From a virus: DNA of 64,000 nt. Location of the stretch: positions 16,882 through 80,881 of IMG/VR virus record IMGVR_UViG_3300005529_000001, one strand, 5' to 3'. Position numbers and translations under genes: made by a program. This document shows positions 1 to 64,000 of this stretch, piece by piece; within the stretch, counting starts at the first letter, position 1, and every line of letters begins with the position of its first letter. The notes below the pieces were generated by a model, which saw only the letters and a list, made by a program, of their open reading frames with translations, did no database searches and was not told the origin of the DNA.

Positions 1-75
1 CGATCGCTGCCCAAGCGACACGCATGTAAAGCGGTAGTCTGCCCAGCTGTTTCTGAAAGTTAGAAATGGGTTGCA

Positions 76-420
76 TCAGTTTTCCTCACGTAAGCTCACC
101 GCAAGCGATGCCTTGAACATGCTCGAGATCGAGGACACGAACAACGCCAGCCAGTATGAGTTTGTCCAGGTGATGGGGTCGACGTCAAAAACACGGGCAA
201 CGCCGTTATTCCAGCCCAACCAGACAAATGGTGAGGTGACCAGAGCAGCCACCATGGTGATGACCCATCCCATAATCACGATCATGGCCCAACGTCGGGT
301 GATGAACCGAACGTATTCCAAGGCTCGACTCATGCCCAAACGTACCGTTTGACCACCTGCATGTTCAGGGCTGCCGAAGTGGCGAAAACGTCCAGGAGCG
401 GGTGGTCTGATGACTGCCAT
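76..420 (-). CDS. hypothetical membrane protein
   Basis: 114 aa ORF with hydrophobic central segment; no recognisable motif. Confidence 0.3.
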   Translation of the reverse strand: MAVIRPPAPGRFRHFGSPEHAGGQTVRLGMSRALEYVRFITRRWAMIVIMGWVITMVAALVTSPFVWLGWNNGVARVFDVDPITWTNSYWLALFVSSISSMFKASLAVSLREEN

Positions 421-815
421 CAGGACTTGATTGCGAACACGCCTCGAGGCTGTTCAGTTTTGAATGGATCGCCGAACAAGCACAAGACCGCCTCAGCAAA
501 GTGCCGGTGCACAAACTTGGCAAATTCGATGTGTTCGATGCCGTGACGTGTCAGGTTTGACCAAGCGAGCAACTGGATGATAGAGGGCTCTTTCTTGAAC
601 GACTCGATCAGGTTCGCCATGTCAGTGCGTTTGGTTTGGTACGCTTCCTCGACCGTCTTGAACCAGAGCGAGACCGGGTCAGCGAAAACGGAGTACAAGT
701 GCTCCTCTACCTCGTCATGCATTGAGTAGATCGATGAGATGTCGCGAAATTCCTCAGCGAGGAGTTGTTCCCGTGACATGCCCAAAACTTGTTCTTTTGT
801 CAGCTTCATCGCCAT
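420..815 (-). CDS. hypothetical protein
   Basis: 131 aa ORF, coding-like composition, start overlaps stop of downstream VWA gene. Confidence 0.4.
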   Translation of the reverse strand: MAMKLTKEQVLGMSREQLLAEEFRDISSIYSMHDEVEEHLYSVFADPVSLWFKTVEEAYQTKRTDMANLIESFKKEPSIIQLLAWSNLTRHGIEHIEFAKFVHRHFAEAVLCLFGDPFKTEQPRGVFAIKS

Positions 816-2281
816 GCCCCTCTGATGGTCTGTTCCTTTGACAGGAAGATCTGGATCTCGTCGGTATCAAACAACAGCTTGCAACCCTGGCCGAGGACCC
901 AACCTCGCTTGACACGGCTGGGGATCGGCTTCTCCGCGCACCCATCGGTCATGATCAGCATGCCGTCCCAACGTCCCCTGTTCTTGGGATCATTGACGAT
1001 GGCGGTGGGAGCTGAGAAGTTGGTCCCGCCGCTCTTGGTCCGATGCAACTTCGGCCGCATCCCCTTGCGCCACTCGTAGAGATCTTTGGGACCAGCGTAG
1101 CAGTCAAAGTGACACAGGGTGATGTCAACCTTGCGAGTCAGTTGGTCGAGCTCGTTGAAGAACATCTCACACATCTCATCGGAAACTGAACCCGATTCAT
1201 CGATGGCGATGAACAGCTTGGCAGTGTACCCACGCTTGGTGCCCGGGTGGATGTACGGGTAGCGCTTGTTAATGCGCTTGATGCTGGTCGTCCGAGCGCC
1301 CCGGACGATGCTGCCGACGAACTGCCTCAGCACCGCTCGCCAGTTGATGACGGTGCTGATGTACTTCCGGATCTCAGCGCGGATCTCTTCCGGGATGTTG
1401 CCCCATCCGTCTGACTGAGAGTCAGCGTGACGGACAGCCTTCTCGATGATCCCCTTGACCTTGCCCTCGACGTACTCCCTGAGCTCGTCAGGGATGTCAT
1501 CCCAACCGTCATGGTCGTCCATCGGACCGATGCCATAGACGATCTCGCCCTCGCTCCCGCCACCGTTCTTCTTGTTGTCGTCCATGAGCGCGTTGAAGTA
1601 CCACTCGCTGGACTTCAGGGGCGGGAACGACTCGATGAGGTCACAACGCCGCAACGTCGCCGCCTTGGAACGATCATCCAACTCAGCGAAACGCTCCGGA
1701 TCGATCCAGGGCTTGACGCCCGGGACCAGGCCCATCTTCGGGAGCGGACGTGCCACCTGGCCCGGCTCGAGGTCTCGCGGCGTGCCAGCGTTCTTGACAA
1801 TGAGCGAGTTGATGGCGAGATCGGTCCCCACGTTCCAGTCAACGGCGGGCGTCCGCCGGCGAGCATTGAGGTGCCCGCCCCACAGGTGATCGAACTCGTG
1901 ATTGAGGACCCCACGAATCTCCCAGTTTGTCAGCGGCTCACAGGTGACATCCTTCTTACGATTCGCATCGTAGTAGGTGCCCCCGCCCATGAACTGGGGG
2001 TTGACCCACATGACGACCTCGTCGTTCCTTGGATCAAAGGTCACTGCTGCGGTCGGGATGTCATGCGTGAAACGCTTCTTGACGTAACGTGAGATCTCAG
2101 CATAGAATGGCACGTCCTGGAGATATGGGATCAGGTGCCGGCCCAAGTTGAAATCGCTGTCACAGTCACGGAACCCGTGCTGCCGCGTGGAGACGTTCTG
2201 TTCAGTCATCGCCCGCGGGCCTTTCTCGGCATCCTTGGCGACGTCAGCCATCCACAGACCAGTGCGTGGCGTCCAGAGCAT
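806..2281 (-). CDS. VWA-domain protein with N-terminal HExxH metallopeptidase-like region (CobT/DUF2201-like partner of MoxR ATPases)
   Basis: 491 aa; MIDAS-like motif FIAIDESGSVS and C-terminal VWA fold signature; HEFDH zinc-binding motif upstream. Confidence 0.6.
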   Translation of the reverse strand: MLWTPRTGLWMADVAKDAEKGPRAMTEQNVSTRQHGFRDCDSDFNLGRHLIPYLQDVPFYAEISRYVKKRFTHDIPTAAVTFDPRNDEVVMWVNPQFMGGGTYYDANRKKDVTCEPLTNWEIRGVLNHEFDHLWGGHLNARRRTPAVDWNVGTDLAINSLIVKNAGTPRDLEPGQVARPLPKMGLVPGVKPWIDPERFAELDDRSKAATLRRCDLIESFPPLKSSEWYFNALMDDNKKNGGGSEGEIVYGIGPMDDHDGWDDIPDELREYVEGKVKGIIEKAVRHADSQSDGWGNIPEEIRAEIRKYISTVINWRAVLRQFVGSIVRGARTTSIKRINKRYPYIHPGTKRGYTAKLFIAIDESGSVSDEMCEMFFNELDQLTRKVDITLCHFDCYAGPKDLYEWRKGMRPKLHRTKSGGTNFSAPTAIVNDPKNRGRWDGMLIMTDGCAEKPIPSRVKRGWVLGQGCKLLFDTDEIQIFLSKEQTIRGAWR

Positions 2282-2346
2282 GAGTGGATCCTACCCCTTG
2301 GGGGTTGCGGGTTTCACCCGTCAGGCGACTCACAAACCAACGTGAA

Positions 2347-2736
2347 TCAAGCCAGATCGCGTTCCAGCAACGGTTCGTAATGGATGTGCTCGTCGACGGG
2401 CTGACGTTTCATGAACGCTTGCCGGGTGTCGTCCCATTGCAGGCTGATGCGCAGCTGCTTGTGGGTCACCACTTCGGCGATGAACGCTCTGAAACAGTTT
2501 TCGTCTACGACACGGGGGTCATCAACAACCTCGAGTCGGTAACGTTTGCTGATGCGATCGAGCTCTTCGCTGGCGAGCTTGTAGTGCCACTCAAGGTAGT
2601 CACCCGGGAGAGCGGCCCAGCATCCCTGCAATCGCCAGTTGTCAATTGACACCTGGATGTCCGGGGGCAGCCGGACACGTTCCGGCCTCGACACGGGCAC
2701 GGCGCTCCGAGCGATGATGCTGATGACCTCACCCAT
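2347..2736 (-). CDS. hypothetical protein
   Basis: 129 aa ORF. Confidence 0.35.
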   Translation of the reverse strand: MGEVISIIARSAVPVSRPERVRLPPDIQVSIDNWRLQGCWAALPGDYLEWHYKLASEELDRISKRYRLEVVDDPRVVDENCFRAFIAEVVTHKQLRISLQWDDTRQAFMKRQPVDEHIHYEPLLERDLA

Positions 2737-2739
2737 AGC

Positions 2740-3111
2740 TTAACCTTTCACTGCGAAGACGAGCCCTGCAACGTTGCCGATGACGAGAAAGACGATCATC
2801 GTCCAACCCATGAATGCCCAGGTCGGGATGTGGGCGACCATGCACCAGAACAGCGTGAACAGGCCCCAGAAAAACATCGCTCCGAAAGAGCCGACCATGC
2901 TGCCCACGACGAACTTGAAGCCCTTCGGGAAGAGCAACCAGAGGCCCATGCTGAGGAACACCGCCCAGAGCAACGTGATCATGGTTACAGTGTACCACAC
3001 CGTATCCTGGGCTTGCACCAGGGCTTTTACACCGTCATTGTAACGTTGCCGACCCCGGTATGTCTTGGGGTCGTCTTGGGAGCACCCAGAGGGCCCACGA
3101 GCCGCCCCCAA
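2740..3111 (-). CDS. hypothetical integral membrane protein
   Basis: three to four predicted TM helices (WAVFLSMGLWLLF, MVGSFGAMFFWGLF, MIVFLVIGNVAGLVFA). Confidence 0.4.
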   Translation of the reverse strand: MGAARGPSGCSQDDPKTYRGRQRYNDGVKALVQAQDTVWYTVTMITLLWAVFLSMGLWLLFPKGFKFVVGSMVGSFGAMFFWGLFTLFWCMVAHIPTWAFMGWTMIVFLVIGNVAGLVFAVKG

Positions 3112-3164
3112 AAACGCTCAAGCCTGTCAGGTGAGGGTAACCTAAGCCAGTGCTTGGGGTTGTC

Positions 3165-3755
3165 TCATGACGGTTTGGGTGCTGGTGTTTTCCCCTGGGT
3201 TTTGATGGCAGTGTCATAGGCTTTAAGCAGGGTCTGCAGGTCGTCCCGTGCGGTATCGCCTCCTGACGAGTCACCCTTCATGTACTTGCCCGCCGACTTG
3301 TCCCACGCCGAGTAGACGTTGTTCACGACATCGTTCTGGTTTGATGTCAGCGTGGGTGGAGCCGGCGGGGGTGACCCGTTGGTGAAGCCGATGCCCGACA
3401 GGTAACCCACGGTCGTTGTGCTCAACGTCTGGACGAACTTCTGGATCACTTGCTTGGCGCCATCAGTCTGTGAGACGATGGGAGGCTGACCGGTCGTTGG
3501 ATCGGGAGAGCCGTACTTGGTGATCCCATTGCCTGCCTGGCTGTACGCTGTTGCGCGTGCTGTTTTCAGGTCAGGTGTCGATGTCGTGGGTCCCAGGCCC
3601 AGCTTTGCCGCTTGGGGCGATGGTTGCGTTATCACGGGCTGCCCGGGCTTGGCGTTCTTGATCGTGTCAAGAAACGCTGATAGCTGTGAATAGAGCCCGT
3701 TGAAACCCGCGAAGACGGGACCCAGGTGAAGTGGGATGACTTTTTTGGTCGTCAT
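3165..3755 (-). CDS. hypothetical protein, Thr/Pro/Gly-rich
   Basis: 196 aa ORF. Confidence 0.35.
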   Translation of the reverse strand: MTTKKVIPLHLGPVFAGFNGLYSQLSAFLDTIKNAKPGQPVITQPSPQAAKLGLGPTTSTPDLKTARATAYSQAGNGITKYGSPDPTTGQPPIVSQTDGAKQVIQKFVQTLSTTTVGYLSGIGFTNGSPPPAPPTLTSNQNDVVNNVYSAWDKSAGKYMKGDSSGGDTARDDLQTLLKAYDTAIKTQGKTPAPKPS

Positions 3756-3756
3756 T

Positions 3757-4329
3757 TCAGGGCATCATAAGCCACACGACCGGGATGAGACACGCGATGT
3801 GACACAGTTGGTCGATCGTGATGCAGAGCAAGCCGCCAATGGGGGTCATGAAGAAAGCCTTGAAAGCTTCACGGTCATTGGCATACGTGATCTCGTCAAC
3901 GACCATGTCTGACCAACCCAACTGGCCCTTGCCCTCCATCAGCTGCTTGTACTGCTGCTCCGTCATCGAGAACGAGCCGTCAGTTCGACGACCGTGCTTC
4001 TTGACATGGTTGAACTGGTCTGCACGGCGCAGGTACTTGGCCCACATCATGACGGGCCAATAGGTGTCGATGATGAAGTGGCTGACCCACAGGATTGCGC
4101 AGGCGAGCACCGTCCGCATGTCCCAGAAGCCGACGTACATGAACAGGGGCAAGAACAACGTCGTGTAAACACCGACGTGCCGGAACCTGACCTGCCAGTT
4201 GAGCGCCTTGGCCAGCGCTTCCTTCTCTGACTGGAAGATCCAATCGGCGAAGAAGTGCCAAAACACCAAGATCGCAAAGAGCCCGCCTTGAAGGCTGGCG
4301 TGTAACAGCATGACGACGTCAGGGTCCAT
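3757..4329 (-). CDS. hypothetical membrane protein
   Basis: 190 aa, multiple hydrophobic helices. Confidence 0.4.
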   Translation of the reverse strand: MDPDVVMLLHASLQGGLFAILVFWHFFADWIFQSEKEALAKALNWQVRFRHVGVYTTLFLPLFMYVGFWDMRTVLACAILWVSHFIIDTYWPVMMWAKYLRRADQFNHVKKHGRRTDGSFSMTEQQYKQLMEGKGQLGWSDMVVDEITYANDREAFKAFFMTPIGGLLCITIDQLCHIACLIPVVWLMMP

Positions 4330-4378
4330 GCCCTCAACCTACACCCACGGACCCGGAGTTTGCACCTACTTACTTGCC

Positions 4379-4663
4379 ATGAAACTCCGTCTCGTCCAGT
4401 TACGTCGAGTCATCAAGGAAGAAGTCACGGGTGAAAAACCCACAGACTTCAACCAGTACCTCCCAGACGAGCACCAACTCGGGATGAAAGTGACCAAAGG
4501 TGGCAGCATGTGTGCCAACTGCAAGTGGGTGTCAGATGACCAGAAGTCATGTGGCAACCCATACTTCCAGGACTGGAATGAGAAAGAAAAGGGTGCTGAC
4601 GACCCGAGCAAGCTACCTGAGCCCGCTGACGAGTATTGTTGCGACCTTTGGCACCAGGCCTGA
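4379..4663 (+). CDS. small Cys-rich protein
   Basis: start MKLRLVQL inside ORF 4310..4663; CANCKW...C...CCD cysteine pattern; one of few plus-strand genes. Confidence 0.3.
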   Translation: MKLRLVQLRRVIKEEVTGEKPTDFNQYLPDEHQLGMKVTKGGSMCANCKWVSDDQKSCGNPYFQDWNEKEKGADDPSKLPEPADEYCCDLWHQA

Positions 4664-4954
4664 TCACCAGGGAGCGGGCTTCCAACCGTTATGGTTGGGT
4701 GGGATGCGAACGTGTTCGATGGGCCGCGCAATGTCACCGTACCAGATGACTAGGACTTCCCAACCCTCAGTCGGAGCTGTTTTCCGTGAGTGACGTCGTG
4801 ACACGTCGCGGTAACAAGCGATGACCATGCAGGGTTGCCAAGCGTCAACCCAGTCATCCTTGAAATGGCGACCCTGACGATCAAAGACCGCGACCCGCTT
4901 CGAAATGGACCGAAGAAGCACCCGACCTGGGACCAGGTGCCTCTCCTTGATCAC
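4664..4954 (-). CDS. hypothetical protein
   Basis: 96 aa ORF. Confidence 0.3.
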   Translation of the reverse strand: MIKERHLVPGRVLLRSISKRVAVFDRQGRHFKDDWVDAWQPCMVIACYRDVSRRHSRKTAPTEGWEVLVIWYGDIARPIEHVRIPPNHNGWKPAPW

Positions 4955-5823
4955 GTCGCCTGCAACGCCTTGGTGAACCGTTGCTTGAACAGCTTCGCCG
5001 CTCGAGCCCCGATCGCCTTGCGTGCCTCCTTGGAGTCAACGATCTCACCCGCGGCTTCACGGGTGACATCCTCTACCATTGCTGCGATGACCTGACCTGT
5101 CGATTCCATGCCGATGCCCTGGGGCAGCTTGTCAAGGACGTGTTCAAGCCTGGTCTCAGTGACCCACTCAAGAGCGATGGCCTCAGCCTCCTGGAGGACT
5201 TGCAGCTTCCCGGGATCCTCGACCTTACGGGTGGTGTTTGTCTCCCGTTCTTCGTCGCGCTTGTGCTTGGCGATGACACGTTCACCGTTGTTCTGCTTGA
5301 ACTCGACCAACGGTCGCAGGACGACGCCTTCACGGGGCTGATCACCCTCGACACCGTTGCGTCGTGCCTGTTCGGACGGGGCATCACGTTCAACGTTCAA
5401 CGCCTCGATCTCCGCGGGCACCCGCCTCCAGTGAACGAACTCGAGCCCAAGCCGACGAGAGACCTGCTCAGCGTTGGGAACGTCGAGCCAGCAATCGCCG
5501 ATCTTGACGTCAAAAGCCACGAACTTGAGTTCCTTGCCGTAGCGCCATGACTGAGCTTGCTGCTTGCCACCGTAGGCTTCGCCGAAGATGACGACTTCCA
5601 TCGCACCCAGCTCGGCCATGCCTACTGCGAGCGCTTCAGCATCGAACAGCTTGACGAAGTTGTCGTGTTTCTCGCCACCCGAGAAGAAGTGAAGCTGTCC
5701 TTCCTTGAACGAGATGTGCGCGGACGTGCCATGGATCTTCTCAAGCGCGTAGACCTCCCGGAAAAGGAAGATCATCGCCTGTGATTCAGGTCGGTACAAG
5801 TTCTGGATGTGCAAGTATCCCAT
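4951..5823 (-). CDS. RNA ligase, Rnl2-like nucleotidyltransferase
   Basis: motif I EKIHGTS (adenylated Lys), motif III VIFGEAYG, motif IV EGVVLRP, motif V VIAKHK. Confidence 0.75.
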   Translation of the reverse strand: MGYLHIQNLYRPESQAMIFLFREVYALEKIHGTSAHISFKEGQLHFFSGGEKHDNFVKLFDAEALAVGMAELGAMEVVIFGEAYGGKQQAQSWRYGKELKFVAFDVKIGDCWLDVPNAEQVSRRLGLEFVHWRRVPAEIEALNVERDAPSEQARRNGVEGDQPREGVVLRPLVEFKQNNGERVIAKHKRDEERETNTTRKVEDPGKLQVLQEAEAIALEWVTETRLEHVLDKLPQGIGMESTGQVIAAMVEDVTREAAGEIVDSKEARKAIGARAAKLFKQRFTKALQAT

Positions 5824-6048
5824 GTTACCCTCCGTAAGCTTTCAAACGATGAACCCGCGGGCTCGTTTGTCTCTTCGCGTGATCAACCAATGGACGAGCC
5901 TCGAGAGTTGCCGGTGGCTCATCTCTTCGATCCGTCTCAGACCGAGCCATCGCGCGAGACGGACTAGCGCCTCGGGCCTTGCTCGTTTGAGATGTCGTTT
6001 TTCGATCCGGATCATCGCATCACCCTTTGGGGCGGCGATGCCGTCCCG

Positions 6049-6342
6049 TCAGTCCTTTGTCTTACGCGCCGCTTTCATGAACTTGCCAAGAGCGGTATGT
6101 AGCTGTTCTGCGTCGGCTGGCGTCAGGTCAAAGATGACTGTCCGTGCTGCGTTGAACCTCGGTTGCAGTGAGAAAGTGAACTCACCCTCGTTGTTCATCT
6201 GTCCGGGATCAATGAGAGCCATCTTGACTGTCTTAACGTTGTCCGACATGGAGAACATCCTACACCCCTGTGTGAAGAAGTGTATCCCTACCACAAATCC
6301 CAGCTCGACAACGAAGGCGCGTTGAAACCTTCGTCCCACCAC
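6049..6342 (-). CDS. hypothetical protein
   Basis: 97 aa ORF. Confidence 0.35.
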   Translation of the reverse strand: MVGRRFQRAFVVELGFVVGIHFFTQGCRMFSMSDNVKTVKMALIDPGQMNNEGEFTFSLQPRFNAARTVIFDLTPADAEQLHTALGKFMKAARKTKD

Positions 6343-6557
6343 CGCTCGGGATCGTGACAGATCTCACGGGTCGCGCGGTTCAAAGCGCGACGGTGACGCC
6401 GGTTAGCGTTCCTCTTCTCGTAACGGACGGTGGCGTCGCCGATGCAAGCAAAACGGCGCACGCGGCTGCAGCTAGCCTGGACGGCTGGAAGCGTAGCAAT
6501 CATCTCTAGGGTCTCCTTGGCCCTAGAGCATGTCAACCTCTCCGTTCATGCTAGTAG

Positions 6558-6752
6558 CTATACTTCTCGTCCGCGAGAGTCTACAAACCACTGGAACTGG
6601 TCGGCCCACTCGTTGAACCTCTTGAGAGAGATCCCCATCTTTCGAGCCCGTGTTCGCCAAAGACTCTTGGACGGAACGAACGAAAAGAACCCACGCTCGA
6701 CCTTGTGCCAAGCGCTGAAAGCTTCCCACCGCTCTTCAGCGGTCAGCTTCAT
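6558..6752 (-). CDS. hypothetical protein
   Basis: start MKLTAEERW inside ORF 6558..7121; upstream part of that ORF is Ser/Thr-rich noncoding-like. Confidence 0.3.
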   Translation of the reverse strand: MKLTAEERWEAFSAWHKVERGFFSFVPSKSLWRTRARKMGISLKRFNEWADQFQWFVDSRGREV

Positions 6753-6753
6753 G

Positions 6754-7035
6754 TCAGCCGCGTGGTTCGACCGCCGCGATGCGATCTTCTTCGTTCTGGT
6801 TGTAGAAGCGGTTTTCAAGGTAGTTCCAGTGGCGTGTGTCTTGGATGCTGATCGAAAAGAAGAACTTGAAGATGTCAAGCCAGCCGCGCAAGCCAGCGTG
6901 GTCTCCCTTTGTGTTGAAACGCCAGCCGATGCTGAAGCCCTGTTGGCTACCGTACCCAACCTCGACTTCCAACGATTTGTGGAAGACCGGACCAGCAACG
7001 AAGCACCAGCTGGACACTGACGGGACGAACCGCAT
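6754..7035 (-). CDS. hypothetical protein
   Basis: 93 aa ORF abutting 6558..6752. Confidence 0.3.
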   Translation of the reverse strand: MRFVPSVSSWCFVAGPVFHKSLEVEVGYGSQQGFSIGWRFNTKGDHAGLRGWLDIFKFFFSISIQDTRHWNYLENRFYNQNEEDRIAAVEPRG

Positions 7036-7038
7036 GTG

Positions 7039-7356
7039 TTAGCCGATGATGCAGTGCCAGACGTAAGCGATACCGAACATGACCGGGTAGAGGAAACAGG
7101 TCGTGAACAGCGTAGTAACAATGGCTGCGCTCTCTGCGCTGTAGTCGAATTTCTTCACCAGCTCTTTGGTGAGGTCCCGAATGGATATGCCGATAAGCGG
7201 GAACCCGGCGACGATGAGGACGCCGACGGCTTCGAGGAACGTCAGCTCAGGCAGCCCGAACTTGCGGACGATGAACCAGTTCCACAGGTGGGAAAAAACG
7301 AAACCACCCACCAGCGCCTGGCCAATGCTGAGGAAGAAATTGAGAAAGCTTTTCAT
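7039..7356 (-). CDS. hypothetical membrane protein
   Basis: start MKSFLNFF inside ORF 7039..7413; 3 TM helices. Confidence 0.45.
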   Translation of the reverse strand: MKSFLNFFLSIGQALVGGFVFSHLWNWFIVRKFGLPELTFLEAVGVLIVAGFPLIGISIRDLTKELVKKFDYSAESAAIVTTLFTTCFLYPVMFGIAYVWHCIIG

Positions 7357-7357
7357 G

Positions 7358-8377
7358 TCACTTGTTCTCCTGTGGATCGCCGCAGCAGCGACCGCCCGTT
7401 TCATACCACCCAAAGTACTCGTAGTGCCCGTCTGTCATGGCTCGACACTGGTTGCGAACGCCAAAGACGTGGCCTGACATCAGGCCTGAACGAAACGGAG
7501 CTCGCGGTGAGTGTTCCGGGATGGCGGTGTTGTTGATGAACTCGTCGATGTTGCCAACCATATCATAGACGCCCCATGGGCTTGCACACTCGGGCTTGGA
7601 ACCCGCCGGTGTCAAGAGGTTGTCGAGGATCGTGGTGACGCGGTCATGCGGGCGTTTGGAATCGAAAACGCTGATCTCATAGCGCTTGCCCGTTTGCGGG
7701 TTGATCGGTTTTTCGGGGTCTTCGGGAAACGGGTTGTCAATGTTGCACGCCGATTCATCGCGGCTGTAACCCGGGTGCTCGCCGTGCCCCGCGTAGGGAT
7801 AGGGTTGCATATCGGGACCCTCACAAGCGAACGTCCACTCTTCCTTGGTACAGAGCCGCTTGCCTTGGGCTTCACAAGCGTGCTTGACATCGTACCATGT
7901 CATCCACGACTGGGGCCGTTGGCCCTCAACGTTGGGGTACTCGTACTTGTCAACGCAGTAGTGCTTGTGAGGCCTCTTAGCCTCTGGGGTCAGGCACTTT
8001 GTCGGGTACTGGAACTCCCCACACCGGCCCGTTGGGTATTTCTCGAGGCTCTTGGGAGGGTCTACGGTGTTGCCCTGGGCATCGACCCATCGCAAGCAGA
8101 CTTCCTGGTCGTTGGGGCAGTACGTCCCGTCAATCTCAACCATGTCAGCCGGACACATCGATCGCTCCAGCTTATCATGGCAGTTGGTGCAAGTCCCTTC
8201 GATAAACTCGCCACCCGGGTGTCGCCATCCCCCGTCATTGCTAACTCGCTGGACACCAGCAGGTGAAGCGGAGACTGCTTGGCCTGAAAAGGCCGTCATT
8301 TTCGTGACTGTCTTGTTAGAACACGCGACTACAACTGCAGTGCACGCGACCAGCGACACCGCCCAGCGCCTTCTCAT
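7358..8377 (-). CDS. FGE-sulfatase (SUMF1) domain lipoprotein
   Basis: signal peptide with lipobox VVACS; WGVYDMVGNIDEF matches the GxYDMxGN(V)xEW core of formylglycine-generating-enzyme domains; Cys-rich. Confidence 0.6.
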   Translation of the reverse strand: MRRRWAVSLVACTAVVVACSNKTVTKMTAFSGQAVSASPAGVQRVSNDGGWRHPGGEFIEGTCTNCHDKLERSMCPADMVEIDGTYCPNDQEVCLRWVDAQGNTVDPPKSLEKYPTGRCGEFQYPTKCLTPEAKRPHKHYCVDKYEYPNVEGQRPQSWMTWYDVKHACEAQGKRLCTKEEWTFACEGPDMQPYPYAGHGEHPGYSRDESACNIDNPFPEDPEKPINPQTGKRYEISVFDSKRPHDRVTTILDNLLTPAGSKPECASPWGVYDMVGNIDEFINNTAIPEHSPRAPFRSGLMSGHVFGVRNQCRAMTDGHYEYFGWYETGGRCCGDPQENK

Positions 8378-8474
8378 GTGTAGACCCCTGTTGCTGGTCT
8401 AACCTTATCATGACAGGACTGTTTGGTTCATACCCCCGTCAGAACACGAGCTGTCTCACATCTCGAGATGAATG

Positions 8475-8684
8475 CTAGTCGCCCCAATCGGCACCGCAGT
8501 CAGGACAGCTATTGTGACGCGCGTTCGGGTGCTTGCAAAAGCGGCTGATCGTTCTCAATAACTCCTGTGTGAGATGGACGTCAGCTTGCAACCCACGTAG
8601 GTGAGCGAGAACACGTTCGTGTACGTCTTTGATCTGGCTCTGTTCGAGCGGAAACGTAACCTGGGGGACGCTCATGGCATGCAC
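8475..8684 (-). CDS. small protein with C-terminal Cys pair
   Basis: 69 aa; CPDC near C-terminus; GTG start. Confidence 0.35.
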   Translation of the reverse strand: MHAMSVPQVTFPLEQSQIKDVHERVLAHLRGLQADVHLTQELLRTISRFCKHPNARHNSCPDCGADWGD

Positions 8685-8890
8685 CCTTTGATTCCATGGG
8701 GACGTTCGGTGTCTATCGCATAGTCTAGGTTCCGGCGAAGCTCGCTCAGGGCAGCCCGTGCGTTCGCATTAGGAACCGCCGCGTCGGGGACCCAGGCCAG
8801 CGCCGCCTTCAGTTGCTGTGCTTCCTCCACCGACATGTGGACGAACAGCTGCGGGCTGCGGGTCCAAGGGTTCTGGACGTGTGTCTTCAT
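8672..8890 (-). CDS. hypothetical protein
   Basis: 72 aa; ATGTGA-type overlap with ligase stop. Confidence 0.35.
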   Translation of the reverse strand: MKTHVQNPWTRSPQLFVHMSVEEAQQLKAALAWVPDAAVPNANARAALSELRRNLDYAIDTERPHGIKGCMP

Positions 8891-10320
8891 CAGTCCTCGC
8901 TCTTGTCTCGGGAGACCGCGGCGATGCGTTCGGCTTGTTCGGCAACACTAAGGCTCTTCCACCACTTCCACGTGGCGGGCACCGACTTGTCAACGTCGGC
9001 GTTGTCACGGACCCGGGTGTAGACCGGGAACCGCATCTTGCCGTCCTTCGTCAGCCCGTCCTCAGTGAGGGGATCGGGCTGAGCTTCGCACTCGGCGTTC
9101 TTGCCATTCCAGCTGTCAGCGCCCTCGGCTTGGATCTGAGCGCGGAGAGCATCGTTGAAGCCTCCCCCCACCCGGGTGATGATCTTGTTGGGAAGGACGA
9201 CGTAGAAACCACCGAACTGTCCTTCACGTTTGGTGCCCCGGCGGCCCTCGTAATTGCCGACGATGACGCCCTCGTAAGTGACGACCGGCTTCAGCTTCAG
9301 GATGTTCTTGGAACGCTTCCACTCGTAGGGGGTGTGCATCGTCTTTAGCATCACGCCCTCGTATCCCTCGTCCATGCACCTGGAGAAGTACTGTTTGAGG
9401 ACGTCTTCCTGGAAAGCCATGATGTAAGGAACCTGACGGATTGGTGACGTCTTTTCCTGCTCGAACTCGACACAGGCGAGGACAACCTCTCGGACGAGGT
9501 CGGCGCGCTCAGCGTAGGTCAGCTTCGTCTCCTGAGCTGCCCAGTCGGAGAACGGCATCGCGTCGAACACGTTGTAGTACATGTTCGAGTCGTCTTTCTG
9601 GTCTTCTTTGTGGACCCGGCCCGACATCATGACGCTGGATGACTCGTTCCAGTCAGCCGCCATCCCCTCACCGTCGAGGACGATATCATCGAGCTTCATC
9701 GCCTCTAACGTCGCGCGGATGCGGGGGAGCGACGGGAGCTCGGTGCCGTTGCGGGTGAACAGAGTCACCTTGCCACCGCGCTTGATGGCGATCAAGCGCA
9801 AGCCATCAAGCTTCGGCTCGACACGGACGGGATACGTTACCTTCTCGAGGATCTTGATGCCTTCGCCCTTGACGAACTCGCTCTTCAACGTCTTGGCCAG
9901 AGCGACCTCGAAGCTCTTGATGAGATCGGGCCACACTTCGTTGACAGTTGATTCCTGGACGCCGCAACGAAGATTTTTAAGAAGGATACGCTGGCACCAC
10001 TTCTGTTGGACTTCCGTCGCGCCACTCATGAGCGTCACGACGTAATCCTTGGCTGCGTTTCCCGTCAGGGTTCGGGTCGCAAGCATGCCGGTTATGCCGT
10101 CAAGAAACCTCTCGAGAACCCCATCATCGTTGAGAGGTTTGTTCGTCGGTTTTGGCATCTTGAACTTGGTGACGTAGTAGACCGTGTACGGGTCCTGGGC
10201 CGCGACGAACACCCTTTTCAGGAGTTCGTTCTTGCGAGCTGCTTCCAGGATGTCGATCTTGGCGAGCTTGCCTGAGGTGCTCTCGAGCTCTTCGAGGATG
10301 TCGATGACCGTTCGTGCCAT
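8890..10320 (-). CDS. ATP-dependent DNA ligase
   Basis: motif I EPKLDGLR (KxDG), EGVMLK, LKLK motif V, OB-fold-like C-terminus. Confidence 0.85.
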   Translation of the reverse strand: MARTVIDILEELESTSGKLAKIDILEAARKNELLKRVFVAAQDPYTVYYVTKFKMPKPTNKPLNDDGVLERFLDGITGMLATRTLTGNAAKDYVVTLMSGATEVQQKWCQRILLKNLRCGVQESTVNEVWPDLIKSFEVALAKTLKSEFVKGEGIKILEKVTYPVRVEPKLDGLRLIAIKRGGKVTLFTRNGTELPSLPRIRATLEAMKLDDIVLDGEGMAADWNESSSVMMSGRVHKEDQKDDSNMYYNVFDAMPFSDWAAQETKLTYAERADLVREVVLACVEFEQEKTSPIRQVPYIMAFQEDVLKQYFSRCMDEGYEGVMLKTMHTPYEWKRSKNILKLKPVVTYEGVIVGNYEGRRGTKREGQFGGFYVVLPNKIITRVGGGFNDALRAQIQAEGADSWNGKNAECEAQPDPLTEDGLTKDGKMRFPVYTRVRDNADVDKSVPATWKWWKSLSVAEQAERIAAVSRDKSED

Positions 10321-10347
10321 GGTTACAGTGTACCACAGCGAGTGGCT

Positions 10348-10593
10348 TTAGTTGCACTCAATGAAGTCACCCGGGACAGCAACAGAGATGGTCGAGTGAC
10401 AGCTTGGGCAGTTTCGCAGCTCGAGGTCCGGGATTCCCATGTCCCGGGGCACATACTGGATGCCCACGTACTGGAGCGTTTCCCACTCGTTCTCGGTGAT
10501 CTCGTGCCCACACGAGCACTTCTTGGGCCAACTCTCGACGAACAGCTTCCTGGTCTCAGGATCGTCCATGGCGGCTTGGGCTGGGTGCTTCAT
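10348..10593 (-). CDS. zinc-ribbon small protein
   Basis: CSCGH...CPSCH four-Cys arrangement. Confidence 0.4.
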   Translation of the reverse strand: MKHPAQAAMDDPETRKLFVESWPKKCSCGHEITENEWETLQYVGIQYVPRDMGIPDLELRNCPSCHSTISVAVPGDFIECN

Positions 10594-10799
10594 TCGTCAT
10601 CAACTTCAAGAACATAGAGGGCCCGAGCATGGACGTTAACACATTCCCTGATAGTGGCGACGTCACGGTAACTCAAACCCTGGAACAGAGTGACCACGCG
10701 CGCAGCGATCTCGGCCTGGCGGTCGACGTCCTCTTGGGCCTTAAGCTTCTGGGCTTCAGCCTCAAGCTCGACGATGCGTGTCTTGCGTTCTTCGCTCAT
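10590..10799 (-). CDS. hypothetical coiled-coil protein
   Basis: 69 aa. Confidence 0.35.
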   Translation of the reverse strand: MSEERKTRIVELEAEAQKLKAQEDVDRQAEIAARVVTLFQGLSYRDVATIRECVNVHARALYVLEVDDE

Positions 10800-11062
10800 T
10801 TTGCCTCTTGTTTCGGCGTTGACAACGCGGCAATGAGCAACTGAGCATCGGCAATATCGATCGTCGTCCGGATGGTCTCGTTGTCATCGTTCTGTTGGAC
10901 GATCTCAGCTTCGCCAGTCCGGCGGTTGACATAGACCTGGAGCGTTGAGTCTGGGCCGTCAGTCGTGAAGACTTCCTTCCACTCGTTCCGGTAATCGCGT
11001 AACCAGACCACGTTGTCATCAGCCATGGGCCGACTGTATACCGGCGTACACGCCGTTTGCAA
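10796..11062 (-). CDS. hypothetical protein
   Basis: 88 aa; likely start at internal MADDNVVW. Confidence 0.35.
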   Translation of the reverse strand: MQTACTPVYSRPMADDNVVWLRDYRNEWKEVFTTDGPDSTLQVYVNRRTGEAEIVQQNDDNETIRTTIDIADAQLLIAALSTPKQEAK

Positions 11063-11106
11063 CGCTGGCGGTTACGAACGTCTCAGTTGTTCACGCCTGA
11101 TGGCGT

Positions 11107-11376
11107 TCAGGAAATCGGGACCAGGTCGCCGCAGGCCACATCGCCCCAGTGAGCGTAGATAAACCCGGTGCCATTGGAGGGCAACAGCAGGTAACCGTGA
11201 GCCGACTCATCGGTCTGCGGGTCAGCTCTCCACCGACGGTCTCGGGTCTCCACCGTCCCGGGGTTCCCGCTGGCGTTGGTGAGAGCCCAGGTGCCGATGA
11301 CGGTGCAGACAACCCACCCCTCGATGAACTCGTTGAACTGGCACAGGGTGCCGAGAGGAAGCCTGTCGTTTCTCAC
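11107..11376 (-). CDS. hypothetical protein (possible GTG start overlapping upstream stop, or frameshifted continuation)
   Basis: conserved-looking C-terminal 90 aa of ORF 11107..11877; GTG embedded in ATGTGA junction. Confidence 0.3.
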   Translation of the reverse strand: MRNDRLPLGTLCQFNEFIEGWVVCTVIGTWALTNASGNPGTVETRDRRWRADPQTDESAHGYLLLPSNGTGFIYAHWGDVACGDLVPIS

Positions 11377-11828
11377 ATCGGCTTGACGAGCCGAAGGTCG
11401 TGGATGATGCACCGGCCCACGAACGGGATGACGAAGGTGTGCTTCGGCACCTCTAGGTCGACCTGCTGCCGGGCGACGCGAGCTCGTTCGGTGACTCGCA
11501 CGGTGCCAGCATAGATCATAGACATTCCCCTCGGGACGACGATCAGGTCCTGGTTGCGAGCTATCCGCAACGTCGGGAACGGATAGACCCTCACGTCCCG
11601 CTCGATCTCCGAGAGCTCGAACCTCGCTGTGAACGAGCCACCGAGGTGCAGCGTCTGCTTGAAGCTGCCCGTTGGGCTGCCTGGGTTGATGTACGCTCCC
11701 GGCCGCTCCCTGATCGCAAGCCCGTACTTCTCGTCCGAGTCCTTCCAGGTGATGGTGCGTCGTCCCTCTTTCGGGGCAGCTGCTCTGCGATTGGGATTCT
11801 TCGATGAGTGTGGACGTTTCCAACCCAT
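11373..11828 (-). CDS. hypothetical protein
   Basis: 151 aa, coding-like; the longer overlapping 256 aa ORF is Arg/Pro/Gly-rich in its N-terminal half and judged spurious there. Confidence 0.45.
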   Translation of the reverse strand: MGWKRPHSSKNPNRRAAAPKEGRRTITWKDSDEKYGLAIRERPGAYINPGSPTGSFKQTLHLGGSFTARFELSEIERDVRVYPFPTLRIARNQDLIVVPRGMSMIYAGTVRVTERARVARQQVDLEVPKHTFVIPFVGRCIIHDLRLVKPM

Positions 11829-12080
11829 GGACCAATCTTACCACCTTGAGCGGGCCAGATGCACCGTGCCTGTCCATGTGGTCAAGGATACCACAGTCCT
11901 ACAGCGGCTTACACTGTGGAAAAACAAAGGGCCGGAACCCACGGGAAATCCTCCAAAGAGGCGCTCGGTCCGGCCCGGAGTTACTTGCGGGAATAACGGT
12001 ACCCACGTTCACATTCATTCAAGTCAATATGCACCGCGGACCCAATGTCCGCCGTCCGGCGCGTCCCAATCAAAACAAGA

Positions 12081-12491
12081 CTATGCCTTGGGCTTAGCCC
12101 CTTTCCCGAACTTCTCACCAGCGCTCTCGAAGTTCTCGACGAGCGGAGCGATCATCTCCTTCCAGACCTGGTCGAAGACGAGTTGCTTGCGCGCGTTACG
12201 CTCAGCACGGCTGGGGACGGGCTTGCCGACCCCAAGACGGTGCTTCGTTGCTTGTTCCTTGAGGTTCGCGCGCTTGCCGTTCGGGTTACCGACCTCCTTC
12301 TTCATGGCTTTACGCCAGAGCTTCCTGAACTTTCGTTTCAATTGCCGTGCTTCCTCGGCCGAGAGCTGCTTCAGGGCGCGTTGCATGTCAAGCGATGGCT
12401 TCTCGATCGGGAGGATGCCGAGCTCGAACATGACCGTCTGGATGAAAGCGCGGTCAACGTCGCGCAGGTTTTCTCTAGGCTTAGTCGTCAT
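12081..12491 (-). CDS. hypothetical basic protein
   Basis: 136 aa, Lys/Arg-rich. Confidence 0.4.
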   Translation of the reverse strand: MTTKPRENLRDVDRAFIQTVMFELGILPIEKPSLDMQRALKQLSAEEARQLKRKFRKLWRKAMKKEVGNPNGKRANLKEQATKHRLGVGKPVPSRAERNARKQLVFDQVWKEMIAPLVENFESAGEKFGKGAKPKA

Positions 12492-13029
12492 CGCTCTCTC
12501 CGAACCCGTCTACTTTCAGTGCCCACTTCAGGTAGGTCTTGAGGTACTGCGCTCTGAACTTGTGAAACCGTTTCTTGTCGATCCTGATCCCCAACCGTCC
12601 AGCCAGCTTACGTCCGCGTTCCCATGCTTCGAACTCCTCATCAATGACGTCTAGTCGGTGATGGAGCGTCTTTTTCTCGTTGGGATCGTCCGTGTTGTAC
12701 CCCATCCCAAATCGCTCGTCTTTGCTGCGGTCGCCGATGAGGATGTGCCCACATTCGTGAGTGATGATGTAAAACTGGCGTTCGGCCGACCTGCCGCTGC
12801 TGATTTTGAGCGATTTATTTTCGCTATCGATCTCTCCTCCACCTGTGACTTTCGCAAACTGGACTGAGTAACCCTGCCTGTTGCACCACTCAATGATCAC
12901 CCCGAGAGCGCTGGTGAACTTGAGGTCCCGTTTGTAGCGACGCTGGGCCTCAGCTCGGCGTGCACGGGGAGCCCTACGGAGCCTCTCCGCTGCACGCGTG
13001 CGCCAGACATCAGCCGCAAACTCCGCCAC
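12481..13029 (-). CDS. HExxH zinc metallopeptidase-like protein (ImmA/IrrE-like)
   Basis: ITHECGHIL motif; size 182 aa. Confidence 0.45.
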   Translation of the reverse strand: MAEFAADVWRTRAAERLRRAPRARRAEAQRRYKRDLKFTSALGVIIEWCNRQGYSVQFAKVTGGGEIDSENKSLKISSGRSAERQFYIITHECGHILIGDRSKDERFGMGYNTDDPNEKKTLHHRLDVIDEEFEAWERGRKLAGRLGIRIDKKRFHKFRAQYLKTYLKWALKVDGFGESDDD

Positions 13030-13046
13030 AAAGTCTAGGTATCGTT

Positions 13047-14255
13047 CTACTTCTTGGCCCCCTTGTCCTTGGCGGGTGCCTTGAAGATGCCGGGGATGTT
13101 CGGGATGATCCCGATCCCTGCCTCACCCATCGGGACGCCGAAGACATCGAGGATGTCCTTGGCACAGTACTTGTGGATGCTCTTGGCGAGCCCGATCTTG
13201 TCGATGCCGTGAGCTGTCAGCTTCGACCACAGCGAGATACGGTGCTCTTCGCCCAGCTCCCGCATGATGGCGGTGATGTTCTTGCCCTGCTGCTCGCTCA
13301 GCGTCTCCACGTTCTTGAAGACGTGGTCGCTGACCTTCTCGATGAGACCGTTGCGCTTCTCGTGCGACTGCTTGTCGAACTTGGCTTTGACTGAAGCGGT
13401 GTGGAAACGGTCGACCAGGTCCTCACCCGTTAGGTTGGTGTCGATGTTCTTGCAGTAGTCTCGGAACGCCGACGCTGCGTCGTTGCCGACGAAGACTCGG
13501 ACGATGTTCCAGAAGCGGGGGTCGAGTGGCTTCTCGCTGAGTCCCGCAGCAACCAGCGACTCGTTGACAAACTCCCAACCGCGAGGGGATGGCTGCTGGG
13601 TGTTCGGGTCAGCGCCCTTGGCCGGGTACAGCCAGATGTCTCGCTGCTCGACGAAGTCCGGGATGAAGTAGTGGAGGTTACCACCCTGCTCGGGGTCAGT
13701 GTTCCGTGCCCAGCTGCAAAACTCGGCGGGGGTGACCATCAGGTCCACGACCGCCAGTCGTGACAGCAGCGCCGGATCGATCTCGTTGACCTGGTACTGG
13801 GCGCCGGTGTTGATCGCGGCGTAGACCCTCGACAACGGGTGAAGCTTGTGACCGTTGAGCTCGTGGTCCAGGACGATCTGGAACGAAGCTTGCATGACCT
13901 CGGTCGTGCCTCGGTTCAGCTCGTCGAGGAAGATGACGTGAGGCTCGTCACACGCCATCATGTACCAGTCAGGCGGGTTGAACCTGGTGACGCGGCCGTC
14001 GGTGCTGGGCAAGCCGATCAGGTCGCCCTCACTCATCTGGCCGAGGCGGCGGTCAATGACCTGGTAACCGCCCTCCTTGATGAGGCCTTGCTCGAGGAGC
14101 TGCTTGCGGATGATAGCGCTGACCTGCCTGACAGACTGGCTCTTGCCCCTGCCGTGGTCTGCGCGGAGAAGCACTGACCGTCTGGCGGGCAGCAAGGCTG
14201 CCGTCTCCTTGAAGGTCGTCATTGACATCGTCGTCTCGGAACCGGTGCTTGCCAT
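13047..14255 (-). CDS. AAA+ ATPase, MoxR/CobS-like (AAA_5)
   Basis: P-loop HGRGKSQ, Walker B plus sensor VIFLDELNRGTTEVMQASFQIVLD typical of MoxR/CobS ATPases. Confidence 0.8.
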   Translation of the reverse strand: MASTGSETTMSMTTFKETAALLPARRSVLLRADHGRGKSQSVRQVSAIIRKQLLEQGLIKEGGYQVIDRRLGQMSEGDLIGLPSTDGRVTRFNPPDWYMMACDEPHVIFLDELNRGTTEVMQASFQIVLDHELNGHKLHPLSRVYAAINTGAQYQVNEIDPALLSRLAVVDLMVTPAEFCSWARNTDPEQGGNLHYFIPDFVEQRDIWLYPAKGADPNTQQPSPRGWEFVNESLVAAGLSEKPLDPRFWNIVRVFVGNDAASAFRDYCKNIDTNLTGEDLVDRFHTASVKAKFDKQSHEKRNGLIEKVSDHVFKNVETLSEQQGKNITAIMRELGEEHRISLWSKLTAHGIDKIGLAKSIHKYCAKDILDVFGVPMGEAGIGIIPNIPGIFKAPAKDKGAKK

Positions 14256-14322
14256 TCCTAAAACTCCTCAGAAGAAGTTGATGTTTCAGTGTAACCCAAT
14301 CAGATCGGGCTTTGCATAACCG

Positions 14323-14697
14323 TCAGTCGTCTTCAATCCCAAGAGCTTCGCGTTCGTCTTGTGTCAGTTTCGACAACGCCCGCTTCCGCACCTCTTTGGG
14401 ATCTTCGAACTGGAGAATGATCTCGTCACCAAGGATTGCCATGTGTTCATGGCCATTGTCATAGTAATTGACAATGTTGATAGTGCAGGATTCGATGTCT
14501 CCGGGTGTTCCCATCACCCCTTGACCCTGTGCCAGTCGCTCGGCGACATCACGGCTCGAAGCCCAACCGATCGTTTCGGTGCCGCCGAAGCGACCCTCGT
14601 TCTTATCAACGGGCGCGGTGACCTTGTAAGCGTTGATCGAAGTGATGATGCCCCTGATCTCATCACGGATGTGTGAAGTCTTGTTCCGCCTTGGCAT
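14323..14697 (-). CDS. hypothetical protein
   Basis: 124 aa. Confidence 0.4.
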   Translation of the reverse strand: MPRRNKTSHIRDEIRGIITSINAYKVTAPVDKNEGRFGGTETIGWASSRDVAERLAQGQGVMGTPGDIESCTINIVNYYDNGHEHMAILGDEIILQFEDPKEVRKRALSKLTQDEREALGIEDD

Positions 14698-14727
14698 GGG
14701 AGGAAACTACCACGCCAAGCTCAGCTC

Positions 14728-15135
14728 TTACACCAAGCGTTGTCGTACACGAGCGACCAGCTTTGGCAAATCGTCGGCGAGCTCTTCGTAAACGTGCCAC
14801 TGGGGGCCCATCAGCCGGAAGCACTGGTAGTAGGACATCCGAGCCACGTTCTCAACGAAGTCACGGAAACCGTTGAAATGATCGGGCATCATGGTGTCGA
14901 CGAGGAGGACCCAGTCGCCAATGCGTTGGAACTCGACGAACTGTCGCTTGACGACCGCTTCCTGGAACGCAACGGCAATCGAGTTATTACTGAAATCGTT
15001 GTCGCTCCAGTGACGCTTGCTCAGCACCCCGACAACGTAAGCGATCGTCTCAGGGCTGTGGGGCAAGCCCAACAGTTTTTCAGCAAAGTACTGGCTGACT
15101 CCCGCCCACTTGTTGACTATGACCAGGCCCATCAT
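14728..15135 (-). CDS. hypothetical protein
   Basis: 135 aa. Confidence 0.4.
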   Translation of the reverse strand: MMGLVIVNKWAGVSQYFAEKLLGLPHSPETIAYVVGVLSKRHWSDNDFSNNSIAVAFQEAVVKRQFVEFQRIGDWVLLVDTMMPDHFNGFRDFVENVARMSYYQCFRLMGPQWHVYEELADDLPKLVARVRQRLV

Positions 15136-15160
15136 GAGTAACTACTCGCTCCCAGAGCCG

Positions 15161-15580
15161 TTACTCCCTGTCCCTCTTGCGCTGTTTTTTCTGTGGGCGG
15201 TCTGTATCGTCTGAGGGTTGCCGGTAGGGAGCGTAAGGCGTGTCAGTCAGCACCGCGACACCCGGTTGCTCGACTGGAGCTTCAGGATCGATCTCACGAC
15301 CTGTCTGTTCTTCGGTGAAGAGCGGAGCTTCGAGCACGATGACCCCCTCTTGGGGGCTGTTCACCGGGACGGGCATGACCGCCTTGAACTCAGCCTCTGT
15401 CGGCGGAACCACCCCGATCCTGTTGCACCAGTGAGTCAGAGCACCGTAAGTGCTAATGCCCCTGTCAGCTAGCATCTGCTTCAGCGTCGTCTTCCGACGC
15501 CTGATCATGTCGCTTAGCTTCAGCCGGGGCTGGTGTTTGGGCTCATACAGCCCCGGGGTCCCTCGTCCGTCACGCTGCAT
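15161..15580 (-). CDS. hypothetical protein
   Basis: 139 aa. Confidence 0.4.
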   Translation of the reverse strand: MQRDGRGTPGLYEPKHQPRLKLSDMIRRRKTTLKQMLADRGISTYGALTHWCNRIGVVPPTEAEFKAVMPVPVNSPQEGVIVLEAPLFTEEQTGREIDPEAPVEQPGVAVLTDTPYAPYRQPSDDTDRPQKKQRKRDRE

Positions 15581-15588
15581 GACGGATA

Positions 15589-15891
15589 CTATACTCTCTT
15601 GGCTCGGCGCTGGGCCTCTACGATGTGGAGGAGGTCAGCAATGCCGTGCTGGAACTGCGGCGACTTGGCGATCTCGTCAACCCGCTGCTCGGTCAGCTTC
15701 AGGTTCCATTCGTCAGCAAGTGCATTGACGAACTTCCGCATGACCCGCAACACGTAGTTCCGGGCGGAGGAGTGGTTCATGCTGAACCCAAGCTCCGTCA
15801 TCATGTCCGCGATCTCGCGGTAGTTGTCGCCTTCGTCGTCGGCGACTGTTGCGTAACCGCGATCGACTCTCATTCCCCTGCGCAGTGCCAT
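15589..15891 (-). CDS. hypothetical protein
   Basis: 100 aa. Confidence 0.4.
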   Translation of the reverse strand: MALRRGMRVDRGYATVADDEGDNYREIADMMTELGFSMNHSSARNYVLRVMRKFVNALADEWNLKLTEQRVDEIAKSPQFQHGIADLLHIVEAQRRAKRV

Positions 15892-15894
15892 GTG

Positions 15895-16344
15895 TCACTC
15901 CTTCTTGGGTGGTTCATCGGGTTTTCCCTGTTTCAGGGGCAACGGGATGACGTTCGATGTCTCTTTCTTGCTAGCGTCTGGTTGCTTGGAACCCGGAAGC
16001 ACCCTGCTCGACGGTCGGTTGGTAGGGTGCCTCAGGTTTCGTAGCTGGCCGATCGGGGGTACCACACGGCGACCTCCCGGTTCACCCGGTGTCGGAGCGT
16101 AACCACCCCATCGCAAATCTCCTTGCCGCCTGACGATGGGTGAAGCAAAACGTTGGTTTTGGAACTGACGCATCCTCTCGGAGAGGTCCATGTCAGCGGG
16201 CAACGGTGAGGGCTCGGGTTCTGGCCTGACTGACGGGAGAGGAGAGGGCTGCTTCTCTCTCACGACCAGCCGGAATGCTCCCGCTGCTGATAACAGCAAC
16301 AGGCCGCTTCCCGCGCAATAGAGGACAAAGTCAACTGAAGACAT
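15895..16344 (-). CDS. membrane-anchored Pro-rich protein
   Basis: N-terminal TM helix then PSPLP repeats. Confidence 0.4.
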   Translation of the reverse strand: MSSVDFVLYCAGSGLLLLSAAGAFRLVVREKQPSPLPSVRPEPEPSPLPADMDLSERMRQFQNQRFASPIVRRQGDLRWGGYAPTPGEPGGRRVVPPIGQLRNLRHPTNRPSSRVLPGSKQPDASKKETSNVIPLPLKQGKPDEPPKKE

Positions 16345-16347
16345 CAG

Positions 16348-16482
16348 CTATCGACTTTGCTTTTCTTCTTGGAGTTGACGCTCTCGATGACCCGTAAGGT
16401 CGTCTTCCAACCGACGTAGGTGCCGGCGGCAAACGCGGCTCCGGCGACGACCCCGCCCGCAATGAAAACCCACTTGATCACG
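16348..16482 (-). CDS. small single-TM protein (45 aa)
   Basis: GTG start in GTGA overlap with sigma-factor stop, preceded by AAGGGG; VIKWVFIAGGVVAGAAFAAGTYVGW hydrophobic core; below 60 aa so absent from ORF track as such. Confidence 0.3.
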   Translation of the reverse strand, partial: RDQVGFHCGRGRRRSRVCRRHLRRLEDDLTGHRERQLQEEKQSR

Positions 16483-17293
16483 TGAGCCCCTTTCCGGATG
16501 CAACCCGTTTGACCTCATCCTCGGTGATGGGGTATGACTGCGAATCGGTCTGGTCTTCGACAAGACCGAACCGGAGCCTGAGGATCGCTGCTTCCTTCGC
16601 TGACAGCTCACAGATGACGCTCTTGACGATCTCGAGGAGTTGCTTCTCAGCAACGTTCTCGAAAGGATCGCAGCCTGGGCGGTCATCCTCGACCTTGTCC
16701 TCGATGGTGTCGCCCTCGCCGTTGGCACTGAGCGGTTGCTGGAGCGAGATGGTGCCACGGCCCGAGTGGATCGTTGCCTTGACAACAGTCTCGCTCGCGC
16801 CGATGATCTCCATCAGCTCCTCAGTCGTCGGCTCGGCCCCGTTCAGCTCGCGGTACTCTTCCGCAGCTTGCAACAGCTTGCGTTGCACCGTGACTGCATG
16901 AGCGGGAAGGCGGATGATCCGCTTGCGCTTCAGCACGTGCTGGCCGATGGCCTGCTTGATCCACCACGTTGCATAAGTCGAGAAGCGGAAACCTCGCTTC
17001 CAATCAAAGCGCTCGACTGCCTTCATCAGGCCGATGTTGCCCTCCTGCAAGAGGTCTTCCAGCGGGACCTGGCTGTTCTTGTACAGCTTGGCGATGGAGA
17101 CAACCAGGCGCAGGTTGCACTCAATGATCCGCTTGCGAGCCTTGTCAGAAGCGCCCTTGTCTTCGCCCTCAAACGTCTTGAAGAGCTCGACCACCTCTGG
17201 GTGTTTCAGCTGCGGGAACGCGTGAAGCGCGTCCAGGTATGCGCCGACAACGTTCGTGTCGACGCCCTTTTCTTGGGTCTGCATCAGTTCCAC
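16478..17293 (-). CDS. RNA polymerase sigma factor, sigma-70 family
   Basis: region 2 motif STYATWWIKQAI, region 4-like HTH C-terminus; 271 aa. Confidence 0.85.
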   Translation of the reverse strand: MELMQTQEKGVDTNVVGAYLDALHAFPQLKHPEVVELFKTFEGEDKGASDKARKRIIECNLRLVVSIAKLYKNSQVPLEDLLQEGNIGLMKAVERFDWKRGFRFSTYATWWIKQAIGQHVLKRKRIIRLPAHAVTVQRKLLQAAEEYRELNGAEPTTEELMEIIGASETVVKATIHSGRGTISLQQPLSANGEGDTIEDKVEDDRPGCDPFENVAEKQLLEIVKSVICELSAKEAAILRLRFGLVEDQTDSQSYPITEDEVKRVASGKGLT

Positions 17294-17700
17294 CTCGGTC
17301 GGCCGCCCGTGGCGGCGTAGACGAACGCGCTGTTGTCAAAGTCCCCAGCGGGTAGCTTTGACTCCTCGAGCTCACGCGCTTCCTGCTCTGACTTGAGCCA
17401 AGCGGTGTGAACCTCTCGCCGGCCTCGACGGAGCTGCTGCTCTCGCCGGACATAAGCGATTTCGATCTCCCAGGGCTGGGTATCGAGGCGTGCCTCGAGT
17501 GCCCTGTTGCGATCATCATCGAGCGCTCTCAAGCGGACGATGAGATCCTCATCGAGGAGGGTGCCCAAGATGTCAACGTTGACAACTTCCGGCAGGGGAA
17601 CGACCTGGCGGCGGGGGCGGGAAGGAAGTGAAGTGGTTGACGATGAATCGGAATGCTTCCGGGTCTTCTGCACAGTGGTCCTCGTCTCGTTGGAGCCCAA
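17284..17700 (-). CDS. hypothetical protein
   Basis: 138 aa overlapping sigma-factor start. Confidence 0.35.
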   Translation of the reverse strand: MGSNETRTTVQKTRKHSDSSSTTSLPSRPRRQVVPLPEVVNVDILGTLLDEDLIVRLRALDDDRNRALEARLDTQPWEIEIAYVRREQQLRRGRREVHTAWLKSEQEARELEESKLPAGDFDNSAFVYAATGGRPRWN

Positions 17701-17828
17701 TTGGGCGTGTCACCAGACTTTGACAACCTCACTCGTGCGCACCGTGAGGCTTGCACGCTATGAAGTCAGTTGATGCTAACATAACCACCCGTCATTGCCT
17801 TGTATAGGCTGGATGATCGTGATGAATA

Positions 17829-18011
17829 TCAGCCCAACACCTTGTGCTTCTTGATGTCGCTCAGCGCTCGTGCAACATCAAGCGCCATCGTCATCTGCCC
17901 CTGCGCTTTCCCGCTGATGACGGAAGAGCACAGAGCGTCGGCCGTCCGCAGAGCGGCTTTGAGCAAGACAAGCTGGGTCTCATCCAGAGTGATCGTCACT
18001 GACTTCGCCAT
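17829..18011 (-). CDS. hypothetical small protein
   Basis: 60 aa, preceded by variant of the recurrent promoter motif. Confidence 0.3.
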   Translation of the reverse strand: MAKSVTITLDETQLVLLKAALRTADALCSSVISGKAQGQMTMALDVARALSDIKKHKVLG

Positions 18012-18037
18012 AAGATTTCTCCTGGTTCCAGAGCAGC

Positions 18038-18067
18038 AACCTACATCTACGTTCCGTTAGCTTTCAC
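18038..18067 (-). promoter_or_regulatory. variant of recurrent promoter-like motif
   Basis: plus-strand ctacatctacgttccgttagctttcac; coding-strand GTGAAAG...GTAGATGTAG upstream of 17829..18011. Confidence 0.3.
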
Positions 18068-18083
18068 AAAAGACTTTGTCGGT

Positions 18084-18281
18084 TCATCCTGGGTGAACCA
18101 ACTCGAGGTGATGCTTGGACATCGAGTGACACATCCCCTCGTGGAAAACCACGACGTGGTCAGCCTTGGGAGACCGACGGACGATGTGAACAACCGTGTC
18201 CTTCGGGATCGTTCCCGATGGCTTCAGGTGTTCGACCACGTCCCATAGCTGGGTGGTCAATCTTGCGCGAGCTTTAAACAT
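18084..18281 (-). CDS. hypothetical small protein
   Basis: 65 aa. Confidence 0.3.
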   Translation of the reverse strand: MFKARARLTTQLWDVVEHLKPSGTIPKDTVVHIVRRSPKADHVVVFHEGMCHSMSKHHLELVHPG

Positions 18282-18291
18282 TTTTGTGACT

Positions 18292-18693
18292 TTACTCTTT
18301 GTTGTTCTTGGGTTTCACTGCCGGGATTCCCCCACATTTGATAGGGCAATACCTCTCGAATTCGCCCGTGCGGTCCTTCAAAGTCCGCCAGAGCCCAGTC
18401 GGTGGGTCAAAATCCCAGATGACATCAGCACTAAACGTAACCTCAGTGCCGAATGGTTTGGGCTTAAATTCGCCGCCTGTTACACTTGCGGTCTGCTTGT
18501 GACGGATGCAGACCACGTGAACCAGACCATCGGAATCAACATGCACATACCCCCGTGGGATTGCTAACGTGTTGAACGTGTCAATATGATCGACGACGCT
18601 CCTACGAACGGCGGCTTCGTCAGCTCTCAACGTTTCCTTGATCTTCCGGATGAGAAAGCCTAAAGCCCGCGCTTTCTTAACGTTGGGTATCAC
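18292..18693 (-). CDS. hypothetical protein
   Basis: 133 aa, GTG start. Confidence 0.4.
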   Translation of the reverse strand: MIPNVKKARALGFLIRKIKETLRADEAAVRRSVVDHIDTFNTLAIPRGYVHVDSDGLVHVVCIRHKQTASVTGGEFKPKPFGTEVTFSADVIWDFDPPTGLWRTLKDRTGEFERYCPIKCGGIPAVKPKNNKE

Positions 18694-18730
18694 CGAGACA
18701 ACCTACCATTGTTCACGGTTAGGGTTGCAC

Positions 18731-18804
18731 TGGTTGGGGCGGAGGGATTCGAACCCCCGTAAGCTGATTCAAAGTCAGCGGTCCTGCCGTTGGACGACAC
18801 CCCA
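18731..18804 (-). tRNA. tRNA-Gln (anticodon TTG)
   Basis: hand-folded cloverleaf; U1:A72 and 3-bp D stem typical of bacterial tRNA-Gln; T-loop GGTTCGAATCC; CCA encoded. Confidence 0.6.
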
Positions 18805-18832
18805 ATAGAGAGTAACAAGCTGCGTTCCGTGT

Positions 18833-18904
18833 TGGTTGCTCCGACTGGACTCGAACCAGTGGCCCCCGCTCCATGGTAACGGGTGTCCGCCGATATGCGG
18901 AGCA
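18833..18904 (-). tRNA. tRNA-like, anticodon undetermined
   Basis: good T arm (ACTGG/TTCGAGT/CCAGT) and acceptor stem with CCA, but D and anticodon arms do not fold canonically. Confidence 0.3.
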
Positions 18905-18911
18905 ATGCGTC

Positions 18912-19003
18912 ATGTCGAACGGAATCGAACCGTTGCCCGGGTAGCAGCCGCGAGCCTTCACAGGATTCTGTGTTTTTCCCAGTGCTTTCCTCGAACGACA
19001 TGA
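18912..19003 (-). tRNA. long tRNA-like element (type II-like, about 92 nt), undetermined
   Basis: acceptor CATGTCG/CGACATG and T arm AACGG/TTCGATT/CCGTT; internal arms unresolved. Confidence 0.25.
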
Positions 19004-19005
19004 CT

Positions 19006-19080
19006 TGGCAGGGGCGCAGGGACTCGAACCCTGGTAGCGAGTTTTGGAGGCTCGCGTCCTAGCCGCTGAACGACACCCCT
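19006..19080 (-). tRNA. tRNA-Trp (CCA)
   Basis: anticodon loop CTCCAAA; all four arms fold; CCA encoded. Confidence 0.6.
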
Positions 19081-19176
19081 GTAAAAAGCGCTGGTACATG
19101 GGACAACTTGCGTTGATCAGACGTATTGGTTGTTAGTCAGTCTTCCGACAACACTCACCATGTTTGCCAGCTACGG

Positions 19177-19249
19177 CACCGTCGACGGGAATCGAACCCG
19201 CATTTCCTGGTAGACAGCCAAGCGACCTAATCCATTGATCGACGACGGT
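19177..19249 (-). tRNA. tRNA-Asp (GTC)
   Basis: anticodon loop CTGTCTA; canonical arms; pyrimidine at 37 is unusual. Confidence 0.5.
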
Positions 19250-19332
19250 ATTGTATCGCTGTGAGAAGCTACCAACTCCTCGCGAGGCGGTGGGGCTCCC
19301 TTGCGCTGGGCGCCCATGTTACCTTGCAGCGA

Positions 19333-19406
19333 TGGCGGTCCCGAGGAGAATCGAACTCCCGTAATACGCTAGACAGGCGTACGTCCTACCACTGAACGAC
19401 GAGACC
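19333..19406 (-). tRNA. tRNA-Asp (GTC), second copy
   Basis: anticodon loop CTGTCTA with perfect TACGC/GCGTA stem; CCA encoded. Confidence 0.5.
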
Positions 19407-19494
19407 ATTGGCTCCTCGTTTACCTCGGCGCTTGCCGCGCGTTCTGGTGTACAGACCATGTTGGCATGGTATCGGACCTGGACTTGTTCCGGAG

Positions 19495-19566
19495 TGGAGC
19501 TCACGGGATTTGAACCCGTAACTTCCAGCTTGCAAAGCTGGCACTCTCCCGTTGAGTTAGAGCCCC
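19495..19566 (-). tRNA. tRNA-Ala (TGC)
   Basis: G3:U70 identity pair, A73, anticodon loop TTTGCAA. Confidence 0.65.
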
Positions 19567-19567
19567 G

Positions 19568-19649
19568 TGGAGCAGGAGGGGATCGGACCCTCAATCACGC
19601 AGCCTCCGCTGGCGAGCGGCCTTACCGAGTGACCATCCATTGCTGCCCC
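19568..19649 (-). tRNA. tRNA-like 82 nt with Ala-type acceptor (G3:U70, A73); anticodon undetermined
   Basis: acceptor GGGGCAG/CTGCTCC, T arm GAGGG/TCCGATC/CCCTC; middle does not fold as standard type I. Confidence 0.3.
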
Positions 19650-19773
19650 GTTGCAGCGTCGGTGGGTTACGTAGCAAATTGCATTCTATAGACGAGGAAC
19701 TTCAATGATAGAATTGCCACCGAGCCTAGCACTTCACCTTCTTGTCGGTCCTCTGCGACTGGTTACCGTGCAG

Positions 19774-19846
19774 TGGAGCACGCGGGACTCGAACCCGCCA
19801 CCTCAACGTTGCGAACGTTGCGCTCTCCCAGATGAGCTAGTGCCCC
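19774..19846 (-). tRNA. tRNA-Ala (CGC)
   Basis: G3:U70, A73, perfect anticodon stem CAACG/CGTTG, loop TTCGCAA. Confidence 0.65.
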
Positions 19847-19899
19847 GAAAACTCCGGCATGGTGACTGCTCTCGCAGACGATCCCGGAGGGATTATGGT

Positions 19900-19975
19900 T
19901 GGCAGCGGGGGATGGAGTTGGACCACCATTTCCAAGCCTTAGACGCCTGGCGACTTGCTGTTAGTCGACCCCGCT
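19900..19975 (-). tRNA. putative suppressor tRNA (anticodon CTA, amber)
   Basis: acceptor AGCGGGG/CCCCGCT plus G73 and encoded CCA; D stem GACT/AGTC; anticodon stem CCAGGC/GCTTGG (6 bp incl. G-U) with 7-nt loop GTCTAAG giving U33 and anticodon CUA; T loop TCCAACT non-canonical. Confidence 0.4.
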
Positions 19976-19976
19976 G

Positions 19977-20049
19977 TGGAGCTAGCGGGATTCGAACCCG
20001 CCACCTTCTGCATGCCATGCAGACGCTCTCCCAAATGAGCTATAGCCCC
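19977..20049 (-). tRNA. tRNA-Ala (GGC)
   Basis: G3:U70, A73, anticodon stem TCTGC/GCAGA, loop ATGGCAT. Confidence 0.65.
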
Positions 20050-20175
20050 GTGTGCCGGCGGTTACTCTGAGTCTTCACCTTCAGGTTTGCAGCAAAGCAC
20101 GATGAAACACGCACGCTGTGTGAATGCATATCGTAGTTGGTCGCTGGTCCTCCTATCCGCGCCGGCGGATCGGAT

Positions 20176-20250
20176 GGTGATCCTGGTGGGACTCGAACCC
20201 ACGAGTTTCTGCGAGTCATGCAGACGATCTGGCCGCTGATCTACAGGATC
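20176..20250 (-). tRNA. tRNA-Val (GAC)
   Basis: anticodon loop ATGACTC, perfect stems, CCA encoded. Confidence 0.55.
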
Positions 20251-20305
20251 GTGGCCGGTCTCTCCCGGCGGTCATAGCGGACGATGTGGTCCGCACGTTT
20301 TGTCT

Positions 20306-20503
20306 TTACCTTTCCTTCCGCTTGTTGCGGTACTGCCGTCGCCAACAGGGCCGGCACATGTATGCCATCCCCGCGAGCTGTGCAGCGATTTGACACCACT
20401 TACACATTCCGCGCCTCCTTTCGTATGAACGAAAGTGGCTACGGAGGTCTTGAATGATCCATGCAGTGACACCTCTTGTTTGGCAAGGTTTGGTTGCGGA
20501 CAC
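20306..20503 (-). CDS. small Cys-rich protein between tRNAs
   Basis: CKWCQ...CRPC motif; overlaps 3' end of adjacent tRNA by a few nt. Confidence 0.3.
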   Translation of the reverse strand: MSATKPCQTRGVTAWIIQDLRSHFRSYERRRGMCKWCQIAAQLAGMAYMCRPCWRRQYRNKRKER

Positions 20504-20567
20504 CAGGAGTCGAACCTAGCTGTTGCTGGGTTATGGGCCCAGCGTGTAAGCCGTTTCACTCGTCCGC
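20495..20567 (-). tRNA. tRNA-Met/Ile2-type (CAT)
   Basis: anticodon loop CCCATAA (C33 unusual) in perfect CTGGG/CCCAG stem; 3-bp D stem. Confidence 0.45.
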
Positions 20568-20569
20568 AG

Positions 20570-20642
20570 TGGGTCCGGAGGGCAATGATCCCACACGCTT
20601 CCGGTTAAAAGCCGGCTGCTCTGCCAATTGAGCTACGGACCC
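20570..20642 (-). tRNA. tRNA-Lys (TTT)
   Basis: anticodon loop CTTTTAA, perfect acceptor GGGTCCG/CGGACCC, D stem GCTC/GAGC; T loop ATCATTG non-canonical. Confidence 0.5.
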
Positions 20643-20652
20643 GTATTACATC

Positions 20653-20724
20653 GTTCACCTGCCAGGATTCGAACCTCCATGTCCGGCTTGAAAGGCCAGC
20701 ATCCTACCATTAGATGACGAGACC
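20653..20724 (-). pseudogene. tRNA-Glu(TTC)-like with non-pairing acceptor stem (probable tRNA pseudogene)
   Basis: anticodon arm CTGGC/CTTTCAA/GCCGG and D arm fold, T loop TTCGAAT present, but 5' GGTCTCG cannot pair with 3' CAGGTGA. Confidence 0.3.
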
Positions 20725-20753
20725 TTGCGATCTCGGGGTAAGTGGTTACTTGA

Positions 20754-20827
20754 TGGAGCCCAAGGCTGGAGTTGAACCAACGACCTCCCGGTTATTTACC
20801 GGTTGCTCTACACTGAGCTACTTGGGC
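20754..20827 (-). tRNA. tRNA, anticodon undetermined (loop TAAATAA lacks U33)
   Basis: acceptor GCCCAAG/CTTGGGC, D stem GCTC/GAGC, T arm GTTGG/TTCAACT/CCAGC, CCA encoded. Confidence 0.4.
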
Positions 20828-20828
20828 A

Positions 20829-20900
20829 TGGTGGAAAGGGCTGGACTCGTCCAGCACTTCCGGGTCAAGAACCCGGCGCTCTGCATTGAGCTACCTCTCC
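20829..20900 (-). tRNA. tRNA-Lys (CTT)-like with degenerate 6-nt T loop
   Basis: acceptor GGAGAGG/CCTTTCC, CCA encoded, perfect anticodon arm CCGGG/TTCTTGA/CCCGG; T loop ACGAGT. Confidence 0.35.
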
Positions 20901-21002
20901 GTGCTTGAATTCTATACATCGCCGGGCGTCGCCTGTTCACCTACACCAGATTCATAGTCTGGGTAACCGCGCTTCCGCGGCATGGGTTACTGGGCTTCGC
21001 AG

Positions 21003-21075
21003 CCTCTCTGTCCGGACTCGAACCGGAAGTCTCTACCTTCGCAGGGTAGCATGTTTTCCATTACACCACAGAGAG
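21003..21075 (-). tRNA. tRNA-Arg (GCG)
   Basis: anticodon loop CTGCGAA in CTACC/GGTAG stem; T loop TTCGAGT; 5' end overlaps last codons of CDS 21061..21537. Confidence 0.55.
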
Positions 21076-21537
21076 ATAATCGTTGAAATATTTGATGCCC
21101 TTTCGCTGGCCGTTCTTGGGTGGATCAAATCGAAGTGAGAAGCTTGTTGTGTGACCCTCGATCTCACTCATCGACACATATGCTACGACCTTTCGATCGA
21201 TGACATACAGTGCCATGTAGTCGATGTTTCGTGTTGTATATCGCAACCCGCTGCGACGGTTCGTGAAGTGTGACAGGCAGACCGTCCCTTTCTTGGATGA
21301 TTTCACTGTCTTCGCTTGAAGTTTGACAACTTGATTTTCTTTCACAGCGATGATGTCAATGTGACTGACGTCGCCATAGGGAAAGAAGACATCGTAACCT
21401 TGGTTCACTAGATCACTTGCAATTGCAAGTTCTCCTACGTTGCCTGTTGCTTTGGTGACCGACAGCATGATGCTATCGTAACGTGTCATCGTTGGACGTT
21501 CACATTCACGCTTCACTGGCGTCCCTGCACCGTGCAT
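21061..21537 (-). CDS. hypothetical protein, possible PD-(D/E)XK-type nuclease embedded in tRNA array
   Basis: 158 aa; GDVSHIDIIAVKEN...VKLQAK resembles D-x(n)-(D/E)xK nuclease core; location analogous to homing endonucleases in phage tRNA regions. Confidence 0.35.
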   Translation of the reverse strand: MHGAGTPVKRECERPTMTRYDSIMLSVTKATGNVGELAIASDLVNQGYDVFFPYGDVSHIDIIAVKENQVVKLQAKTVKSSKKGTVCLSHFTNRRSGLRYTTRNIDYMALYVIDRKVVAYVSMSEIEGHTTSFSLRFDPPKNGQRKGIKYFNDYLSVV

Positions 21538-21565
21538 CTAGGGGAATGTACGCGCCGAAACGCAG

Positions 21566-21621
21566 TCCCCCAGGTGGGAATTGAACCCACTCAAGTTTGA
21601 GCAGTTACTTGTCACGACGAG
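21566..21621 (-). pseudogene. tRNA 3' fragment (T arm plus 3' acceptor strand only)
   Basis: GTGGG/TTCAATT/CCCAC T arm followed by CTGGGGG-A but no matching 5' half within reach of next tRNA. Confidence 0.2.
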
Positions 21622-21695
21622 TGGGTCCAGTGGGAGTCGAACCCACATCTCTCTGCTTAAGAGGCAGGACTCTGAGCCAGTTGAGTTATGGACCC
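21622..21695 (-). tRNA. tRNA-Lys (CTT)
   Basis: acceptor GGGTCCA/TGGACCC, D stem ACTC/GAGT, anticodon loop CTCTTAA. Confidence 0.45.
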
Positions 21696-21747
21696 TTTGG
21701 CCAGGTGATGTCTGCTGAGAACGAGCGCCTGGCACGCTGCCGTCTCA

Positions 21748-21823
21748 TGGTTGGGGTGGCAGGACTCGAACCTGCGTATCGTAGGGTCAGAACCTACTGC
21801 TGTTGCCACTGAGCCACACCCCA
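21748..21823 (-). tRNA. tRNA-Gln (CTG)
   Basis: U1:A72, 3-bp D stem, perfect anticodon arm GTAGG/TTCTGAC/CCTAC, CCA encoded. Confidence 0.6.
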
Positions 21824-21824
21824 G

Positions 21825-21897
21825 CTGCTCGAGCAGGGATCGAACCTGCGATGGGCTAGTTAACAGCTAGCTGCCTTACCAACTTGGCTATCGAGCA
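21825..21897 (-). tRNA. tRNA-Asn (GTT)
   Basis: U1:A72 as in bacterial tRNA-Asn; anticodon arm GCTAG/CTGTTAA/CTAGC. Confidence 0.6.
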
Positions 21898-21961
21898 ATG
21901 GCGGTGACGGTCGCTTCGGCTAGGCCCAGATTCGGGCTGTCGGTCCACGAACAGTCACCAG

Positions 21962-22032
21962 CTCCAGCGGAGGGAATCGAACCCCCGTCGTCTCGGGAAA
22001 CAGCCGAGCGCACGCCATCGTGCTCCACTGGA
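21962..22032 (-). tRNA. tRNA-Asn (GTT)-like, second copy
   Basis: anticodon arm CTCGG/CTGTTTC/CCGAG; U1:A72; pyrimidine at 37. Confidence 0.4.
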
Positions 22033-22084
22033 AAACGGAACGCAGATTGTCAAAGATCAACTGAAAGCTTGCGCTGTCAGTCGG

Positions 22085-22167
22085 TGCGGCGTCAGGGAGT
22101 CGAACCCCGCGGGCCAAAAGGCACCTGGGTTACAGCCAGGTCCATCTCCGTAGTGGTCTACCACCGC
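22085..22167 (-). tRNA. tRNA-Tyr (GTA), long variable arm
   Basis: anticodon arm CCTGG/CTGTAAC/CCAGG; extra arm GCC-TTTT-GGC; 83 nt; acceptor 6 of 7 bp. Confidence 0.5.
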
Positions 22168-22382
22168 ATGTTATGTCGTGTGCTTAAACGTCGTTTGCCG
22201 AGGAACTTTCTCTTCCTCGGCAACTCTGAGTGGCTTCTCTTACCCCTCTTCATCGCTCCGGAAGCTCGGAGCAATGGGCGCTCCGATCAAATCGTGGTCT
22301 TATCGTTGGCATATGCCTGCCAACGCTTCTGATTCGCTTTGTTGATTTGGGCTTGGGTATTCATGATCGTCTTTCGACTTCG

Positions 22383-22457
22383 TCGGACCGAGTGGAATTG
22401 AACCACCGACCTCCTGCTTATCAGACAAGCGCTCTAAACCAACTGAGCTACGGTCCG
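22383..22457 (-). tRNA. tRNA-Ile (GAT)
   Basis: anticodon loop CTGATAA and GAGGTCGGTGGTTCAATTCCAC closely resemble bacterial tRNA-Ile. Confidence 0.6.
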
Positions 22458-22519
22458 GAGAACTACGAACGGCATTGCCGTTGCAGTACGGATACTCTAT
22501 CCAGCCCCGAGAGCCTGTT

Positions 22520-22849
22520 TCACACTTTTTCGCACTTTTTTCGTCCATGTGTCTTGCGATTCTTCCACCCATACGTGGGGGTCTGGGCGTGGCAGTTCGG
22601 ACAGAGAAAGCGGAGGTTCTCCGGGAGCTGGTTCGTGTTGTCACCATCGATGTGATCGACTGGCAATGTGAGGGGCTTGCCGTTGTGGACAGGTTCCTGT
22701 CCGCACTCCGCACACACGTATCGTCGACCGATCTCAAGGAGAAGCTGCTTCAAGTTGCAGGGCTTCGGTCGCCCCCGCAGCAAGATCTTCTCAGGTGTCT
22801 TCCGCCTCATGCCCTTGTTCCAAGCTGCACCCATCCGTCGATGGTACAA
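22520..22849 (-). CDS. HNH endonuclease
   Basis: CAECG...HIDGDNTNxxxxNLRFLCPNCH HNH signature. Confidence 0.75.
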   Translation of the reverse strand: MYHRRMGAAWNKGMRRKTPEKILLRGRPKPCNLKQLLLEIGRRYVCAECGQEPVHNGKPLTLPVDHIDGDNTNQLPENLRFLCPNCHAQTPTYGWKNRKTHGRKKCEKV

Positions 22850-23031
22850 GGAAGGTGTCGACGAGGACCAGCGAGCAGTCGCACAGGGTCTCGAAGATGA
22901 TCGGCTGCGAGAACATCACCTTGACCCGCTCTTCGCAGCCGAGATGCCCCTCCCTCGGGTAATCAACCCCGATGACCAAAGCAAAATGCGAGTGTTCCCT
23001 GTCGTTGTGCCGGGAGAACTCGATGACCAGG

Positions 23032-23472
23032 TCACCCGGCTTCAGGTCTTTGTGGGAGGCCACGATCTGAAATTACACCCGTCGTCAGCACCTCGATCCA
23101 GTTGTAGCGAGCCCAGAAGTGTCCCTTCCGGAACATGATGCAATACCACAGATCCTCAGTGACATCAGAAAGACGTGGTTTCGTTTTCTTGCTGTCAAAG
23201 ATTGGATCAATCCGAGCACGCATCAGCTCTAGGTGCGAAATGTGGTAACGGTGATCCAACACTAGTCCAACGCCAGCTTCGTCCATCGTCACCCCACGTT
23301 CTTCTGGAAACGGATATGGGCGGGCGATCTCAGTCTCGAGCTCGTCATAGAGGTTGACGCCACGATATATGCACTTGACAGCTGTCCCGTGTGGGATGGG
23401 AACTTCATGCCCGCACCGCGTGATGGTCACCGCTAACAGGTGATCGACTTCTTCACGCTTTTCTCTGAGCAT
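23032..23472 (-). CDS. hypothetical protein
   Basis: 146 aa. Confidence 0.4.
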   Translation of the reverse strand: MLREKREEVDHLLAVTITRCGHEVPIPHGTAVKCIYRGVNLYDELETEIARPYPFPEERGVTMDEAGVGLVLDHRYHISHLELMRARIDPIFDSKKTKPRLSDVTEDLWYCIMFRKGHFWARYNWIEVLTTGVISDRGLPQRPEAG

Positions 23473-24167
23473 CAGTGACCAGCTTGGCAGCTACGCAACT
23501 CGCGTAGCATCTCCTCGACGCGTTCGGGCAGCGTTGGGAACGGGTACTCTTCCGGGTTCTCAAAGACGTACTCAACGTGCTCGTCAGTGGGCCTGTCTTG
23601 CTCGCTTGCGTGCTGGCGCCATGCGGCAATGCTCGAGTGCTTCTTTCCCGGGGCACGGACATCGACTCGTTTAGCTGCAAACCAAGCGTGGATGTTGTCA
23701 CGGTCATTCTGGAAACGAGCGTCATTGATGACGATGTCAATGTGCTGTTCTGCCAATGGTTGCAGGTCCCAGCTGGCACGGATGCTCAGCACGTCAGGGT
23801 GGACCAGGTCTCGCATGAACTCCGTGCCCAATGGTTGGAGGAACGATCGTGGGCTGATTTCGATCTTTCCCTTCCCCTCGCATCGCTTGCAGAGCCCGAT
23901 GGAATAGTCGTTGACGGGTTCTGGGTAATGAACCTTGGTCGTCCCCGTTCCCAAGCACGCCGGGCACTTCAGGTCCCAACGTGGGTCCGCGGCGTTGCGT
24001 GAGTGAGATGGACCGTACAATTGCTCCTTGGAGAAGCCCATCATGTCGGCAGCAAAACGCTTCAGCGGTCCCGCTAGCGAGAACATCGTGAAACCATGAC
24101 GCTCCACCAAGATGTTGGCAATGCTGTCTTTGCCCGCGCCCGCTTCACCCGAGAGGACAATGATCAT
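23472..24167 (-). CDS. P-loop nucleotide kinase (dNMP-kinase-like) with zinc-ribbon insertion
   Basis: N-terminal MIIVLSGEAGAGKDS Walker A like T4 gp1 dNMP kinase; inserted CPACLGTG...CKRCEGKG four-Cys ribbon. Confidence 0.55.
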   Translation of the reverse strand: MIIVLSGEAGAGKDSIANILVERHGFTMFSLAGPLKRFAADMMGFSKEQLYGPSHSRNAADPRWDLKCPACLGTGTTKVHYPEPVNDYSIGLCKRCEGKGKIEISPRSFLQPLGTEFMRDLVHPDVLSIRASWDLQPLAEQHIDIVINDARFQNDRDNIHAWFAAKRVDVRAPGKKHSSIAAWRQHASEQDRPTDEHVEYVFENPEEYPFPTLPERVEEMLRELRSCQAGH

Positions 24168-24198
24168 GGCCCGATTCTACCGTCGGGTCACGTAGTGG

Positions 24199-24669
24199 TC
24201 ACTCTTCGGTGTCGGAATGAAATGACGAGTACGCCCCGGGCCGGACAGCTTCCAGCAACATGTCGCTTGCGCGTTTGAAGTGCTCGATCGCGGGTGCTGC
24301 GTCGTACTGAGCCGACGTTCGTCGCTTGCCCGGCCGGATGGTCTGACGCTCACGACGGTCATCGTCTTTGATAGTTTCTGGTGCACCCATCGCCGCAGCC
24401 ATGCCATTCCAGGCCCGAGCCAAAGCCTCCTCCGTAGAGGGTGCAGCCATCGATTCCTGGCTCGGCGTTCGCGGCACCGCAAGCGCTCTGACCAGCTCGT
24501 CAGCGAGCCTGATCGCTTCAGTCACGCGTTCAGCAGGGTTCAAGTCCCGCATCAAGGCTGGGTTCATCAACGCAAGCCCAGCAAACCACTCGCGAACAGT
24601 CGTACCTGCCGGTGGGGGCGGAGGCGATTCCTGCATCTGTTGCCGGATCAACCTCAATTCCATCGACAT
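24199..24669 (-). CDS. hypothetical protein
   Basis: start MSMELRLIRQQM inside ORF 24199..24801. Confidence 0.35.
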   Translation of the reverse strand: MSMELRLIRQQMQESPPPPPAGTTVREWFAGLALMNPALMRDLNPAERVTEAIRLADELVRALAVPRTPSQESMAAPSTEEALARAWNGMAAAMGAPETIKDDDRRERQTIRPGKRRTSAQYDAAPAIEHFKRASDMLLEAVRPGAYSSFHSDTEE

Positions 24670-24768
24670 CGTACGAGACTTCAACATAATACAAGCGTAC
24701 CATTTTAATGCTGAGACTTTCACCGTTTCCGAGCCGTCTGACGTGGGGTAAAACGAAGCAAAGACCCC

Positions 24769-26097
24769 ATGAACGTACCCGTTATCCACGTCCATTCGCA
24801 ATCAGACAAAGCCACAACGGGTTACGTCACTTTCATGTGGGAAACCATGAGAATCCTAGCGAATCACCCAGAATCGCTACGACTGTCGTTGCACTGCATC
24901 GGACCGACTGCAACAGAACGACTCAAAGAGTTGCCCCAGTGCAAGACGTACTATGTCCCAAACGCAGAAGCTGACAAAGGCATGTCGGGCTCGACTGCAC
25001 ATGGTGCTTGCATCGAACACGCGCTCGCGATGACTGATGACGGTGACATCCATATCCTGGTTGACTCCGATACTGTTGTCCTAGCAAAAGGATGGGACGA
25101 CTACGTCAGGTGTGAGCTGCTTGACAAGAGGATCGGGACTGTCGGCGCCACGTATGAAGACGTGGGAGGTTTCACTTCGGGAGGAGGAAACGTCCAGACA
25201 TACAAGGGCATCCCAAATGTGGTATGGATGGCGTTGTCACCCGTCCACCGCTGGCGTGACCTGAAAGCGATGCCCAGGAAAGGAGATGACATACACATCA
25301 CAAACGATGGATTATCAAAGACGTATGGCTTGCCGGTCGGTTACCACGTCCTTCGTGATGTGGCCTGGCAGATTCCAGAATACCTGACACAGCGTAACAT
25401 CTCCTACGTTGGTTGGAAGCAGCTAAAACCGACAAAAGAAGCCATTGTCCTCAAGAACCTCAGCGACTACCATGAAGAGTACCAGGTAACCGCTGATAAC
25501 GTCCCGTTCGTTGTCCACCACCGTGGCAGCATGCGTCACAATTACAGGGGTGACAGGATCAGCCAGAATTTCTATACCGCTGTTGACACCTATCTCGTTC
25601 AAGAAAAGGAGCGGGCGCCGCGGTGGTCGTGGCAACCGTCACCCGCAAACGAGAGCGTCTTGCAGATGATGCAAGTGGTCAAGGACCAGAACGCTCAACG
25701 CATCGCTGACCTTGAGAACCAAGCTGGGATCACGCCAAAAGCTTCAACACCTGCTCCCGCCGCCAACGTCGCGCCGTCGGCCACGATCTCAGGTTGGCTC
25801 AAGGCAACCCTTGATGGCCAGGGAGCTTTCAGCCGTTACGCCTTGCCTGTCCCGCAACAGGTCGAAATCAGCTTCGTCCCATCTCAAACGTGCAAGCACC
25901 TTAGGTTGGAGGGAACAGTCTCCGCCGTCAACATTGTCTTGCCAAAGGCTGAGTTCCAACACTCCTTGACGGTCAGAAATCTCACCGCGGGACCTGTCAA
26001 GCTATCAGTTTCAGGCGTTGGGATGACGTTGGATGTGCCCGTAGGGGCATGCTGGCAGGTCTTGGTAGACGTTGATGGACCCATCCACGTCAGCTGA
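24769..26097 (+). CDS. putative GT-A-fold glycosyltransferase
   Basis: 442 aa plus-strand gene; HILVDSDTVV DxD-like motif after a Rossmann-like N-terminus. Confidence 0.45.
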   Translation: MNVPVIHVHSQSDKATTGYVTFMWETMRILANHPESLRLSLHCIGPTATERLKELPQCKTYYVPNAEADKGMSGSTAHGACIEHALAMTDDGDIHILVDSDTVVLAKGWDDYVRCELLDKRIGTVGATYEDVGGFTSGGGNVQTYKGIPNVVWMALSPVHRWRDLKAMPRKGDDIHITNDGLSKTYGLPVGYHVLRDVAWQIPEYLTQRNISYVGWKQLKPTKEAIVLKNLSDYHEEYQVTADNVPFVVHHRGSMRHNYRGDRISQNFYTAVDTYLVQEKERAPRWSWQPSPANESVLQMMQVVKDQNAQRIADLENQAGITPKASTPAPAANVAPSATISGWLKATLDGQGAFSRYALPVPQQVEISFVPSQTCKHLRLEGTVSAVNIVLPKAEFQHSLTVRNLTAGPVKLSVSGVGMTLDVPVGACWQVLVDVDGPIHVS

Positions 26098-26100
26098 CGG

Positions 26101-26391
26101 TCAGGGCGGGAAATTGTAATCGCTTTCTTTGAAGTTCCAAAGGACATAGCACTCAAAACGCATGTCACCGTGTGGCTTCTCAAGCGGGACCACCCCAACA
26201 ATGATGCCGATCCCGATGTGTTTTGTCTTATCGAGGTGTCTCTGTCCCTTGTATGATGTTACAAGCATCCCAGGATAGGGACGATCGTAGTGACCCTTGC
26301 CTGTCTCAAACGTGCCAGGAAACTCATCGGATTGGCCCAACAGCTCCCACGTCGTGCAGTTGTTCTGCTGGGTGAGAGCGACTTCGGTCAC
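26101..26391 (-). CDS. hypothetical protein
   Basis: 96 aa. Confidence 0.35.
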   Translation of the reverse strand: MTEVALTQQNNCTTWELLGQSDEFPGTFETGKGHYDRPYPGMLVTSYKGQRHLDKTKHIGIGIIVGVVPLEKPHGDMRFECYVLWNFKESDYNFPP

Positions 26392-26909
26392 GGGATCGCT
26401 TCGGGGTTCTTACGGAAGTCAGTGAACTCGCTTGTGTGCCTGTTGAGGAATCCCCATGACTTGGTACGCGTGCCAGCAAAGAAGAGGCTCCACGCGCCAT
26501 TCTTTTCGTCCTTCAGGTCAACGCGGTGGAAGTCCCTGGGACTGATGATGTTGACCTTCCCGGGCTTGATGTCGCGTTTTTCAATGTAGACGGGCGTACC
26601 CGGAAGCCCGATCTCCTTGATGTGACCTTCTCCCGTACCCGGGAGTGGGGTGTAAGGTTGCATCTCCCAGGTGACGGGATTGTGAGCACGTTCCTCGTAA
26701 TACCCACCCGCCAGGATGATGCTTAGCCCCCATGCCCACGGGTGATTGTGCAGCTCTTCACCTTGATCGCTGCTGTGAAAGTGATGCAGGTAGATGTTCC
26801 CCCACGCCCTGTCTTTGCCAAAGAGGTAACATCGTGTGAGGTACGGCTTGCCGTTGATCGTGATCGTTGTTTTCGGTAACTTTGACTCAAGCCAGCTGAG
26901 AAATCCCAT
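26388..26909 (-). CDS. cupin-like metal-binding protein
   Basis: start MGFLSWLES inside ORF 26388..27179 (upstream part Arg/Thr-rich, judged noncoding); YLHHFHSSD...ELHNHPW His-rich motifs. Confidence 0.4.
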   Translation of the reverse strand: MGFLSWLESKLPKTTITINGKPYLTRCYLFGKDRAWGNIYLHHFHSSDQGEELHNHPWAWGLSIILAGGYYEERAHNPVTWEMQPYTPLPGTGEGHIKEIGLPGTPVYIEKRDIKPGKVNIISPRDFHRVDLKDEKNGAWSLFFAGTRTKSWGFLNRHTSEFTDFRKNPEAIP

Positions 26910-26949
26910 AGAGAGACAGTAACCCAGCGCTCGCCCGTGTACTTGTTGC

Positions 26950-27231
26950 TCAGTCCAGGCCCGTATCCCAACCCTTGGCGGTCGGATCGGCGTGTTTCTC
27001 CCACCGCGGGTCAGCGTGGCGATGCGCACCCTTCGTGTCAACGTGGTCCTCTTCAGACTCATCCATGCCCACAACGGGAGCGCTGTCCTGGTCCATGCCC
27101 TGGTCCCAAGTCGCTCCAGTCGGATCGGGGTGCGTTTTCTTGTTCGCGTTATATGGGGTGTCGTTTGCCACGAACTCACGGACCAGCTTACGAACCAGCT
27201 GCCGGAACTCTCTCAAGGTCATCTTCATCAT
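26950..27231 (-). CDS. hypothetical protein
   Basis: start MMKMTLREF inside ORF 26950..27288. Confidence 0.35.
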   Translation of the reverse strand: MMKMTLREFRQLVRKLVREFVANDTPYNANKKTHPDPTGATWDQGMDQDSAPVVGMDESEEDHVDTKGAHRHADPRWEKHADPTAKGWDTGLD

Positions 27232-27491
27232 CGTCCCACCCTCACCCTGCCGTGATAGTGCCAGCCCCAACCTCCATGCCAACGCCAATAATGGCGATAC
27301 ACAACACCATCGACGACGGTCGTCGTGTAGTAGGTGTATGGGCTGACATAAACAGCATCGGAGGGTGGGTCCTGGACATACATCACGGGTGGTGAGTCAT
27401 ACACCACACACCCGGGAACGGTTGTAACCAACCCCAGAGCCATCATGAATGCCACGAGCAGGCGCTTCATGGAGCTAACTATCAACCTCAA
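27228..27491 (-). CDS. small secreted lipoprotein
   Basis: signal peptide with lipobox TVPGC. Confidence 0.4.
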   Translation of the reverse strand: MRLIVSSMKRLLVAFMMALGLVTTVPGCVVYDSPPVMYVQDPPSDAVYVSPYTYYTTTVVDGVVYRHYWRWHGGWGWHYHGRVRVGR

Positions 27492-27883
27492 CGGCCCTGG
27501 GGGAACCCTTCCGCCCAGTCATGAAGCCGGTCAGACAGGTCATCGACGACGTCCTTGGCTTCGTCCTCGTTTTCCCACGAGGGTTCAAAAACATCGAACT
27601 CGAAAACACCAGGATTGTTTGTCGGCTCCAGGATGTCAAACTGGTAGTTGACCTTGCAACCGTACTCATCTTGAAAGTCTTCGATGAGAGCGGCGATATC
27701 GTAGTCGGTCTTTCCGTGCCCGTTCGCCACGTCTATCACGATTTCATTGAGCGGGTCATTGACGACCTTATCACCAGTGATGGGTGTCTCAACGCTGAGA
27801 CCAGCACGGTGTGGGACGCCCGATCCGTTCAAAACGACTGGTTCACCATGGTAAGCACAGACTCGGAAAATGAAGCCGTTCAT
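27488..27883 (-). CDS. hypothetical acidic protein
   Basis: 131 aa. Confidence 0.4.
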   Translation of the reverse strand: MNGFIFRVCAYHGEPVVLNGSGVPHRAGLSVETPITGDKVVNDPLNEIVIDVANGHGKTDYDIAALIEDFQDEYGCKVNYQFDILEPTNNPGVFEFDVFEPSWENEDEAKDVVDDLSDRLHDWAEGFPQGR

Positions 27884-27902
27884 AGCCTTGACCGTAACAC
27901 TC

Positions 27903-28118
27903 TCAAGTGTCAGATTGCACTAACGTGAAAGCTGAGAGGGACGAGGTCCGGATGAGGCGATTGTTGATGATGACGTGCCACTCCCAAGGTGCGGTGTCAA
28001 CGCCATCTTCAGAAATTATTTTCAGCGAGGAAACGACAATCCCAAAACCACGTCCGTTTGCGTGCACCAAGTCACCCGGCACGAAACCTATGCCCTTCTT
28101 TACTCTGGGTCGCGCCAT
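27903..28118 (-). CDS. hypothetical protein
   Basis: 71 aa. Confidence 0.3.
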   Translation of the reverse strand: MARPRVKKGIGFVPGDLVHANGRGFGIVVSSLKIISEDGVDTAPWEWHVIINNRLIRTSSLSAFTLVQSDT

Positions 28119-28516
28119 CGTTCTCTCCGTTTGACCTGGAGCTGCGCGATGACTTCGTCGGCTCGCCCGCCCTTGCCCGCGTGCATGTCATGTCTAATGC
28201 CCTTCTCATTGTTGCAACGAGAACACGCTAACGCTAGGTTACTCGGGTCAGTCGCTTCGCCATCATCACACAAAGGCTTGATATGTTCAATTGTCGCCTT
28301 CGTTTCACCCGATGGGTGAACCAGTAGCTTGGTGCCGCAGTGGATACACTTGCCTACCCACGGCTGTGGATAACGTACAGGGTCAGGGTGGACAGCGATC
28401 GGACGAAACGTGTTATCCGTCGCTACGATCGAAAGGACTACGTCAGCCCTGCTCTTCGCTCTGGGCCTGGTCGGAGCCCTCTCCGTCCTGTCCTTCTTCG
28501 CCCTCTTCCGACTCAT
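28100..28516 (-). CDS. HNH endonuclease
   Basis: CIHCG...EHIKPLxxGG...LALACSRCNNEKG. Confidence 0.65.
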   Translation of the reverse strand: MSRKRAKKDRTERAPTRPRAKSRADVVLSIVATDNTFRPIAVHPDPVRYPQPWVGKCIHCGTKLLVHPSGETKATIEHIKPLCDDGEATDPSNLALACSRCNNEKGIRHDMHAGKGGRADEVIAQLQVKRRERWRDPE

Positions 28517-29324
28517 CGTCTTCGGAGTCTACATCACCACCGCCCGGTTTTGCATTCGCTCCCAACATCGTGCTGGTGTCACCACCACCGGAGAGCTCTG
28601 GGATTTCTGGTGCGCGGCGAGCCGCAACGCCATCCATTCCCATCACTGACGGGTGGATAGTCGTGGGATCGTTTTCAGGGCAGTGCATCTTCAACGTCGT
28701 TACCGGATCCTCGGGTCGTCTCGGATCGCCCTCCGTCCCAGCGGGACGCCCGGGCGTCGCGTACCACATTCCCTGGATCTGCTCTGGCGAACCGTGATCA
28801 CGTTCCGCATCATAGTCCGAGTAAAAACCCTTGGGAGGCTCAACTGGATCAACCATGCCGGCGCCAGCGGGATACTCAGCTAGCAACTGGCGTTGCTGCA
28901 TGTACTCATGCGCTTCGCTAACAAGCCAGGCCGTCTCTCCGAACAGGCTCGTTGGTTTTTCTTCGGGCGGGTCACCCAGTGACGTCTTTTCTTCGTCACC
29001 CTTGAGGTGAGGTGACATCTTCAGGTCATCGTCGCCAGTTTCAGGGTCAGGGATTCCGTTTCCCTTCCCATCACCGAGCATGCGATCGTCTGTCTCGTCA
29101 AGGTCGCCCTCTGCTCCAGAAGGCAAGCCCATCGGATCGCCCAAACGTTCGTGATCATAGGGTTCGGGTTCGTAACCATTGGGAGCCCAACGACCGGGGA
29201 CAACAGCCTGCTCGTCCATGTCACCCTCGAGGCTGGCACTCTTGGGCAGCTCGCTTTCCAAATGACCCGGGACAGCTGCGTCTGGGTCGCTGGGAGCCGA
29301 TGGGGTCGTCCCACGAGACATCAT
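28443..29324 (-). CDS. acidic low-complexity protein (Asp/Glu/Pro/Gly-rich)
   Basis: likely start at internal MMSRGTTP of ORF 28443..29450. Confidence 0.35.
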   Translation of the reverse strand: MMSRGTTPSAPSDPDAAVPGHLESELPKSASLEGDMDEQAVVPGRWAPNGYEPEPYDHERLGDPMGLPSGAEGDLDETDDRMLGDGKGNGIPDPETGDDDLKMSPHLKGDEEKTSLGDPPEEKPTSLFGETAWLVSEAHEYMQQRQLLAEYPAGAGMVDPVEPPKGFYSDYDAERDHGSPEQIQGMWYATPGRPAGTEGDPRRPEDPVTTLKMHCPENDPTTIHPSVMGMDGVAARRAPEIPELSGGGDTSTMLGANAKPGGGDVDSEDDESEEGEEGQDGEGSDQAQSEEQG

Positions 29325-29380
29325 GACCGCCTCGTGCAAGTACTCCCTGAGCAGACCTAACCTGATTCTCACGAGGGTAA

Positions 29381-29680
29381 CTATTCTAGAAACCGGATGA
29401 CTTCGGGATTGAGGGTGCTCACCGTGTACTCGAGGAAAGCATCCCTGCAATTAGCTCCCCAGATCACACGGATGCGATCGATCCCATCGTTAGCAACGAC
29501 CACCCCGAGACCCACGAACGCGGGTACTATGCCCTTATTGACTAACGTTGTCTTGCGACTATCATAGACGATAAACGCGCCAGGCGGCCACGACTCGATG
29601 TTGCGGATGCTCTTTTCTGCTTGTTGCCACACAGCCCGAGTCGACCTACCATCAGGTTTCTTGGGTGACTTTCTTATCAC
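29381..29680 (-). CDS. hypothetical protein
   Basis: 99 aa. Confidence 0.35.
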   Translation of the reverse strand: MIRKSPKKPDGRSTRAVWQQAEKSIRNIESWPPGAFIVYDSRKTTLVNKGIVPAFVGLGVVVANDGIDRIRVIWGANCRDAFLEYTVSTLNPEVIRFLE

Positions 29681-30072
29681 GTCCCGACCAGACGTAGCTG
29701 CGGCGGGGGGCTGACGGGGGTCGCCAACAGCTCAGCAGAGATGATCCGGTGAGGAACCCGCTTGTTGATCCACTGCCTGAACGCTTTCTGGCCCATCAGC
29801 GCTCGCTTCCGGGCCAGAACAAACGTTGCGTCCATCAGGCTCATGTCCTGGCGGAAGTTGTTGCAGTTGTAGTGAGAGGGCGCTTGGTTGTCCTGTATAC
29901 CACGAGCAACGGAGCGCGGGATCAGGTGTTCGATGGTGACACTGTGCAGCGACTCGAATGTCTCTCCGCACAGGACACAGTGCCAGTCCCACATCCTGAG
30001 CAATCGAAGCCGCTTCTCCACGTCCTTAGGTTTCATCACCATCGGAGCGCTGGCCTTCTTGCTTTTCGGCAT
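29677..30072 (-). CDS. HNH endonuclease
   Basis: HCVLCGE...TIEHLIPRS...HYNCNNFRQD. Confidence 0.65.
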   Translation of the reverse strand: MPKSKKASAPMVMKPKDVEKRLRLLRMWDWHCVLCGETFESLHSVTIEHLIPRSVARGIQDNQAPSHYNCNNFRQDMSLMDATFVLARKRALMGQKAFRQWINKRVPHRIISAELLATPVSPPPQLRLVGT

Positions 30073-30162
30073 GTCTAGACCTTACCCAGTTGCCCACAGA
30101 AAATGCATCACGGGAGCCATCCAGTGGACAGCCCCCGTGCAAGCAAAGCGTTCTTGGTGGGT

Positions 30163-30735
30163 TCAGTGCGACGAGCTGGGACCGATCTGGATGGGACCGG
30201 CGCGCTTCGTGTCGAAAGCCTGCTTGGTCTCGTCGTTGATGACGATGTCGTACTGACTCATGTCGACCTTGGGGAAGCCCATCATGTGAGCGATGCTGCC
30301 ATTCGGAACCGAGCCCAGGGAGATCTCGTAGACGCGCTTCTTATCGAGCAACGTTTTCTGGTCAGCTTCGAAGCTGTTGCGACCCGCTTCGATCGCCTGC
30401 TGCAGGCGGACGTACATCGAAACATCGAAGTTCGGGTTGTGCTCCTGGATGAACTGAAACACTGCCTTCGAGCCGTCCTTGCCGTAACGGCCCTGCATCG
30501 CGCCGTCATAGACCTTCTGGAGGTCAGCGGCGTACATGCTCGGGACCTGGGCCATCTCCTTCACCTTGTTGAAGTAGTTAGCGTAGTTGTTCTGGTCCTG
30601 GGAGTACTGCGCCTTGAGCCCAGCTTCCTGGGTGACACAGTCGTTGTTGATGCCGGCGACGCAAGCGAAACAGCCGACGCCGAAGACCACGAGGATTGCC
30701 ACGGTGGCGATGAGAGCCTTGATTGCGATTGACAT
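30163..30735 (-). CDS. N-terminally membrane-anchored protein (LemA-like architecture, unconfirmed)
   Basis: single N-terminal TM helix then ~160 aa soluble domain. Confidence 0.4.
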
Positions 30736-30766
30736 GTGAGAGTTCTACCTTGTTTGGGTTGGTTGT

Positions 30767-31966
30767 TCAGTAGTAGCTGTAGGGGTAACGTCGGGAGCTG
30801 TTTTGATCGGGACCGAAGTCGTTCTGGTCGCCCTCTTCGAAAGGATCGTTGAGTTCGAAGAAGACCGTCAGCCCGATGCTGACAACGAGGGCGATGATGA
30901 GGGTTACCCACCACTCGGTGGGTGTTGGCGTCATCTCGGCCTCGAGGTATTGGAAGTCGTGCATCGGCTTGCGCTGGAAGTACTGGTCCACGTTGGTCCG
31001 CAGGTCTTGCATGACAGCGTCCTTGGTCAGGACGGCGTCGTTCATGACATCGTCACGGAGCTTGACCTTGAACAGCTCGTTGGTCGTCCAGCACATTACC
31101 GTCGCCCACTGTGGCTTCAGGTTGTCGTCAACGGAAACGACCAGGGTCACGTCGTTTTTCTTGCCACCCGTCCACGACTCTTCGAGGGCGTAGAAGTAAT
31201 CGTCGGGCATGTTCTTGACCAAGACAACGATGGTGTTGGCTTGCTTGGCTCGTCCGAGGTCACCGTTGAGTTCAGCTAGCGCGGCGTTCCAGTCAGACTG
31301 GTCGGGTAACGTGAAGCCCAGGGTGACGAGATGGTCGAGCCGGTAGTAGTCGTAGACGTGTTGTGGGTTGGCTGGCAGCTGGCCCTTGTACTTCTCCGTC
31401 AAGCCTTGGTGCCTGAACAGGGTCCCGGGCGACGCCTTGATGTAGTTCTCGAACGGGTGGGTCAGGCTGGTCGGGTCGCCGATCTTGACCGACGTCCAAC
31501 GCGGGGGCTCCTTGACGCCCTGGTCATCGATTCGGTCGATGTCAACGTGTTCGGCGTTCGTGGTGTCAACCACCCAGTCGTAATCGTTGCCTTGGACCTT
31601 GCGTGACCAACCGTGGTGACGGTAGCACGTGTCGCACTCCTCGTGACACGATCGTTTCTTGCCCGACCCACTGCACACGTTGTGACAATCACAATCGTAG
31701 GAGTGCTCGCATGGGACAGTCACCCGTTCCTTGCTTGCCACCCGCCCGTCCCACACCTCGGTGTCGCTCTTGTTTTGGCTCGAGACGATGCCAGCAGCTG
31801 CTCCAGCAACGACCAGGTTCGCCGCAAAAATGCAGGCGAATTCCTTCCAATTGACGCCCTTCAGGAAGACGAAAGCAATTGCTGGGATGACAACGGAGAC
31901 ACCCGCGACGATGAGGAAAAACGCCCACATGTTGGTGGGTCCAACCCTACCACGAGTGTCAACCAA
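30767..31966 (-). CDS. multi-TM membrane protein with Cys/His-rich extracytoplasmic segment
   Basis: two N-terminal and one C-terminal TM helices; CEHSYDCDCHNVCSGSGKKRSCHEECDTCYRHHG cluster. Confidence 0.5.
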   Translation of the reverse strand: MVDTRGRVGPTNMWAFFLIVAGVSVVIPAIAFVFLKGVNWKEFACIFAANLVVAGAAAGIVSSQNKSDTEVWDGRVASKERVTVPCEHSYDCDCHNVCSGSGKKRSCHEECDTCYRHHGWSRKVQGNDYDWVVDTTNAEHVDIDRIDDQGVKEPPRWTSVKIGDPTSLTHPFENYIKASPGTLFRHQGLTEKYKGQLPANPQHVYDYYRLDHLVTLGFTLPDQSDWNAALAELNGDLGRAKQANTIVVLVKNMPDDYFYALEESWTGGKKNDVTLVVSVDDNLKPQWATVMCWTTNELFKVKLRDDVMNDAVLTKDAVMQDLRTNVDQYFQRKPMHDFQYLEAEMTPTPTEWWVTLIIALVVSIGLTVFFELNDPFEEGDQNDFGPDQNSSRRYPYSYY

Positions 31967-31969
31967 GAT

Positions 31970-32968
31970 TCACACCAAGGCGTTCATGCGCTGGACAGCG
32001 AGCTGCAACAGGTTGTTTTCAACACCGAGGTTGATTCGTATCCGACTTGCATCGCCAAATGCTGACCCAGGCGGGATAGTGACCATCGCTTTATCGGGGT
32101 CGAATTTTGAGCCTGGCTTGAACCAGCCAAACATGCCGTGTTGGGCCATGTCGCTAGTATCCAGCACGTCGGGGTGCAGCGTTCGTATCAGCCTCTTGTT
32201 TTCATCAAGGAACCGTCTTGCCGTGTTGTGAAACGTATCAACATCGCTTGGGTGTTTCTTCTCGTGTTCAATGATGTTTGCCAACACGTCTTGCGATAGG
32301 AGCGACACACCCACTGTGGACGCTTCGACATACTCACCCGCAAATTTCGCGATACGCTCATCATCAGTGACGATCCACCCGCACCTGAGTCCGCTGAGCC
32401 CGTACATCTTGCTGGAGCTGTAGATCGTGGTGCCCGCCAACTCAGTAATAGCATCTAGATAAACGGGTGTGTGATACGCTGCGTCATGGACGAGGAATGT
32501 CCCAAGCTTGGAACACTTCTTTCTGAGTTCAAGCGCTTCGTCGATCGATGTCAGGCGGCCATCGGGATTGTTTGGCGAGACGATCAGGTATGATGTTCCC
32601 CATGTCGGCTCGTCTTTAAGGACCAAACCCAGTCCTCCGAGCCGGATCGCTTCGGGCATCTGCGACCAGTAGGGCGTTCGCATTGCGATGTGGGTCTGGC
32701 CCAGCTTCCGGAGCGCGTAAAAGACAGCTAGCAACCCCTGCTTTGCCCCAGAAGTGACGATCACGTGTTGGCCGTATCGCTCTTCCAACAACATCACGAG
32801 GCGCTGGCTACCCTCGGGTGCTTGGTAATCGCAATCGCAAATAATGTTATCCAGGTTGAACAGTTCAGGCGGGTACGCAACCTGGAGCGCGTGACGGATG
32901 ACATGGGCTTCGCCAACTGTCAGATCGATCCACCCGGGCGGGAGCTTTTTCCTGATGAGCGGGTCCAC
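31970..32968 (-). CDS. PLP-dependent aminotransferase, class I/II
   Basis: SSSKMYGLSGLRCGW PLP-lysine motif, NPDG-like NNPDG, fold-type I length 332 aa. Confidence 0.7.
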   Translation of the reverse strand: MDPLIRKKLPPGWIDLTVGEAHVIRHALQVAYPPELFNLDNIICDCDYQAPEGSQRLVMLLEERYGQHVIVTSGAKQGLLAVFYALRKLGQTHIAMRTPYWSQMPEAIRLGGLGLVLKDEPTWGTSYLIVSPNNPDGRLTSIDEALELRKKCSKLGTFLVHDAAYHTPVYLDAITELAGTTIYSSSKMYGLSGLRCGWIVTDDERIAKFAGEYVEASTVGVSLLSQDVLANIIEHEKKHPSDVDTFHNTARRFLDENKRLIRTLHPDVLDTSDMAQHGMFGWFKPGSKFDPDKAMVTIPPGSAFGDASRIRINLGVENNLLQLAVQRMNALV

Positions 32969-32987
32969 GATCCAAAACTACTCCGCT

Positions 32988-33383
32988 TCACCGGTTCAGG
33001 TTATTGACAATCTCGCCGACAAGCTCGGCGGGCTCAATTTCTACCGTCAAGTGCTGCACCTCGACATTGAACACATCTCGGCACATGCCCATCTCATAGC
33101 CGAGGTCATGGATTTTGCGTGCGTGGAGCATGTCGTTGATGTTGTCCTGCAATTCGCTGATCATGTCGGGCGGAAATCGCGACAAGTCTAAACGATCGAG
33201 CCGTTCGTCAATCTCCCGACGAGTCGCGTCGATCATACCATCAACAGAAGCAAACGCTCGAGCTGAGGTGCCCTCGATCAATTCGCCTTCGTATCCAGTC
33301 TCAATGCCCCGGATAACCAAGAGGTAGACGTACGCCATGGCACCATCATACTCCGTCCCAATTAGCGCGCGAGCTCTTTCCAC
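32988..33383 (-). CDS. hypothetical protein
   Basis: 131 aa. Confidence 0.4.
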   Translation of the reverse strand: MERARALIGTEYDGAMAYVYLLVIRGIETGYEGELIEGTSARAFASVDGMIDATRREIDERLDRLDLSRFPPDMISELQDNINDMLHARKIHDLGYEMGMCRDVFNVEVQHLTVEIEPAELVGEIVNNLNR

Positions 33384-34093
33384 CGGGTCTCAAGAAATCG
33401 AGCGTAAGGCAATCCCGCGAGACCGTAAGAGCCAACAGCGTACGCGTCTGTCGCCTCGACCAGCAACGTCTCACCCTGCGCGGTGACGCCCATGTCGAGG
33501 CAGAACGCAGCATTCATCTTGCCCTTGCAACACTTGAGTGCTTTGTTATAGGTGCTCTTGTTGAGCGAGGTGAACGCGTCACCGCGGTAGTGCCGGACGC
33601 CGACGGGCTGGTCGTGCTTGAAGAAGCAACGGTATTCGCTCACAAACTCGATCTCATCGCTGACAAAGCAGGGAGTCTCTTCCGGGTATGCAGCAACCGC
33701 AAGCCTCGATCGCGGGTCAAGCGGATCAAAGACGAAACCCCCGAACAGCTTCTGTTGGACGGGCTTGACGAACTTGCGAGCGACAAGGCTCCTGACTCCT
33801 GCCAACGTCATGCGCTCGATCTTCCGTCCCAACATCCAGTCGAGGTGTTCGGGATAATCAACGGGTGTTGGCACCGGTTTGCCTAGCAACTTCAATGCAT
33901 CCCAGACGTCACCCAGGTTGCCGCAGACGATGACACTCGGGCCGAGGTCAGGCATGTTCTCAAGGTTCAGGTCACCGAACCCGTAGAACGGGACCACAGG
34001 GATCCCCTGGATGTGGAAGCCCTCGGCCGCAGCATAGGTGTTGGCGTTGTCCGGGATGTTCTCACGGAAACGGATGTAAGCCTTGTCAAGCAT
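33362..34093 (-). CDS. ATP-grasp-like protein
   Basis: 243 aa; EIEFVSEYRCFF resembles ATP-grasp E-x-EYR segment; low confidence without search. Confidence 0.35.
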   Translation of the reverse strand: MLDKAYIRFRENIPDNANTYAAAEGFHIQGIPVVPFYGFGDLNLENMPDLGPSVIVCGNLGDVWDALKLLGKPVPTPVDYPEHLDWMLGRKIERMTLAGVRSLVARKFVKPVQQKLFGGFVFDPLDPRSRLAVAAYPEETPCFVSDEIEFVSEYRCFFKHDQPVGVRHYRGDAFTSLNKSTYNKALKCCKGKMNAAFCLDMGVTAQGETLLVEATDAYAVGSYGLAGLPYARFLETRWKELAR

Positions 34094-35006
34094 TTGCGTG
34101 CTGCTCCACGAGCTTCAAACCCTCAGCGACATAGTAATCAACAGGCTGGTCTTTCTGAAGGAGACCCGCCTTCATCATCTCTTCCAACTCGTCTCTGACC
34201 GCGTTGCACCACGACCCAGGTTTGGTCGCCACCTTCGACAAGATGATTCCCATCGTGCCCTTCGGCAGCTTGGGCGAGTTGTCATCAGCGTAGACCTGCT
34301 TGACCCTGACTTCTAGTTCAGCAGCACGAGCGAGTGCCCGAGCGCGCTTGTCAGGACGCTTGGTCGTCAGGTCAGCGCGGGACAGCGCCATCAGCCTCTC
34401 AAAGTTGCGGACGTCACCGATGTCGACGAGCAGTCTCCTGACCCCTGAGTCACCCCACGACTTCTTGTAAGCCGCGGGTCGGAGGTGGTTCAGCACCAGA
34501 GCCCTGACGGTCGTGAACAAGCTGTGGTCGTTTCTGAACAGGTCAAGCCGGTGATCGATGCGATCCAACATCCTTGCCCCGACAACGTCATGCTGGTGGA
34601 ACGTCACCCGACCATTGACGAATGCACGCGTCCGAGCCTTGCCGATGTCATGCATCAACGCGCCCCATCGCAGTTCAAGCTGAGGTGGCACCCCAGCGAC
34701 GACCTGCTTGGTGTGATCCCAAACGTCCTTGTGAAGTGCCGAACGCGGGTCTTCACCCAAACCCTTCATCTCCCCGATCTCGGGGAATAACGCTTCGAGA
34801 CAGCCCGTCTTCAGCAACAGCTCAAGCCCATCAGCTGGGCGTGAGCCGCAGAGGATCTGATCAAGGAGCTTGCGGACGGTCAGCGGGTTGCGACGCCACA
34901 GGTCTTCGAACTCACCGGGAGAAAAGACTCGTGGGACAAACAAATCATCAGGAGCGCCCGTGTTGGAGCCCCTAACACACAACTCTAGGAGTTCGATCGG
35001 ATCCAT
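34086..35006 (-). CDS. HD-domain phosphohydrolase (Cca C-terminal-like)
   Basis: LHKDVWDH...GALMHDIGKA HD motif arrangement as in CCA-enzyme HD domain; no nucleotidyltransferase head. Confidence 0.65.
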   Translation of the reverse strand: MDPIELLELCVRGSNTGAPDDLFVPRVFSPGEFEDLWRRNPLTVRKLLDQILCGSRPADGLELLLKTGCLEALFPEIGEMKGLGEDPRSALHKDVWDHTKQVVAGVPPQLELRWGALMHDIGKARTRAFVNGRVTFHQHDVVGARMLDRIDHRLDLFRNDHSLFTTVRALVLNHLRPAAYKKSWGDSGVRRLLVDIGDVRNFERLMALSRADLTTKRPDKRARALARAAELEVRVKQVYADDNSPKLPKGTMGIILSKVATKPGSWCNAVRDELEEMMKAGLLQKDQPVDYYVAEGLKLVEQHANA

Positions 35007-35041
35007 GACCTGCTTATCGTATCACAACCACGAATCTGTTT

Positions 35042-35233
35042 TCACGGGTTGAGGTGATGCACGTCACCCTTGACCGTGTTCGCTGGGCACTGCCGAGACA
35101 ACCCTTGGACGTGCCAGATGTTGTCTTGGCCCAAGTACCAGCAATATAGGTCATCACGGATGTAACGAGGCTCGGGAGCGTAGGGATTGTGAACGCAGCC
35201 CGCGAGCAGGAGAAGACAAATGACACGTTTCAT
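35042..35233 (-). CDS. small lipoprotein
   Basis: lipobox LLAGC. Confidence 0.35.
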   Translation of the reverse strand: MKRVICLLLLAGCVHNPYAPEPRYIRDDLYCWYLGQDNIWHVQGLSRQCPANTVKGDVHHLNP

Positions 35234-35243
35234 GTCATGAACT

Positions 35244-35477
35244 CTATCCTAGCTCAGAATGTCGTTCACCCTTCTTTTCGTGCTCAAACGGGCGCCATGG
35301 CATCCAGACGCGGATGACTGCCAGAGCAATGAGACAGACGAAAAACAGCTGCCAGACATCAAGGTTGTAAGAAACGCCCCAGACCTTGAAAGCGTGTTCG
35401 ATCGTAAAACATGCGGCGACGAGCACGCTTATCCGAGCGAGCCAGACGAATGCATGGTACAGAGCCCAAGCGATCAC
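35244..35477 (-). CDS. small 2-TM membrane protein
   Basis: 77 aa. Confidence 0.35.
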   Translation of the reverse strand: MIAWALYHAFVWLARISVLVAACFTIEHAFKVWGVSYNLDVWQLFFVCLIALAVIRVWMPWRPFEHEKKGERHSELG

Positions 35478-35872
35478 GTGACGGGTGACCCCTTGGGCAA
35501 ACCCTCACCGTCTGGAAACAGCACGTGCATCAATGCGACCGTATCACGGACCAGCTCGCTGTCGAAGTGTGCCAAGCCCGTCGTGGGATCAAAGCTCACG
35601 ATAGCTTTGGGCCAGTCGCTTGGGTAGGGTGCTGCCCACAGCACGCACAGCCTCGTTAGCAAGCCAAACGCTTGGCCACGCTTGGCCACGTTCCCGTTGA
35701 GCTCATCATCACAGATCTTGTTGAGCAAGTTGACGAGCGGGACGACCTCGGGTGGGAAGATGGGAACACGAGGGTTCTTGGGTGGCTTTTGATCTTTCTT
35801 TCCCATGGGAGCGCTCTGGATTGCGATACGACGTTGCTCGCTCTTACAAATAGCGACTTGTTTTGATTTCAC
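35474..35872 (-). CDS. hypothetical protein
   Basis: 132 aa. Confidence 0.4.
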   Translation of the reverse strand: MKSKQVAICKSEQRRIAIQSAPMGKKDQKPPKNPRVPIFPPEVVPLVNLLNKICDDELNGNVAKRGQAFGLLTRLCVLWAAPYPSDWPKAIVSFDPTTGLAHFDSELVRDTVALMHVLFPDGEGLPKGSPVT

Positions 35873-36165
35873 GTCGTGACCTTGACGCGGCGTTTTCCCA
35901 ACCGCTTCTTGACATCATACATCGTGTCGATGACGAGCTCCCTGTTCTCAGCAAGTCGCCTGACGATGTCTTGTGAGTTCAGCAGCTCGTGGACCTGCAG
36001 GACCGCAGTCAGGCTTGGGTCATTGAGGATAGCCTTGAGCTGATCCTCCGCTTCGACCAACTTGACCGCAGCAAGCATGAGCTTAGCATGGACGTCAACG
36101 CAATCAGCGAAAGGAGCAACTTTGGCCATGCTCGGATTGTAAGCACGCCATCGCAGCCTTTGCAC
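35869..36165 (-). CDS. hypothetical protein
   Basis: 98 aa. Confidence 0.4.
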   Translation of the reverse strand: MQRLRWRAYNPSMAKVAPFADCVDVHAKLMLAAVKLVEAEDQLKAILNDPSLTAVLQVHELLNSQDIVRRLAENRELVIDTMYDVKKRLGKRRVKVTT

Positions 36166-36732
36166 TCAGTAACAGTAGGACAACTCGTCAAGATTGATCC
36201 GGTTCCACGCTGCGACTTGCGCAACGGTCGTCCGGTCAGGACAGACAAACGCGTGTGGGTACCAGGTCGTGTTCATCAGCGTCCCGTAGACGTGTTGGGC
36301 TCCAAAAGCGTGACCCATCTCGTGTTGGAGGATGCCGCTGACATCCTGCTCATACCAGTTTTTTCGTAGCGAAATCTCGAAACCGCCCAGTGTAGACGTC
36401 CACGCCAGGGGCTTTGGAACGTTGACCCCGTCGTTGTCTTGGGGTGCATCGATTGCTTCGTGGACCCACAGGGTGCAGCTGTCTTTCCAGGGTTGCCCGT
36501 GGTCTACGGCCACAACGTGGCGCCACTGGTGCAGAGCTCGGTCCCACTGGTCTATGGCATCATGAGCGCCTGGAATGGAAGCGTTAGGTAGGTCGAGACA
36601 CACGTAGATGTGTCCCTGTTCTTCAGGTTGCACCGCGAGTGGCGGTTTGCTCCACTCCACGCCGCAGCCGTTAGACAGCACCGCCACGAAGCACACAGCG
36701 CTTGCCAGTGATACGAACCGTCCGAACCCCAT
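36166..36732 (-). CDS. metzincin-type zinc metalloprotease lipoprotein
   Basis: HEMGHAFGAQH = HExxHxxGxxH; signal peptide with lipobox LSNGC. Confidence 0.65.
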   Translation of the reverse strand: MGFGRFVSLASAVCFVAVLSNGCGVEWSKPPLAVQPEEQGHIYVCLDLPNASIPGAHDAIDQWDRALHQWRHVVAVDHGQPWKDSCTLWVHEAIDAPQDNDGVNVPKPLAWTSTLGGFEISLRKNWYEQDVSGILQHEMGHAFGAQHVYGTLMNTTWYPHAFVCPDRTTVAQVAAWNRINLDELSYCY

Positions 36733-37048
36733 TGACGGTACCTATCCGTTGCAAGCACTCTGTTGGCACCCAAACCAAGCCCGCGCCAGGCGCTAAGACA
36801 AGGCAACACGCTGCTTCTTCGTCATCTATTGAATAGACGACAATGCCAACGTCCTTTTCAGCCCAGTGAGTGTCAGTTAGCTTTGGGTCATTCCATAACA
36901 GCGGAGTGACCATGGCGGTGAACTCAAGGCCGTCTTCATAGTTGCAGTCGCTCCAACGGTAGACATAGTTGATGAACGAGCCACGCTGGACCAGGTCACC
37001 CGGGAAGACAACCATCAGAAGAGCTTTTTGATCTCGCCACGACTCCAA
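36671..37048 (-). CDS. hypothetical protein
   Basis: 125 aa. Confidence 0.35.
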   Translation of the reverse strand: MESWRDQKALLMVVFPGDLVQRGSFINYVYRWSDCNYEDGLEFTAMVTPLLWNDPKLTDTHWAEKDVGIVVYSIDDEEAACCLVLAPGAGLVWVPTECLQRIGTVNGVRTVRITGKRCVLRGGAV

Positions 37049-37353
37049 ATCTGCATCAGATCTCTTGGGTCGTCGATCTGTTCGGGCTTGGCTGCGGCGC
37101 CCATCGCCATCCGTTGCTTGGCTGTCTTGATGCGAAGCTTCTCGACCTCGGCTTCAAGCTTCTTGGTGAGCTCGGCTCTCTCGTCTTTCGGGCTGCGGCC
37201 GTTGAACAGCGTCACCGCTGCATCACGGCAACGGTTGAAGAAATCAAAGATGTCTTTGATGTCAATCTCATCACCGAAACGGATGCCCAGCGGCTCGTCA
37301 CCCTCAGCGACGTCCGTCTCCCTGATGCTGAAATCAACCCTAAAACGTTTCAC
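37015..37353 (-). CDS. hypothetical protein
   Basis: 112 aa. Confidence 0.35.
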   Translation of the reverse strand: MKRFRVDFSIRETDVAEGDEPLGIRFGDEIDIKDIFDFFNRCRDAAVTLFNGRSPKDERAELTKKLEAEVEKLRIKTAKQRMAMGAAAKPEQIDDPRDLMQIWSRGEIKKLF

Positions 37354-37532
37354 TTTCTCTTTTCTCTTGGGAGGACATTGGGCCCACCCAAAGCGCCGCT
37401 GATCCCATCAATGAAACCGATCGCCATCTTGCCGAACTCCCAAGCCATCCAGAAAGCGATGATGAGCGCGATGATGAGGATGGCACCAACGATGCAGATG
37501 AGAACGACAGCCCATGTCGGTAACGTGATCAT
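37350..37532 (-). CDS. small membrane protein
   Basis: start MITLPTWAVVLICIVGAILIIALIIAFWMAW inside ORF 37350..37649. Confidence 0.3.
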   Translation of the reverse strand: MITLPTWAVVLICIVGAILIIALIIAFWMAWEFGKMAIGFIDGISGALGGPNVLPREKRK

Positions 37533-37731
37533 GATCTCCTCGCGGCGTTGAACGCTTTGACACGTGCCCAGGTGCAGTAAACACCCGCCATGACGATCAT
37601 CTGCTGGGCCCAGAAATGGTAGATGGGCGGGCGGCCCAAGCGAAACCAATGGTAGAGCGTGACGCCCAAGACAACGCTGGTGATCGTTGACAGGACCAGC
37701 GCCCAGACCAGGTGGTAACGAGCGAGCGCGT

Positions 37732-37965
37732 TCACTTCTCTTCCTTGGGACCGTCGTCGGTGATGACGATGTTCTTCACCACCTTGATCCCACGTGGGAC
37801 GACAAGGTATGACAGCACGGTCAAGTTCCACGTCAAGGTTGCCAGCAACACCATCGCTGGGATCGACCACGTCATGTTGTGCTGGTTGAAGACGTGCAAC
37901 CCCCAGACCATGATGGGGGCGCAGACAGCGTTGGCGGCGTATCGGAACCAGGGAGGCAGTTTCAT
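37732..37965 (-). CDS. small membrane protein
   Basis: 77 aa, two TM helices. Confidence 0.35.
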   Translation of the reverse strand: MKLPPWFRYAANAVCAPIMVWGLHVFNQHNMTWSIPAMVLLATLTWNLTVLSYLVVPRGIKVVKNIVITDDGPKEEK

Positions 37966-38426
37966 GCGGGCCTCACATATTCCATGAGGGGCGGGAGCTT
38001 GATGCCACCATGGCCGTAACGGTCACCCTCCGGGATGTAGGACCTGACCTCGACCTTGGCGCCCGTGGCATTGATCTGCTGGATGGCATGTTGTAGCGAG
38101 TAATGATCTCGCGTGGTGAAGAGCGCGGTCCCGGTCGGTCCCTCGACAAAGTCCTTGGCGTCCTTCAGACCATGTCCAGTCAGCTCCCGGATGACCTTGA
38201 TCAGGCCGATCTTGTTCGGACCCGCATCGACCAGGCAGACGACGCAGTTGCCCGTCTTGAACAGCAGGCCCATCGCGTCCATGCAGCGTTGGAAGAAGTC
38301 ACGGACATGGACGATGGGGACATCATCACCGAAGGAGATGTGCCGCAGCTCGCTCGCGGGAGTGTCATCATCAGCAACTTCCTGGATGACGAAGTCGATG
38401 CGGAGGTGCGTCTTTCGATCGATCAT
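37962..38426 (-). CDS. protein with ribosomal L7/L12 C-terminal-domain-like segment
   Basis: IGLIKVIRELTGHGLKDAKDFVEGPTG closely matches bL12 CTD signature (KVIKxVRxxTGLGLKEAKDLVE). Confidence 0.5.
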   Translation of the reverse strand: MIDRKTHLRIDFVIQEVADDDTPASELRHISFGDDVPIVHVRDFFQRCMDAMGLLFKTGNCVVCLVDAGPNKIGLIKVIRELTGHGLKDAKDFVEGPTGTALFTTRDHYSLQHAIQQINATGAKVEVRSYIPEGDRYGHGGIKLPPLMEYVRPA

Positions 38427-38707
38427 TGGATGACCTCGTTGAACTTGCCGAAACGGTAGACGAGAAGCGTGGAGATGGTGAACCAGACCCCGTGGATGAG
38501 GTCGCCCAGGGCACGGTGGTCATCATTCGCTTTCCAAGACTGGAACGCGAAGAACAGACACAGGCTGACGACGATCGCTTTCACGACCAGGTAAGCCCAC
38601 GCAAAGTTTCGGGCGATCTCTTTGCGATCACTCATGTCACGATCCGTTGATGACTTCGAGCAATTTGAGACCCATGGGAGTGATCCGAACGTCATCACAA
38701 CCATCAT
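38423..38707 (-). CDS. small membrane protein
   Basis: 94 aa, two TM helices. Confidence 0.35.
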   Translation of the reverse strand: MMVVMTFGSLPWVSNCSKSSTDRDMSDRKEIARNFAWAYLVVKAIVVSLCLFFAFQSWKANDDHRALGDLIHGVWFTISTLLVYRFGKFNEVIQ

Positions 38708-39005
38708 GGCCCGTGCAACAAGCCTGGACGTAGCCCTTACGGATCAATCCCTGGATCGTTGAAAGCCTGACCCTATCATTTGTATGGACATGGGTCCAGC
38801 CGCCGCGGAAACCAGCGTGACGGAAACGAGCGTCAGCACGCTGTGTGTTAAAGACCCGTGCGAGATCTTCGAGAACTGTGAACTGAATTGGTCCGATGTG
38901 CCACGGACGGAGCAACGCCTCGAAAGACCTGCGTTGGTCACGAAGCTGTTTGTCGATGCGTGATACCATGTTGCCATCATACGAAATTGGGGGCAACATT
39001 TGCAT
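38637..39005 (-). CDS. hypothetical protein
   Basis: 122 aa. Confidence 0.35.
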   Translation of the reverse strand: MQMLPPISYDGNMVSRIDKQLRDQRRSFEALLRPWHIGPIQFTVLEDLARVFNTQRADARFRHAGFRGGWTHVHTNDRVRLSTIQGLIRKGYVQACCTGHDGCDDVRITPMGLKLLEVINGS

Positions 39006-39279
39006 CGCCAGACCATAGGATCAGGAAATCATTGTCGACGACAGCGATCACCATCCCATCGGGCCGGCAACCCTTGCCACGTGACAGGCACGAGTTGTTG
39101 TCACCCATGCTGAGAACCTTGACGAAGTCACCGGGCTTGATCATGTCAGCCCGCCAGGCCCGGCCCTCCCAGTCGTAGGAACACTCGTGGCCCTTTGCTG
39201 CCCACGTCTCGGTGCCATTGGACAACGTGTGATAGTAACAGACAGCGAACGTGTTAGCGTGACAATGCTGGAGCTTCAC
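38977..39279 (-). CDS. hypothetical protein
   Basis: 100 aa. Confidence 0.3.
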   Translation of the reverse strand: MKLQHCHANTFAVCYYHTLSNGTETWAAKGHECSYDWEGRAWRADMIKPGDFVKVLSMGDNNSCLSRGKGCRPDGMVIAVVDNDFLILWSGDANVAPNFV

Positions 39280-39584
39280 ATGCTGCTCATGAACCTGATC
39301 CCAGCCAAACGTCGAGACTCAACCTCATCAGCAGTGTCGCCAGCGACCCACCCGATGCCCTCTTTCTCCCACGACGGGTGACGCAACTCCAGAAGCGCTT
39401 CCAGCACGACAGGGATGTGGTTCGAGATCGGGCCGACGTTGGGAACCAGCTCGTAAGCGATGGGATAGACGCTGACGATCCGGTCACCGGGACGGAGGAG
39501 AGCTTGCAAGCCATCGACGTTGCATGGGCCGCACGTGGCAGCCACGTTCTCGTGTGGGACTCGGACGGTGCGATACCGAGTCAC
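39276..39584 (-). CDS. hypothetical protein
   Basis: 102 aa. Confidence 0.3.
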   Translation of the reverse strand: MTRYRTVRVPHENVAATCGPCNVDGLQALLRPGDRIVSVYPIAYELVPNVGPISNHIPVVLEALLELRHPSWEKEGIGWVAGDTADEVESRRLAGIRFMSSM

Positions 39585-39793
39585 GACTTCCCCACTTGCA
39601 GGTGGGTATCACCGAAGAGCGCGGTCTTGAAGTCCTCACGGGCCGGAGCATCGAGCGGGATCGTTGTCCAGCTAGCCTGCCCAGACGGGTAGCACGCCAG
39701 CGACTTGCTGATGCTGGCGTTGACGTCAGTCACCTCCAGTGGCTGGGTGATGACAAGCTCGATCGTGACCCTGAAACGTCGGTGTTTGGTCAT
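39581..39793 (-). CDS. hypothetical protein
   Basis: 70 aa. Confidence 0.3.
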   Translation of the reverse strand: MTKHRRFRVTIELVITQPLEVTDVNASISKSLACYPSGQASWTTIPLDAPAREDFKTALFGDTHLQVGKS

Positions 39794-40014
39794 GGTTGCC
39801 TCGGAGCGGGATCAGCGCACATGCACTGGTGGTTGAGCAGCTGGCTGACCTGGCCGTTCGGGCACGCGATCTTGCTGCACTCGGTCTCGTTGTGCGAAGC
39901 TACGCCATAGCTGATGGCCGCGACGATGATGACGACGATGAGGCCGAGCCAACCCCCGGGCCCAAAGAAGATCGCATCATCAGTGGCGTCGCTAGCGTCT
40001 TCCCAGTCCCACAT
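39790..40014 (-). CDS. small membrane protein
   Basis: 74 aa, GLIVVIIVAAISYGV helix. Confidence 0.3.
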   Translation of the reverse strand: MWDWEDASDATDDAIFFGPGGWLGLIVVIIVAAISYGVASHNETECSKIACPNGQVSQLLNHQCMCADPAPRQP

Positions 40015-40017
40015 GGT

Positions 40018-40638
40018 TCACTCCGTCGGCGGCCGGCAACGCCAGGGCAGGCGGTCCGGGCAATCGTTGATGTCGAACTCAGCAAGGCCGCTCATCGCGC
40101 CGCAGCGAGGTGCGATGGTGCTGAAGCCCGCGCTCTCGAAGAAGCTCTCGCTGCGTTGGTTCCAGGGTGAAGCGACAAGGCGGCTGTATCCCAGACGGTG
40201 ACCGAGCCGGATCGACTCGTTGATGAGGATGCGACCGATGCCACGGTTGCGCCACCGGGCTTGGGTGTAGATGCCCGTCCTGAACGTGGGGACGACACAG
40301 CTGGACTCGGGCCGGAGCAAGCACCATGCGATGGGTTCGAGACGATCGCTTGACTGCCACGCGGTGACAGCCCACCAGTCCTGGCCCGACTGGAGCCCGT
40401 CATTGTACTGGTCGATGAGGTCGCGAAAGAGCGAGCCCGCACCGACGCCGTCGTCCTTGAGGTCGCCGCGATCACCGCTATTGGTCAGGTGCATCCGGAG
40501 GTCAAAGACCAGGGACTTCGACAGGAAGTTCCAGGGCTCGGACTCGAGCCGGAGGCTGACGGGCAGGGGAGGCGGGACCGGCCGCACGCCGCTCGTTCTC
40601 GCCTTCTCAGGTGCCCTCGAGTTATTCGTTGCGGCCAT
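40018..40638 (-). CDS. GNAT-family N-acetyltransferase
   Basis: RWRNRGIGRILINESIRLGHRLGYSRL acetyl-CoA motif A. Confidence 0.65.
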   Translation of the reverse strand: MAATNNSRAPEKARTSGVRPVPPPLPVSLRLESEPWNFLSKSLVFDLRMHLTNSGDRGDLKDDGVGAGSLFRDLIDQYNDGLQSGQDWWAVTAWQSSDRLEPIAWCLLRPESSCVVPTFRTGIYTQARWRNRGIGRILINESIRLGHRLGYSRLVASPWNQRSESFFESAGFSTIAPRCGAMSGLAEFDINDCPDRLPWRCRPPTE

Positions 40639-40674
40639 GAATACAGTGTACCACAGCTGGTCTTACGTTTTCAC

Positions 40675-40968
40675 TCAGAGGGCTTTGGGGGTCTCTCGAG
40701 CTTCGACGACGAAGCCAGCCCAGTTCGGGTAAGCCTTGAGCTTCTCACGGTCCTCGGGGGTGACGGGATACGCAAGCAAGCGCATGTCAGACCCGATCGA
40801 TGCAGCGACCGGGAAACCGAGCTCCAGCTCGAGTGAGTGACGGGCTTCCTGCAGGCGACCCACTTGGGCGACGCCGCCCCCGCCGGAACGCGTGGCCATC
40901 AGGGCTTCTCCGACAAACGCAGGCCCTTGCACGTGGTGAAACCCGCCAGCGGCCGACGCGTCAGGCAT
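40675..40968 (-). CDS. hypothetical protein
   Basis: 97 aa. Confidence 0.3.
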   Translation of the reverse strand: MPDASAAGGFHHVQGPAFVGEALMATRSGGGGVAQVGRLQEARHSLELELGFPVAASIGSDMRLLAYPVTPEDREKLKAYPNWAGFVVEARETPKAL

Positions 40969-41222
40969 GTGTCCTCGTTGAACGAGAGCGGGCTCTCCTT
41001 CTCTCCCAGACGTTCAGCCACGTGCTTGCGCAGGCCCGTCGCAGCTTCGACCCACGCGACGACCTTGTCAGCGAGGACCCGGTCGAGGGGGCGGATGCGA
41101 TCAGCGAGCTGCTGTGCCGTCATGGCGTCAGCACCGTCGAGGCTGAAAGAGATGCTCGACGGCAGCATGTCACGGAAGATCCGGGCGAAGAACTGCAACT
41201 CTTCTTTGGTGAGGGGCTGCAT
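40899..41222 (-). CDS. hypothetical protein
   Basis: 107 aa. Confidence 0.3.
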   Translation of the reverse strand: MQPLTKEELQFFARIFRDMLPSSISFSLDGADAMTAQQLADRIRPLDRVLADKVVAWVEAATGLRKHVAERLGEKESPLSFNEDTCLTRRPLAGFTTCKGLRLSEKP

Positions 41223-41608
41223 CAGTTGCTCCGGTCGGTGGGGGCCGTCATCAGCTCGGTGCGTTGGACGACATGAGCTCGCAAGCCTTCAAAAGCTTCG
41301 ACGATCGTCATCAACTTCTGGGCCATAACCGGATCGAACGGCCGGACGTCATCGGCACCGTCCTTGAAATCGCTGACCATGGTGTTGAACTCACCCTCGG
41401 GGTCAGCGAGGTCCTGTGCAGCGTCACGGAGGCTCTCGAGGAAATCCTCCTTCGTCAGCTTGTACTCGTCACCTTCCATCGTCTCATCCTCCTTCGAGCG
41501 GATGCTCGCATCAAAAACCGTACTCCACGGACGCACCCTGGACATCACTTGCCCATCGTAGGAACCGGAGTCAACGGTGCAGCCAGGGGTGCGACAGCGG
41601 TGGGACAA
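41222..41608 (-). CDS. hypothetical acidic protein
   Basis: 128 aa. Confidence 0.3.
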   Translation of the reverse strand: MSHRCRTPGCTVDSGSYDGQVMSRVRPWSTVFDASIRSKEDETMEGDEYKLTKEDFLESLRDAAQDLADPEGEFNTMVSDFKDGADDVRPFDPVMAQKLMTIVEAFEGLRAHVVQRTELMTAPTDRSN

Positions 41609-42100
41609 GCTTTTGAAAGGTCAGGGTGTTCGTAATGGATGCGTTCGACTGCAACCTGCTGCCACTTGTCAGCGACGCAGGTCGAAGCGCAAGTTGACAT
41701 AGCACAGCACAGGACGATAGCAGCCCACCGGGCGATCTTGGAGATGACAACACCCTGCTGGAACTCGGTTGAGGCGTACTCGGCTTTCTGCACGTCAGCG
41801 TCAGCCGCGATCTTGGCCTTCATCACCTCGGCCTTCGAGGCATCATCGAGCATGCCGAACCAGGACTCCATCTCTTTTTCAGACGGGATAGGACCAGCAG
41901 ACTTCTTCTTGGTGCTAAGGTCATCCATGGCACTCAGGGAGTGGGACAGGCGACACGGACTGCACCGGCAGAGTCCTGCACTATCAGGACGGTGCCCACA
42001 CAGTGCATCTGCCCAGACGCACCCCCAGCAAGGTGGTACTGGACGGTGACGCCGCAGGCTGGCACCAGCGCGGTGAAGAAAATGAGGGCGAGAGCGCGCA

Positions 42101-42382
42101 TCACTTGCTCCGGACCTTCGCGGGTCCCGCTTGGGGGACGCCACGACGATGGACGCGGTACCCGGCATGCTTGTCGGGCACCTTCAGCTTGGCATCGTTG
42201 GTGAAGACGAACAGGCCCCAGCCACCGTCCAGGGCGAAACCGGTGATGACGTTGACACCCGCGAGTTGCGCCTGCAGGGACTTCTGCGCAGCGTCGAGGT
42301 CGTCAGGCTTGGGAGGCAGCCCGTTGTCACGCGGGGGTGCCGGCTCGGTGGGGGACCCTTTCTTCTTGCCGGGACGCATCAC
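42101..42382 (-). CDS. hypothetical protein
   Basis: 93 aa. Confidence 0.3.
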   Translation of the reverse strand: MMRPGKKKGSPTEPAPPRDNGLPPKPDDLDAAQKSLQAQLAGVNVITGFALDGGWGLFVFTNDAKLKVPDKHAGYRVHRRGVPQAGPAKVRSK

Positions 42383-42726
42383 TTGCCATCCAGCTTCTTG
42401 ACCTGGCCCTTGTTACCGCCCGACTTGACGCGGGAGCGGGTGCGGCCGATGCCGCGCGGGGGCTTGGAGGTGTTGGCTCGCTTGTTGTGGAGCCAGTCCT
42501 CACGCTGGATGCGGGTCTCGTCGTCGGTCTGTCGCCGGACGAAGTCCTTCAGGCTCTCGCCCGGGTAGCCGCCCTTGCGGTGCTTGGTCTTCAGCGAGCG
42601 TGAGTGCGACTCACGCAGCTTGGTGGGGGTCCTGTCGCTCGGCATCGTCGTTCGTTGCTCCGTGTTGGGTTTTTGAGGGTTTCGGGTTTTTTCTTGCGCA
42701 GCTAACACACATGTGTACGGGCTCAA
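42379..42726 (-). CDS. hypothetical basic protein
   Basis: 115 aa, Lys/Arg-rich. Confidence 0.3.
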   Translation of the reverse strand: MSPYTCVLAAQEKTRNPQKPNTEQRTTMPSDRTPTKLRESHSRSLKTKHRKGGYPGESLKDFVRRQTDDETRIQREDWLHNKRANTSKPPRGIGRTRSRVKSGGNKGQVKKLDGK

Positions 42727-43032
42727 AGACGACAGCTTCTTCGCTGCAGTTCGGGGTGCCGCACAGCTTCTTAGCGCCTGCCATGGACTCGGATCCTATC
42801 CCAGTGGGCCAGCAACGTTCACTGGTGCCGGCCGTTGATGTACCTGAGGATCGACTCCGATATCTCACGCCGGTGGTCGATGCCCGCTTGGACGAGGTCA
42901 GCGAGCTTGGTATCGACGGTCCGGATGCTCGCGATGAGCTCGCGGTCATGAGCGCCAGCGAGGTCGATGTTGCGCAAGGCGTGAGCCTTGACGCGGCTGA
43001 CGATGGCAGCGAACTGTTCTCGGGTCGGGCGC

Positions 43033-43341
43033 TCAGCCATTGCCCAGCTCATAAGCGCAGACGAGCGCCAGCAGGACGAAACAAGCAGCGGGAGCGTAAC
43101 GCCCGTAGGGGGTAAAGACGCGGCGATCGGCGACGTCACATGCCGCAGACCAGAGGCGCCAGACGGGCCGGGCGACGGGAGCCAGGATGACAGCGATCGT
43201 GGCCAGGACATTGGCACAGGCGCGGACGAAGGAGCTCCACACCAGCGCAAAGTGGTTGGTCCATGTCATGAGCGAGTACCAACCGAGGACGATGACAGGG
43301 GTGCCGAACAGGACGGCACAGAAGACCGGGAAGTTTACCAT
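43033..43341 (-). CDS. membrane protein
   Basis: 3 TM helices; AAGGAGA Shine-Dalgarno 6 nt upstream of ATG. Confidence 0.4.
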   Translation of the reverse strand: MVNFPVFCAVLFGTPVIVLGWYSLMTWTNHFALVWSSFVRACANVLATIAVILAPVARPVWRLWSAACDVADRRVFTPYGRYAPAACFVLLALVCAYELGNG

Positions 43342-43343
43342 AG

Positions 43344-43500
43344 CTTTCTCCTTACAACGAGGCGGGAAACGAGTACAAGGCCACTGAAGATGGCGAGGAA
43401 GACGAGCGCCCTGGTGGGACCGCTGGTCACGGTGCCCTGCAACAGCCAGACGACGAACGCAGCGATGACGGCTGCGATGGGCGGGTCGATGTCAAACAGG
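43344..43500 (-). CDS. small membrane peptide (52 aa)
   Basis: MNLFDIDPPIAAVIAAFVVWLLQ...; below ORF-track cut-off, found by manual translation. Confidence 0.25.
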
Positions 43501-43622
43501 TTCATTGCGACTCCATCATCAACTGTTGCAGCTCGGTCGGCCCACCGTTTGCCATGAAAGCGTGGAAGAGGGCAGCCTCGACAACGAACAACGCCGCGAG
43601 GAGCAAGATGACCTTGGCGCGG

Positions 43623-43868
43623 TTAGCCACGGGTGATGAGGCGCCCGAGGCGTTCCAGGAACGGGTTGAAAACCCCGGTGACGAAGAGGCACGAGAAGAC
43701 GAGCAGGGTGCCGAAAGCGACAAAGATGATGACGATGGCTGTGTCAGGCGCGGCAACGGCGACGGACAACGTGGTGAAAAGGGAAAAGAGGGTGAGGTAC
43801 GGGTAGTCACAGACGAGGTCCCGGGTCCCCCAGAACAGCCAGCAAAAGTAGTCGATGACGGGCTTCAC
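43623..43868 (-). CDS. membrane protein
   Basis: 81 aa, 2-3 TM helices. Confidence 0.35.
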   Translation of the reverse strand: MKPVIDYFCWLFWGTRDLVCDYPYLTLFSLFTTLSVAVAAPDTAIVIIFVAFGTLLVFSCLFVTGVFNPFLERLGRLITRG

Positions 43869-43956
43869 TTGAGCACCGTGAGGATGGCGACAGTGATGAG
43901 AAAGGCGATCGCGATATCAACCGCGAGCTTGAAGGGTTGGTTGAACTCGGGACGCA

Positions 43957-44190
43957 TCACCAGGCCTTGATGACGAAGTGGATCGCAGCAACGAGCATGA
44001 AGACAAGGATGACACACATCCCGATGCCAGCGACGGCGATCACCGCCCGGATCACCCGCATGTCATCCCGGCGGTCGATGCGCATCGAAGCGAGGTCTGC
44101 TGACAGGTCAGGCTTGGTGATTGCTGCCTGACGCCGAGACGACTCGTACGCATCGACCTTGAGACGTTCTGTGTCCTGTGTGGTCATCAC
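43957..44190 (-). CDS. C-terminally anchored small protein
   Basis: 77 aa. Confidence 0.3.
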   Translation of the reverse strand: MMTTQDTERLKVDAYESSRRQAAITKPDLSADLASMRIDRRDDMRVIRAVIAVAGIGMCVILVFMLVAAIHFVIKAW

Positions 44191-44633
44191 TCGTCCCTGT
44201 CGCAGGCGGCTGACTCACGGATGCGGCACTCTTGCCGTTTCTCTCCGGCATCGATGAACTCGCACTCGCTCTTGAGGCAGTAGGTGAGGGCGCGGCAGAA
44301 GTGCCGGTCGTCGGCGTGCTTGAGGATGTCGCACTGGGCGCCCTGGGCGGTACCCTCGCACGACCTAGCGGTCGCGGAAAGAGCGACAAAAACGAGGACG
44401 ATGCCGATGGCCATCAGGACCGCAGCGGTGAACACGCCCAGGGGCTTGTCCCAGAAGCGACGCCCGTCGAGGTTGGTGCCAAAGTACTTGCCGTTGATCC
44501 CGACGACGTTACCCCTGTTGTTGACGATGAGGCTATCGCCGACCCGGATGCCCCGGACGCTTGACTTGCCATCGACCCTGATCTTGACGTTGCCGTCGTC
44601 CGACTGGATGCTGACCGCCATGTTGAGCTCCAT
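44187..44633 (-). CDS. membrane-anchored Cys-rich protein
   Basis: 148 aa; central TM helix, C-terminal 8 Cys. Confidence 0.35.
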   Translation of the reverse strand: MELNMAVSIQSDDGNVKIRVDGKSSVRGIRVGDSLIVNNRGNVVGINGKYFGTNLDGRRFWDKPLGVFTAAVLMAIGIVLVFVALSATARSCEGTAQGAQCDILKHADDRHFCRALTYCLKSECEFIDAGEKRQECRIRESAACDRDE

Positions 44634-44634
44634 C

Positions 44635-45147
44635 CTACCCCACGACGGGAGGCAAATTCACACCAACAAGGACAATGGGCTTGCCCTTGCGACGATCGAT
44701 CAGGTTCGGAGCCTGGGCTTTGATGACTTCCAGCATCGCTGCAAACGAATGGGTGCCACGGACGATGACGTTCGAGTTGCAAGCGCTACGTGGGTCAACG
44801 GTCCGGTCCCACCAGCCGAGGACGGTCCAACCGCCAACGTGGGACAGCTTGGCCTCACCCTCGACCTCTTCGCATGACCGGCGGTACGGGTCGCCGGGGA
44901 CGGAGCCAGGGCAGAAGCCACCATCGAGGCGACCGCCGTGAAGCGACGGGGGCAACCGTCGCTCGATCTCGTGCTCCCGCATGTGCGGGTTCTTGGGACA
45001 CCTGAGGTAGTGACCGCTGCGCTCCCAGCAACCGAAGAAATAGCACTCGGCAGTCAGGACGTCGGAGGGGACCCGGACGTGGCCCGTCCCGTTGCAATGG
45101 GGACAGGGAACATCACGCTCTGGCAACATGACAGTGTCGTCAGCCAT
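44635..45147 (-). CDS. zinc-finger-containing protein
   Basis: CPHCNGTGH plus further Cys pairs. Confidence 0.35.
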   Translation of the reverse strand: MADDTVMLPERDVPCPHCNGTGHVRVPSDVLTAECYFFGCWERSGHYLRCPKNPHMREHEIERRLPPSLHGGRLDGGFCPGSVPGDPYRRSCEEVEGEAKLSHVGGWTVLGWWDRTVDPRSACNSNVIVRGTHSFAAMLEVIKAQAPNLIDRRKGKPIVLVGVNLPPVVG

Positions 45148-45621
45148 GGCGAGATCCTACTTCTCGTGACGACGCTTTTTCACAGGCGGGCCGAGGACCT
45201 CTCTCCGGCCTATCGCTGATGAATCACTGGTCCAGGGCTGCCACATCATGTGGACAACAGCGTTAACGAGACCGACGATGACACCGAACCTGGGCATAAC
45301 ACCGCTCGTCTCGGGGTACCAGATGACCAGGGTGCCCGGAGCGAGGGGACCTTCAAGGCTGATGTGGCGTCGGTCGGAAAACAACCCGTCGGACAACCGG
45401 TGGGTCGCGAAGTCCATCTCAGTTGACCTGATAAAGATCGGCAGAGGGAACCCAACCAAACTGGGTACGGGACGTCAGCAACATCACGTAACCGTGGCTT
45501 GCAGCGACAACAAGGACCATGTCATTGGGCATGACCCTGCCACAACGAAAGGCGTCAGCATCCAGGCTGGAGAAAAGCTGCCGCGAGAACTTGTGGGTAT
45601 AGACGGCCAAGTCCCCGGGTT

Positions 45622-46266
45622 TCAGACCGGGTCCTGTTCCTGCTTGCGCATCCATTCAGCGATCTCGTGTTGGATGTCCCAGTAAGCTCGCGAAGCCTCA
45701 CGGTAACGCTCCACCAGCGACGGAGGGAGCGGGACGGAGTGCTTGTAGAGCAAGGATGCCGACGAGCCCGCCGCCGCTTCGGGCGGCGGGCGCGGCACCG
45801 GGTCTTCGATCCCATAGACCGGGAACTGCTCCGACTCGCTGACGTAGTACCGTGGCAACCCGCTGCGGACCGCCCGTGCGCGCTCGCGGTTCACTGTCTC
45901 CCGACGTTCCAGGTTCTTGGCGACGTTGCCGTTACGCTCGCGGCGGCCCTGCCGGACCCAGCCGACGGTCGCGTCAGAGGCACGGGCCATCGCCTCGTCT
46001 CGCTCGGCATCGGTGAGGTAGCCGCCCGACGTCGAGAACTCCCCGACGTAGCAACGGGGCTTGACCAGCATGTGGTAGACGACGACCCGGCTGGGATGGA
46101 TGCCTGTCGCGTGGAACCACCGCTGGGTCATGTCATCGCAACCCGGTCCATCGCCGACGACGAAGCTGTAACCGCACTCAGCGGCCTGCACCAGCTTGGG
46201 AACGTAGTGCTCGGTGAACTCCTCGGGGGTCAGGTCGAGGTGACCCGTCACCATCACTGTCTTCAT
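45622..46266 (-). CDS. SLOG/DprA-like Rossmann-fold protein
   Basis: start MKTVMVTGHLDLTPEEF (inside ORF 45622..46380) resembles the MxVxVTGHR start of SLOG/YpsA/DprA-like families. Confidence 0.35.
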   Translation of the reverse strand: MKTVMVTGHLDLTPEEFTEHYVPKLVQAAECGYSFVVGDGPGCDDMTQRWFHATGIHPSRVVVYHMLVKPRCYVGEFSTSGGYLTDAERDEAMARASDATVGWVRQGRRERNGNVAKNLERRETVNRERARAVRSGLPRYYVSESEQFPVYGIEDPVPRPPPEAAAGSSASLLYKHSVPLPPSLVERYREASRAYWDIQHEIAEWMRKQEQDPV

Positions 46267-46422
46267 GGCTCTCTCTCCTCCTTCTCCTTGTCTGGGTGGA
46301 AGCGGCAGAGGACGTTGTGGGTGCCGAAGCCCGCGGCGGCACCGCAGCACCGGCAGGTCCAGCAGTTGGCATAGACGCACCAGGCGTCCCAGGGCGGTTC
46401 GGGCACCCGGGTGTGGTCGTCG

Positions 46423-46810
46423 CTAGTAGTCCAGCTTGGTTGGCTCACTGGGAGCCCCCTCCTGTTGGTCGCCGTGGAGCAGCCAGCGACCCAAGCGCTG
46501 CAGCTGGGCCCAGGCGAAGGAAACGAGCACCCCGGCGAAGAACACCGGCGAGTAGGACACCGCCATCGCTCGCTTGCGCCAGCCCCAGCCCTTGGCACGC
46601 CGCCAGCCGACCCCGGGATCGAGAGCGATGCCCGAGAAGGCATAGCTGATGAAACTGATGATGAAAGCGAAGACGCAGGGCATCACCCAGCTGGGACCAC
46701 GGTGGAGCTGGGCCAGGCGGACCGCGACGAACAGCGGGGTGCCCAGGCACGCGAACGGGCCCGCGGCGACGCCGAACAGGAAGACGAAGCGTCTCCAGAT
46801 GGGTTCCATC
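46423..46810 (-). CDS. membrane protein
   Basis: start MEPIWRRF, 3-4 TM helices. Confidence 0.35.
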
Positions 46811-47177
46811 ACTCGACCCCCGGGTCGCCGGTGGCGATCCAGCAGACCAGCCGCCACAGCAGCTTGCCGGCACCGGCAACAGCTTGGACAACGAAGACGA
46901 TGGGCGCCCAAGAAGCCAGCAGCCACCTCTGCCGGAGAGAGCGGCCCTCAGACTCGCTCCAGAGCCAGACGCGCTCGGTGGAGCCGAGGATGCCGACGAT
47001 GAAAGAGAGGGCTGACCAGACAAAGAAGCACGCCGCGTAGACGCCGGCGGGGGATTGGCGATGGTCCTGAGCGAACACCCACGAACCGACCAACAACAGG
47101 CCGGGACCGCAAAAGAGCGACAGGACAAAGAACAACCGCTTGAGCGCGTTGTCACGAGCGATGACGGTGCCGCTCAT
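46809..47177 (-). CDS. membrane protein
   Basis: start MSGTVIARDN, 3 TM helices. Confidence 0.35.
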   Translation of the reverse strand: MSGTVIARDNALKRLFFVLSLFCGPGLLLVGSWVFAQDHRQSPAGVYAACFFVWSALSFIVGILGSTERVWLWSESEGRSLRQRWLLASWAPIVFVVQAVAGAGKLLWRLVCWIATGDPGVE

Positions 47178-47392
47178 CGCACCACCAGGACGTCGATGCG
47201 CTTGCCGTTCTCGGGATCCGACATGTGCTGCTTGCCGTGGTACTCGCACAGGAACCGCCGGCGACCCTCGGTGAGCTCCTCAGCCTCGGCGAGGCGGACG
47301 TCAGCGAGGCGGTACGAGTGATCGGGCCCGGTGACGACGACCTCAGCGTCGGGGCACTGGAGGCACAGCTTGGCGAGGTCTTTCGCTCTCAT
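47174..47392 (-). CDS. hypothetical protein
   Basis: 72 aa. Confidence 0.3.
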   Translation of the reverse strand: MRAKDLAKLCLQCPDAEVVVTGPDHSYRLADVRLAEAEELTEGRRRFLCEYHGKQHMSDPENGKRIDVLVVR

Positions 47393-47424
47393 GGGTACAT
47401 CCTACCACAGGGCGCGCCAGACTT

Positions 47425-47826
47425 TCACCGGTAACGGGGCCCCAGCACGAACAGGGTCTCGAAGCCATCGTGAGAGACCTGTTCGAACGGAAACAGGCTG
47501 GGCACGTCGCCCCAACGGGTGCTGTCGTTGTGCCACAGCTGGACGCCACGCCTTGACTCGACCCACCAGTTGTGAGGAGAGGCACCCATCCAGCGATGGA
47601 GGGGTTGCCCTGCCCTGAGGGCCCTGAGGGCCCAGGGACCGACGTGGGCCCGGAGCTTCAGCAAGTCAAACTCGATGCCGGCGGGGGTCTGGCGCATCCG
47701 TGCCTCAGCACGGGCGAGGTCCTCCCGGAGGTGGCGGGCCCTACGTGCGGTTTCCATGTGACTCACCTGTGATAGCAGAGGAGGGCGATGAGCGTCGCGG
47801 CGATGAAGGCCAGGCCGAGCGGCCAC
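47425..47826 (-). CDS. hypothetical protein
   Basis: 133 aa. Confidence 0.3.
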   Translation of the reverse strand: MAARPGLHRRDAHRPPLLSQVSHMETARRARHLREDLARAEARMRQTPAGIEFDLLKLRAHVGPWALRALRAGQPLHRWMGASPHNWWVESRRGVQLWHNDSTRWGDVPSLFPFEQVSHDGFETLFVLGPRYR

Positions 47827-47929
47827 GGCCGGGCACGGACGTAGAGGGAGCTGCGCCGCGGCGAGCTCAACATGCTGCGACGCCGCGCGGTCCCGTCAGG
47901 GAGGACCTGCTTGAAGGAGTGACCCATGG

Positions 47930-48187
47930 GAGCACTGTAACACGGGGGCGGCGCACCGTTTCACTGCCGGGGCTGACCGCGGTGTGGCGCATCACCAGGG
48001 GGACCAAATTCGAGCGTGAAATGTCCCGGGATTTTTGTGTGCGATCTAAGCGGGGGCCTCCCCGGCAATGGCCTGCAAAGGTTGCCAGGGGGCCGGGGGG
48101 CCATGGGGCCCGCTCGACCCCATCTTGGGGCCAGGCCCCTAGGCCTTCTGTGGGCCTTCTACGGGGCCCCCTGCCGCCCCGGCCCGT
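47930..48187. repeat. 260-bp G/C-tract-rich intergenic region
   Basis: repeated GGGGCC / GGCCC / GGGGG runs (gggggcctccccggc, gggggccggggggccatggggccc, ttggggccaggcccctaggcc, acggggccccctgccgccccggccc); unusually long non-coding gap. Confidence 0.4.
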
Positions 48188-48415
48188 TCAACCGTGATCG
48201 CGGACAGCTCTGACGAACGCGCCCGGCACCAGGTCGACGTTGACCCAGTTGGCGCGCTGGCACGTCGGGCAGCGCCAGGTGATCGCGTCGCCGTCGCGGC
48301 AGTCGGGCTCGAGCCTGCAATCGCTGGGCTCCAGCTCGACGACTGCCTCGCAGGTGCTGTCCTGGCACGTCTGCTGGATCGCTCCCGCTTGCTTCCCTGC
48401 CATGATGATCTTCAT
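48188..48415 (-). CDS. Cys-rich zinc-finger protein
   Basis: 75 aa with 8 Cys. Confidence 0.35.
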   Translation of the reverse strand: MKIIMAGKQAGAIQQTCQDSTCEAVVELEPSDCRLEPDCRDGDAITWRCPTCQRANWVNVDLVPGAFVRAVRDHG

Positions 48416-48448
48416 GAAATTGACTCTACACCCGTTCTTCCATCGGGT

Positions 48449-48667
48449 TCACTCGCCAGCGACGAAGTACGTCGGTTGCCCGGCGAGCCAACGCAGCAGC
48501 GTCAGCCACAGCGACTCCCTGACGAACGTCCGCATGCATGGACGACACATCGCGAGGCTCGGGTGGATCCCCCAGGCGTGCGGTGGGAAGACAGTCTGCG
48601 ACATCTGGAGCTCCGCGTCGCAGCAGGTGCAGGCGTACTTCGGGAGGGCGTCCATCAGTGACAGCAA
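48449..48667 (-). CDS. Cys-rich zinc-finger protein
   Basis: CTCCD...CRPC. Confidence 0.35.
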   Translation of the reverse strand: MLSLMDALPKYACTCCDAELQMSQTVFPPHAWGIHPSLAMCRPCMRTFVRESLWLTLLRWLAGQPTYFVAGE

Positions 48668-48807
48668 CGCAGCGCGAGGAGGACCCCGACGCCGGCTGCG
48701 AGGTAGAAGTAACCCATCCCGACGAAGACCTCGACCGTCTTGGTCGACGGGACCCGCCGGATGTACGCGTCCCAGATGCTGTGCTGCTCGTCCATGAGCT
48801 GACCCTA

Positions 48808-49323
48808 TCAGGCGACGTCGGCCTCTTTCATCTGGTCCTTCCAGGCGTCCCAGTCGAAGTCGCTGTCGTCTCCCGCTGCCATGATGCGAGCCACGCTCGC
48901 CCAGCTCCCCGCAGGCGGCTGCGTCACGTCGTGGTCCTCGAACGCAGCCTTGCGAGCCTCCCGCACGTCCTCGTCAGCGTTGACCTGGGCGAGGCGCTCG
49001 GCTGACAGCGTGGTGACGGGCGCCGAGAACGCCTCTCGCTGCTTGCTGTTGGCGATGTCGCACAGCTGGCGGTGGTACTGCATCGCGATCGTCCGGGCGT
49101 TCTGGAGGTGGAAGCCCGTCAGCTGGCGGCCGCTCTTGACCCAGCGGGCGTAGTAGCTGCCCTTGCTGGCGTGGTTGCTGCGGAAGCCGACCGAGTTGTC
49201 GTGCCGCGTGTGGGAGGTCGCCTTCTCGTCGGCGGTCTGGCGCTCGTAGATCGCCACGATGGCACGCTCGACCGCGCGGGGATTCGTCTGGAGCATCTGC
49301 TGGATCCGCTCTTTGTTCCACAT
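48808..49323 (-). CDS. hypothetical protein
   Basis: start MWNKERIQQ; upstream 250 codons of ORF 48808..50061 are Arg/Ser/Pro-rich and rejected. Confidence 0.4.
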   Translation of the reverse strand: MWNKERIQQMLQTNPRAVERAIVAIYERQTADEKATSHTRHDNSVGFRSNHASKGSYYARWVKSGRQLTGFHLQNARTIAMQYHRQLCDIANSKQREAFSAPVTTLSAERLAQVNADEDVREARKAAFEDHDVTQPPAGSWASVARIMAAGDDSDFDWDAWKDQMKEADVA

Positions 49324-49400
49324 GAGCCCAGTATAACACGCGTCGCCCGAGACCTTCACAGTCCCGAGCGATTCGTTGCTATTTTGTCCGGATGGGCCCG

Positions 49401-49664
49401 TTACCGCAGCATCGACGGGAAGACCCACGAGGAGACTTCCAGGGCGTACCCCAGGGCGTCGACCTCGTGGGGCTTGGAGGTGTCGTGGGGGCCCTTGAAG
49501 GCCACCCCGACGCGGATCACCGAGTCTTTCCCGACCTCGACCGCAAGGACCTTGCACGGCTGGTGCTGGCGGGGGCGGTGGGCGTCCGCCGCGACGATGT
49601 CCTTGAGCTCGTAGACGCTGCCGACGACGAGCTCGCACTGGCCGAAGAGTTTGGACCTTGACAT
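49401..49664 (-). CDS. hypothetical protein
   Basis: 87 aa, preceded by recurrent motif. Confidence 0.4.
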   Translation of the reverse strand: MSRSKLFGQCELVVGSVYELKDIVAADAHRPRQHQPCKVLAVEVGKDSVIRVGVAFKGPHDTSKPHEVDALGYALEVSSWVFPSMLR

Positions 49665-49674
49665 GGGTCGACTC

Positions 49675-49703
49675 TACCAGGATCTGCGATCGTCTTTCAC
49701 CCA
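49675..49703 (-). promoter_or_regulatory. recurrent promoter-like motif
   Basis: ctctaccaggatctgcgatcgtctttcac immediately upstream of ATG at 49664. Confidence 0.5.
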
Positions 49704-49891
49704 TTGTCCGGGAATGGATGGTAGTTGGTGGGGACGCGTCCCCTGTCGTCGACGGCGTTGAGCGCCTCGACGAGGGCGGTGATGGCTGGGTTCGACATGC
49801 CGTCGGTGTTGATGCCGTCGTTGTCCTCGACCCGACGGATGAAGGTCTGTAGCTCCTGCAGCTGAGCGTGAGTGAAGGTGATGGTTGCCAT
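49697..49891 (-). CDS. hypothetical protein
   Basis: 64 aa. Confidence 0.35.
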   Translation of the reverse strand: MATITFTHAQLQELQTFIRRVEDNDGINTDGMSNPAITALVEALNAVDDRGRVPTNYHPFPDNG

Positions 49892-49921
49892 GATGGCAAC
49901 CTACCACTTTCGTCCGTGACC

Positions 49922-50224
49922 TTACACCGGGAGGCGGTCGTTGTAGGTGATGCTGTCCGCCTCATGGAGCGTCCAGTAGAGGTCCCAGTCGGCGTCCTCC
50001 AGGTTACGCCAGTCCTGGATCCCCGGGTCCCAGACCGCCCATGAGATGAAGCTGATCTCATAGCAGGAGGAGAGCAACCGCGTGCCGTCGGGGGAGAGCG
50101 AGAGGGTGTGGTAGCCTTCCTCGACCTTGTTCTGTTCCTCCGATTCCATGACGTCGTCCGTCAGGCAACCGGGGAAGAGCCGCGCTGCTTGGTCCGGGGT
50201 GAGGCGCTTGAGGGTGATGTCCAT
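49922..50224 (-). CDS. hypothetical protein
   Basis: 100 aa. Confidence 0.4.
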   Translation of the reverse strand: MDITLKRLTPDQAARLFPGCLTDDVMESEEQNKVEEGYHTLSLSPDGTRLLSSCYEISFISWAVWDPGIQDWRNLEDADWDLYWTLHEADSITYNDRLPV

Positions 50225-50287
50225 GACAGCATCCTAACACGCGCGTGCCCGACCTTTCACAGATCGGGCACGAGTTTTGTTGGTCAG

Positions 50288-50462
50288 TGGTTGTCGTTGG
50301 TCCGGACCCCGATGTACGGTCCCCAGTCGTCTTGGTACTCGGAACGTGGGATGAGTTCGATGTCAAACGCGACGGACGGGTCGGTGTCCATGGACAGTTC
50401 CTTGTCACCGTGACCCTCGGACACGAGGGCGTCAACCATCTCCTTCAGGTCGTTCAGTGTCA
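50288..50462 (-). CDS. small acidic protein (58 aa)
   Basis: manual translation MTLNDLKEMVDALVSEGHGDKELSMD...; preceded by motif. Confidence 0.3.
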
Positions 50463-50737
50463 TGAACCGAATCTACCACGAGTCGTTGCCTGTTTTCACC
50501 GAAAGACGCGCGGACCTGTCGCACCCAGTCCTGGGCATCGTAGAGACCGGCTTGCGCAGCGAGCCCATCGAGCTCATCAAGCTGGTCCTGGAGTGACTTC
50601 TGCGACTGCGGCTTGGTCCCCATCAGCTTCCTCCGGCGCTTTTCTCGACGGTCACCGAGCCGTTCGAGGGAGAGCCCTATCACGAAGATGGCAACGAACA
50701 TGACGATAACGCCGTGGAAGAAGCACGTCTCGTCCAT
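50432..50737 (-). CDS. N-terminally anchored protein
   Basis: 101 aa. Confidence 0.35.
   Translation of the reverse strand: MDETCFFHGVIVMFVAIFVIGLSLERLGDRREKRRRKLMGTKPQSQKSLQDQLDELDGLAAQAGLYDAQDWVRQVRASFGENRQRLVVDSVHDTERPEGDG
50471..50497 (-). promoter_or_regulatory. recurrent promoter-like motif
   Basis: tctaccacgagtcgttgcctgttttcac. Confidence 0.45.
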
Positions 50738-50769
50738 GTCCCGATCCTACCTCAGCTCATCAGCGACTT

Positions 50770-50961
50770 TCACCCGAGACGTGCTTCGACGACCTTGCTC
50801 TGGACGACAACGCAGCTGACGCGGTCAGCGACGCTGTCTGCGGGCCAGCCGAGCATCGGCTCGCCGTCGACCGAGACGAGCCGGAAGATCATGTTCTTTG
50901 CTTCGGCGAGGTTCTGGGCGCCCTTCTTGCTGAGGCCGATGAAGTCGGCTGCGCCGCTCAT
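50770..50961 (-). CDS. hypothetical small protein
   Basis: start MSGAADFIG. Confidence 0.3.
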   Translation of the reverse strand: MSGAADFIGLSKKGAQNLAEAKNMIFRLVSVDGEPMLGWPADSVADRVSCVVVQSKVVEARLG

Positions 50962-51155
50962 CGCGGGCCCGCCCGGAGACCCGCGGCCTCCTGGATGTCG
51001 AGGCGCATCAGCCTGCACTCGTCTGCCGCAGTCACCAGCGCGTCTTGTTGGAGCTTGACCTGCGACGTCAGCTGCTCGATCTTGTCAGCTGCGTCGTTGT
51101 GGTTGAAGAGGCGGAGCTCTGCGATGAGCTGCTCGGTGGTCTTGCGCTTTGCCAT
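50958..51155 (-). CDS. coiled-coil small protein
   Basis: 65 aa. Confidence 0.35.
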   Translation of the reverse strand: MAKRKTTEQLIAELRLFNHNDAADKIEQLTSQVKLQQDALVTAADECRLMRLDIQEAAGLRAGPR

Positions 51156-51160
51156 GGTCT

Positions 51161-51189
51161 CACTCTACCTGGATCTGCGGGTGATTTTC
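51161..51189 (-). promoter_or_regulatory. recurrent promoter-like motif
   Basis: ctctacctggatctgcgggtgattttcac. Confidence 0.5.
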
Positions 51190-51240
51190 ACCGAGCACCC
51201 GCGTCGGGGACACATCCAACCCGTCTTGAGCCTGATCTTC

Positions 51241-51414
51241 ATCGGTCGTCTCCACGCAGACGATACCCGTCCGCTCTGAGCGTTGCCTCGACGAGGCGTG
51301 AGCGCGGTGTCTCGAACGAGAACACGAAGCCCTGGGCTTCACGGACCTCCCGCTCGGCGATCGTCTCGAGCATCGTCTTCTTGTTGTCAACGGCGAGCGG
51401 GGAGCGCGGCATGT
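51241..51414 (-). CDS. small protein (57 aa)
   Basis: manual translation MPRSPLAVDNKKTMLETIAEREV... Confidence 0.25.
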
Positions 51415-51427
51415 CCAGACTCTACCC

Positions 51428-51664
51428 TCAGTAGCACGCCTGTTTCACCGAGGCCATGAAGCCCTGGGCGAAGAGCTGCTCCTCTTTCACGTCACGTGCT
51501 CCCGCTTCGGCCTTGAGCATGAAAGCGGTGGGCGAGTCACCCGGGATGCCGAAGAACTCGGTGTCCAGGAAACGGTGCCGCAACGCGGCGATGCAACGCT
51601 CGGCGTTGCGCTTCGCCTCAGCCGGGCTGAACGGGTGGTCGATCATGATGATGTCCTGCACCAT
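51428..51664 (-). CDS. hypothetical protein
   Basis: 78 aa. Confidence 0.35.
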   Translation of the reverse strand: MVQDIIMIDHPFSPAEAKRNAERCIAALRHRFLDTEFFGIPGDSPTAFMLKAEAGARDVKEEQLFAQGFMASVKQACY

Positions 51665-51696
51665 GATCGAATCCTACCTCGTTCTCGCCTGACCTT

Positions 51697-52125
51697 TCAC
51701 TGCTTCAGGCCGAAGCCCTCGGTGACACCACGTGCTCGCCGGGCAGCTGCCGTCAGGTAGACGGTGTAGACGCGGCGCTCGTGGGCCTGGTAGGTGACGT
51801 ACTGCAGGTCGTCGGCGATGCTCCAGTAGACGTCGCTCTTCACCTTGTTCTCGTCCTCGACGAAGTCGGCCTCGCACTTCTGCCCATCGCCCGTCATCGC
51901 AGCGTGGGCCTGCACCTGCTTGAGGACCCGCTTCACCTGTTTCGGGTTCACCGCCTCGTCGTCGTAGGCGTATCCGGTCTCCGCTTCTGCCTCCTTGCGG
52001 TTCTCCGCGGTGATGCAGTACTTGCCGTTGCAGCCGCAGGCGCAGCCGGGCTTGCCGCTGTACGCCTTGATGATGTCCGAGACGGTGAGGGAAGCGAGGT
52101 GTTGCTTGGCGGTGGTAGCGTCCAT
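51697..52125 (-). CDS. hypothetical Cys-containing protein
   Basis: start MDATTAKQ; CACGCNGKYC. Confidence 0.4.
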   Translation of the reverse strand: MDATTAKQHLASLTVSDIIKAYSGKPGCACGCNGKYCITAENRKEAEAETGYAYDDEAVNPKQVKRVLKQVQAHAAMTGDGQKCEADFVEDENKVKSDVYWSIADDLQYVTYQAHERRVYTVYLTAAARRARGVTEGFGLKQ

Positions 52126-52157
52126 GACCAAACTATACCTCGCTTCCCCGTTGACTT

Positions 52158-52454
52158 TCACCGCCACTCGCAGGTGGCCGCGCGCCCGCCGGTGTACAGG
52201 TCCTGCATCTCTCCACACACCCAGTGACGGGTGGTCTTGGCGACCGCGTGCTGGGGGACGCTGGCGACGATGGTGAACTCGTGGACCTGGATGACCTCGG
52301 GTGCCGCCGGGATGTCGAGGCTGGTGGGAGCCTCCAGCGCCGGGACGGGAACGCTCGGGTCGGCGTGGGAGCCGGTGCCCTGCGAAGCAAGGGCGATGCC
52401 AGTGCCGAGGAAGAGACCGATGACCGCAGCGATGAAGAAGATGTGGAATTTCAT
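52158..52454 (-). CDS. secreted small protein
   Basis: signal peptide MKFHIFFIAAVIGLFLGTGIALA. Confidence 0.4.
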   Translation of the reverse strand: MKFHIFFIAAVIGLFLGTGIALASQGTGSHADPSVPVPALEAPTSLDIPAAPEVIQVHEFTIVASVPQHAVAKTTRHWVCGEMQDLYTGGRAATCEWR

Positions 52455-52483
52455 GGGGTGGTGTCCTTTCCGTTGATGGACTG

Positions 52484-52511
52484 ACTCTACCTCGATCTGC
52501 GCTGATCTTTC
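52484..52511 (-). promoter_or_regulatory. recurrent promoter-like motif
   Basis: ctctacctcgatctgcgctgatctttcac. Confidence 0.5.
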
Positions 52512-52653
52512 ACAGGTTCAGCTCGTCGCTCCCAGTTGTCACTGGGCTCGCGCCGTGGGGCACCAGGCGTACTCGCTCCCGAGCAAGGAGCTTTCGGCCC
52601 AGCGGCTCTTCCCCGCCGGGAGCGACGAGCCGAGCCCGTGAGGGCTCAGGCGT

Positions 52654-52848
52654 TCAGCTGTCGCCGAACATCTTGTCGTTGACGACGAATGACGTGGTCG
52701 CCGCGCACCACAGCAGGCACAGCTGCTCATCCGTCATCGACGGGAAGGCGTTGCGGAGGTCATCGGTGCTCCCACCCGCGTTGTAGAGGATGGTGGCACG
52801 GGCGATGTCATCGCAGTTGGGGCGAGAATCGTAGCTTCCGATGTCCAT
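52654..52848 (-). CDS. hypothetical small protein
   Basis: start MDIGSYD. Confidence 0.3.
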   Translation of the reverse strand: MDIGSYDSRPNCDDIARATILYNAGGSTDDLRNAFPSMTDEQLCLLWCAATTSFVVNDKMFGDS

Positions 52849-52980
52849 GACCTTACTGTACCTCCTTTCCCTTCCGGCTTTCACTGATCTGCGTGAAGAT
52901 GGAGACGACGCCGACACAGATGAAGAAGAGCGCGATGCCAGGGTTCATGACCCCAGTCTATCCTGATCTGCGCTGACCTT

Positions 52981-53235
52981 TCACTCCGTGACGACGTTGC
53001 CGCGCTTGTCGTAGCGGACGACGCTGTCAGCACCCGTCCCGTCCTGCGACGGCTCACCGACGACAGTGGTCTGGGTCACTTCAGACCAACCACCGGTCCC
53101 GTCGGGGACGTCAAGGCGCTGGGTGACCTGGACAGCGTTGCAGTTGTTGCAGACGTGGATGATGAGCCCGCCTCGAGAGCGAAGGGACTCGACCATGGCT
53201 GACCTGGGAAAGCGGTGCTTGGTGCAAGTGTCCAT
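52981..53235 (-). CDS. zinc-ribbon small protein
   Basis: CNNCN plus C-terminal pattern. Confidence 0.35.
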   Translation of the reverse strand: MDTCTKHRFPRSAMVESLRSRGGLIIHVCNNCNAVQVTQRLDVPDGTGGWSEVTQTTVVGEPSQDGTGADSVVRYDKRGNVVTE

Positions 53236-53243
53236 GTCAGCAT

Positions 53244-53271
53244 CCTACCATGATCTGCGTTGGTCTTTCAC
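53244..53271 (-). promoter_or_regulatory. recurrent promoter-like motif
   Basis: cctaccatgatctgcgttggtctttcac. Confidence 0.5.
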
Positions 53272-53522
53272 TCGTCGTCGTACTTCACGTACTCCGCCTT
53301 GATGGCGACGGTGTAGATGATGTGCCCCTTCGGGGCGCCGGTGCCCTTCTGGTCGATGTCCTTGCGCATGGTGAACTCGCACGTGGTGGGCGTTCCGGGG
53401 GCGGTCAGGTCAACCACCGCGTTCGGGTGGGCGTCCAGCGAGTCAATGAACGGGTCCATCGGCGCCGCGAGCTCGCACGCGTCGATCATCGCCTGGGCGA
53501 CCTGTATCAGGTTGGTGTCCAT
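53268..53522 (-). CDS. hypothetical protein
   Basis: 84 aa. Confidence 0.4.
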   Translation of the reverse strand: MDTNLIQVAQAMIDACELAAPMDPFIDSLDAHPNAVVDLTAPGTPTTCEFTMRKDIDQKGTGAPKGHIIYTVAIKAEYVKYDDE

Positions 53523-53530
53523 GGTGTCAG

Positions 53531-53558
53531 TCTACCACGATCTGCGCGGCGCTTTCAC
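53531..53558 (-). promoter_or_regulatory. recurrent promoter-like motif
   Basis: tctaccacgatctgcgcggcgctttcac. Confidence 0.5.
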
Positions 53559-53809
53559 CAAGTGCGGCGCTTCGTGTAAACAGCAAAGACGCCCTCCGTT
53601 GTGACGGACGCCCACACCCGCATCCAACCGTTGGCTTCCATGTCGGAGTCAGACTGTGACGACGTGCCGCTCGGGTAGGGCAACACCCGGGTGACGAAGG
53701 TGTCGCCACCGCGCTTTTGCGCAGCGCTAACGGGTGGGTCGATGTCGACCGAGCGTCCCGTTGTGCGGTCGAGAATGACGGTGTCTTCGGGAGAGAATCT
53801 GTTGTCCAT
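53555..53809 (-). CDS. hypothetical protein
   Basis: 84 aa. Confidence 0.4.
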   Translation of the reverse strand: MDNRFSPEDTVILDRTTGRSVDIDPPVSAAQKRGGDTFVTRVLPYPSGTSSQSDSDMEANGWMRVWASVTTEGVFAVYTKRRTW

Positions 53810-53816
53810 GACAAGA

Positions 53817-53845
53817 CTCTACCAGGATCTGCGCGATCCTTTCAC
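53817..53845 (-). promoter_or_regulatory. recurrent promoter-like motif
   Basis: ctctaccaggatctgcgcgatcctttcac. Confidence 0.5.
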
Positions 53846-54042
53846 CCGTCGACGTAGGCGGTGCCCTCGACCACGCGGGCGTTGATGCCCTTCTGCTTCA
53901 GGAAACGCTGGTACGCTTCGTCTTCCTGTTCGGCGTCGTAGCCGTCGGCGCCCGTGAAGATGCGGTCGTCCCGGGTCATCATCCCCAGCTCGGGGTGCCC
54001 GATGGTCGCATCGTCATACTCGAGCTCGTACTTCTTGGTCAC
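53842..54042 (-). CDS. hypothetical acidic protein
   Basis: 66 aa. Confidence 0.35.
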   Translation of the reverse strand: MTKKYELEYDDATIGHPELGMMTRDDRIFTGADGYDAEQEDEAYQRFLKQKGINARVVEGTAYVDG

Positions 54043-54260
54043 GCTGGCACCGCCTTTCCGGGGATGAGGGTCCGCGTTGCGCGCTTCTGAGAGACGAGAC
54101 CGCTGGCGAAGCCGTCAGCGAACTCGAACGAGGTGTTGCAGAGCCGGTAGTGCGCCTTCCGCAGCGCCAGCTTGAAACCGGGCTTGCGACAGGGGACCAC
54201 CGCGACCCGCCCAGCGTGCGTGCCCTCGAGGACCTCGATCACGTTCCATGTTATGTCCAT
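54039..54260 (-). CDS. hypothetical protein
   Basis: 73 aa. Confidence 0.35.
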   Translation of the reverse strand: MDITWNVIEVLEGTHAGRVAVVPCRKPGFKLALRKAHYRLCNTSFEFADGFASGLVSQKRATRTLIPGKAVPA

Positions 54261-54268
54261 GACTCCAC

Positions 54269-54297
54269 TCTACTCCGATCTGTGCGGTGCTTTCACC
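54269..54297 (-). promoter_or_regulatory. recurrent promoter-like motif
   Basis: ctctactccgatctgtgcggtgctttcac. Confidence 0.5.
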
Positions 54298-54373
54298 GCG
54301 TGGAGAGGAAGCGCTTCCAAGCGACGATGCCGATGAACTCCAACAGCAACCAGCCTGTCAAGACGAGGTAGAG

Positions 54374-54402
54374 CATGTAGCAACTCTACCTTGATCTGCG
54401 TC
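54374..54402 (-). promoter_or_regulatory. recurrent promoter-like motif
   Basis: ctctaccttgatctgcgtcaggctttcac. Confidence 0.5.
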
Positions 54403-54736
54403 AGGCTTTCACCCTGACGTGGATGCTGAAGGAGTTCTCGTACGCCGTCTGCCCGTAGTACGAGCCGAGCAGCAGCTCGATGACGGTGCCATCGGGGAGC
54501 GTCTTGGTCAGGTCGGCACCCCGCGACACGCGATCTCCCGTCGGGTCGGTGCCGACCGACGCGTGGCTGATGCTGAAGCCGTGGGCACGAGCATTGGCTG
54601 ACACCCGAGCGAGCACCCGCGCGCCCGCGTGACCGTGGCGTTTCTCCCAGTCAGCCGACGTGGCAGTGACCCGGGTGCCAGCGCCGCCCGGGAACTTGAT
54701 GTCCTTGAGTAGCTTCTTGAACTCTTTGGCGTCCAT
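54401..54736 (-). CDS. hypothetical protein
   Basis: 111 aa. Confidence 0.4.
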   Translation of the reverse strand: MDAKEFKKLLKDIKFPGGAGTRVTATSADWEKRHGHAGARVLARVSANARAHGFSISHASVGTDPTGDRVSRGADLTKTLPDGTVIELLLGSYYGQTAYENSFSIHVRVKA

Positions 54737-54774
54737 GTCAGCAATCCTATCTTGATCTGCGGGCGGTTTTGCAC

Positions 54775-54969
54775 TCAGGGCGTGCCGAAGTCGGAGACGG
54801 CCTTCTCCATCACCGCCTTCCTGATCTGGACCTCCTTCAACGCCTTCTCCAGTGCATCCTCGAGCATCTGGAGCTGGTACAGCCCATCGTGGAGTGACCC
54901 AGCGATCGGGGACATGGTGTTGTTGATCGCTTCCTCGACCTCAGCAGTGAAACTCGGTCCGGGCATCAC
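54775..54969 (-). CDS. hypothetical protein
   Basis: 64 aa. Confidence 0.35.
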   Translation of the reverse strand: MMPGPSFTAEVEEAINNTMSPIAGSLHDGLYQLQMLEDALEKALKEVQIRKAVMEKAVSDFGTP

Positions 54970-54987
54970 CTCACCTCCATGGTCATG

Positions 54988-55016
54988 TTATACCAGGATC
55001 TGCGCGATCCTTTCAC
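54988..55016 (-). promoter_or_regulatory. recurrent promoter-like motif
   Basis: gttataccaggatctgcgcgatcctttcac. Confidence 0.5.
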
Positions 55017-55318
55017 ACGTCGAGGCCGCAGTACTGCGTCACCAACACCTTGGTGCCGAAGACTTGGACCTTTGGCTCCTCCGAGAAGGAGCGACCTGGG
55101 CCACCGTAGTGACGGTCCCAGCCGGTGAGGACGTGTGCCAGGTCGTAGTCGTCGTCCTGTGCGCGGGGACCGATCGTGCGGAGCAGCTCCGCCTCGCACT
55201 CTGCCTTGTCCAGCACCACGTACTTGGTGCACGAGGCCTCGCTGGGGTCACGGAAGGAGATGCCGCTGCGGAGGACGGTGAAGCCGGTGTCGATGGTGAC
55301 GTGCTCGTTGGTTGCCAT
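55013..55318 (-). CDS. hypothetical protein
   Basis: 101 aa. Confidence 0.4.
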   Translation of the reverse strand: MATNEHVTIDTGFTVLRSGISFRDPSEASCTKYVVLDKAECEAELLRTIGPRAQDDDYDLAHVLTGWDRHYGGPGRSFSEEPKVQVFGTKVLVTQYCGLDV

Positions 55319-55326
55319 GAGACCAG

Positions 55327-55354
55327 TCTACACTGATCTGCGCTTGGCTTTCAC
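55327..55354 (-). promoter_or_regulatory. recurrent promoter-like motif
   Basis: gtctacactgatctgcgcttggctttcac. Confidence 0.5.
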
Positions 55355-56064
55355 CGGTCCGAGCAGATTTCACAAGGAATGGGCATTCCCGTGGTGTCGG
55401 TGGGACAGAAGCCACCCGTGTTGGGGACCGACGACCCCGTCACCGAAACAACCCCGTTGGTGCACTTGACATCGAAGTAGCTGGAACAAGCGCTGCCCAG
55501 TCCCAAGCAGATGTTGACATCGGAGCCGCTGGCAGCGAGACCCGTCGCGGTCGGGGTTGCGCTGCTGTAACGTTGGTAGTAGTCGATGCGGACCTCGCCC
55601 CCACAGGTGCCGTTGACGACGAACTTGCCCGGGACGGTGTCGCCGAACGCGATGTCCATGCCCGGGATGTCGAAGGTGTACGAGTAAGTGTTGGGACCCG
55701 CCGCAGCTTCGGGCGCGGCGTCCGCGGCAACCACGACGTCAGCAGTCACCACGTCAGGGTCAGACCCAGCGTCGGGGTCACTGGGAGCGTCGGTCCCAGC
55801 GTCGACAGTGGAACCTGCCTCGACGTCCTGCTTGGTGAGCTTGGGGCTGTCGGTGAGCCCCGCGTCGGGGACGACCGCTGAGGCTTCGGGGACGGGCGTC
55901 GCGTCGGGAACGGGCGGGTCACCTGCGTCATCTCCAGCGAACCCAGCTTCACCCATCGGCTGGGCGATCGGCTTGTTGAGGGGCGGGACGTTCTCAGGGC
56001 CCGAGAAAGCGCTGCCGCCGCAGGCGACGAGGAAGAGAGCCGTGATGGCGACTGTGTGTCTCAT
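55351..56064 (-). CDS. secreted lipoprotein, Asp/Ala/Pro-rich with Cys-rich C-terminal domain
   Basis: lipobox LVACGG; 237 aa. Confidence 0.45.
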   Translation of the reverse strand: MRHTVAITALFLVACGGSAFSGPENVPPLNKPIAQPMGEAGFAGDDAGDPPVPDATPVPEASAVVPDAGLTDSPKLTKQDVEAGSTVDAGTDAPSDPDAGSDPDVVTADVVVAADAAPEAAAGPNTYSYTFDIPGMDIAFGDTVPGKFVVNGTCGGEVRIDYYQRYSSATPTATGLAASGSDVNICLGLGSACSSYFDVKCTNGVVSVTGSSVPNTGGFCPTDTTGMPIPCEICSDR

Positions 56065-56187
56065 GTTACCAGTCTACCCCAACTCGGGTCGGACTTGCAC
56101 AAGTCCCTCGCGAGCGGCCCGCGCGCTCGCGCAAACGCAACAAGCCCGGAGCCTTGTGAGCCCCGAGCCGGTGCGGTTTGTTTTCGC

Positions 56188-56850
56188 TCAGCTCGCTGCA
56201 GCCGTCGCCGCAGCGGTGACCGGCTCGACGTCCGAGGTGAAGAGGTAGACGGGCTTCTTGGAGCCCTCGACCTCGACGTAGCAGCGGATGCGCTGCGCCT
56301 TGGACACGGTGCCGACCTGGCCGATGAAGCGGGAGTCGCCGCCGACGATGCGGACCTGCTGTCCCGCCTCGATGCGCTGGGTCAGGGCGCGCTCGGTCGC
56401 CTTGACGCGGTTGAAGTGCTGGAGGTGTGCGGACAGCTTCGCCACCTGGGCTGCGGTGTAGTTGGCCGTGATCTCGCTGAAGAGCAGCTCGAGGGCCTCG
56501 TTGCCGAGGGGTCCGAGCTTCTCCGCGGCCTTCGCGACCTTGCGCATGTGAGCCGGCTGCTTGGAGGCGTCCTTCGCCGCCTTCTTCGCCTGCCGCGCTG
56601 CGTCCCGCTCGGCCTTCCGTGCGGTGCGAGCAGCCTGCTTCTCGGTCTCCCGGGCGGCCTTCTGCTCGTCGGTGAGGCGGGGACGCTTGGGAGCCGAGGG
56701 CTCCTTCTCGGCCTTCGGAGCCTTCGCGGGCTTCTCGGTCGCCGTCGTTCCCGTCGATGCCGCCCGGCGGTTCTTCGCCTTGGCCAGCGCCTTGTCAAGC
56801 TCCGTGACCGCTTCGTCGGTCATCGGGGCAGTTCCCTTCTTCTCGCTCAT
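56188..56850 (-). CDS. Lys/Ala-rich (histone-H1-like) protein with C-terminal KOW-like segment
   Basis: start MSEKKGTAPMTD; AKxAKK repeats; RIVGGDSRFIGQVGTV... Confidence 0.4.
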   Translation of the reverse strand: MSEKKGTAPMTDEAVTELDKALAKAKNRRAASTGTTATEKPAKAPKAEKEPSAPKRPRLTDEQKAARETEKQAARTARKAERDAARQAKKAAKDASKQPAHMRKVAKAAEKLGPLGNEALELLFSEITANYTAAQVAKLSAHLQHFNRVKATERALTQRIEAGQQVRIVGGDSRFIGQVGTVSKAQRIRCYVEVEGSKKPVYLFTSDVEPVTAAATAAAS

Positions 56851-57071
56851 GATGTGATTCTCCTTTTCACCCCGGAGACACGGGAGCAGGAACAGCCCGG
56901 CTCGCGTATGCCCAGGGTGACATTGTCTCTTTGGCACATCACCGTGCCATCTGAGTTGACTTTACTATGACAGCCTGTGCTGTTTCACTTTGAGTGAGTC
57001 AGTTTTGCACCACAACCGTTTCATAGGCGAAAAGTGCAAGTTGTGTGATGTTATGGTACATCTCGTGACCA

Positions 57072-57466
57072 TGGAACCCAAGACAACCGCGAGTCACAAG
57101 CCCCCGAAAAGGCTTTCTCAGAGTCCACCCAACCCAGAAAGGTGGGAAACACCGATCGTCCTAAGGACCGCTCGCTCTCGGATGCGAGAGCTGGTCAACG
57201 AGAACAACGCTCATATCCAGAAGATGCTCGCTGACCTGCTCGTCGAGGCTGGCTGGACCGAGAAGGACTTCCTCGACGCCCTCGTCCGGGACGTGGCTGC
57301 AAACGGCCGCGACCGGTGGATGGTCCCGTCCCCCTCCCTCGCACCGGCCCTTCAGGGGCCACTGGAGGGTGAAAGGCAACCGACGAGGACCAAGTCTGGC
57401 ACGCAGCCCAAGGTTCAGCCCTCCCATGGCGGCTACCGCTACGTCAGGGGCAAGAAGGTAGGTTGA
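57072..57466 (+). CDS. hypothetical protein (plus strand)
   Basis: start MEPK inside ORF 56990..57466; start of a 3-gene plus-strand island. Confidence 0.3.
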
Positions 57467-57513
57467 GCTGGCTCTGGGTGCAAGTTCATACCCGAATTGG
57501 GTACCATGCAGCC

Positions 57514-57735
57514 ATGGGCCGACGAATCAGCGAAGCAACCCGGTACACCGTGTGCTACACCCTAGGCAAGGGAACGGAGCAACGCTTCGAGTGTACTGCC
57601 CGGGACCGAGGCGACGCCTTGGCCCAGCTCAAGCAACAACTGAAGGGACCGGATTGGAAAGGCGATCCGATCCCATCTCCCAACGTCTTACGCATCGTGC
57701 CCTGTTGGCTCGGCCGCGTAGGTCTGAAACCGTAG
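57514..57735 (+). CDS. hypothetical protein (plus strand)
   Basis: start MGRRISEATRY. Confidence 0.3.
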   Translation: MGRRISEATRYTVCYTLGKGTEQRFECTARDRGDALAQLKQQLKGPDWKGDPIPSPNVLRIVPCWLGRVGLKP

Positions 57736-57756
57736 CTCAGAAAGGACAAACGCAAC

Positions 57757-58041
57757 ATGATGCGTGCACAGGGCGCTCCGCGCAAGGTCTACACCCGCAA
57801 CGGTGTCACCCACGTCTGCTTCCAGGGCATCTACTTCAGGGCCCCGAAAGCGAGCAGGATCGACCCCGAGCGCGAGGTCTCGAAGATCGAGGTCCTTGAC
57901 AAGAGCGGGGGCAAGCACCGGGTCGGTGTCACCCAGCGTGTCGCGGGCAAGAACGTCACCGAGACGTGGCACGAGGGCTCTGTCCCGGTGCAGGGTCGCC
58001 GCAAGAAGCAAGGCAAGCGCCAGGCTTCCATTTCAGCCTAG
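57757..58041 (+). CDS. hypothetical protein, paralog of 59956..60201
   Basis: APRKVYTRNGVTHVCFQGIYF...VTQRVAGKNVTETWHEG aligns with APRRVYSRNNVLHVLFAGEHF...VTQRKPGKAGVSETWGK. Confidence 0.45.
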   Translation: MMRAQGAPRKVYTRNGVTHVCFQGIYFRAPKASRIDPEREVSKIEVLDKSGGKHRVGVTQRVAGKNVTETWHEGSVPVQGRRKKQGKRQASISA

Positions 58042-58045
58042 TGGC

Positions 58046-58186
58046 TCTTCACTTGATGAAGAGGCTGAGGACGAAGGAGACTCCCGACGAGATGGCGAGG
58101 CCGAGTGCTGCGCCGTGCGCGTCGTTGACGCAGAAGCCGATCGCAGTGCTAGTGACCCAGAGGTTGATCGCGGTGGGATTCATCAT
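58046..58186 (-). CDS. tiny membrane peptide (46 aa)
   Basis: manual translation MMNPTAINLWVTSTAIGFCVND... Confidence 0.25.
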
Positions 58187-58254
58187 GATCCTACCCTACC
58201 ACGACGTGAGGATACGATTCACTATCCTCCACGTCGTGGCGATCGTCCGCTCGA

Positions 58255-58590
58255 TCAAATCGACCTGAACAAGACCTGGCAGTTCAGCTTCGCACAGAAG
58301 CCGGTCCTGAGGCCCTTCGGCTTCCGGTGCCAGCCTGCCCACTGTCCGCGACAGGAAGTGACGACCAGGGTCAGCTGGGGGACGCCATCCGGCCATCCCT
58401 TCCACGGGCCGACCATGATGGGCTCGCCCCCGTCGTCACACCAACGACCCGCGGCTGCGTTCGCATCGTGGATCGCCTTGACATCCTCCGCCGTCCGACG
58501 GATCCAGACGTCGTGCTTGTTGCGCAGGAGGACGACTGTCTCACCACGCTTGACGTGTCGGTTGTAGACCCCGTTGGATTCCTTGCTCAT
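58255..58590 (-). CDS. hypothetical protein
   Basis: start MSKESNG. Confidence 0.4.
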   Translation of the reverse strand: MSKESNGVYNRHVKRGETVVLLRNKHDVWIRRTAEDVKAIHDANAAAGRWCDDGGEPIMVGPWKGWPDGVPQLTLVVTSCRGQWAGWHRKPKGLRTGFCAKLNCQVLFRSI

Positions 58591-58683
58591 GAGTCGTATC
58601 ATACTCCTGTTCTGCAGCGACTTGCACTGGAAACGCGAATGGGCCGGATGTGAAATCCGACCCACCGCGGGTCTACAGCCTTA

Positions 58684-58854
58684 GACCGAGAAGCGTCCCA
58701 TCCGGATGGCCCGGCGAGGCCAGGCGAAAGCGTGGCGGAGCGGGCGCCAGGCGATGCAGACGGAGATGACCACGTAGGCCATGAACTCCAGGGCAACCCA
58801 GGCGAGGATGCAGGTGATGACGGGGTGGGTGGACCAGGTGGTGTTGAGCATGAT
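58684..58854 (-). CDS. tiny membrane peptide (56 aa)
   Basis: manual translation MLNTTWSTHPVITCILAWVALEFMAYVVISVCIAW... Confidence 0.25.
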
Positions 58855-58859
58855 CAGAC

Positions 58860-58887
58860 TCTACCAGGAATGTCCCCGATCTTTCAC
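58860..58887 (-). promoter_or_regulatory. recurrent promoter-like motif
   Basis: tctaccaggaatgtccccgatctttcac. Confidence 0.45.
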
Positions 58888-59388
58888 TCAGTCGGAAGAG
58901 TCGACCCGGCTCTCGCACCGGTAGACGTAGTAAGGCGTCTCGATCGGCTCGTAAGGCAAGCCGCTGTACGGGTTGATCGCCGCACCGGGGATGGGCTCCT
59001 GGGTGAAGCGATTGAACATCTGACACTCGATCTTGTCGAGCCCAGATGGCTTGGTGTCCGTTGTTTTGGGTCCCGGTTTCCCGTAGTCAGCAAACTCCTC
59101 GGGGACCGGCGTCTCCATCCCGTTGATGACCTGGCAGGCCTTGAACTCTTGGCCATAGCCGAGGTATCCGATGTCGCGGAGCAACCACAGCTGCTTCAGC
59201 GACAGGGGCTTGAGCGAAGCCACCTCATAGTACGAGGCGTTATAGCAGTTGCCCAGCTGCCTGCCACCCTTGTTGACGATAGACAGCGCCGGACGCGGGT
59301 TGAGGTAGAGAAAGTCCACATCGTTCCGCGGGCGGGGTCGAGCGATCGGGTTGGTGTTGGTTGAGGGGAAGTTTGGTCGTCTTGCCAT
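58888..59388 (-). CDS. hypothetical protein
   Basis: 166 aa. Confidence 0.4.
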   Translation of the reverse strand: MARRPNFPSTNTNPIARPRPRNDVDFLYLNPRPALSIVNKGGRQLGNCYNASYYEVASLKPLSLKQLWLLRDIGYLGYGQEFKACQVINGMETPVPEEFADYGKPGPKTTDTKPSGLDKIECQMFNRFTQEPIPGAAINPYSGLPYEPIETPYYVYRCESRVDSSD

Positions 59389-59426
59389 GACACTAACCTA
59401 CCATTGATCTGCAGCGACTTGCATCG

Positions 59427-59600
59427 TCAGTTGAGGTCTTCGGGGCGCGGGGCGGGAGCGTTGGGCTTGTTGAAGATCCGTTCCCAGCCGTCGTTGTAGG
59501 CTTGGGTCGAGGTCCGGGACCGAATGCCGTTGGACCCCTGCTCGTCCTTCGAGGTCACCGTCTCGATGACCGCCACGACCACGATGGTATCGTCTTTCAT
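59427..59600 (-). CDS. hypothetical small protein
   Basis: start MKDDTIVVVAV. Confidence 0.3.
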   Translation of the reverse strand: MKDDTIVVVAVIETVTSKDEQGSNGIRSRTSTQAYNDGWERIFNKPNAPAPRPEDLN

Positions 59601-59601
59601 C

Positions 59602-59856
59602 TCATCCTCCGAATTGGTTGAGGGGCACCCGGAACGTCCGGTCGTCGACCTGTGAGAAGAACTTGTTGTCGTTGAGCAACGCAAACGAGAATAGCGAGCT
59701 CAGCGTGTCGCTGTCCGTCTCCTCAGAGGAGCGGAACCTGACGAACACCGTCCCATCCCGCTTGGTGTCCGACAGCTCGTAGCACGAGCTCATCGTGACG
59801 TGGGTGCGGATGTACGCCTGCAGGTTCCGGGTCAGCTTGCGAGAGTTGGCGACCAT
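59602..59856 (-). CDS. hypothetical protein
   Basis: 84 aa. Confidence 0.35.
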   Translation of the reverse strand: MVANSRKLTRNLQAYIRTHVTMSSCYELSDTKRDGTVFVRFRSSEETDSDTLSSLFSFALLNDNKFFSQVDDRTFRVPLNQFGG

Positions 59857-59955
59857 GATGGTAGTCTATCCAAAGTCACCGCGATCTTTCACTGAAACGA
59901 ACATGGTCCCAGCCTTTGACGACTGGGACCATGGTGACGCCATCGGCGTGCAGGT

Positions 59956-60201
59956 TCAGGCCCGAGCGTTGCAGGGCACCTTGACCTTGCCCCAGGTCTC
60001 GGAGACACCGGCCTTGCCCGGCTTGCGCTGGGTGACGGTGATGGTGCCGTCGCCGTTGCCGACGATCTTGACGAGGTTCGTCTCGCTGGCGATGATCTTG
60101 CTGTCGGCCTTGGTGCCGAAGTGCTCGCCGGCGAAGAGGACATGGAGGACGTTGTTGCGGCTGTAGACGCGGCGGGGGGCGTTGGCGGACTTCATCGACA
60201 T
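59956..60201 (-). CDS. hypothetical protein, paralog of 57757..58041
   Basis: start MSMKSANAPRRVY. Confidence 0.45.
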   Translation of the reverse strand: MSMKSANAPRRVYSRNNVLHVLFAGEHFGTKADSKIIASETNLVKIVGNGDGTITVTQRKPGKAGVSETWGKVKVPCNARA

Positions 60202-60284
60202 GGCTTCTTCTCCGTTTTCGTTTTGTTGGGGTTGGTTGGGGTGACTTGACTGTTGTACCACTGAACTACGCAGTATTGCACAGT

Positions 60285-60623
60285 TCAGTCGTTGTAGATG
60301 ATGATGGTGCAGCCGGGTTCGCAGTTGGGATCTGCCTGCTCGAAGCGCCATGAAGAGATTTCATGGTCATCGGTGGTCGAGACCTGTGACAGGGTAAACA
60401 GGCGACGTTCGCCCGTCCGGCCAGCGACGATGAAGCCGACGTCAGCAGCGTCTTTCCAGATGCGAGTGTTCAGCATGCTGGACAGCAAGCCGTTGTGCTG
60501 GTTGAACTGGCTGGCTTCGGCGGTGCCGTAGTACCAGTACCAAGTGCCAGCCTTCGCTCGTCGCTCCCACTGGAAGAAGTGGGTGCTGAGGACCGAGAGG
60601 TTGTCAGTGTCGGGTGCTCTCAT
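60285..60623 (-). CDS. hypothetical protein
   Basis: 112 aa. Confidence 0.4.
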   Translation of the reverse strand: MRAPDTDNLSVLSTHFFQWERRAKAGTWYWYYGTAEASQFNQHNGLLSSMLNTRIWKDAADVGFIVAGRTGERRLFTLSQVSTTDDHEISSWRFEQADPNCEPGCTIIIYND

Positions 60624-60663
60624 GATCTGCAGTCTACCTTGATCTGAGGGGATGTTGCACAGT

Positions 60664-61011
60664 TCACCAGCGGTGGGTGCGTGCCTTCAGCTGGCTGACG
60701 AACCTGAGGGACACATCAAAGGACACGTAGTCCCTTCCCTGCATTCCCTGCTCGGTGTAGTCGACGTGCCCCTTCAGGCCCGCGGCCTTGAGAGCTGCCC
60801 TGAGCTCCCGGAGGAAGCGCGGGTCGGAGTAGATGAGCCCGTGCTTGGCGATGTCCCACGTGCCCTTGGTGAAGTAGACGCGGAGCTCAGCGCACTTGAT
60901 GTCGGGCTGGTAGTACTCGTTCCTGCAGCTGATCCGGGTGACGCGGACCTCGCGGGCTTCGCGTGACCAAAAGCCCTTGCCATTGGTGTGAAGGGTGACT
61001 CCGAACCTCAT
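60664..61011 (-). CDS. hypothetical protein
   Basis: start MRFGVTLH. Confidence 0.4.
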   Translation of the reverse strand: MRFGVTLHTNGKGFWSREAREVRVTRISCRNEYYQPDIKCAELRVYFTKGTWDIAKHGLIYSDPRFLRELRAALKAAGLKGHVDYTEQGMQGRDYVSFDVSLRFVSQLKARTHRW

Positions 61012-61013
61012 GT

Positions 61014-61160
61014 CAGTATTCCTCCCTCTTCCAGCTCTTGCGAGCGTCCTTGGCGCGCCGGTCTCGCCGGTCACGCATCACCTGCTTCCGCTCCTGGAAC
61101 GCGCCGAGCGGGTTGCGCTTCTGCTCCTTCGGGAGCTCGATGGTGAAGATCGTTGCCATG
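61014..61160 (-). CDS. small basic protein (49 aa)
   Basis: manual translation MATIFTIELPKEQKRNPLGAFQERKQVMRDRRDRRAKDARKSWKREEY. Confidence 0.25.
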
Positions 61161-61166
61161 GTCCTA

Positions 61167-61194
61167 ATCTACCACGACCAACGTGATCTTTCAC
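61167..61194 (-). promoter_or_regulatory. recurrent promoter-like motif
   Basis: atctaccacgaccaacgtgatctttcac. Confidence 0.45.
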
Positions 61195-61424
61195 TGCCAC
61201 CGGCGCAATGACGGGACCCACTCGTAGCTGAAGACAGTGCAATCCAGGTCCTCGATCGTCAGCTTGCCGTTACGGCTGGTGACGCAACAGGCGTTGAGAA
61301 TGGCGTCACGCCGCGACCCGGTGAACTTCACCTCTTTCTTGAGGTACCGTGCGACCGCCTTGTGCTCGAACAGGCGATCGACCTGCTCATCCGTCAGCTC
61401 TGTGACGTCATGTGACATGTTCAT
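61191..61424 (-). CDS. hypothetical protein
   Basis: 77 aa. Confidence 0.35.
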   Translation of the reverse strand: MNMSHDVTELTDEQVDRLFEHKAVARYLKKEVKFTGSRRDAILNACCVTSRNGKLTIEDLDCTVFSYEWVPSLRRWQ

Positions 61425-61455
61425 GGTAGCATCCTACCACAGTCACCATGATCTT

Positions 61456-61851
61456 TCACTGTGTCTCGCGAGCCCAAGCGAGAGCACCAGCGCACAGCTT
61501 GTTGCTGAGGCCGGTGGTGTTGGGGTACCAACGGAAGTTCTTGGTGGGCTTTCCGTACCGCTGGAAGAGGAACTTACTGTTGGCAATGGCGCTCTTGACA
61601 AGGGCCATCACGTCCTTGGCAGTGGGCTGCTGGCCAGTCGAGCGATCGAACTCAGCGCGGGGCTCGTAGGAATCGGAGCGTCCGGAGTCCATGCCTCCCA
61701 CTGCGCCGGTGGTGAAGACGCGGACCCGCACCGTGTCGTTGTTCGGGTCCCACTCCACCTTGAGGGAGTCGTTGTACCGGAAGTCTCCGGTGATGTGGGC
61801 GCTGAGAGAACCGATGACGACGGGCGACTTCTTAGCGGGGGTGGTGTCCAT
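61456..61851 (-). CDS. hypothetical protein
   Basis: start MDTTPAKKSP; rest of 329 aa ORF upstream is Arg/Gly/Pro-rich and rejected. Confidence 0.4.
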   Translation of the reverse strand: MDTTPAKKSPVVIGSLSAHITGDFRYNDSLKVEWDPNNDTVRVRVFTTGAVGGMDSGRSDSYEPRAEFDRSTGQQPTAKDVMALVKSAIANSKFLFQRYGKPTKNFRWYPNTTGLSNKLCAGALAWARETQ

Positions 61852-61907
61852 GTCTCGAATGTACCACGGTCCCCGATGATCTTTCACCGGGGACCGTGTG
61901 ATGATCT

Positions 61908-62555
61908 TTACTTCAGGAAGATGTGGTTCTCCGAGATGAGTCGGTTGTACACCTCCAGACGGGACTCCTTGTACTGGTCGTCGAGTCTCGAGATCCTCCC
62001 GTAGTGGAGGAGACAATGACACTCCGACTTCGGAACACCCATCCCGACGAGGACCTCGGTCTGGGTCTTCTCCCACTCCTTCTCCTCGTTCATCATCCGG
62101 AGGACGATCTTCCAGTTCGGGTCGTCGGTGTCCTTGTAGTCGGGGTGACGATCGAAGAGACCCTTGGACATCTCGTCGAACATCTTCTCGAGGGTCGACC
62201 GGAGGGTCCCCAACTTGACGGGGTCGGTCTTCTTGTTCTGGGCGAGGTAGAGGACACCCGTCCAGTCCTTGATCTCCTCGTTGACGACACGAGGAGAATC
62301 TTCCTCCCCACACTCCCGGAGATGGGTCATCGAGTTGAGGACGCTCTCGGCGACCTCGGGGGTGACGTTGAAGATCTTCACCACCTGGTCCTTGACGACC
62401 TGACGGTTCTTCTCTTCGTCCTTCTTGTCCAGGTACGACCCCCACTCTGGGAGTTCGTATTCCACACTCCGGACTGTGACTTCGTCATCGTGTCGGTACG
62501 CTTCGTACACTGTCCAGACGATGTCTTTGACGGCCGAGCGGGTGAGACGCTTCAT
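61908..62555 (-). CDS. hypothetical protein
   Basis: 215 aa, coding-like, Lys/Glu/Asp-rich. Confidence 0.45.
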   Translation of the reverse strand: MKRLTRSAVKDIVWTVYEAYRHDDEVTVRSVEYELPEWGSYLDKKDEEKNRQVVKDQVVKIFNVTPEVAESVLNSMTHLRECGEEDSPRVVNEEIKDWTGVLYLAQNKKTDPVKLGTLRSTLEKMFDEMSKGLFDRHPDYKDTDDPNWKIVLRMMNEEKEWEKTQTEVLVGMGVPKSECHCLLHYGRISRLDDQYKESRLEVYNRLISENHIFLK

Positions 62556-62574
62556 GTGTCCTCCAGTCAGACCA

Positions 62575-62602
62575 GTCTACCACGACTGGCGTGATCTTTC
62601 AC
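62575..62602 (-). promoter_or_regulatory. recurrent promoter-like motif
   Basis: gtctaccacgactggcgtgatctttcac. Confidence 0.45.
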
Positions 62603-62913
62603 CGTCTCTCGACGACTTCCAGCGTCAGCATGCGACCGAGCTGCGGATTGAAGGCGCGGAACGCGCCGCGCTTGCCGTCGCTGTCTCGCTCCTCGACCCA
62701 CAGGGTGAGGACGGGCTCCTTCCACTTCTGGGTGAAGTAGATGCCCCTGAACTTTCCGGTGAAGTGGCGAGGGTTGATACCCTCGCTCACCGAACGAGCG
62801 GCTTCCTGCCGTGCCTGTGGGCCGGGACGCCTGCCCGCGAGGTAGGAGACGAAGACGGTGGAGTTGAGTGGGACGTCCTTCAACGCTGCGACCATCTGCT
62901 TGCCGTTGACCAT
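62599..62913 (-). CDS. hypothetical protein
   Basis: 104 aa. Confidence 0.4.
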   Translation of the reverse strand: MVNGKQMVAALKDVPLNSTVFVSYLAGRRPGPQARQEAARSVSEGINPRHFTGKFRGIYFTQKWKEPVLTLWVEERDSDGKRGAFRAFNPQLGRMLTLEVVERR

Positions 62914-62960
62914 AGAAGCAGTGTACCACAGATCAGTAGTGAGTTACACTTAAACGCCGA

Positions 62961-62978
62961 CGGGGACCGAAGTCCCCG
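62961..62978 (-). terminator. perfect GC hairpin (possible intrinsic terminator or RNA stability element) downstream of 63172..63672
   Basis: CGGGGAC-CGAA-GTCCCCG inverted repeat; on the transcribed strand followed by GCGTTTAAG. Confidence 0.3.
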
Positions 62979-63171
62979 CAGCGTACAGTTTGGGTATTCC
63001 CGACTAGGTCTGCGCGCTCCGCGCTGCCCGTTCCGTGTAGCCTCCGTCAAAGGATCGCATCGATGATCTTTCTCGTTGTGGGTGTCTCTACTCTCAGGTG
63101 GGTCGAGTTCCTCGTCAACGCTGGTGATGCAAGTCCTAGACCATGGTGACCTCCGTGTTGCGTTCCACACC

Positions 63172-63672
63172 CTACATGGTGAACATGACCGCGTGGGCTC
63201 CCGGCTTCCCGGGATCGACCTTCAGCAAGCGCTTGCACGCCTTGCCGATGCGTTCGATGTCACTCGCGTGCTTGGTGATGTCCTTGAGCGAGGCGAACTC
63301 GTCCTTGGTCGAGACCTTCAGCGACTCGAGGCAGACGTAGATGCCGCAGCCGTTGTAGAAGTCACCGATCACCTGGACGGAGCAATCCAGCGCCTCCTGG
63401 AGCGCCTCGATGATCCAGTCCTCGGGGCACCAGTTCTCGGGGTCGAAGCCGTCAGCGCACGGTCCCTCGTACGTCTTGCCGCAGATGACGACGTCGTATG
63501 ACTCCTCTTCGTCGATCACCACCTCGGGGATCTCGAACTTCTTGCCGGTCTTGGGGTCGAACCTGTCTTCCTTGTGCGACTTCTGCGGGTGACGCTGCAA
63601 CAGCTTCTGGAAGAAGCTCTGTAGCGGGATGACATAACCGATGACGAGTTCTGCGCTGCGGTCGACGCTCAT
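63172..63672 (-). CDS. hypothetical acidic Cys-containing protein
   Basis: 166 aa. Confidence 0.4.
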   Translation of the reverse strand: MSVDRSAELVIGYVIPLQSFFQKLLQRHPQKSHKEDRFDPKTGKKFEIPEVVIDEEESYDVVICGKTYEGPCADGFDPENWCPEDWIIEALQEALDCSVQVIGDFYNGCGIYVCLESLKVSTKDEFASLKDITKHASDIERIGKACKRLLKVDPGKPGAHAVMFTM

Positions 63673-63696
63673 GGTTTCTCTCCGGTGTAGACTGAA

Positions 63697-63724
63697 TCTA
63701 CCACGATCACCCGTGAGTTTTCAC
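63697..63724 (-). promoter_or_regulatory. recurrent promoter-like motif
   Basis: atctaccacgatcacccgtgagttttcac. Confidence 0.45.
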
Positions 63725-63729
63725 TCCCG

Positions 63730-63993
63730 TCAATCGATGTCCACGCGGATCATCGGGTTGTCAGCGTGTTTCTCGAGCCAATCCGCTGCTTTGCGCAGCT
63801 CCTTGGCAAACGCGGCAGGCGTGGATCGCCACTTCAGCTCGTGACTGGGACCGTCGTCAGCGAGATCCGCCTCGGAGTGTGGGTTTGTGCAGTCGGAGGC
63901 CCTACACTTGCAGAACCCGCCTTTCGGCGGCGGGGGTTCAGCACAGAAATACATCCCGTTGTGGGCATCGAACTCGAGCCGGCCGCGCTTCAC
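63730..63993 (-). CDS. hypothetical Cys-rich protein (3' portion; may extend beyond window)
   Basis: 87 aa ORF reaching near window edge. Confidence 0.3.
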   Translation of the reverse strand: MKRGRLEFDAHNGMYFCAEPPPPKGGFCKCRASDCTNPHSEADLADDGPSHELKWRSTPAAFAKELRKAADWLEKHADNPMIRVDID

Positions 63994-64000
63994 GATCCCA

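Follow-up and report, generated by a model that had tools for sequence, protein, structure and literature searches.

The window, a 64-kb stretch of viral DNA, contains an array of tRNA and tRNA-like genes that harbors a small ORF, a candidate micro-ORF and a nuclease gene, with a second nuclease gene at its upstream edge. The canonical tRNA genes are:

22382-22457, minus strand: tRNA-Ile(GAT) (ARAGORN; Rfam 67.3 bits)
22083-22167, minus strand: tRNA-Tyr(GTA), type II, with a long variable arm (ARAGORN)
21961-22032, minus strand: tRNA-Asn(GTT), variant loop CTGTTTC with U37 and C38 (ARAGORN; Rfam 43.3 bits)
21824-21897, minus strand: tRNA-Asn(GTT) (ARAGORN; Rfam 62.7 bits)
21748-21823, minus strand: tRNA-Gln(CTG), abutting the Asn gene, CCA encoded (ARAGORN; Rfam 60.3 bits)
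21621-21695, minus strand: tRNA-Lys(CTT) (ARAGORN; Rfam 54.1 bits)
21002-21075, minus strand: tRNA-Arg(GCG) (ARAGORN; Rfam 61.6 bits)
20569-20642, minus strand: tRNA-Lys(TTT), canonical loop, unusual T-loop (ARAGORN; Rfam 53.7 bits)
20175-20250, minus strand: tRNA-Val(GAC), loop AUGACUC with U37 (ARAGORN; Rfam 57.5 bits)
19976-20049, minus strand: tRNA-Ala(GGC), G3:U70 (ARAGORN; Rfam 64.4 bits)
19773-19846, minus strand: tRNA-Ala(CGC), G3:U70 (ARAGORN; Rfam 59.5 bits)
19494-19566, minus strand: tRNA-Ala(TGC), G3:U70 (ARAGORN; Rfam 69.2 bits)
19333-19406, minus strand: tRNA-Asp(GTC), loop CUGUCUA with U37 (ARAGORN; Rfam 55.1 bits)
19175-19249, minus strand: tRNA-Asp(GTC), loop CUGUCUA with U37 (ARAGORN; Rfam 51.7 bits)
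19006-19080, minus strand: tRNA-Trp(CCA), canonical (ARAGORN; Rfam 50.4 bits)
18731-18804, minus strand: tRNA-Gln(TTG), final gene of the array (ARAGORN; Rfam 60.5 bits)

Using the whole window as the query, ARAGORN called 20 tRNA genes, all on the minus strand within 18731-22457, and zero tRNAs in the remaining 60 kb. The Rfam search yielded 18 RF00005 matches above the gathering score of the tRNA model (29), with 34-69 bits and E-values down to 4e-14, including one at 20832-20900 (reading Lys CTT) that ARAGORN did not call, and a sub-threshold match of 26.9 bits at 20654-20720. The Tyr gene and the CTA tRNA gene were called by ARAGORN alone; these two, the Rfam set and four conserved tRNA-like elements (20654-20720, 19567-19649, 18907-19005 and 18833-18906) give a total of 24, all on the minus strand, in agreement with the approximately 24 co-oriented genes of an earlier, sequence-only reading, and the two automated finders return about the tRNA number claimed there, not far fewer. 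The cluster is thus confirmed as genuine, with some two dozen tRNA and tRNA-like genes. The tight packing described in that reading also holds, several neighbors abutting directly (19975/19976, 20568/20569 and 21823/21824), and CCA is encoded by ten array members. All the isoacceptors that it listed were recovered, namely Gln (TTG and CTG), Trp, two Asp, Ala (TGC, CGC and GGC), Val, a CAT tRNA, Lys (TTT and two CTT), Arg, two Asn, Tyr and Ile (GAT); the gene taken for Met/Ile2 and the second Lys(CTT) are present as well, both in non-canonical form. Its list lacked the CTA tRNA at 19900-19975, and it overlooked the non-canonical or hypervariable members, the acceptor/T-arm RNAs and the two-part, near-complete tRNA set.

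The anticodon loops of the canonical members are invariant among relatives (related loci bear L numbers here): the loop of tRNA-Ile(GAT), CTGATAA, is identical across 5 phages, that of tRNA-Trp, CUCCAAA, is identical in 6 arrays, and U37 is kept in every Asp gene of 6 arrays. The Tyr gene, for which Rfam gives just a weak tRNA-Sec match, has counterparts of 85 nt with an identical anticodon in L003, L006, L007 and L010. The L003 orthologue of the variant-loop Asn gene (21961-22032) has the canonical loop CTGTTAA. ARAGORN drawings place G3:U70, an identity element for AlaRS, in 3/3 Ala tRNAs, as had been claimed from hand folding.

The array further includes four slots (X0-X3) with a conserved tRNA body and a hypervariable anticodon loop that mostly lacks U33, along with a non-canonical CAT tRNA:

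20829-20900, minus strand: slot X1, loop UUCUUGA (CUU, Lys-like), odd T-loop (Rfam 58.4 bits)
20754-20827, minus strand: slot X2, loop UAAAUAA, discriminator U, CCA encoded (ARAGORN; Rfam 53.2 bits)
20654-20720, minus strand: slot X3, degenerate tRNA-like element with a weak T-stem (Rfam 26.9 bits, sub-gathering)
20491-20568, minus strand: non-canonical CAT tRNA (ARAGORN; Rfam 34.1 bits)
19900-19975, minus strand: slot X0, CUA (amber-reading) anticodon (labeled 'Pyl' by ARAGORN)

The X0 tRNA, which has no Rfam match and is the same in a second assembly, combines the loop GUCUAAG (U33, A37), a D-loop without GG and the T-loop UCCAACU with a Trp-type acceptor (A1-U72, G73, CCA encoded). At the syntenic position, the L003 and L011 orthologues carry the anticodon CCA and the L006 orthologue carries CUG, and the stems have changed in a compensatory manner. 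The CUA tRNA derives from a non-canonical Trp-type tRNA; there is no sign of TAG recoding within the window. For X1, the body is conserved and the loops of the relatives are CUAAUAA, GAUUUAA, AAUUUGA and AGUUUAC; the respective X2 loops are ACUAGUG, UCGAAAG, CAUUUAG (twice) and UCUUUAG, and both slots show covariation among relatives. ARAGORN labels X2 'Ile(AAT)', yet it carries A33. The X3 loop, hand-read from the sequence, is CUUUCAA (UUC); this slot is occupied by Arg(tcg) in L006 according to relaxed ARAGORN and, in our own reading of the alignment, has a different loop in L003. The CAT tRNA, whose loop CCCAUAA (C33) is bordered by GGG/CCC and whose acceptor stem has an additional, eighth pair, encodes CCA and is kept in L003, where the anticodon stem shows compensatory changes.

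Three more conserved RNAs consist of an acceptor stem and a T-arm only, one of them with a 36-nt invariant core, and an isolated hairpin resembles a T-arm:

21574-21590, minus strand: T-arm-like hairpin GTGGG TTCAATT CCCAC, not a whole tRNA (T-arm motif scan)
19567-19649, minus strand: element AL, Ala-type tRNA-like RNA ('?(Ala|Gly)' by relaxed ARAGORN)
18907-19005, minus strand: element A, tRNA-like RNA (10-locus alignment; local Rfam tRNA-model match, 20.2 bits)
18833-18906, minus strand: element B, tRNA-like RNA with a reduced D-arm (local Rfam tRNA-model match, 20.1 bits)

In element A, a closing stem of 9 bp, a D-loop-like UUCGAGGAAAG and a T-arm accompany an inner stem of 6 bp, which encloses the core that is invariant across 10 loci; the element has neither an anticodon loop nor an encoded CCA. 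Across the 10 loci, 98.3% of the cells are paired in the proposed structure and 10 pairs are changed on both sides; none of 500 shuffles matched the observed pairing, slid controls reached 26-44%, and relatives score 106-124 bits with model R1. Element B has a canonical acceptor and T-arm, the loop ACCAUGG (CAU, C33) and an encoded CCA; its acceptor stem shows compensatory changes relative to L003, and its orthologue is called Met(cat) by ARAGORN in L006 and L009. ARAGORN reported 'tRNA-???' at 18833-18926 as a single gene; the alignment and the local Rfam matches resolve this region into two adjacent tRNA-like elements. In element AL, found in 5 phages, a 7-bp acceptor with invariant G3:U70, A73 and a T-arm are accompanied by a single long central arm that replaces the D and anticodon arms; RNAalifold gives 25 pairs, 5 of them changed on both sides, and pair 6:67 occurs as three pair types. 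The isolated hairpin sits upstream of the PD-(D/E)XK ORF, and at the same place L003 has the covarying GCCCG TCCGAAT CGGGC. The supply of decoding tRNAs alone does not account for these seven or eight non-canonical members (X0-X3, the C33 CAT tRNA and elements A, B and AL).

The protein-coding features of the locus are:

22520-22849, minus strand: free-standing HNH endonuclease gene, 109 aa (Pfam HNH, 8.5e-5; phrog_10822, 2.6e-26)
22287-22364, minus strand: candidate 25-aa micro-ORF (MNTQAQINKANQKRWQAYANDKTTI) between Ile and Tyr (read from sequence)
21061-21537, minus strand: PD-(D/E)XK endonuclease gene, I-Ssp6803I-like (Pfam PF11645 PDDEXK_5, 2.7e-21)
20306-20407, minus strand: 33-aa basic CxxC...CxxC peptide gene (MCKWCQIAAQLAGMAYMCRPCWRRQYRNKRKER) (gene call in L002)

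The Cys-rich small ORF noticed earlier is real and best read as this 33-aa gene, which is preceded by GGAGG and conserved in five relatives (L003, L004, L006, L010 and L011; 66-87% identity by tblastn), with no Pfam or PHROG match. At the micro-ORF position, the alignment shows a 25-codon ORF in L003, with MNTQ...QKRWQ.YAN conserved. The family matches bear out both the nuclease-like ORF inside the array and the flanking HNH endonuclease. The PD-(D/E)XK ORF, called as 151 aa in the database and with its stop codon inside the 5' end of tRNA-Arg, matches PDB 2OST (E=0.0025), and the homing endonuclease I-Ssp6803I is a relative of its product (PMC3384342). This gene is present in L003/L004 (75% aa identity) and in five more small contigs (homologues P0002, P0003, P0005, P0006 and P0007), and was not found by tblastn in L006, L007, L010 or L011. 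The HNH gene is seen only in this phage: it forms a clean indel of ~320 nt relative to L003, and tblastn found no match in any relative locus. Since the HNH gene is missing in all relatives and the PD-(D/E)XK gene is present in only some, both look like mobile passengers; homing endonucleases have been associated with phage tRNA clusters (PMC2330249, PMC13096335).

The window comes from a metagenomic contig of 369,506 bp that carries phage-type genes. Nearly all of 122 predicted genes lie on the minus strand, as does the array. A host chromosomal tRNA operon is not supported: the flanking genes are of phage type, not housekeeping, and encode a sigma factor (phrog_351), dNMP kinase (phrog_139), ATP-dependent DNA ligase (phrog_114) and an Rnl2-like RNA ligase, alongside many small co-oriented ORFs without a family match. 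No phage structural genes were seen in the 64 kb and roughly 20 kb more; the viral assignment is based on the replication and nucleotide-metabolism genes and on the relatives, which include one viral contig from IMG/VR. At the protein level, distant similarity is to T4-like Aeromonas phages and to jumbo phage XacN1. At least 8 related uncultured phages share this array and its gene order (Ile-Tyr-Asn-Asn-Gln-Lys-...-Val-Ala-X-Ala-Ala-Asp-Asp-Trp-A-B-Gln-Gln in L003, L006, L007, L010 and L011), and the flanking DNA of these five is just 67-77% identical. A second array, 1.7-6.8 kb beyond window coordinate 1, adds 22 tRNAs (for Glu, Pro, Thr, His, Phe, Cys, Gly, Leu, Arg, Val and Met), so that the phage tRNA set is nearly complete, the two arrays combined covering 19 amino acids. 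The anticodons of the window array read the majority codons of the phage itself (GAC, 0.71 of Asp codons; AAG, 0.81; ATC, 0.88; AAC, 0.86; TAC, 0.83; GTC, 0.62; CAG, 0.74).

These genes, their folds and identity elements, their conservation and covariation, the codon match and the patchy occurrence of the nuclease genes among relatives support the earlier interpretation, and we consider it highly probable (roughly 85%) that the array is one of two tRNA clusters of a ~370-kb uncultured phage, combining tRNA supply with mobile nuclease passengers. The array would be transcribed as long precursors, from which host RNase P and 3'-processing enzymes could excise the RNAs at their acceptor/T-arm modules, members without an encoded CCA requiring a CCA-adding enzyme. 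Canonical members would then be charged by host aminoacyl-tRNA synthetases, and the two clusters would together provide tRNAs that serve 19 amino acids and suit the codons preferred by the phage, which might sustain phage protein synthesis when the tRNA pool of the host falls short or has been shut down or cleaved. The HNH and PD-(D/E)XK genes would stand outside this tRNA-supply role, as mobile passengers of the homing-endonuclease type that inserted between tRNA genes.

That phage tRNA clusters harbor selfish nuclease genes is well established; less usual here are the stop-codon-reading tRNA and the several conserved tRNA look-alikes. The likeness to phage T4 drawn in the sequence-only reading is apt, given that the T4 cluster also has an ORF between tRNA genes, in the order tRNAs, ORF5, tRNA-Arg, and species 2 and species 1 RNAs (GenBank X03016). 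We take ORF5 of X03016 to be segB, an identification that is our own and not in the record. SegB has been proven to act as a homing endonuclease (PMC2330249), and by analogy the nucleases described here appear to be inserted between tRNA genes like SegB in T4.

The array is a phage tRNA gene cluster with mobile, putative endonucleases, and at its core it is what one would expect of a jumbo phage; the conserved tRNA mimics, the hypervariable anticodon loops and a slot with the anticodon CCA, CUA or CUG are concrete, testable oddities. The sequence-only reading had described about 24 tRNA or tRNA-like genes in this region; its observation is confirmed and its interpretation supported. Automated finders recover about as many tRNAs as claimed: ARAGORN, run on the whole 64-kb window, predicted 20 tRNA genes, all on the minus strand within 18731-22457, and none in the remaining 60 kb, and an Rfam scan of 18000-23200 returned 18 matches to the tRNA model above the gathering score (34-69 bits). 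The type II tRNA-Tyr and the CTA tRNA were called by ARAGORN only, a match at 20832-20900, with the anticodon read as CTT, was found by Rfam without an ARAGORN call, and the match at 20654-20720 is below the Rfam threshold (26.9 bits). Four more elements have kept a canonical T-arm and an acceptor-type stem but not the rest of the tRNA and, when these are added to the detector calls, the total of 24 is reached; the 94-nt 'tRNA-???' of ARAGORN consists of two elements (A and B). Several genes of the array adjoin with zero spacer. ARAGORN drew a G:U pair at 3:70 in all three Ala tRNAs (3/3), as had been reported, and the Cys-rich small ORF and the nuclease-like ORF described inside the array, as well as the flanking HNH endonuclease, were all identified. 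The features discussed here are, in window coordinates:

18833-18906, minus strand: tRNA-like element B
18907-19005, minus strand: tRNA-like element A
19175-19249 and 19333-19406, minus strand: two tRNA-Asp(GTC) genes
19567-19649, minus strand: tRNA-like element AL
19900-19975, minus strand: X0, the CUA tRNA, with a 7-bp acceptor stem (A1-U72), discriminator G and encoded CCA
20175-20250, minus strand: tRNA-Val(GAC)
20306-20407: 33-codon gene for a Cys-rich peptide
20491-20568, minus strand: odd CAT tRNA
20654-20720, minus strand: X3, tRNA-like
20754-20827, minus strand: X2, tRNA
20829-20900, minus strand: X1, tRNA
21061-21537: PD-(D/E)XK endonuclease ORF, Pfam PF11645
22520-22849: ORF matching HNH families

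A direct-repeat search recovered only the similarity of the T-arms, with no segmental duplications and no insertion-site repeats, and promoter and terminator scans gave counts at or below the shuffled expectation, which is uninformative.

The same array is present on nine further contigs (two from ENA, one from IMG/VR and six JGI or NCBI metagenome contigs, four of which are short fragments with part of the array only) that were retrieved via the PD-(D/E)XK protein and a conserved 24-32-nt DNA word. The gene order is constant, namely Ile, Tyr, Asn, Asn, Gln, Lys, Lys, Arg, X1, X2, X3, Lys and the CAT tRNAs, followed by the peptide gene, Val, Ala, X0, Ala, AL, Ala, Asp, Asp, Trp, A, B, Gln and Gln; the flanking DNA of the relatives shows only 67-77% identity to the window. 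The canonical members have an identical anticodon in every phage and an almost identical loop: across the arrays, the Ile loop is always CTGATAA, the Trp loop always CTCCAAA, and the Asp loop CTGTCTA or TTGTCTA. Every Asp(GTC) tRNA of the clade (both window genes and their orthologs on the related contigs L003, L006, L007, L010 and L011) has U at position 37, and so does Val(GAC) in four of the six arrays. A purine at position 37 is the rule, and U37 in the Asp and Val tRNAs of this clade is unusual. A canonical Met(CAT) tRNA is located next to Lys(TTT) in L003, L006 and L011 and is missing there from the window phage, which encodes it in a second array. The odd CAT tRNA is retained and, compared with L003:10964-11038, differs from the norm in having C33, one acceptor pair too many and, as an initiator-like feature, three G:C pairs beside the loop.

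The PD-(D/E)XK ORF (158 aa as read; the database gene call starts 7 codons later) matches PF11645 with 76.5 bits, against a gathering cutoff of 26.1 (E=2.7e-21). Its neighbors are Lys(CTT) and Arg(GCG), and it extends 15 nt into the start of tRNA-Arg, its stop codon being inside the tRNA gene. The ORF also matches PDB 2OST (E=0.0025, with low identity), which we take to be I-Ssp6803I, the founding PD-(D/E)XK homing endonuclease. The gene for I-Ssp6803I resides in an intron of a cyanobacterial tRNA-fMet gene. The similarity to this established homing endonuclease (PMC3384342) extends to the association with tRNA genes and to presence/absence polymorphism, whereas the gene described here is free-standing between tRNA genes and not intron-encoded, no intron RNA family having been found by Rfam. 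It is present in the window, in L003 and L004 (75% identity) and in five small contigs (those encoding P0002, P0003, P0005, P0006 and P0007), and is absent from L006, L007, L010 and L011 by tblastn; in L006, the Lys-Arg spacer that lacks it is 135 nt long. The HNH ORF matches Pfam PF01844 with 23.1 bits, against a cutoff of 21.4, and phrog_10822 with 2.6e-26; compared with L003, its gene forms a clean ~320-nt insertion with conserved sequence on either side, and it had no tblastn match at the locus of any relative. Given this presence and absence among the relatives, the two genes appear to behave as mobile passengers encoding putative nucleases. A statistical association between homing endonucleases and phage tRNA genes has been described (PMC13096335). 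Unlike the nucleases, the 33-aa CxxC...CxxC peptide is conserved in five relatives (66-87% identity) and its gene therefore seems to belong to the core of the array.

The phage genes favor GAC (0.71 of the codons for its amino acid), AAG (0.81), ATC (0.88), AAC (0.86), TAC (0.83), GTC (0.62) and CAG (0.74), with a GC3 of 0.75, and the majority codons of the phage are those read by its own tRNAs. A second tRNA array is located beyond window coordinate 1, on the sequence L017 that reaches past it:

L017:13984-19049 (contig ~143,066-148,131; 1.7-6.8 kb beyond window coordinate 1), same strand: second array of 22 tRNAs, namely Glu (two), Pro (four), Val CAC, Thr (three), His (two), Phe (two), Cys, Gly, Leu (four), Arg TCG and Met
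L017:19090-19596: 168-aa ORF containing HCDAGLSRS, just upstream of the RF1-like gene
L017:19644-20234: truncated release factor of 196 aa with domains 2-4 and without domain 1, directly after the second array

The two arrays combined cover 19 amino acids, no Ser tRNA having been found in either, and the combined complement comprises at least 41 tRNAs recognized by standard detectors plus the CUA tRNA. Based on gene content and codon usage, a broad supply of tRNAs for phage translation is the best-supported reading, under which the two arrays would jointly furnish a near-complete set. A bias toward Lys, Asn, Asp, Gln and Tyr (NAN codons) was considered as a pointer to the targets of anticodon nucleases, and hence to an anti-nuclease role, and dropped as an artefact of viewing one array; with the second array the set is near-complete and the apparent bias therefore disappears. 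The HCDAGLSRS motif in the 168-aa ORF reads as a signature of Cys-based phosphatases (HCxxGxxRS); the ORF has no NCBIfam match.

Several other genes of the window deserve mention:

806-2281, minus strand: 491-aa protein with a weak DUF2201 metallopeptidase-like domain, phrog_1314
4951-5823, minus strand: Rnl2-like RNA ligase (Pfam PF09414, 2.6e-15)
7358-8377, minus strand: FGE-sulfatase (formylglycine-generating enzyme-like) domain (Pfam, 3.6e-12)
8890-10320, minus strand: ATP-dependent DNA ligase
13047-14255, minus strand: AAA_5 ATPase, phrog_1297
33362-34093, minus strand: R2K-clade ATP-grasp protein, overlapping the next gene
34086-35006, minus strand: HD-domain protein
37962-38426, minus strand: ribosomal L7/L12 C-terminal domain protein (Pfam, 4.8e-13)
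40018-40638, minus strand: GNAT acetyltransferase, 1.6 kb from the preceding gene

The L7/L12-domain protein and the GNAT acetyltransferase are further translation-related phage genes. The HD-domain protein matches only the C-terminal half of the actinobacterial-type CCA tRNA nucleotidyltransferase (142 bits), and no nucleotidyltransferase head domain was identified near it. The two ligases are encoded between the two arrays, and the Rnl2-like RNA ligase could be part of an RNA-repair function. The DUF2201-like protein and the AAA_5 ATPase resemble the CobT/CobS-like pair that is common in large phages, and the formylglycine-generating enzyme-like domain is unexpected in a phage replication region.

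The comparison of several related contigs allows three groups of array members to be told apart: those with invariant loops, those with a constrained body and a free loop, and non-decoding tRNA-like RNAs. The second group is exemplified by X1 and X2, which score well as tRNAs (58 and 53 bits, respectively). Across ten sequences, 95.7% of the cells of the X1/X2 cloverleaf are paired, 15 of the 21 pairs show changes on both sides, and all five anticodon-stem pairs covary; none of 500 shuffles reached these values. The X1 loops are UUCUUGA, CUAAUAA, GAUUUAA, AAUUUGA and AGUUUAC, and those of X2 are UAAAUAA, UCGAAAG, CAUUUAG (twice), UCUUUAG and, in L003, ACUAGUG; many center on UUU. Given the covarying cloverleaf and the ever-changing loops, selection apparently holds the shape and not the loop sequence; X0 and X3 behave similarly. 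Such variability could stem from an arms race with anticodon nucleases or from a role that does not involve decoding.

The alternative that fares best is that counter-defence is the main driver of the array, which would replace or shield tRNAs cut by host immune nucleases (PrrC, AriB of PARIS, effectors of retrons or Septu, VapC, colicin-like enzymes), the odd members being nuclease-resistant isoacceptors or non-decoding decoys. In all four slots the covarying cloverleaf is kept while the 7-nt anticodon loop differs in almost every phage, and U33, which adjoins the PrrC-type cut site, is missing in 8 of the 10 aligned X1/X2 loops. The fixed U37 of the Asp tRNAs, the presence of three to five Lys genes per array, and the occurrence in the same window of the Rnl2-like RNA ligase and of a protein related to the C-terminal half of the CCA enzyme point in the same direction. 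Variants of the anticodon loop have been proposed to serve nuclease evasion (PMC10264068), T5 tRNA variants neutralize PARIS (PMC11464382, PMC12409363), and retrons are evaded by means of phage tRNAs (PMC11555353). As with the T5 tRNA-Lys, Thr and Asn variants that act against PARIS, the array described here is phage-encoded, includes several Lys-type members and shows changes in loops and stems on a retained body; the difference is that these loops are not the same from one sister phage to the next and that U33, or even the identity of the anticodon, is often lost, which exceeds the point changes described for T5. Nevertheless, the near-complete tRNA set, in which the Lys/Asn/Asp/Gln/Tyr bias is gone, fits general supply, and loop hypervariability at a constant length of 7 nt could also reflect a role that is neither decoding nor defence. 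Counter-defence as the main driver is thus a serious possibility, albeit one that we would bet against, and it overlaps broad tRNA supply rather than excluding it.

The third group consists of tRNA-like RNAs. Element A is built from a closing stem of 9 bp, an unpaired UUCGAGGAAAG, an inner stem of 6 bp and a canonical T-arm; its 36-nt core, which includes a 5-bp hairpin, is identical in ten loci. The structure is paired in 98.3% of the cells, with ten pairs changed on both sides, whereas slid controls gave 26-44% and none of 500 shuffles reached the observed values. Element B combines a canonical acceptor, T-arm and CCA with a reduced D region and the loop ACCAUGG. Element AL has an Ala-type acceptor, A73, a T-arm and one long arm; the G3:U70 pair is invariant in 5 phages and 5 pairs show changes on both sides. 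Element AL is similar to the tRNA-like domain of tmRNA, an RNA that some tRNA-rich phages also encode, in its G3:U70 acceptor, A73, T-arm, unpaired analogue of the D-loop, and one long helix where the anticodon arm would be, but is only ~80 nt long and lacks a tag reading frame and pseudoknots; the ARAGORN tmRNA search found no tmRNA in the window and there was no Rfam tmRNA match. An assignment of element A to cellular RNAs was rejected, with the core found in no bacterial genome among one for each of 185,579 species and Rfam, at E<=10, yielding local tRNA matches only; also set aside was a possible pairing of the core with the 530 loop of 16S rRNA, for which the 10-nt complementarity is at about the chance level and partly overlaps the inner stem.

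It is conceivable, although we consider it doubtful, that the clade keeps a set of non-decoding mimics beside its decoding tRNAs: the cloverleaf slots X0-X3 and the three RNAs A, B and AL, each an acceptor/T-arm minihelix with one additional arm. These could act as decoys, inhibitors or resistant substitutes against host tRNA-targeting nucleases, or as hijackers of tRNA-binding factors, the CUA anticodon being one state of a fast-evolving loop. If such mimics do counter tRNA-cleaving immunity, the tRNA-based counter-defence recently described for point variants would come to include dedicated mimics as well. The opposite interpretation, under which the non-canonical members (X0-X3, A, B, AL and the C33 CAT tRNA) are decaying duplicates that serve at most as processing punctuation, appears unlikely. 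The standard detectors give these members low or zero scores, the T-stem of X3 is weak, in one Asn tRNA of the window, compared with L003, the D-arm is shortened and U37/C38 are found, and gene content varies between the phages, with the canonical Met of L003 and a Gln(CTG) missing in the window. Yet the stems are kept by two-sided changes across phages that are 67-77% identical (10 pairs in A, 15 in X1/X2 and 5 in AL), the core of element A is unchanged in all 10 loci, G3:U70 of AL does not vary, and the loops stay at 7 nt.

The CUA tRNA, which has no Rfam match, contains a D-loop without GG, the T-loop UCCAACU and a 7-nt anticodon loop, GUCUAAG, with U33, the anticodon CUA and A37; its sequence is identical in two assemblies. 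The orthologs in L003 and L011 have an identical acceptor and the loop ACCCAAC (anticodon CCA, with C33), the ortholog in L006 has the loop AUCUGUA (CUG), and compensatory changes separate the orthologs in the D, anticodon and T stems. Given that homologous genes in the same slot have a CCA anticodon, the CUA tRNA derives from a second, non-canonical Trp-type tRNA. We take A1-U72 and G73 to be Trp identity elements. The E. coli amber suppressor su+7 arose from tRNA-Trp via a change of the middle anticodon base, and X0 appears to have taken the same route.

Another interpretation is a code switch, in which the CUA tRNA would serve as a dedicated amber suppressor and, as in code-15 phages, allow late genes with in-frame TAG codons to be read. 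The CUA anticodon in a 7-nt loop with U33 and A37, a cloverleaf with compensatory changes relative to the orthologs, and the agreement of the two assemblies are compatible with this; the loop differs from ACCCAAC at four positions, including the change of C33 to U33, and looks remodelled toward a working decoder. Recoded phages typically carry suppressor tRNAs (bioRxiv 10.1101/2021.08.26.457843; PMC9523058), and the CUA anticodon within a phage tRNA array is what the window shares with them. However, no signal of TAG recoding was obtained in the window from read-through ORF lengths, stop-bridged pairs, or stop usage and extensions: TAG ends 10 of the 122 predicted genes, including the well-supported AAA ATPase, in-frame ORF pairs bridged by TAG number 2, compared with 3 for TGA and 4 for TAA (codon-score test), and the extensions past TAG are no shorter than those past other stops. 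The close relatives have CCA or CUG in the slot, so that the CUA state is lineage-specific. Furthermore, the truncated release factor has a GGQ motif and PPT where RF1 has PxT, and scores better as RF1 (180 bits for prfA, 116 for prfB) than as PrfH (85 bits) or ArfB; RF1 recognizes UAG, so that this factor would favor termination there, whereas reassignment of TAG calls for an accessory release factor of the RF2 type, which spares UAG. Given the negative TAG tests in the window and the RF1-like factor, in which the window phage differs from code-15 phages, we rate the code switch as decidedly unlikely. The slot series CCA, CUA and CUG nevertheless provides a natural example of a redundant tRNA that changes its reading, including to that of a stop-codon reader.

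The window is identical to part of the ENA metagenome contig ERZ27279688 k141_1055159 (369,506 bp) and, over 12.7 kb with the array among them, also to a second assembly, Logan SRR5581483. A rough gene model predicts 122 genes, of which almost all are on the minus strand and most are small and without a family match; phage-type genes for a sigma factor, dNMP kinase, ATP-dependent DNA ligase, Rnl2-like RNA ligase and AAA ATPase surround the array. No DNA-level similarity was detected among 50,697 deposited phage records, and a dNMP kinase search of viral contigs yielded only L001, an unrelated partial match. That the array is a host chromosomal tRNA operon, or part of a prophage integrated beside one, is hardly credible: the GC content does rise from ~0.56-0.59 up to 40 kb to 0.60-0.67 at ~40000-64000, and the sequence examined revealed no virion genes, but housekeeping genes are found on neither side, small co-oriented ORFs with or without PHROG matches make up both the flanks and the high-GC part, a 22-nt core from the array has no match in one genome each of 185,579 bacterial and archaeal species, and in the relatives, which are metagenomic or viral contigs, the array is surrounded by the same phage genes. 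In the high-GC part, the genes are still small, on the minus strand and without a family match, and no boundary feature was found. Because of the phage-type flanks, the small co-oriented ORFs, the size of the contig and the lack of a bacterial match, the source is predicted to be a very large uncultured phage.

That phage tRNA clusters harbor homing endonucleases is familiar from T4 and T5 onward, and the core finding is ordinary in this sense; what is added is a further, well-documented case, from a clade of very large, uncultured phages without a deposited relative. One protein of the window has counterparts, at 36-40% identity, in T4-like Aeromonas phages and in the Xanthomonas phage XacN1. 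The latter, a jumbo phage of 384,670 bp with 56 tRNA genes that form a near-complete set (PMC5852040), is in the same size class of ~370 kb, has a similarly large tRNA complement and shares that protein at 36% identity. Unlike XacN1, in which the tRNA genes are located in the terminal repeats, the phage described here has two internal arrays ~20 kb apart, and there is no nucleotide similarity to any of the 50,697 deposited phage records, the two phages being very remotely related.

The T4 cluster (GenBank X03016) encompasses 8 tRNAs, ORF5 and the stable species 1 and 2 RNAs (rnaC and rnaD). We assume that ORF5 is at the position of the GIY-YIG homing endonuclease SegB. The sequence-only reading had called the arrangement reminiscent of T4, and this holds: in both phages, the tRNA genes are co-oriented and a free-standing endonuclease gene is located directly upstream of tRNA-Arg, SegB in T4 and the PD-(D/E)XK gene here (PMC2330249). 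The small stable-RNA genes at the distal end of the T4 cluster, the function of which is still unknown (PMC9697503), occupy a place similar to that of elements A and B, which follow Trp near the 3' end of the array, and are the closest precedent for the tRNA-like RNAs in position and outline. Moreover, in the alignment of R1, the covariance model of element A, T4 species 1 RNA shows an 8-bp stem plus a T-arm, and A and B likewise end in a T-arm plus closing stem. The R1 model matches T4 species 1 with 25.1 bits (E ~1.7e-4 in 144 kb), compared with at most 20.7 bits for the true tRNAs searched. Homology of element A and T4 species 1 is nevertheless not established: among other Tevenvirinae, R1 gave 13.3 bits on L016 and no match at E<=1 at the rnaC homolog of L014 and L015. 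The T4 match is not reproduced in these relatives, and the resemblance of element A to T4 species 1 RNA is therefore to be regarded as analogy only. Compared with the T4 cluster, the array described here is three times larger, and its putative nucleases are of the HNH and PD-(D/E)XK types, in place of the GIY-YIG type of T4.

Follow-up and report, generated by a model that had tools for sequence, protein, structure and literature searches.

A tRNA gene of 76 nt with the anticodon CUA lies on the minus strand at positions 19900-19975 of the window, by which we mean the whole stretch of 64,000 nucleotides analysed here, and was assigned with ARAGORN, Rfam, secondary-structure prediction and comparison with homologues. 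It belongs to a tRNA array on the same strand (18731-22457) that comprises at least 22 tRNA genes, 20 of them called by ARAGORN and two added by Rfam (20829-20900 and 20654-20720). The window corresponds to bases 77364-141363, reverse strand, of contig k141_1055159 from ENA assembly ERZ27279688, which is 369,506 bp long. The same sequence is found in the Logan assembly of SRR5581483, with 100% identity over 17 kb; the ENA and Logan assemblies may share the same reads. The phage is an uncultured, metagenomic jumbo phage of 369.5 kb. Our reading covered ~94 kb of the contig, namely the window and its flanks L234 and L235, which extend ~10 kb past each end. The structural and lysis genes lie outside this span, beyond which ~275 kb (~75%) of the contig extends.

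The proteins encoded in the window form the set of a large virulent phage and include an ATP-dependent DNA ligase, an RNA ligase, a sigma-70-like factor, a dNMP kinase and an AAA ATPase. Our own codon-usage gene model yielded 146 genes, of which 140 are on the minus strand, as are the tRNAs. The source genome has a GC content of 57-65%, which climbs from ~57% to 62-65% near 40 kb; the region from there onwards (window ~40000-64000 and L235) carries dozens of genes of 60-110 residues on one strand, whose function is unassigned. No relatives among cultured phages were retrieved by megablast of the array or by tblastn of the ligase, the phrog_2087 protein and the sigma factor, and blastn of the CUA tRNA yielded no similar sequence among cultured phages. 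A second strain from the same sample (L168; contig 1846360 of Logan SRR5581483), whose contig begins within the sigma gene, has an identical DNA ligase and a different content of small genes nearby.

The CUA tRNA gene and its array

ARAGORN placed the tRNA at exactly 19900-19975 on the minus strand, with cta at position 34; the label "tRNA-Pyl" that it attached is merely its name for any CUA anticodon. Window coordinates follow as 19976 minus the tRNA position. Read from 5' to 3', the acceptor stem AGCGGGG/CCCCGCU has seven pairs, beginning with A1-U72, and is followed by the bases U and C. The D stem GACU/AGUC, possibly with a fifth pair C9-G25, encloses the 7-nt loop AACAGCA, which has no GG and hence no G18-G19. 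After a single G comes the anticodon arm (19932-19950, minus strand), with a 6-bp stem CCAGGC/GCUUGG that includes one G-U pair and a 7-nt loop GUCUAAG, in which G32, U33, A37 and G38 surround the anticodon C34 U35 A36 (19940-19942, minus strand; TAG on the plus strand, at position 34 according to ARAGORN). A CUA anticodon within seven loop nucleotides, preceded by U33 and followed by a purine at 37, is what an amber-suppressor loop has; the loop carries purines at both 32 and 38. The variable loop AAAU has 4 nt, and the 5-bp T stem GGUGG/CCAUC closes the T loop UCCAACU (19916-19922, minus strand), in which U54 and A58 are retained and C55 replaces the usual U/Psi55. The sequence ends with the discriminator G73 and a genomically encoded CCA (19900-19903, minus strand).

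The minimum free energy fold is a cloverleaf of -31.3 kcal/mol (z = -2.9), matched by one in 200 shuffled sequences. Rfam model RF00005 scored 35.9 bits on the isolated 91-nt region (gathering score 29; E = 1e-6) and missed the gene during a 5.5-kb scan owing to its speed filters; by this model, the CUA tRNA is the second weakest of the array. The Rfam alignment gives the anticodon stem 5 bp and places the loop-closing C-G in an enlarged loop. The locus is thus a genuine tRNA gene, but a deviant one. The earlier note had described the 76-nt gene with its paired acceptor stem, encoded CCA and D stem GACT/AGTC, all of which is correct on the minus strand. The CUA anticodon that it read after U33 is the one called at the same locus by ARAGORN, the check it had proposed, and sequence and fold agree with its account of a 6-bp anticodon stem with a G-U pair and a non-canonical T loop, TCCAACT.

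The 5' end of the CUA tRNA abuts tRNA-Ala(GGC) (19976-20049, minus strand) with zero spacer, so that an RNase P cut of the former would set the 3' trailer of the latter. The downstream neighbour is tRNA-Ala(CGC) (19773-19846, minus strand), which is 100% identical to its counterpart in the related contig L001. The array also holds a canonical tRNA-Trp(CCA) (19006-19080, minus strand; Rfam 50.4 bits; 91% identical to L001 7746-7820), which makes a second Trp-type gene redundant and has A1-U72 and G73 in common with the CUA tRNA. Neither promoter-like nor terminator-like sites were found on the array strand inside the array, which, together with its co-orientation with the flanking genes, would fit co-transcription. 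About half of the array tRNAs encode CCA. The 3' ends of the others could be finished by an HD-domain protein (34086-35006, minus strand; Pfam HD and PolyA_pol_RNAbd; phrog_2244), to judge from its weak matches to the tRNA nucleotidyltransferase (CCA-adding) family. Also near the arrays are an RNA ligase (PF09414; 4951-5823, minus strand) and the ATP-dependent DNA ligase (8890-10320, minus strand); with the HD-domain protein, they form a set that would suit tRNA repair after anticodon-nuclease attack.

Further features of the arrays were recorded. A gene for a PD-(D/E)XK endonuclease (PF11645; 21061-21537, minus strand), which may be of the homing type, sits within the array and shares some bases with the end of tRNA-Arg(GCG). 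At 18833-18926 (minus strand), a tRNA-like gene of 94 nt, whose T arm is normal and whose CCA is encoded, was given a 2-base "anticodon" by ARAGORN; at 93% identity to L001 7901-7992 it is strongly conserved, though not a normal tRNA. On the same strand, the gene at 20829-20900 is Lys(CUU)-like, has a T loop of 6 nt, reaches 58 bits with Rfam and is missed by ARAGORN; an "Ile(AAU)" call (20754-20827) has the loop UAAAUAA with A at position 33; and 20654-20720 matches Rfam weakly, at 26.9 bits. A second array, situated 1.7-6.8 kb past the window start (L234 12123-17188), contains 22 tRNA genes for Glu, Pro (four), Val, Thr (three), His (two), Phe (two), Cys, Gly, Leu (four), Arg and Met. Together, the two arrays provide at least 44 tRNAs for nearly all amino acids, among which no Ser tRNA was seen.

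Homologous tRNAs in related phages

Searching IMG/VR with the sigma factor returned 80 loci, many of them on contigs of 100-340 kb, and the closest relative was L001, with 82% amino-acid identity in this protein. A metagenome scan with the same query gave mostly bacterial sigma-70 genes and one useful relative, the truncated contig L082. In L001, the array order Val(GAC)-Ala(GGC)-X-Ala(CGC) matches that of the window, and X (6585-6659), which was called as tRNA-Trp with the anticodon CCA, occupies the array position of the CUA tRNA. Like the latter, X follows tRNA-Ala(GGC) without a spacer and ends in G73-CCA. The X homologues of L001 and L008 adopt the cloverleaf of the CUA tRNA: their anticodon stems have 6 bp and their variable loops 4 nt, and the discriminator is G73. 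A canonical tRNA-Trp is kept by both the window and L001.

The anticodon stems differ by compensatory changes, with CCGAGC/GCUCGG in L001, CUCAGC/GCUGAG in L008 and CCAGGC/GCUUGG in the window. Across these homologues, which are three sequences only, all 22 pairs are formed (66 of 66 pair cells) and eight of the 22 are compensatory, while shuffled and slid controls remained far below this level of pairing and covariation. Pairs kept in this manner indicate selection on the structure of the RNA, as opposed to the decay of a pseudogene. The anticodon loop, AUCCAAC, is identical in L001 and L008 though their stems differ, which suggests that the family of X decodes UGG in these phages. From this loop, that of the CUA tRNA departs at three of seven positions (A32G, C35U and C38G). 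Overall, the CUA tRNA and X of L001 are 71% identical, as against 93% and 100% for the two Ala tRNAs on either side; the CUA tRNA begins with the pair A1-U72, its homologues in L001 and L008 with U1-A72. The CUA tRNA aligns poorly with the body of the canonical tRNA-Trp.

Among ~450 tRNAs called across the loci of the clade, CUA occurs once, and no lineage but this one showed it. A "tta" call in L004 was discarded as a stop decoder, since it folds with 7 stem pairs around a loop of only 3 nt, which makes it an implausible decoder. A covariance model trained on the window, L001 and L008 homologues retrieved weaker relatives in L018 and L004, both with 6-nt anticodon loops. Across the related arrays L001-L031 there are ~20 well-folded tRNA-like genes with anticodon loops of 6 or 8 nt (e.g. 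L018 3792-3865, L004 3579-3653, L014 1803-1876 and 2560-2636, and L011 5881-5957), several of them in a conserved slot between tRNA-Tyr and tRNA-Asn.

Wider searches added little to this set. The exact 19-mer of the CUA anticodon arm had no match in IMG/VR, where degenerate patterns of the CUA and CCA forms recovered only known contigs, one duplicate (L210) and the unrelated L162; tRNA-Ala(CGC) as a bait led to the L001 contig only. In bacterial genomes, at least 120 chance matches to the anticodon-arm pattern were listed, none of which was tRNA-like by the covariance model. L162 (IMGVR_UViG_3300028800_000109) is an unrelated viral contig of 65% GC with two CUA tRNAs (584-657 and 1052-1126) beside a tRNA-Ser, one of which scores 48 bits with Rfam and combines an anticodon stem of 6 bp with a variable loop of 4 nt.

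Stop codons and a phage-encoded release factor

According to our own codon-usage gene model, which assumes the standard code and is dense over the ~94 kb read, the 146 window genes end in TGA (116), TAA (16) or TAG (14). TAG thus serves as a stop here, as the earlier note had remarked for the AAA ATPase, whose gene (13047-14255, minus strand) does end in TAG. With the same model, TAG accounts for 9-13% of gene ends in the window and both flanks versus 11% in L001, where there is no CUA tRNA, and no depletion of TAG as a terminator was detected in this comparison. Treating TAG as a sense codon did not improve the coverage of the window by open reading frames.

The earlier note had also advised inspecting conserved genes for in-frame TAG codons. 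Within the ~94 kb of window, L234 and L235, none was supported by coding signal or homology in conserved phage genes. Candidates were defined as every spot on the gene strand with coding-like sequence open in frame past a TAG, and all four can be explained as ordinary gene boundaries, three of them clearly. Past the TAG at 45159, the next gene has its own AGGA-N7-ATG; the TAG at 46425 is followed by an Arg/Pro-rich spacer of 51 codons that is not coding-like and precedes the real Met start; and at 16350 the homology in relatives starts at a Met past the TAG. For the fourth, at L235 6707, the boundary is a probable one: an ATG lies three codons downstream, but its Shine-Dalgarno match is short-spaced. 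A tblastn search of peptides across every TAG against all relatives produced no in-frame case on the gene strand; many of its hits were off-frame or antisense echoes of conserved genes. The genetic code is standard in the ~94 kb read of the 369.5 kb, and with a standard code in this quarter of the genome, the effect of the CUA tRNA would be limited readthrough and not the reassignment of TAG. From the earlier interpretation, the CUA tRNA within the array and its non-canonical stem and T loop are supported, and the link to stop-codon recoding found no support in the ~94 kb read, given the TAG share of 9-13%, the lack of in-frame TAG and the presence of an RF1-like gene. The CUA tRNA may act on a subset of genes, which was the fallback of that note; the structural and lysis genes are outside the span read.

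This release-factor gene (L234 17701-18373) is found directly after the second array, ~7.3-8 kb past the window start. It consists of two open reading frames that join by a +1 shift at GGAGG-UGU-CUU-UGA, which has the form GGAGG-N3-CUU-UGA of the frameshift motif in bacterial prfB. The site is at codon 37 of a phage protein without domain 1, and thus in another protein region than in prfB. The joined protein of 223 residues scores 208 bits with the NCBIfam profile for RF1, 126 with that for RF2 and 99 with that for PrfH. Its sequence includes GGQ, and its recognition loop, HRWQRIPPTEKRGRVQTS, is of the PxT type. By profile score and PxT loop, the protein is predicted to be RF1-like. RF1-type factors terminate at UAG, and such a factor would compete with a UAG-reading tRNA, which argues against efficient genome-wide suppression. 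A gene for RF2, as an accessory that would favour readthrough, was not found, the release factor encountered being of the RF1 type. Should the phage factor read UAG and UAA, its synthesis would respond to the activity of RF2 and not to its own.

Seven related phage contigs (L236-L242), that of L001 among them, have conserved both the gene and the frameshift site, and the recognition loop of the factor does not differ between phages that have the CUA tRNA and those that lack it. Public data contain more than 100 clusters of proteins of this type lacking domain 1, and the huge-phage records that match the gene are unannotated and just 42-47% identical. Our literature search returned no description of a frameshifted, RF1-like phage gene without domain 1.

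Origin and possible role of the CUA tRNA

The explanation that we prefer, with a probability of about one half, is that the gene, kept by selection, is the CUA-anticodon form of a redundant, non-canonical accessory tRNA of the Trp type that this group of jumbo phages carries, and gives limited readthrough of UAG. A redundant tRNA copy that changes one anticodon base is the textbook route to a suppressor, and the spare copy would here have been free to change C35 to U. The tRNA would be transcribed with the array and then released by RNase P and 3' processing. It would probably be charged by a host synthetase, with TrpRS favoured on account of the A1-U72 and G73 common to the canonical tRNA-Trp of the phage; in a host that possesses GlnRS, this enzyme could charge it instead, as happens to the amber suppressor derived from E. 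coli tRNA-Trp. Pairing with UAG would give some amber readthrough in competition with RF1-type termination, including that by the RF1-like factor of the phage itself. The retention of U33, C34, A36 and A37 in the loop counts for decoding, and the 7-nt loop, the encoded CCA, the matching gene order and the shared 6-bp stem count for an amber-reading tRNA, as does the occurrence of a CUA tRNA with a 6-bp anticodon stem in the unrelated L162. The deviant body, with no G18-G19, with C55, with purines at 32 and 38 and with a low Rfam score, counts against it, and so does the uniqueness of CUA among the tRNAs of the clade. The three loop bases that differ from the relatives could reflect relaxed constraint, and the 6-nt loops of the distant homologues, which would be unable to decode normally, are a further point against decoding. 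Finally, TAG stops are not depleted, no gene in the ~94 kb needs UAG readthrough, and the RF1-like factor has the same recognition loop as in relatives without a CUA tRNA, all of which weighs on the same side.

The main rival is a non-decoding or drifting copy, that is, a tRNA-shaped RNA whose anticodon is not selected for decoding, so that a redundant Trp-type copy is kept for its shape and CUA is neutral. We regard this as possible, if doubtful. Such an RNA might act as punctuation when the abutting tRNA-Ala genes are processed by RNase P and at their 3' ends, and the zero spacer to tRNA-Ala(GGC) in both the window and L001 speaks for this, or it might act as a decoy or substitute for host tRNAs targeted by defence nucleases. 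The variation of the loop among homologues (CCA in L001 and L008, CUA in the window, 6 nt in L018 and L004) would suit a copy kept for its shape, as would the ~20 tRNA-like genes with 6- or 8-nt loops in related arrays, the degenerate D/T elbow, the undepleted TAG stops and the retained RF1-like gene. Also in its favour, two reports describe phage tRNAs with altered anticodon loops that evade host anticodon nucleases (PMC10264068; PMC11555353). The loop, however, has exactly 7 nt and keeps U33 and A37, the CCA is encoded, and the intact acceptor stem and discriminator match those of the canonical tRNA-Trp. Moreover, conservation of the whole loop between L001 and L008 suggests that the family decodes at least in those phages. 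We also know of no defence nuclease specific for such a tRNA, which counts against this explanation.

Recoding of the code-15 kind, in which late, structural or lysis genes elsewhere in the genome would contain TAG codons in frame, decoded only after expression of the array, appears unlikely. It draws on the fact that every recognisable structural gene falls within the ~275 kb beyond the span read, and on known recoded phages, in which in-frame stops concentrate in structural and lysis genes and the replication genes often follow the standard code (10.1101/2021.08.26.457843). A preprint proposes that recoding begins with stop-codon depletion in phages of low GC content, and TAG-recoded phages, in some cases, are reported with RF2 genes (10.1101/2021.08.26.457843); this genome is GC-rich, at 57-65%, and its release factor is of the RF1 type, not RF2. 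Further evidence against recoding is that TAG is the normal stop of 9-13% of the genes over ~94 kb, where no in-frame TAG has support from coding signal or homology, and that the closest relative, L001, is devoid of a CUA tRNA. A related proposal, which we consider improbable, is a tunable UAG switch, in which the CUA tRNA, with its lengthened anticodon stem and its origin in a spare Trp-type tRNA, would compete with the RF1-type factor without domain 1. Their balance would determine how far certain genes ended or interrupted by amber codons are read through in the unseen three quarters of the genome, at an early, GC-rich stage towards TAG recoding. Synthesis of the factor would depend on the +1 frameshift at CUU UGA and hence respond to RF2 activity.

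tRNA-Pyl combines a CUA anticodon with a 6-bp anticodon stem, a short variable loop of 3 nt, a D loop of 5 nt, G73 and G1-C72, and has neither G18-G19 nor T-Psi-C. Of these features, the tRNA studied here shares the anticodon, the 6-bp stem, a short variable loop, the lack of GG and of T-Psi-C, and G73; its acceptor and D stems may likewise be separated by one base only. That it is of the pyrrolysine type, or orthogonal in some other way, and served by a dedicated phage or host synthetase, is nevertheless barely credible. In L001 the counterpart has the anticodon CCA, and its acceptor and D stems stand two bases apart; the CUA tRNA opens with A1-U72 instead of G1-C72, and its variable and D loops have 4 and 7 nt. 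Among the gene calls of the ~94 kb there is no synthetase-like Pfam hit, nor any hit resembling pylS or pylBCD. With the CCA homologues, the A1-U72 pair, the loop sizes and the lack of a synthetase gene nearby, tRNA-Pyl identity was rejected, and the likeness is taken as resemblance only.

If the gene is a spare Trp-type tRNA turned amber reader, as we favour, it bears on how recoding starts. Suppressor tRNAs are the proposed engine of phage recoding, and their first acquisition by a phage with the standard code has mostly been inferred. The locus would capture this acquisition step, as the same accessory tRNA gene has CCA in one and CUA in the other of two close jumbo phages. An active CUA tRNA would mean that a suppressor is tolerated before any recoding and without low GC; an inactive one would serve as a warning that an anticodon call by itself is no ground for inferring suppression or recoding.

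Comparison with known suppressors and stop-codon decoders

A close parallel is su7/supU of E. coli, a tRNA-Trp amber suppressor with its anticodon changed from CCA to CUA and charged largely with Gln. In both cases, one change of C35 to U affects a Trp-type tRNA with A1-U72 and G73, and it arises in a dispensable copy while a normal tRNA-Trp remains. The CUA tRNA has CCA homologues, as well as the A1-U72 and G73 of su7, although L001 and L008 themselves have U1-A72. It differs in being a natural phage gene instead of a laboratory mutant, in two more loop positions that depart from the CCA relatives, and in a body that, with its 6-bp anticodon stem, degenerate D/T elbow and G32/G38, is far from the otherwise canonical tRNA-Trp of su7. 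By analogy with su7, UAG would be expected to specify Gln, Trp or both. Host enzymes have been described that charge TAG suppressors with Gln, and a TGA suppressor tRNA is known from a relative of recoded phages that itself uses the standard code (10.1101/2021.08.26.457843).

The code-15 phages that recode TAG (crAss-like, Lak and others) likewise encode a CUA tRNA and would depend on host synthetases (10.1101/2021.08.26.457843). Unlike in these, TAG is kept as a stop here, with no in-frame TAG in ~94 kb, a GC-rich genome and a gene for an RF1-type factor. Ralstonia jumbo phage RsoM2USA (MG752970), which is cultured and has a genome of ~340 kb, carries one CUA tRNA among ~44 tRNA genes, with no recoding reported (PMC8504454). 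Its GC content is 41% as opposed to 57-65% here, blastn showed no similarity, and the likeness concerns the annotated anticodon. tRNA-Pyl and tRNA-Sec are natural stop-codon decoders with 6-bp anticodon stems. The CUA tRNA resembles both in its lengthened anticodon stem and reduced interactions between the D and T loops, and tRNA-Pyl also in CUA and G73; it differs from them in having homologues with CCA, no dedicated synthetase nearby, and another first pair and other loop sizes. Phage CUA tRNAs as such were already known, both from TAG-recoded phages and by annotation from RsoM2USA. Two features stand out here: the visible ancestry, with CCA at the same locus of a sister genome, and the unexpected setting of a GC-rich phage that still uses TAG as a stop and carries an RF1-type gene.
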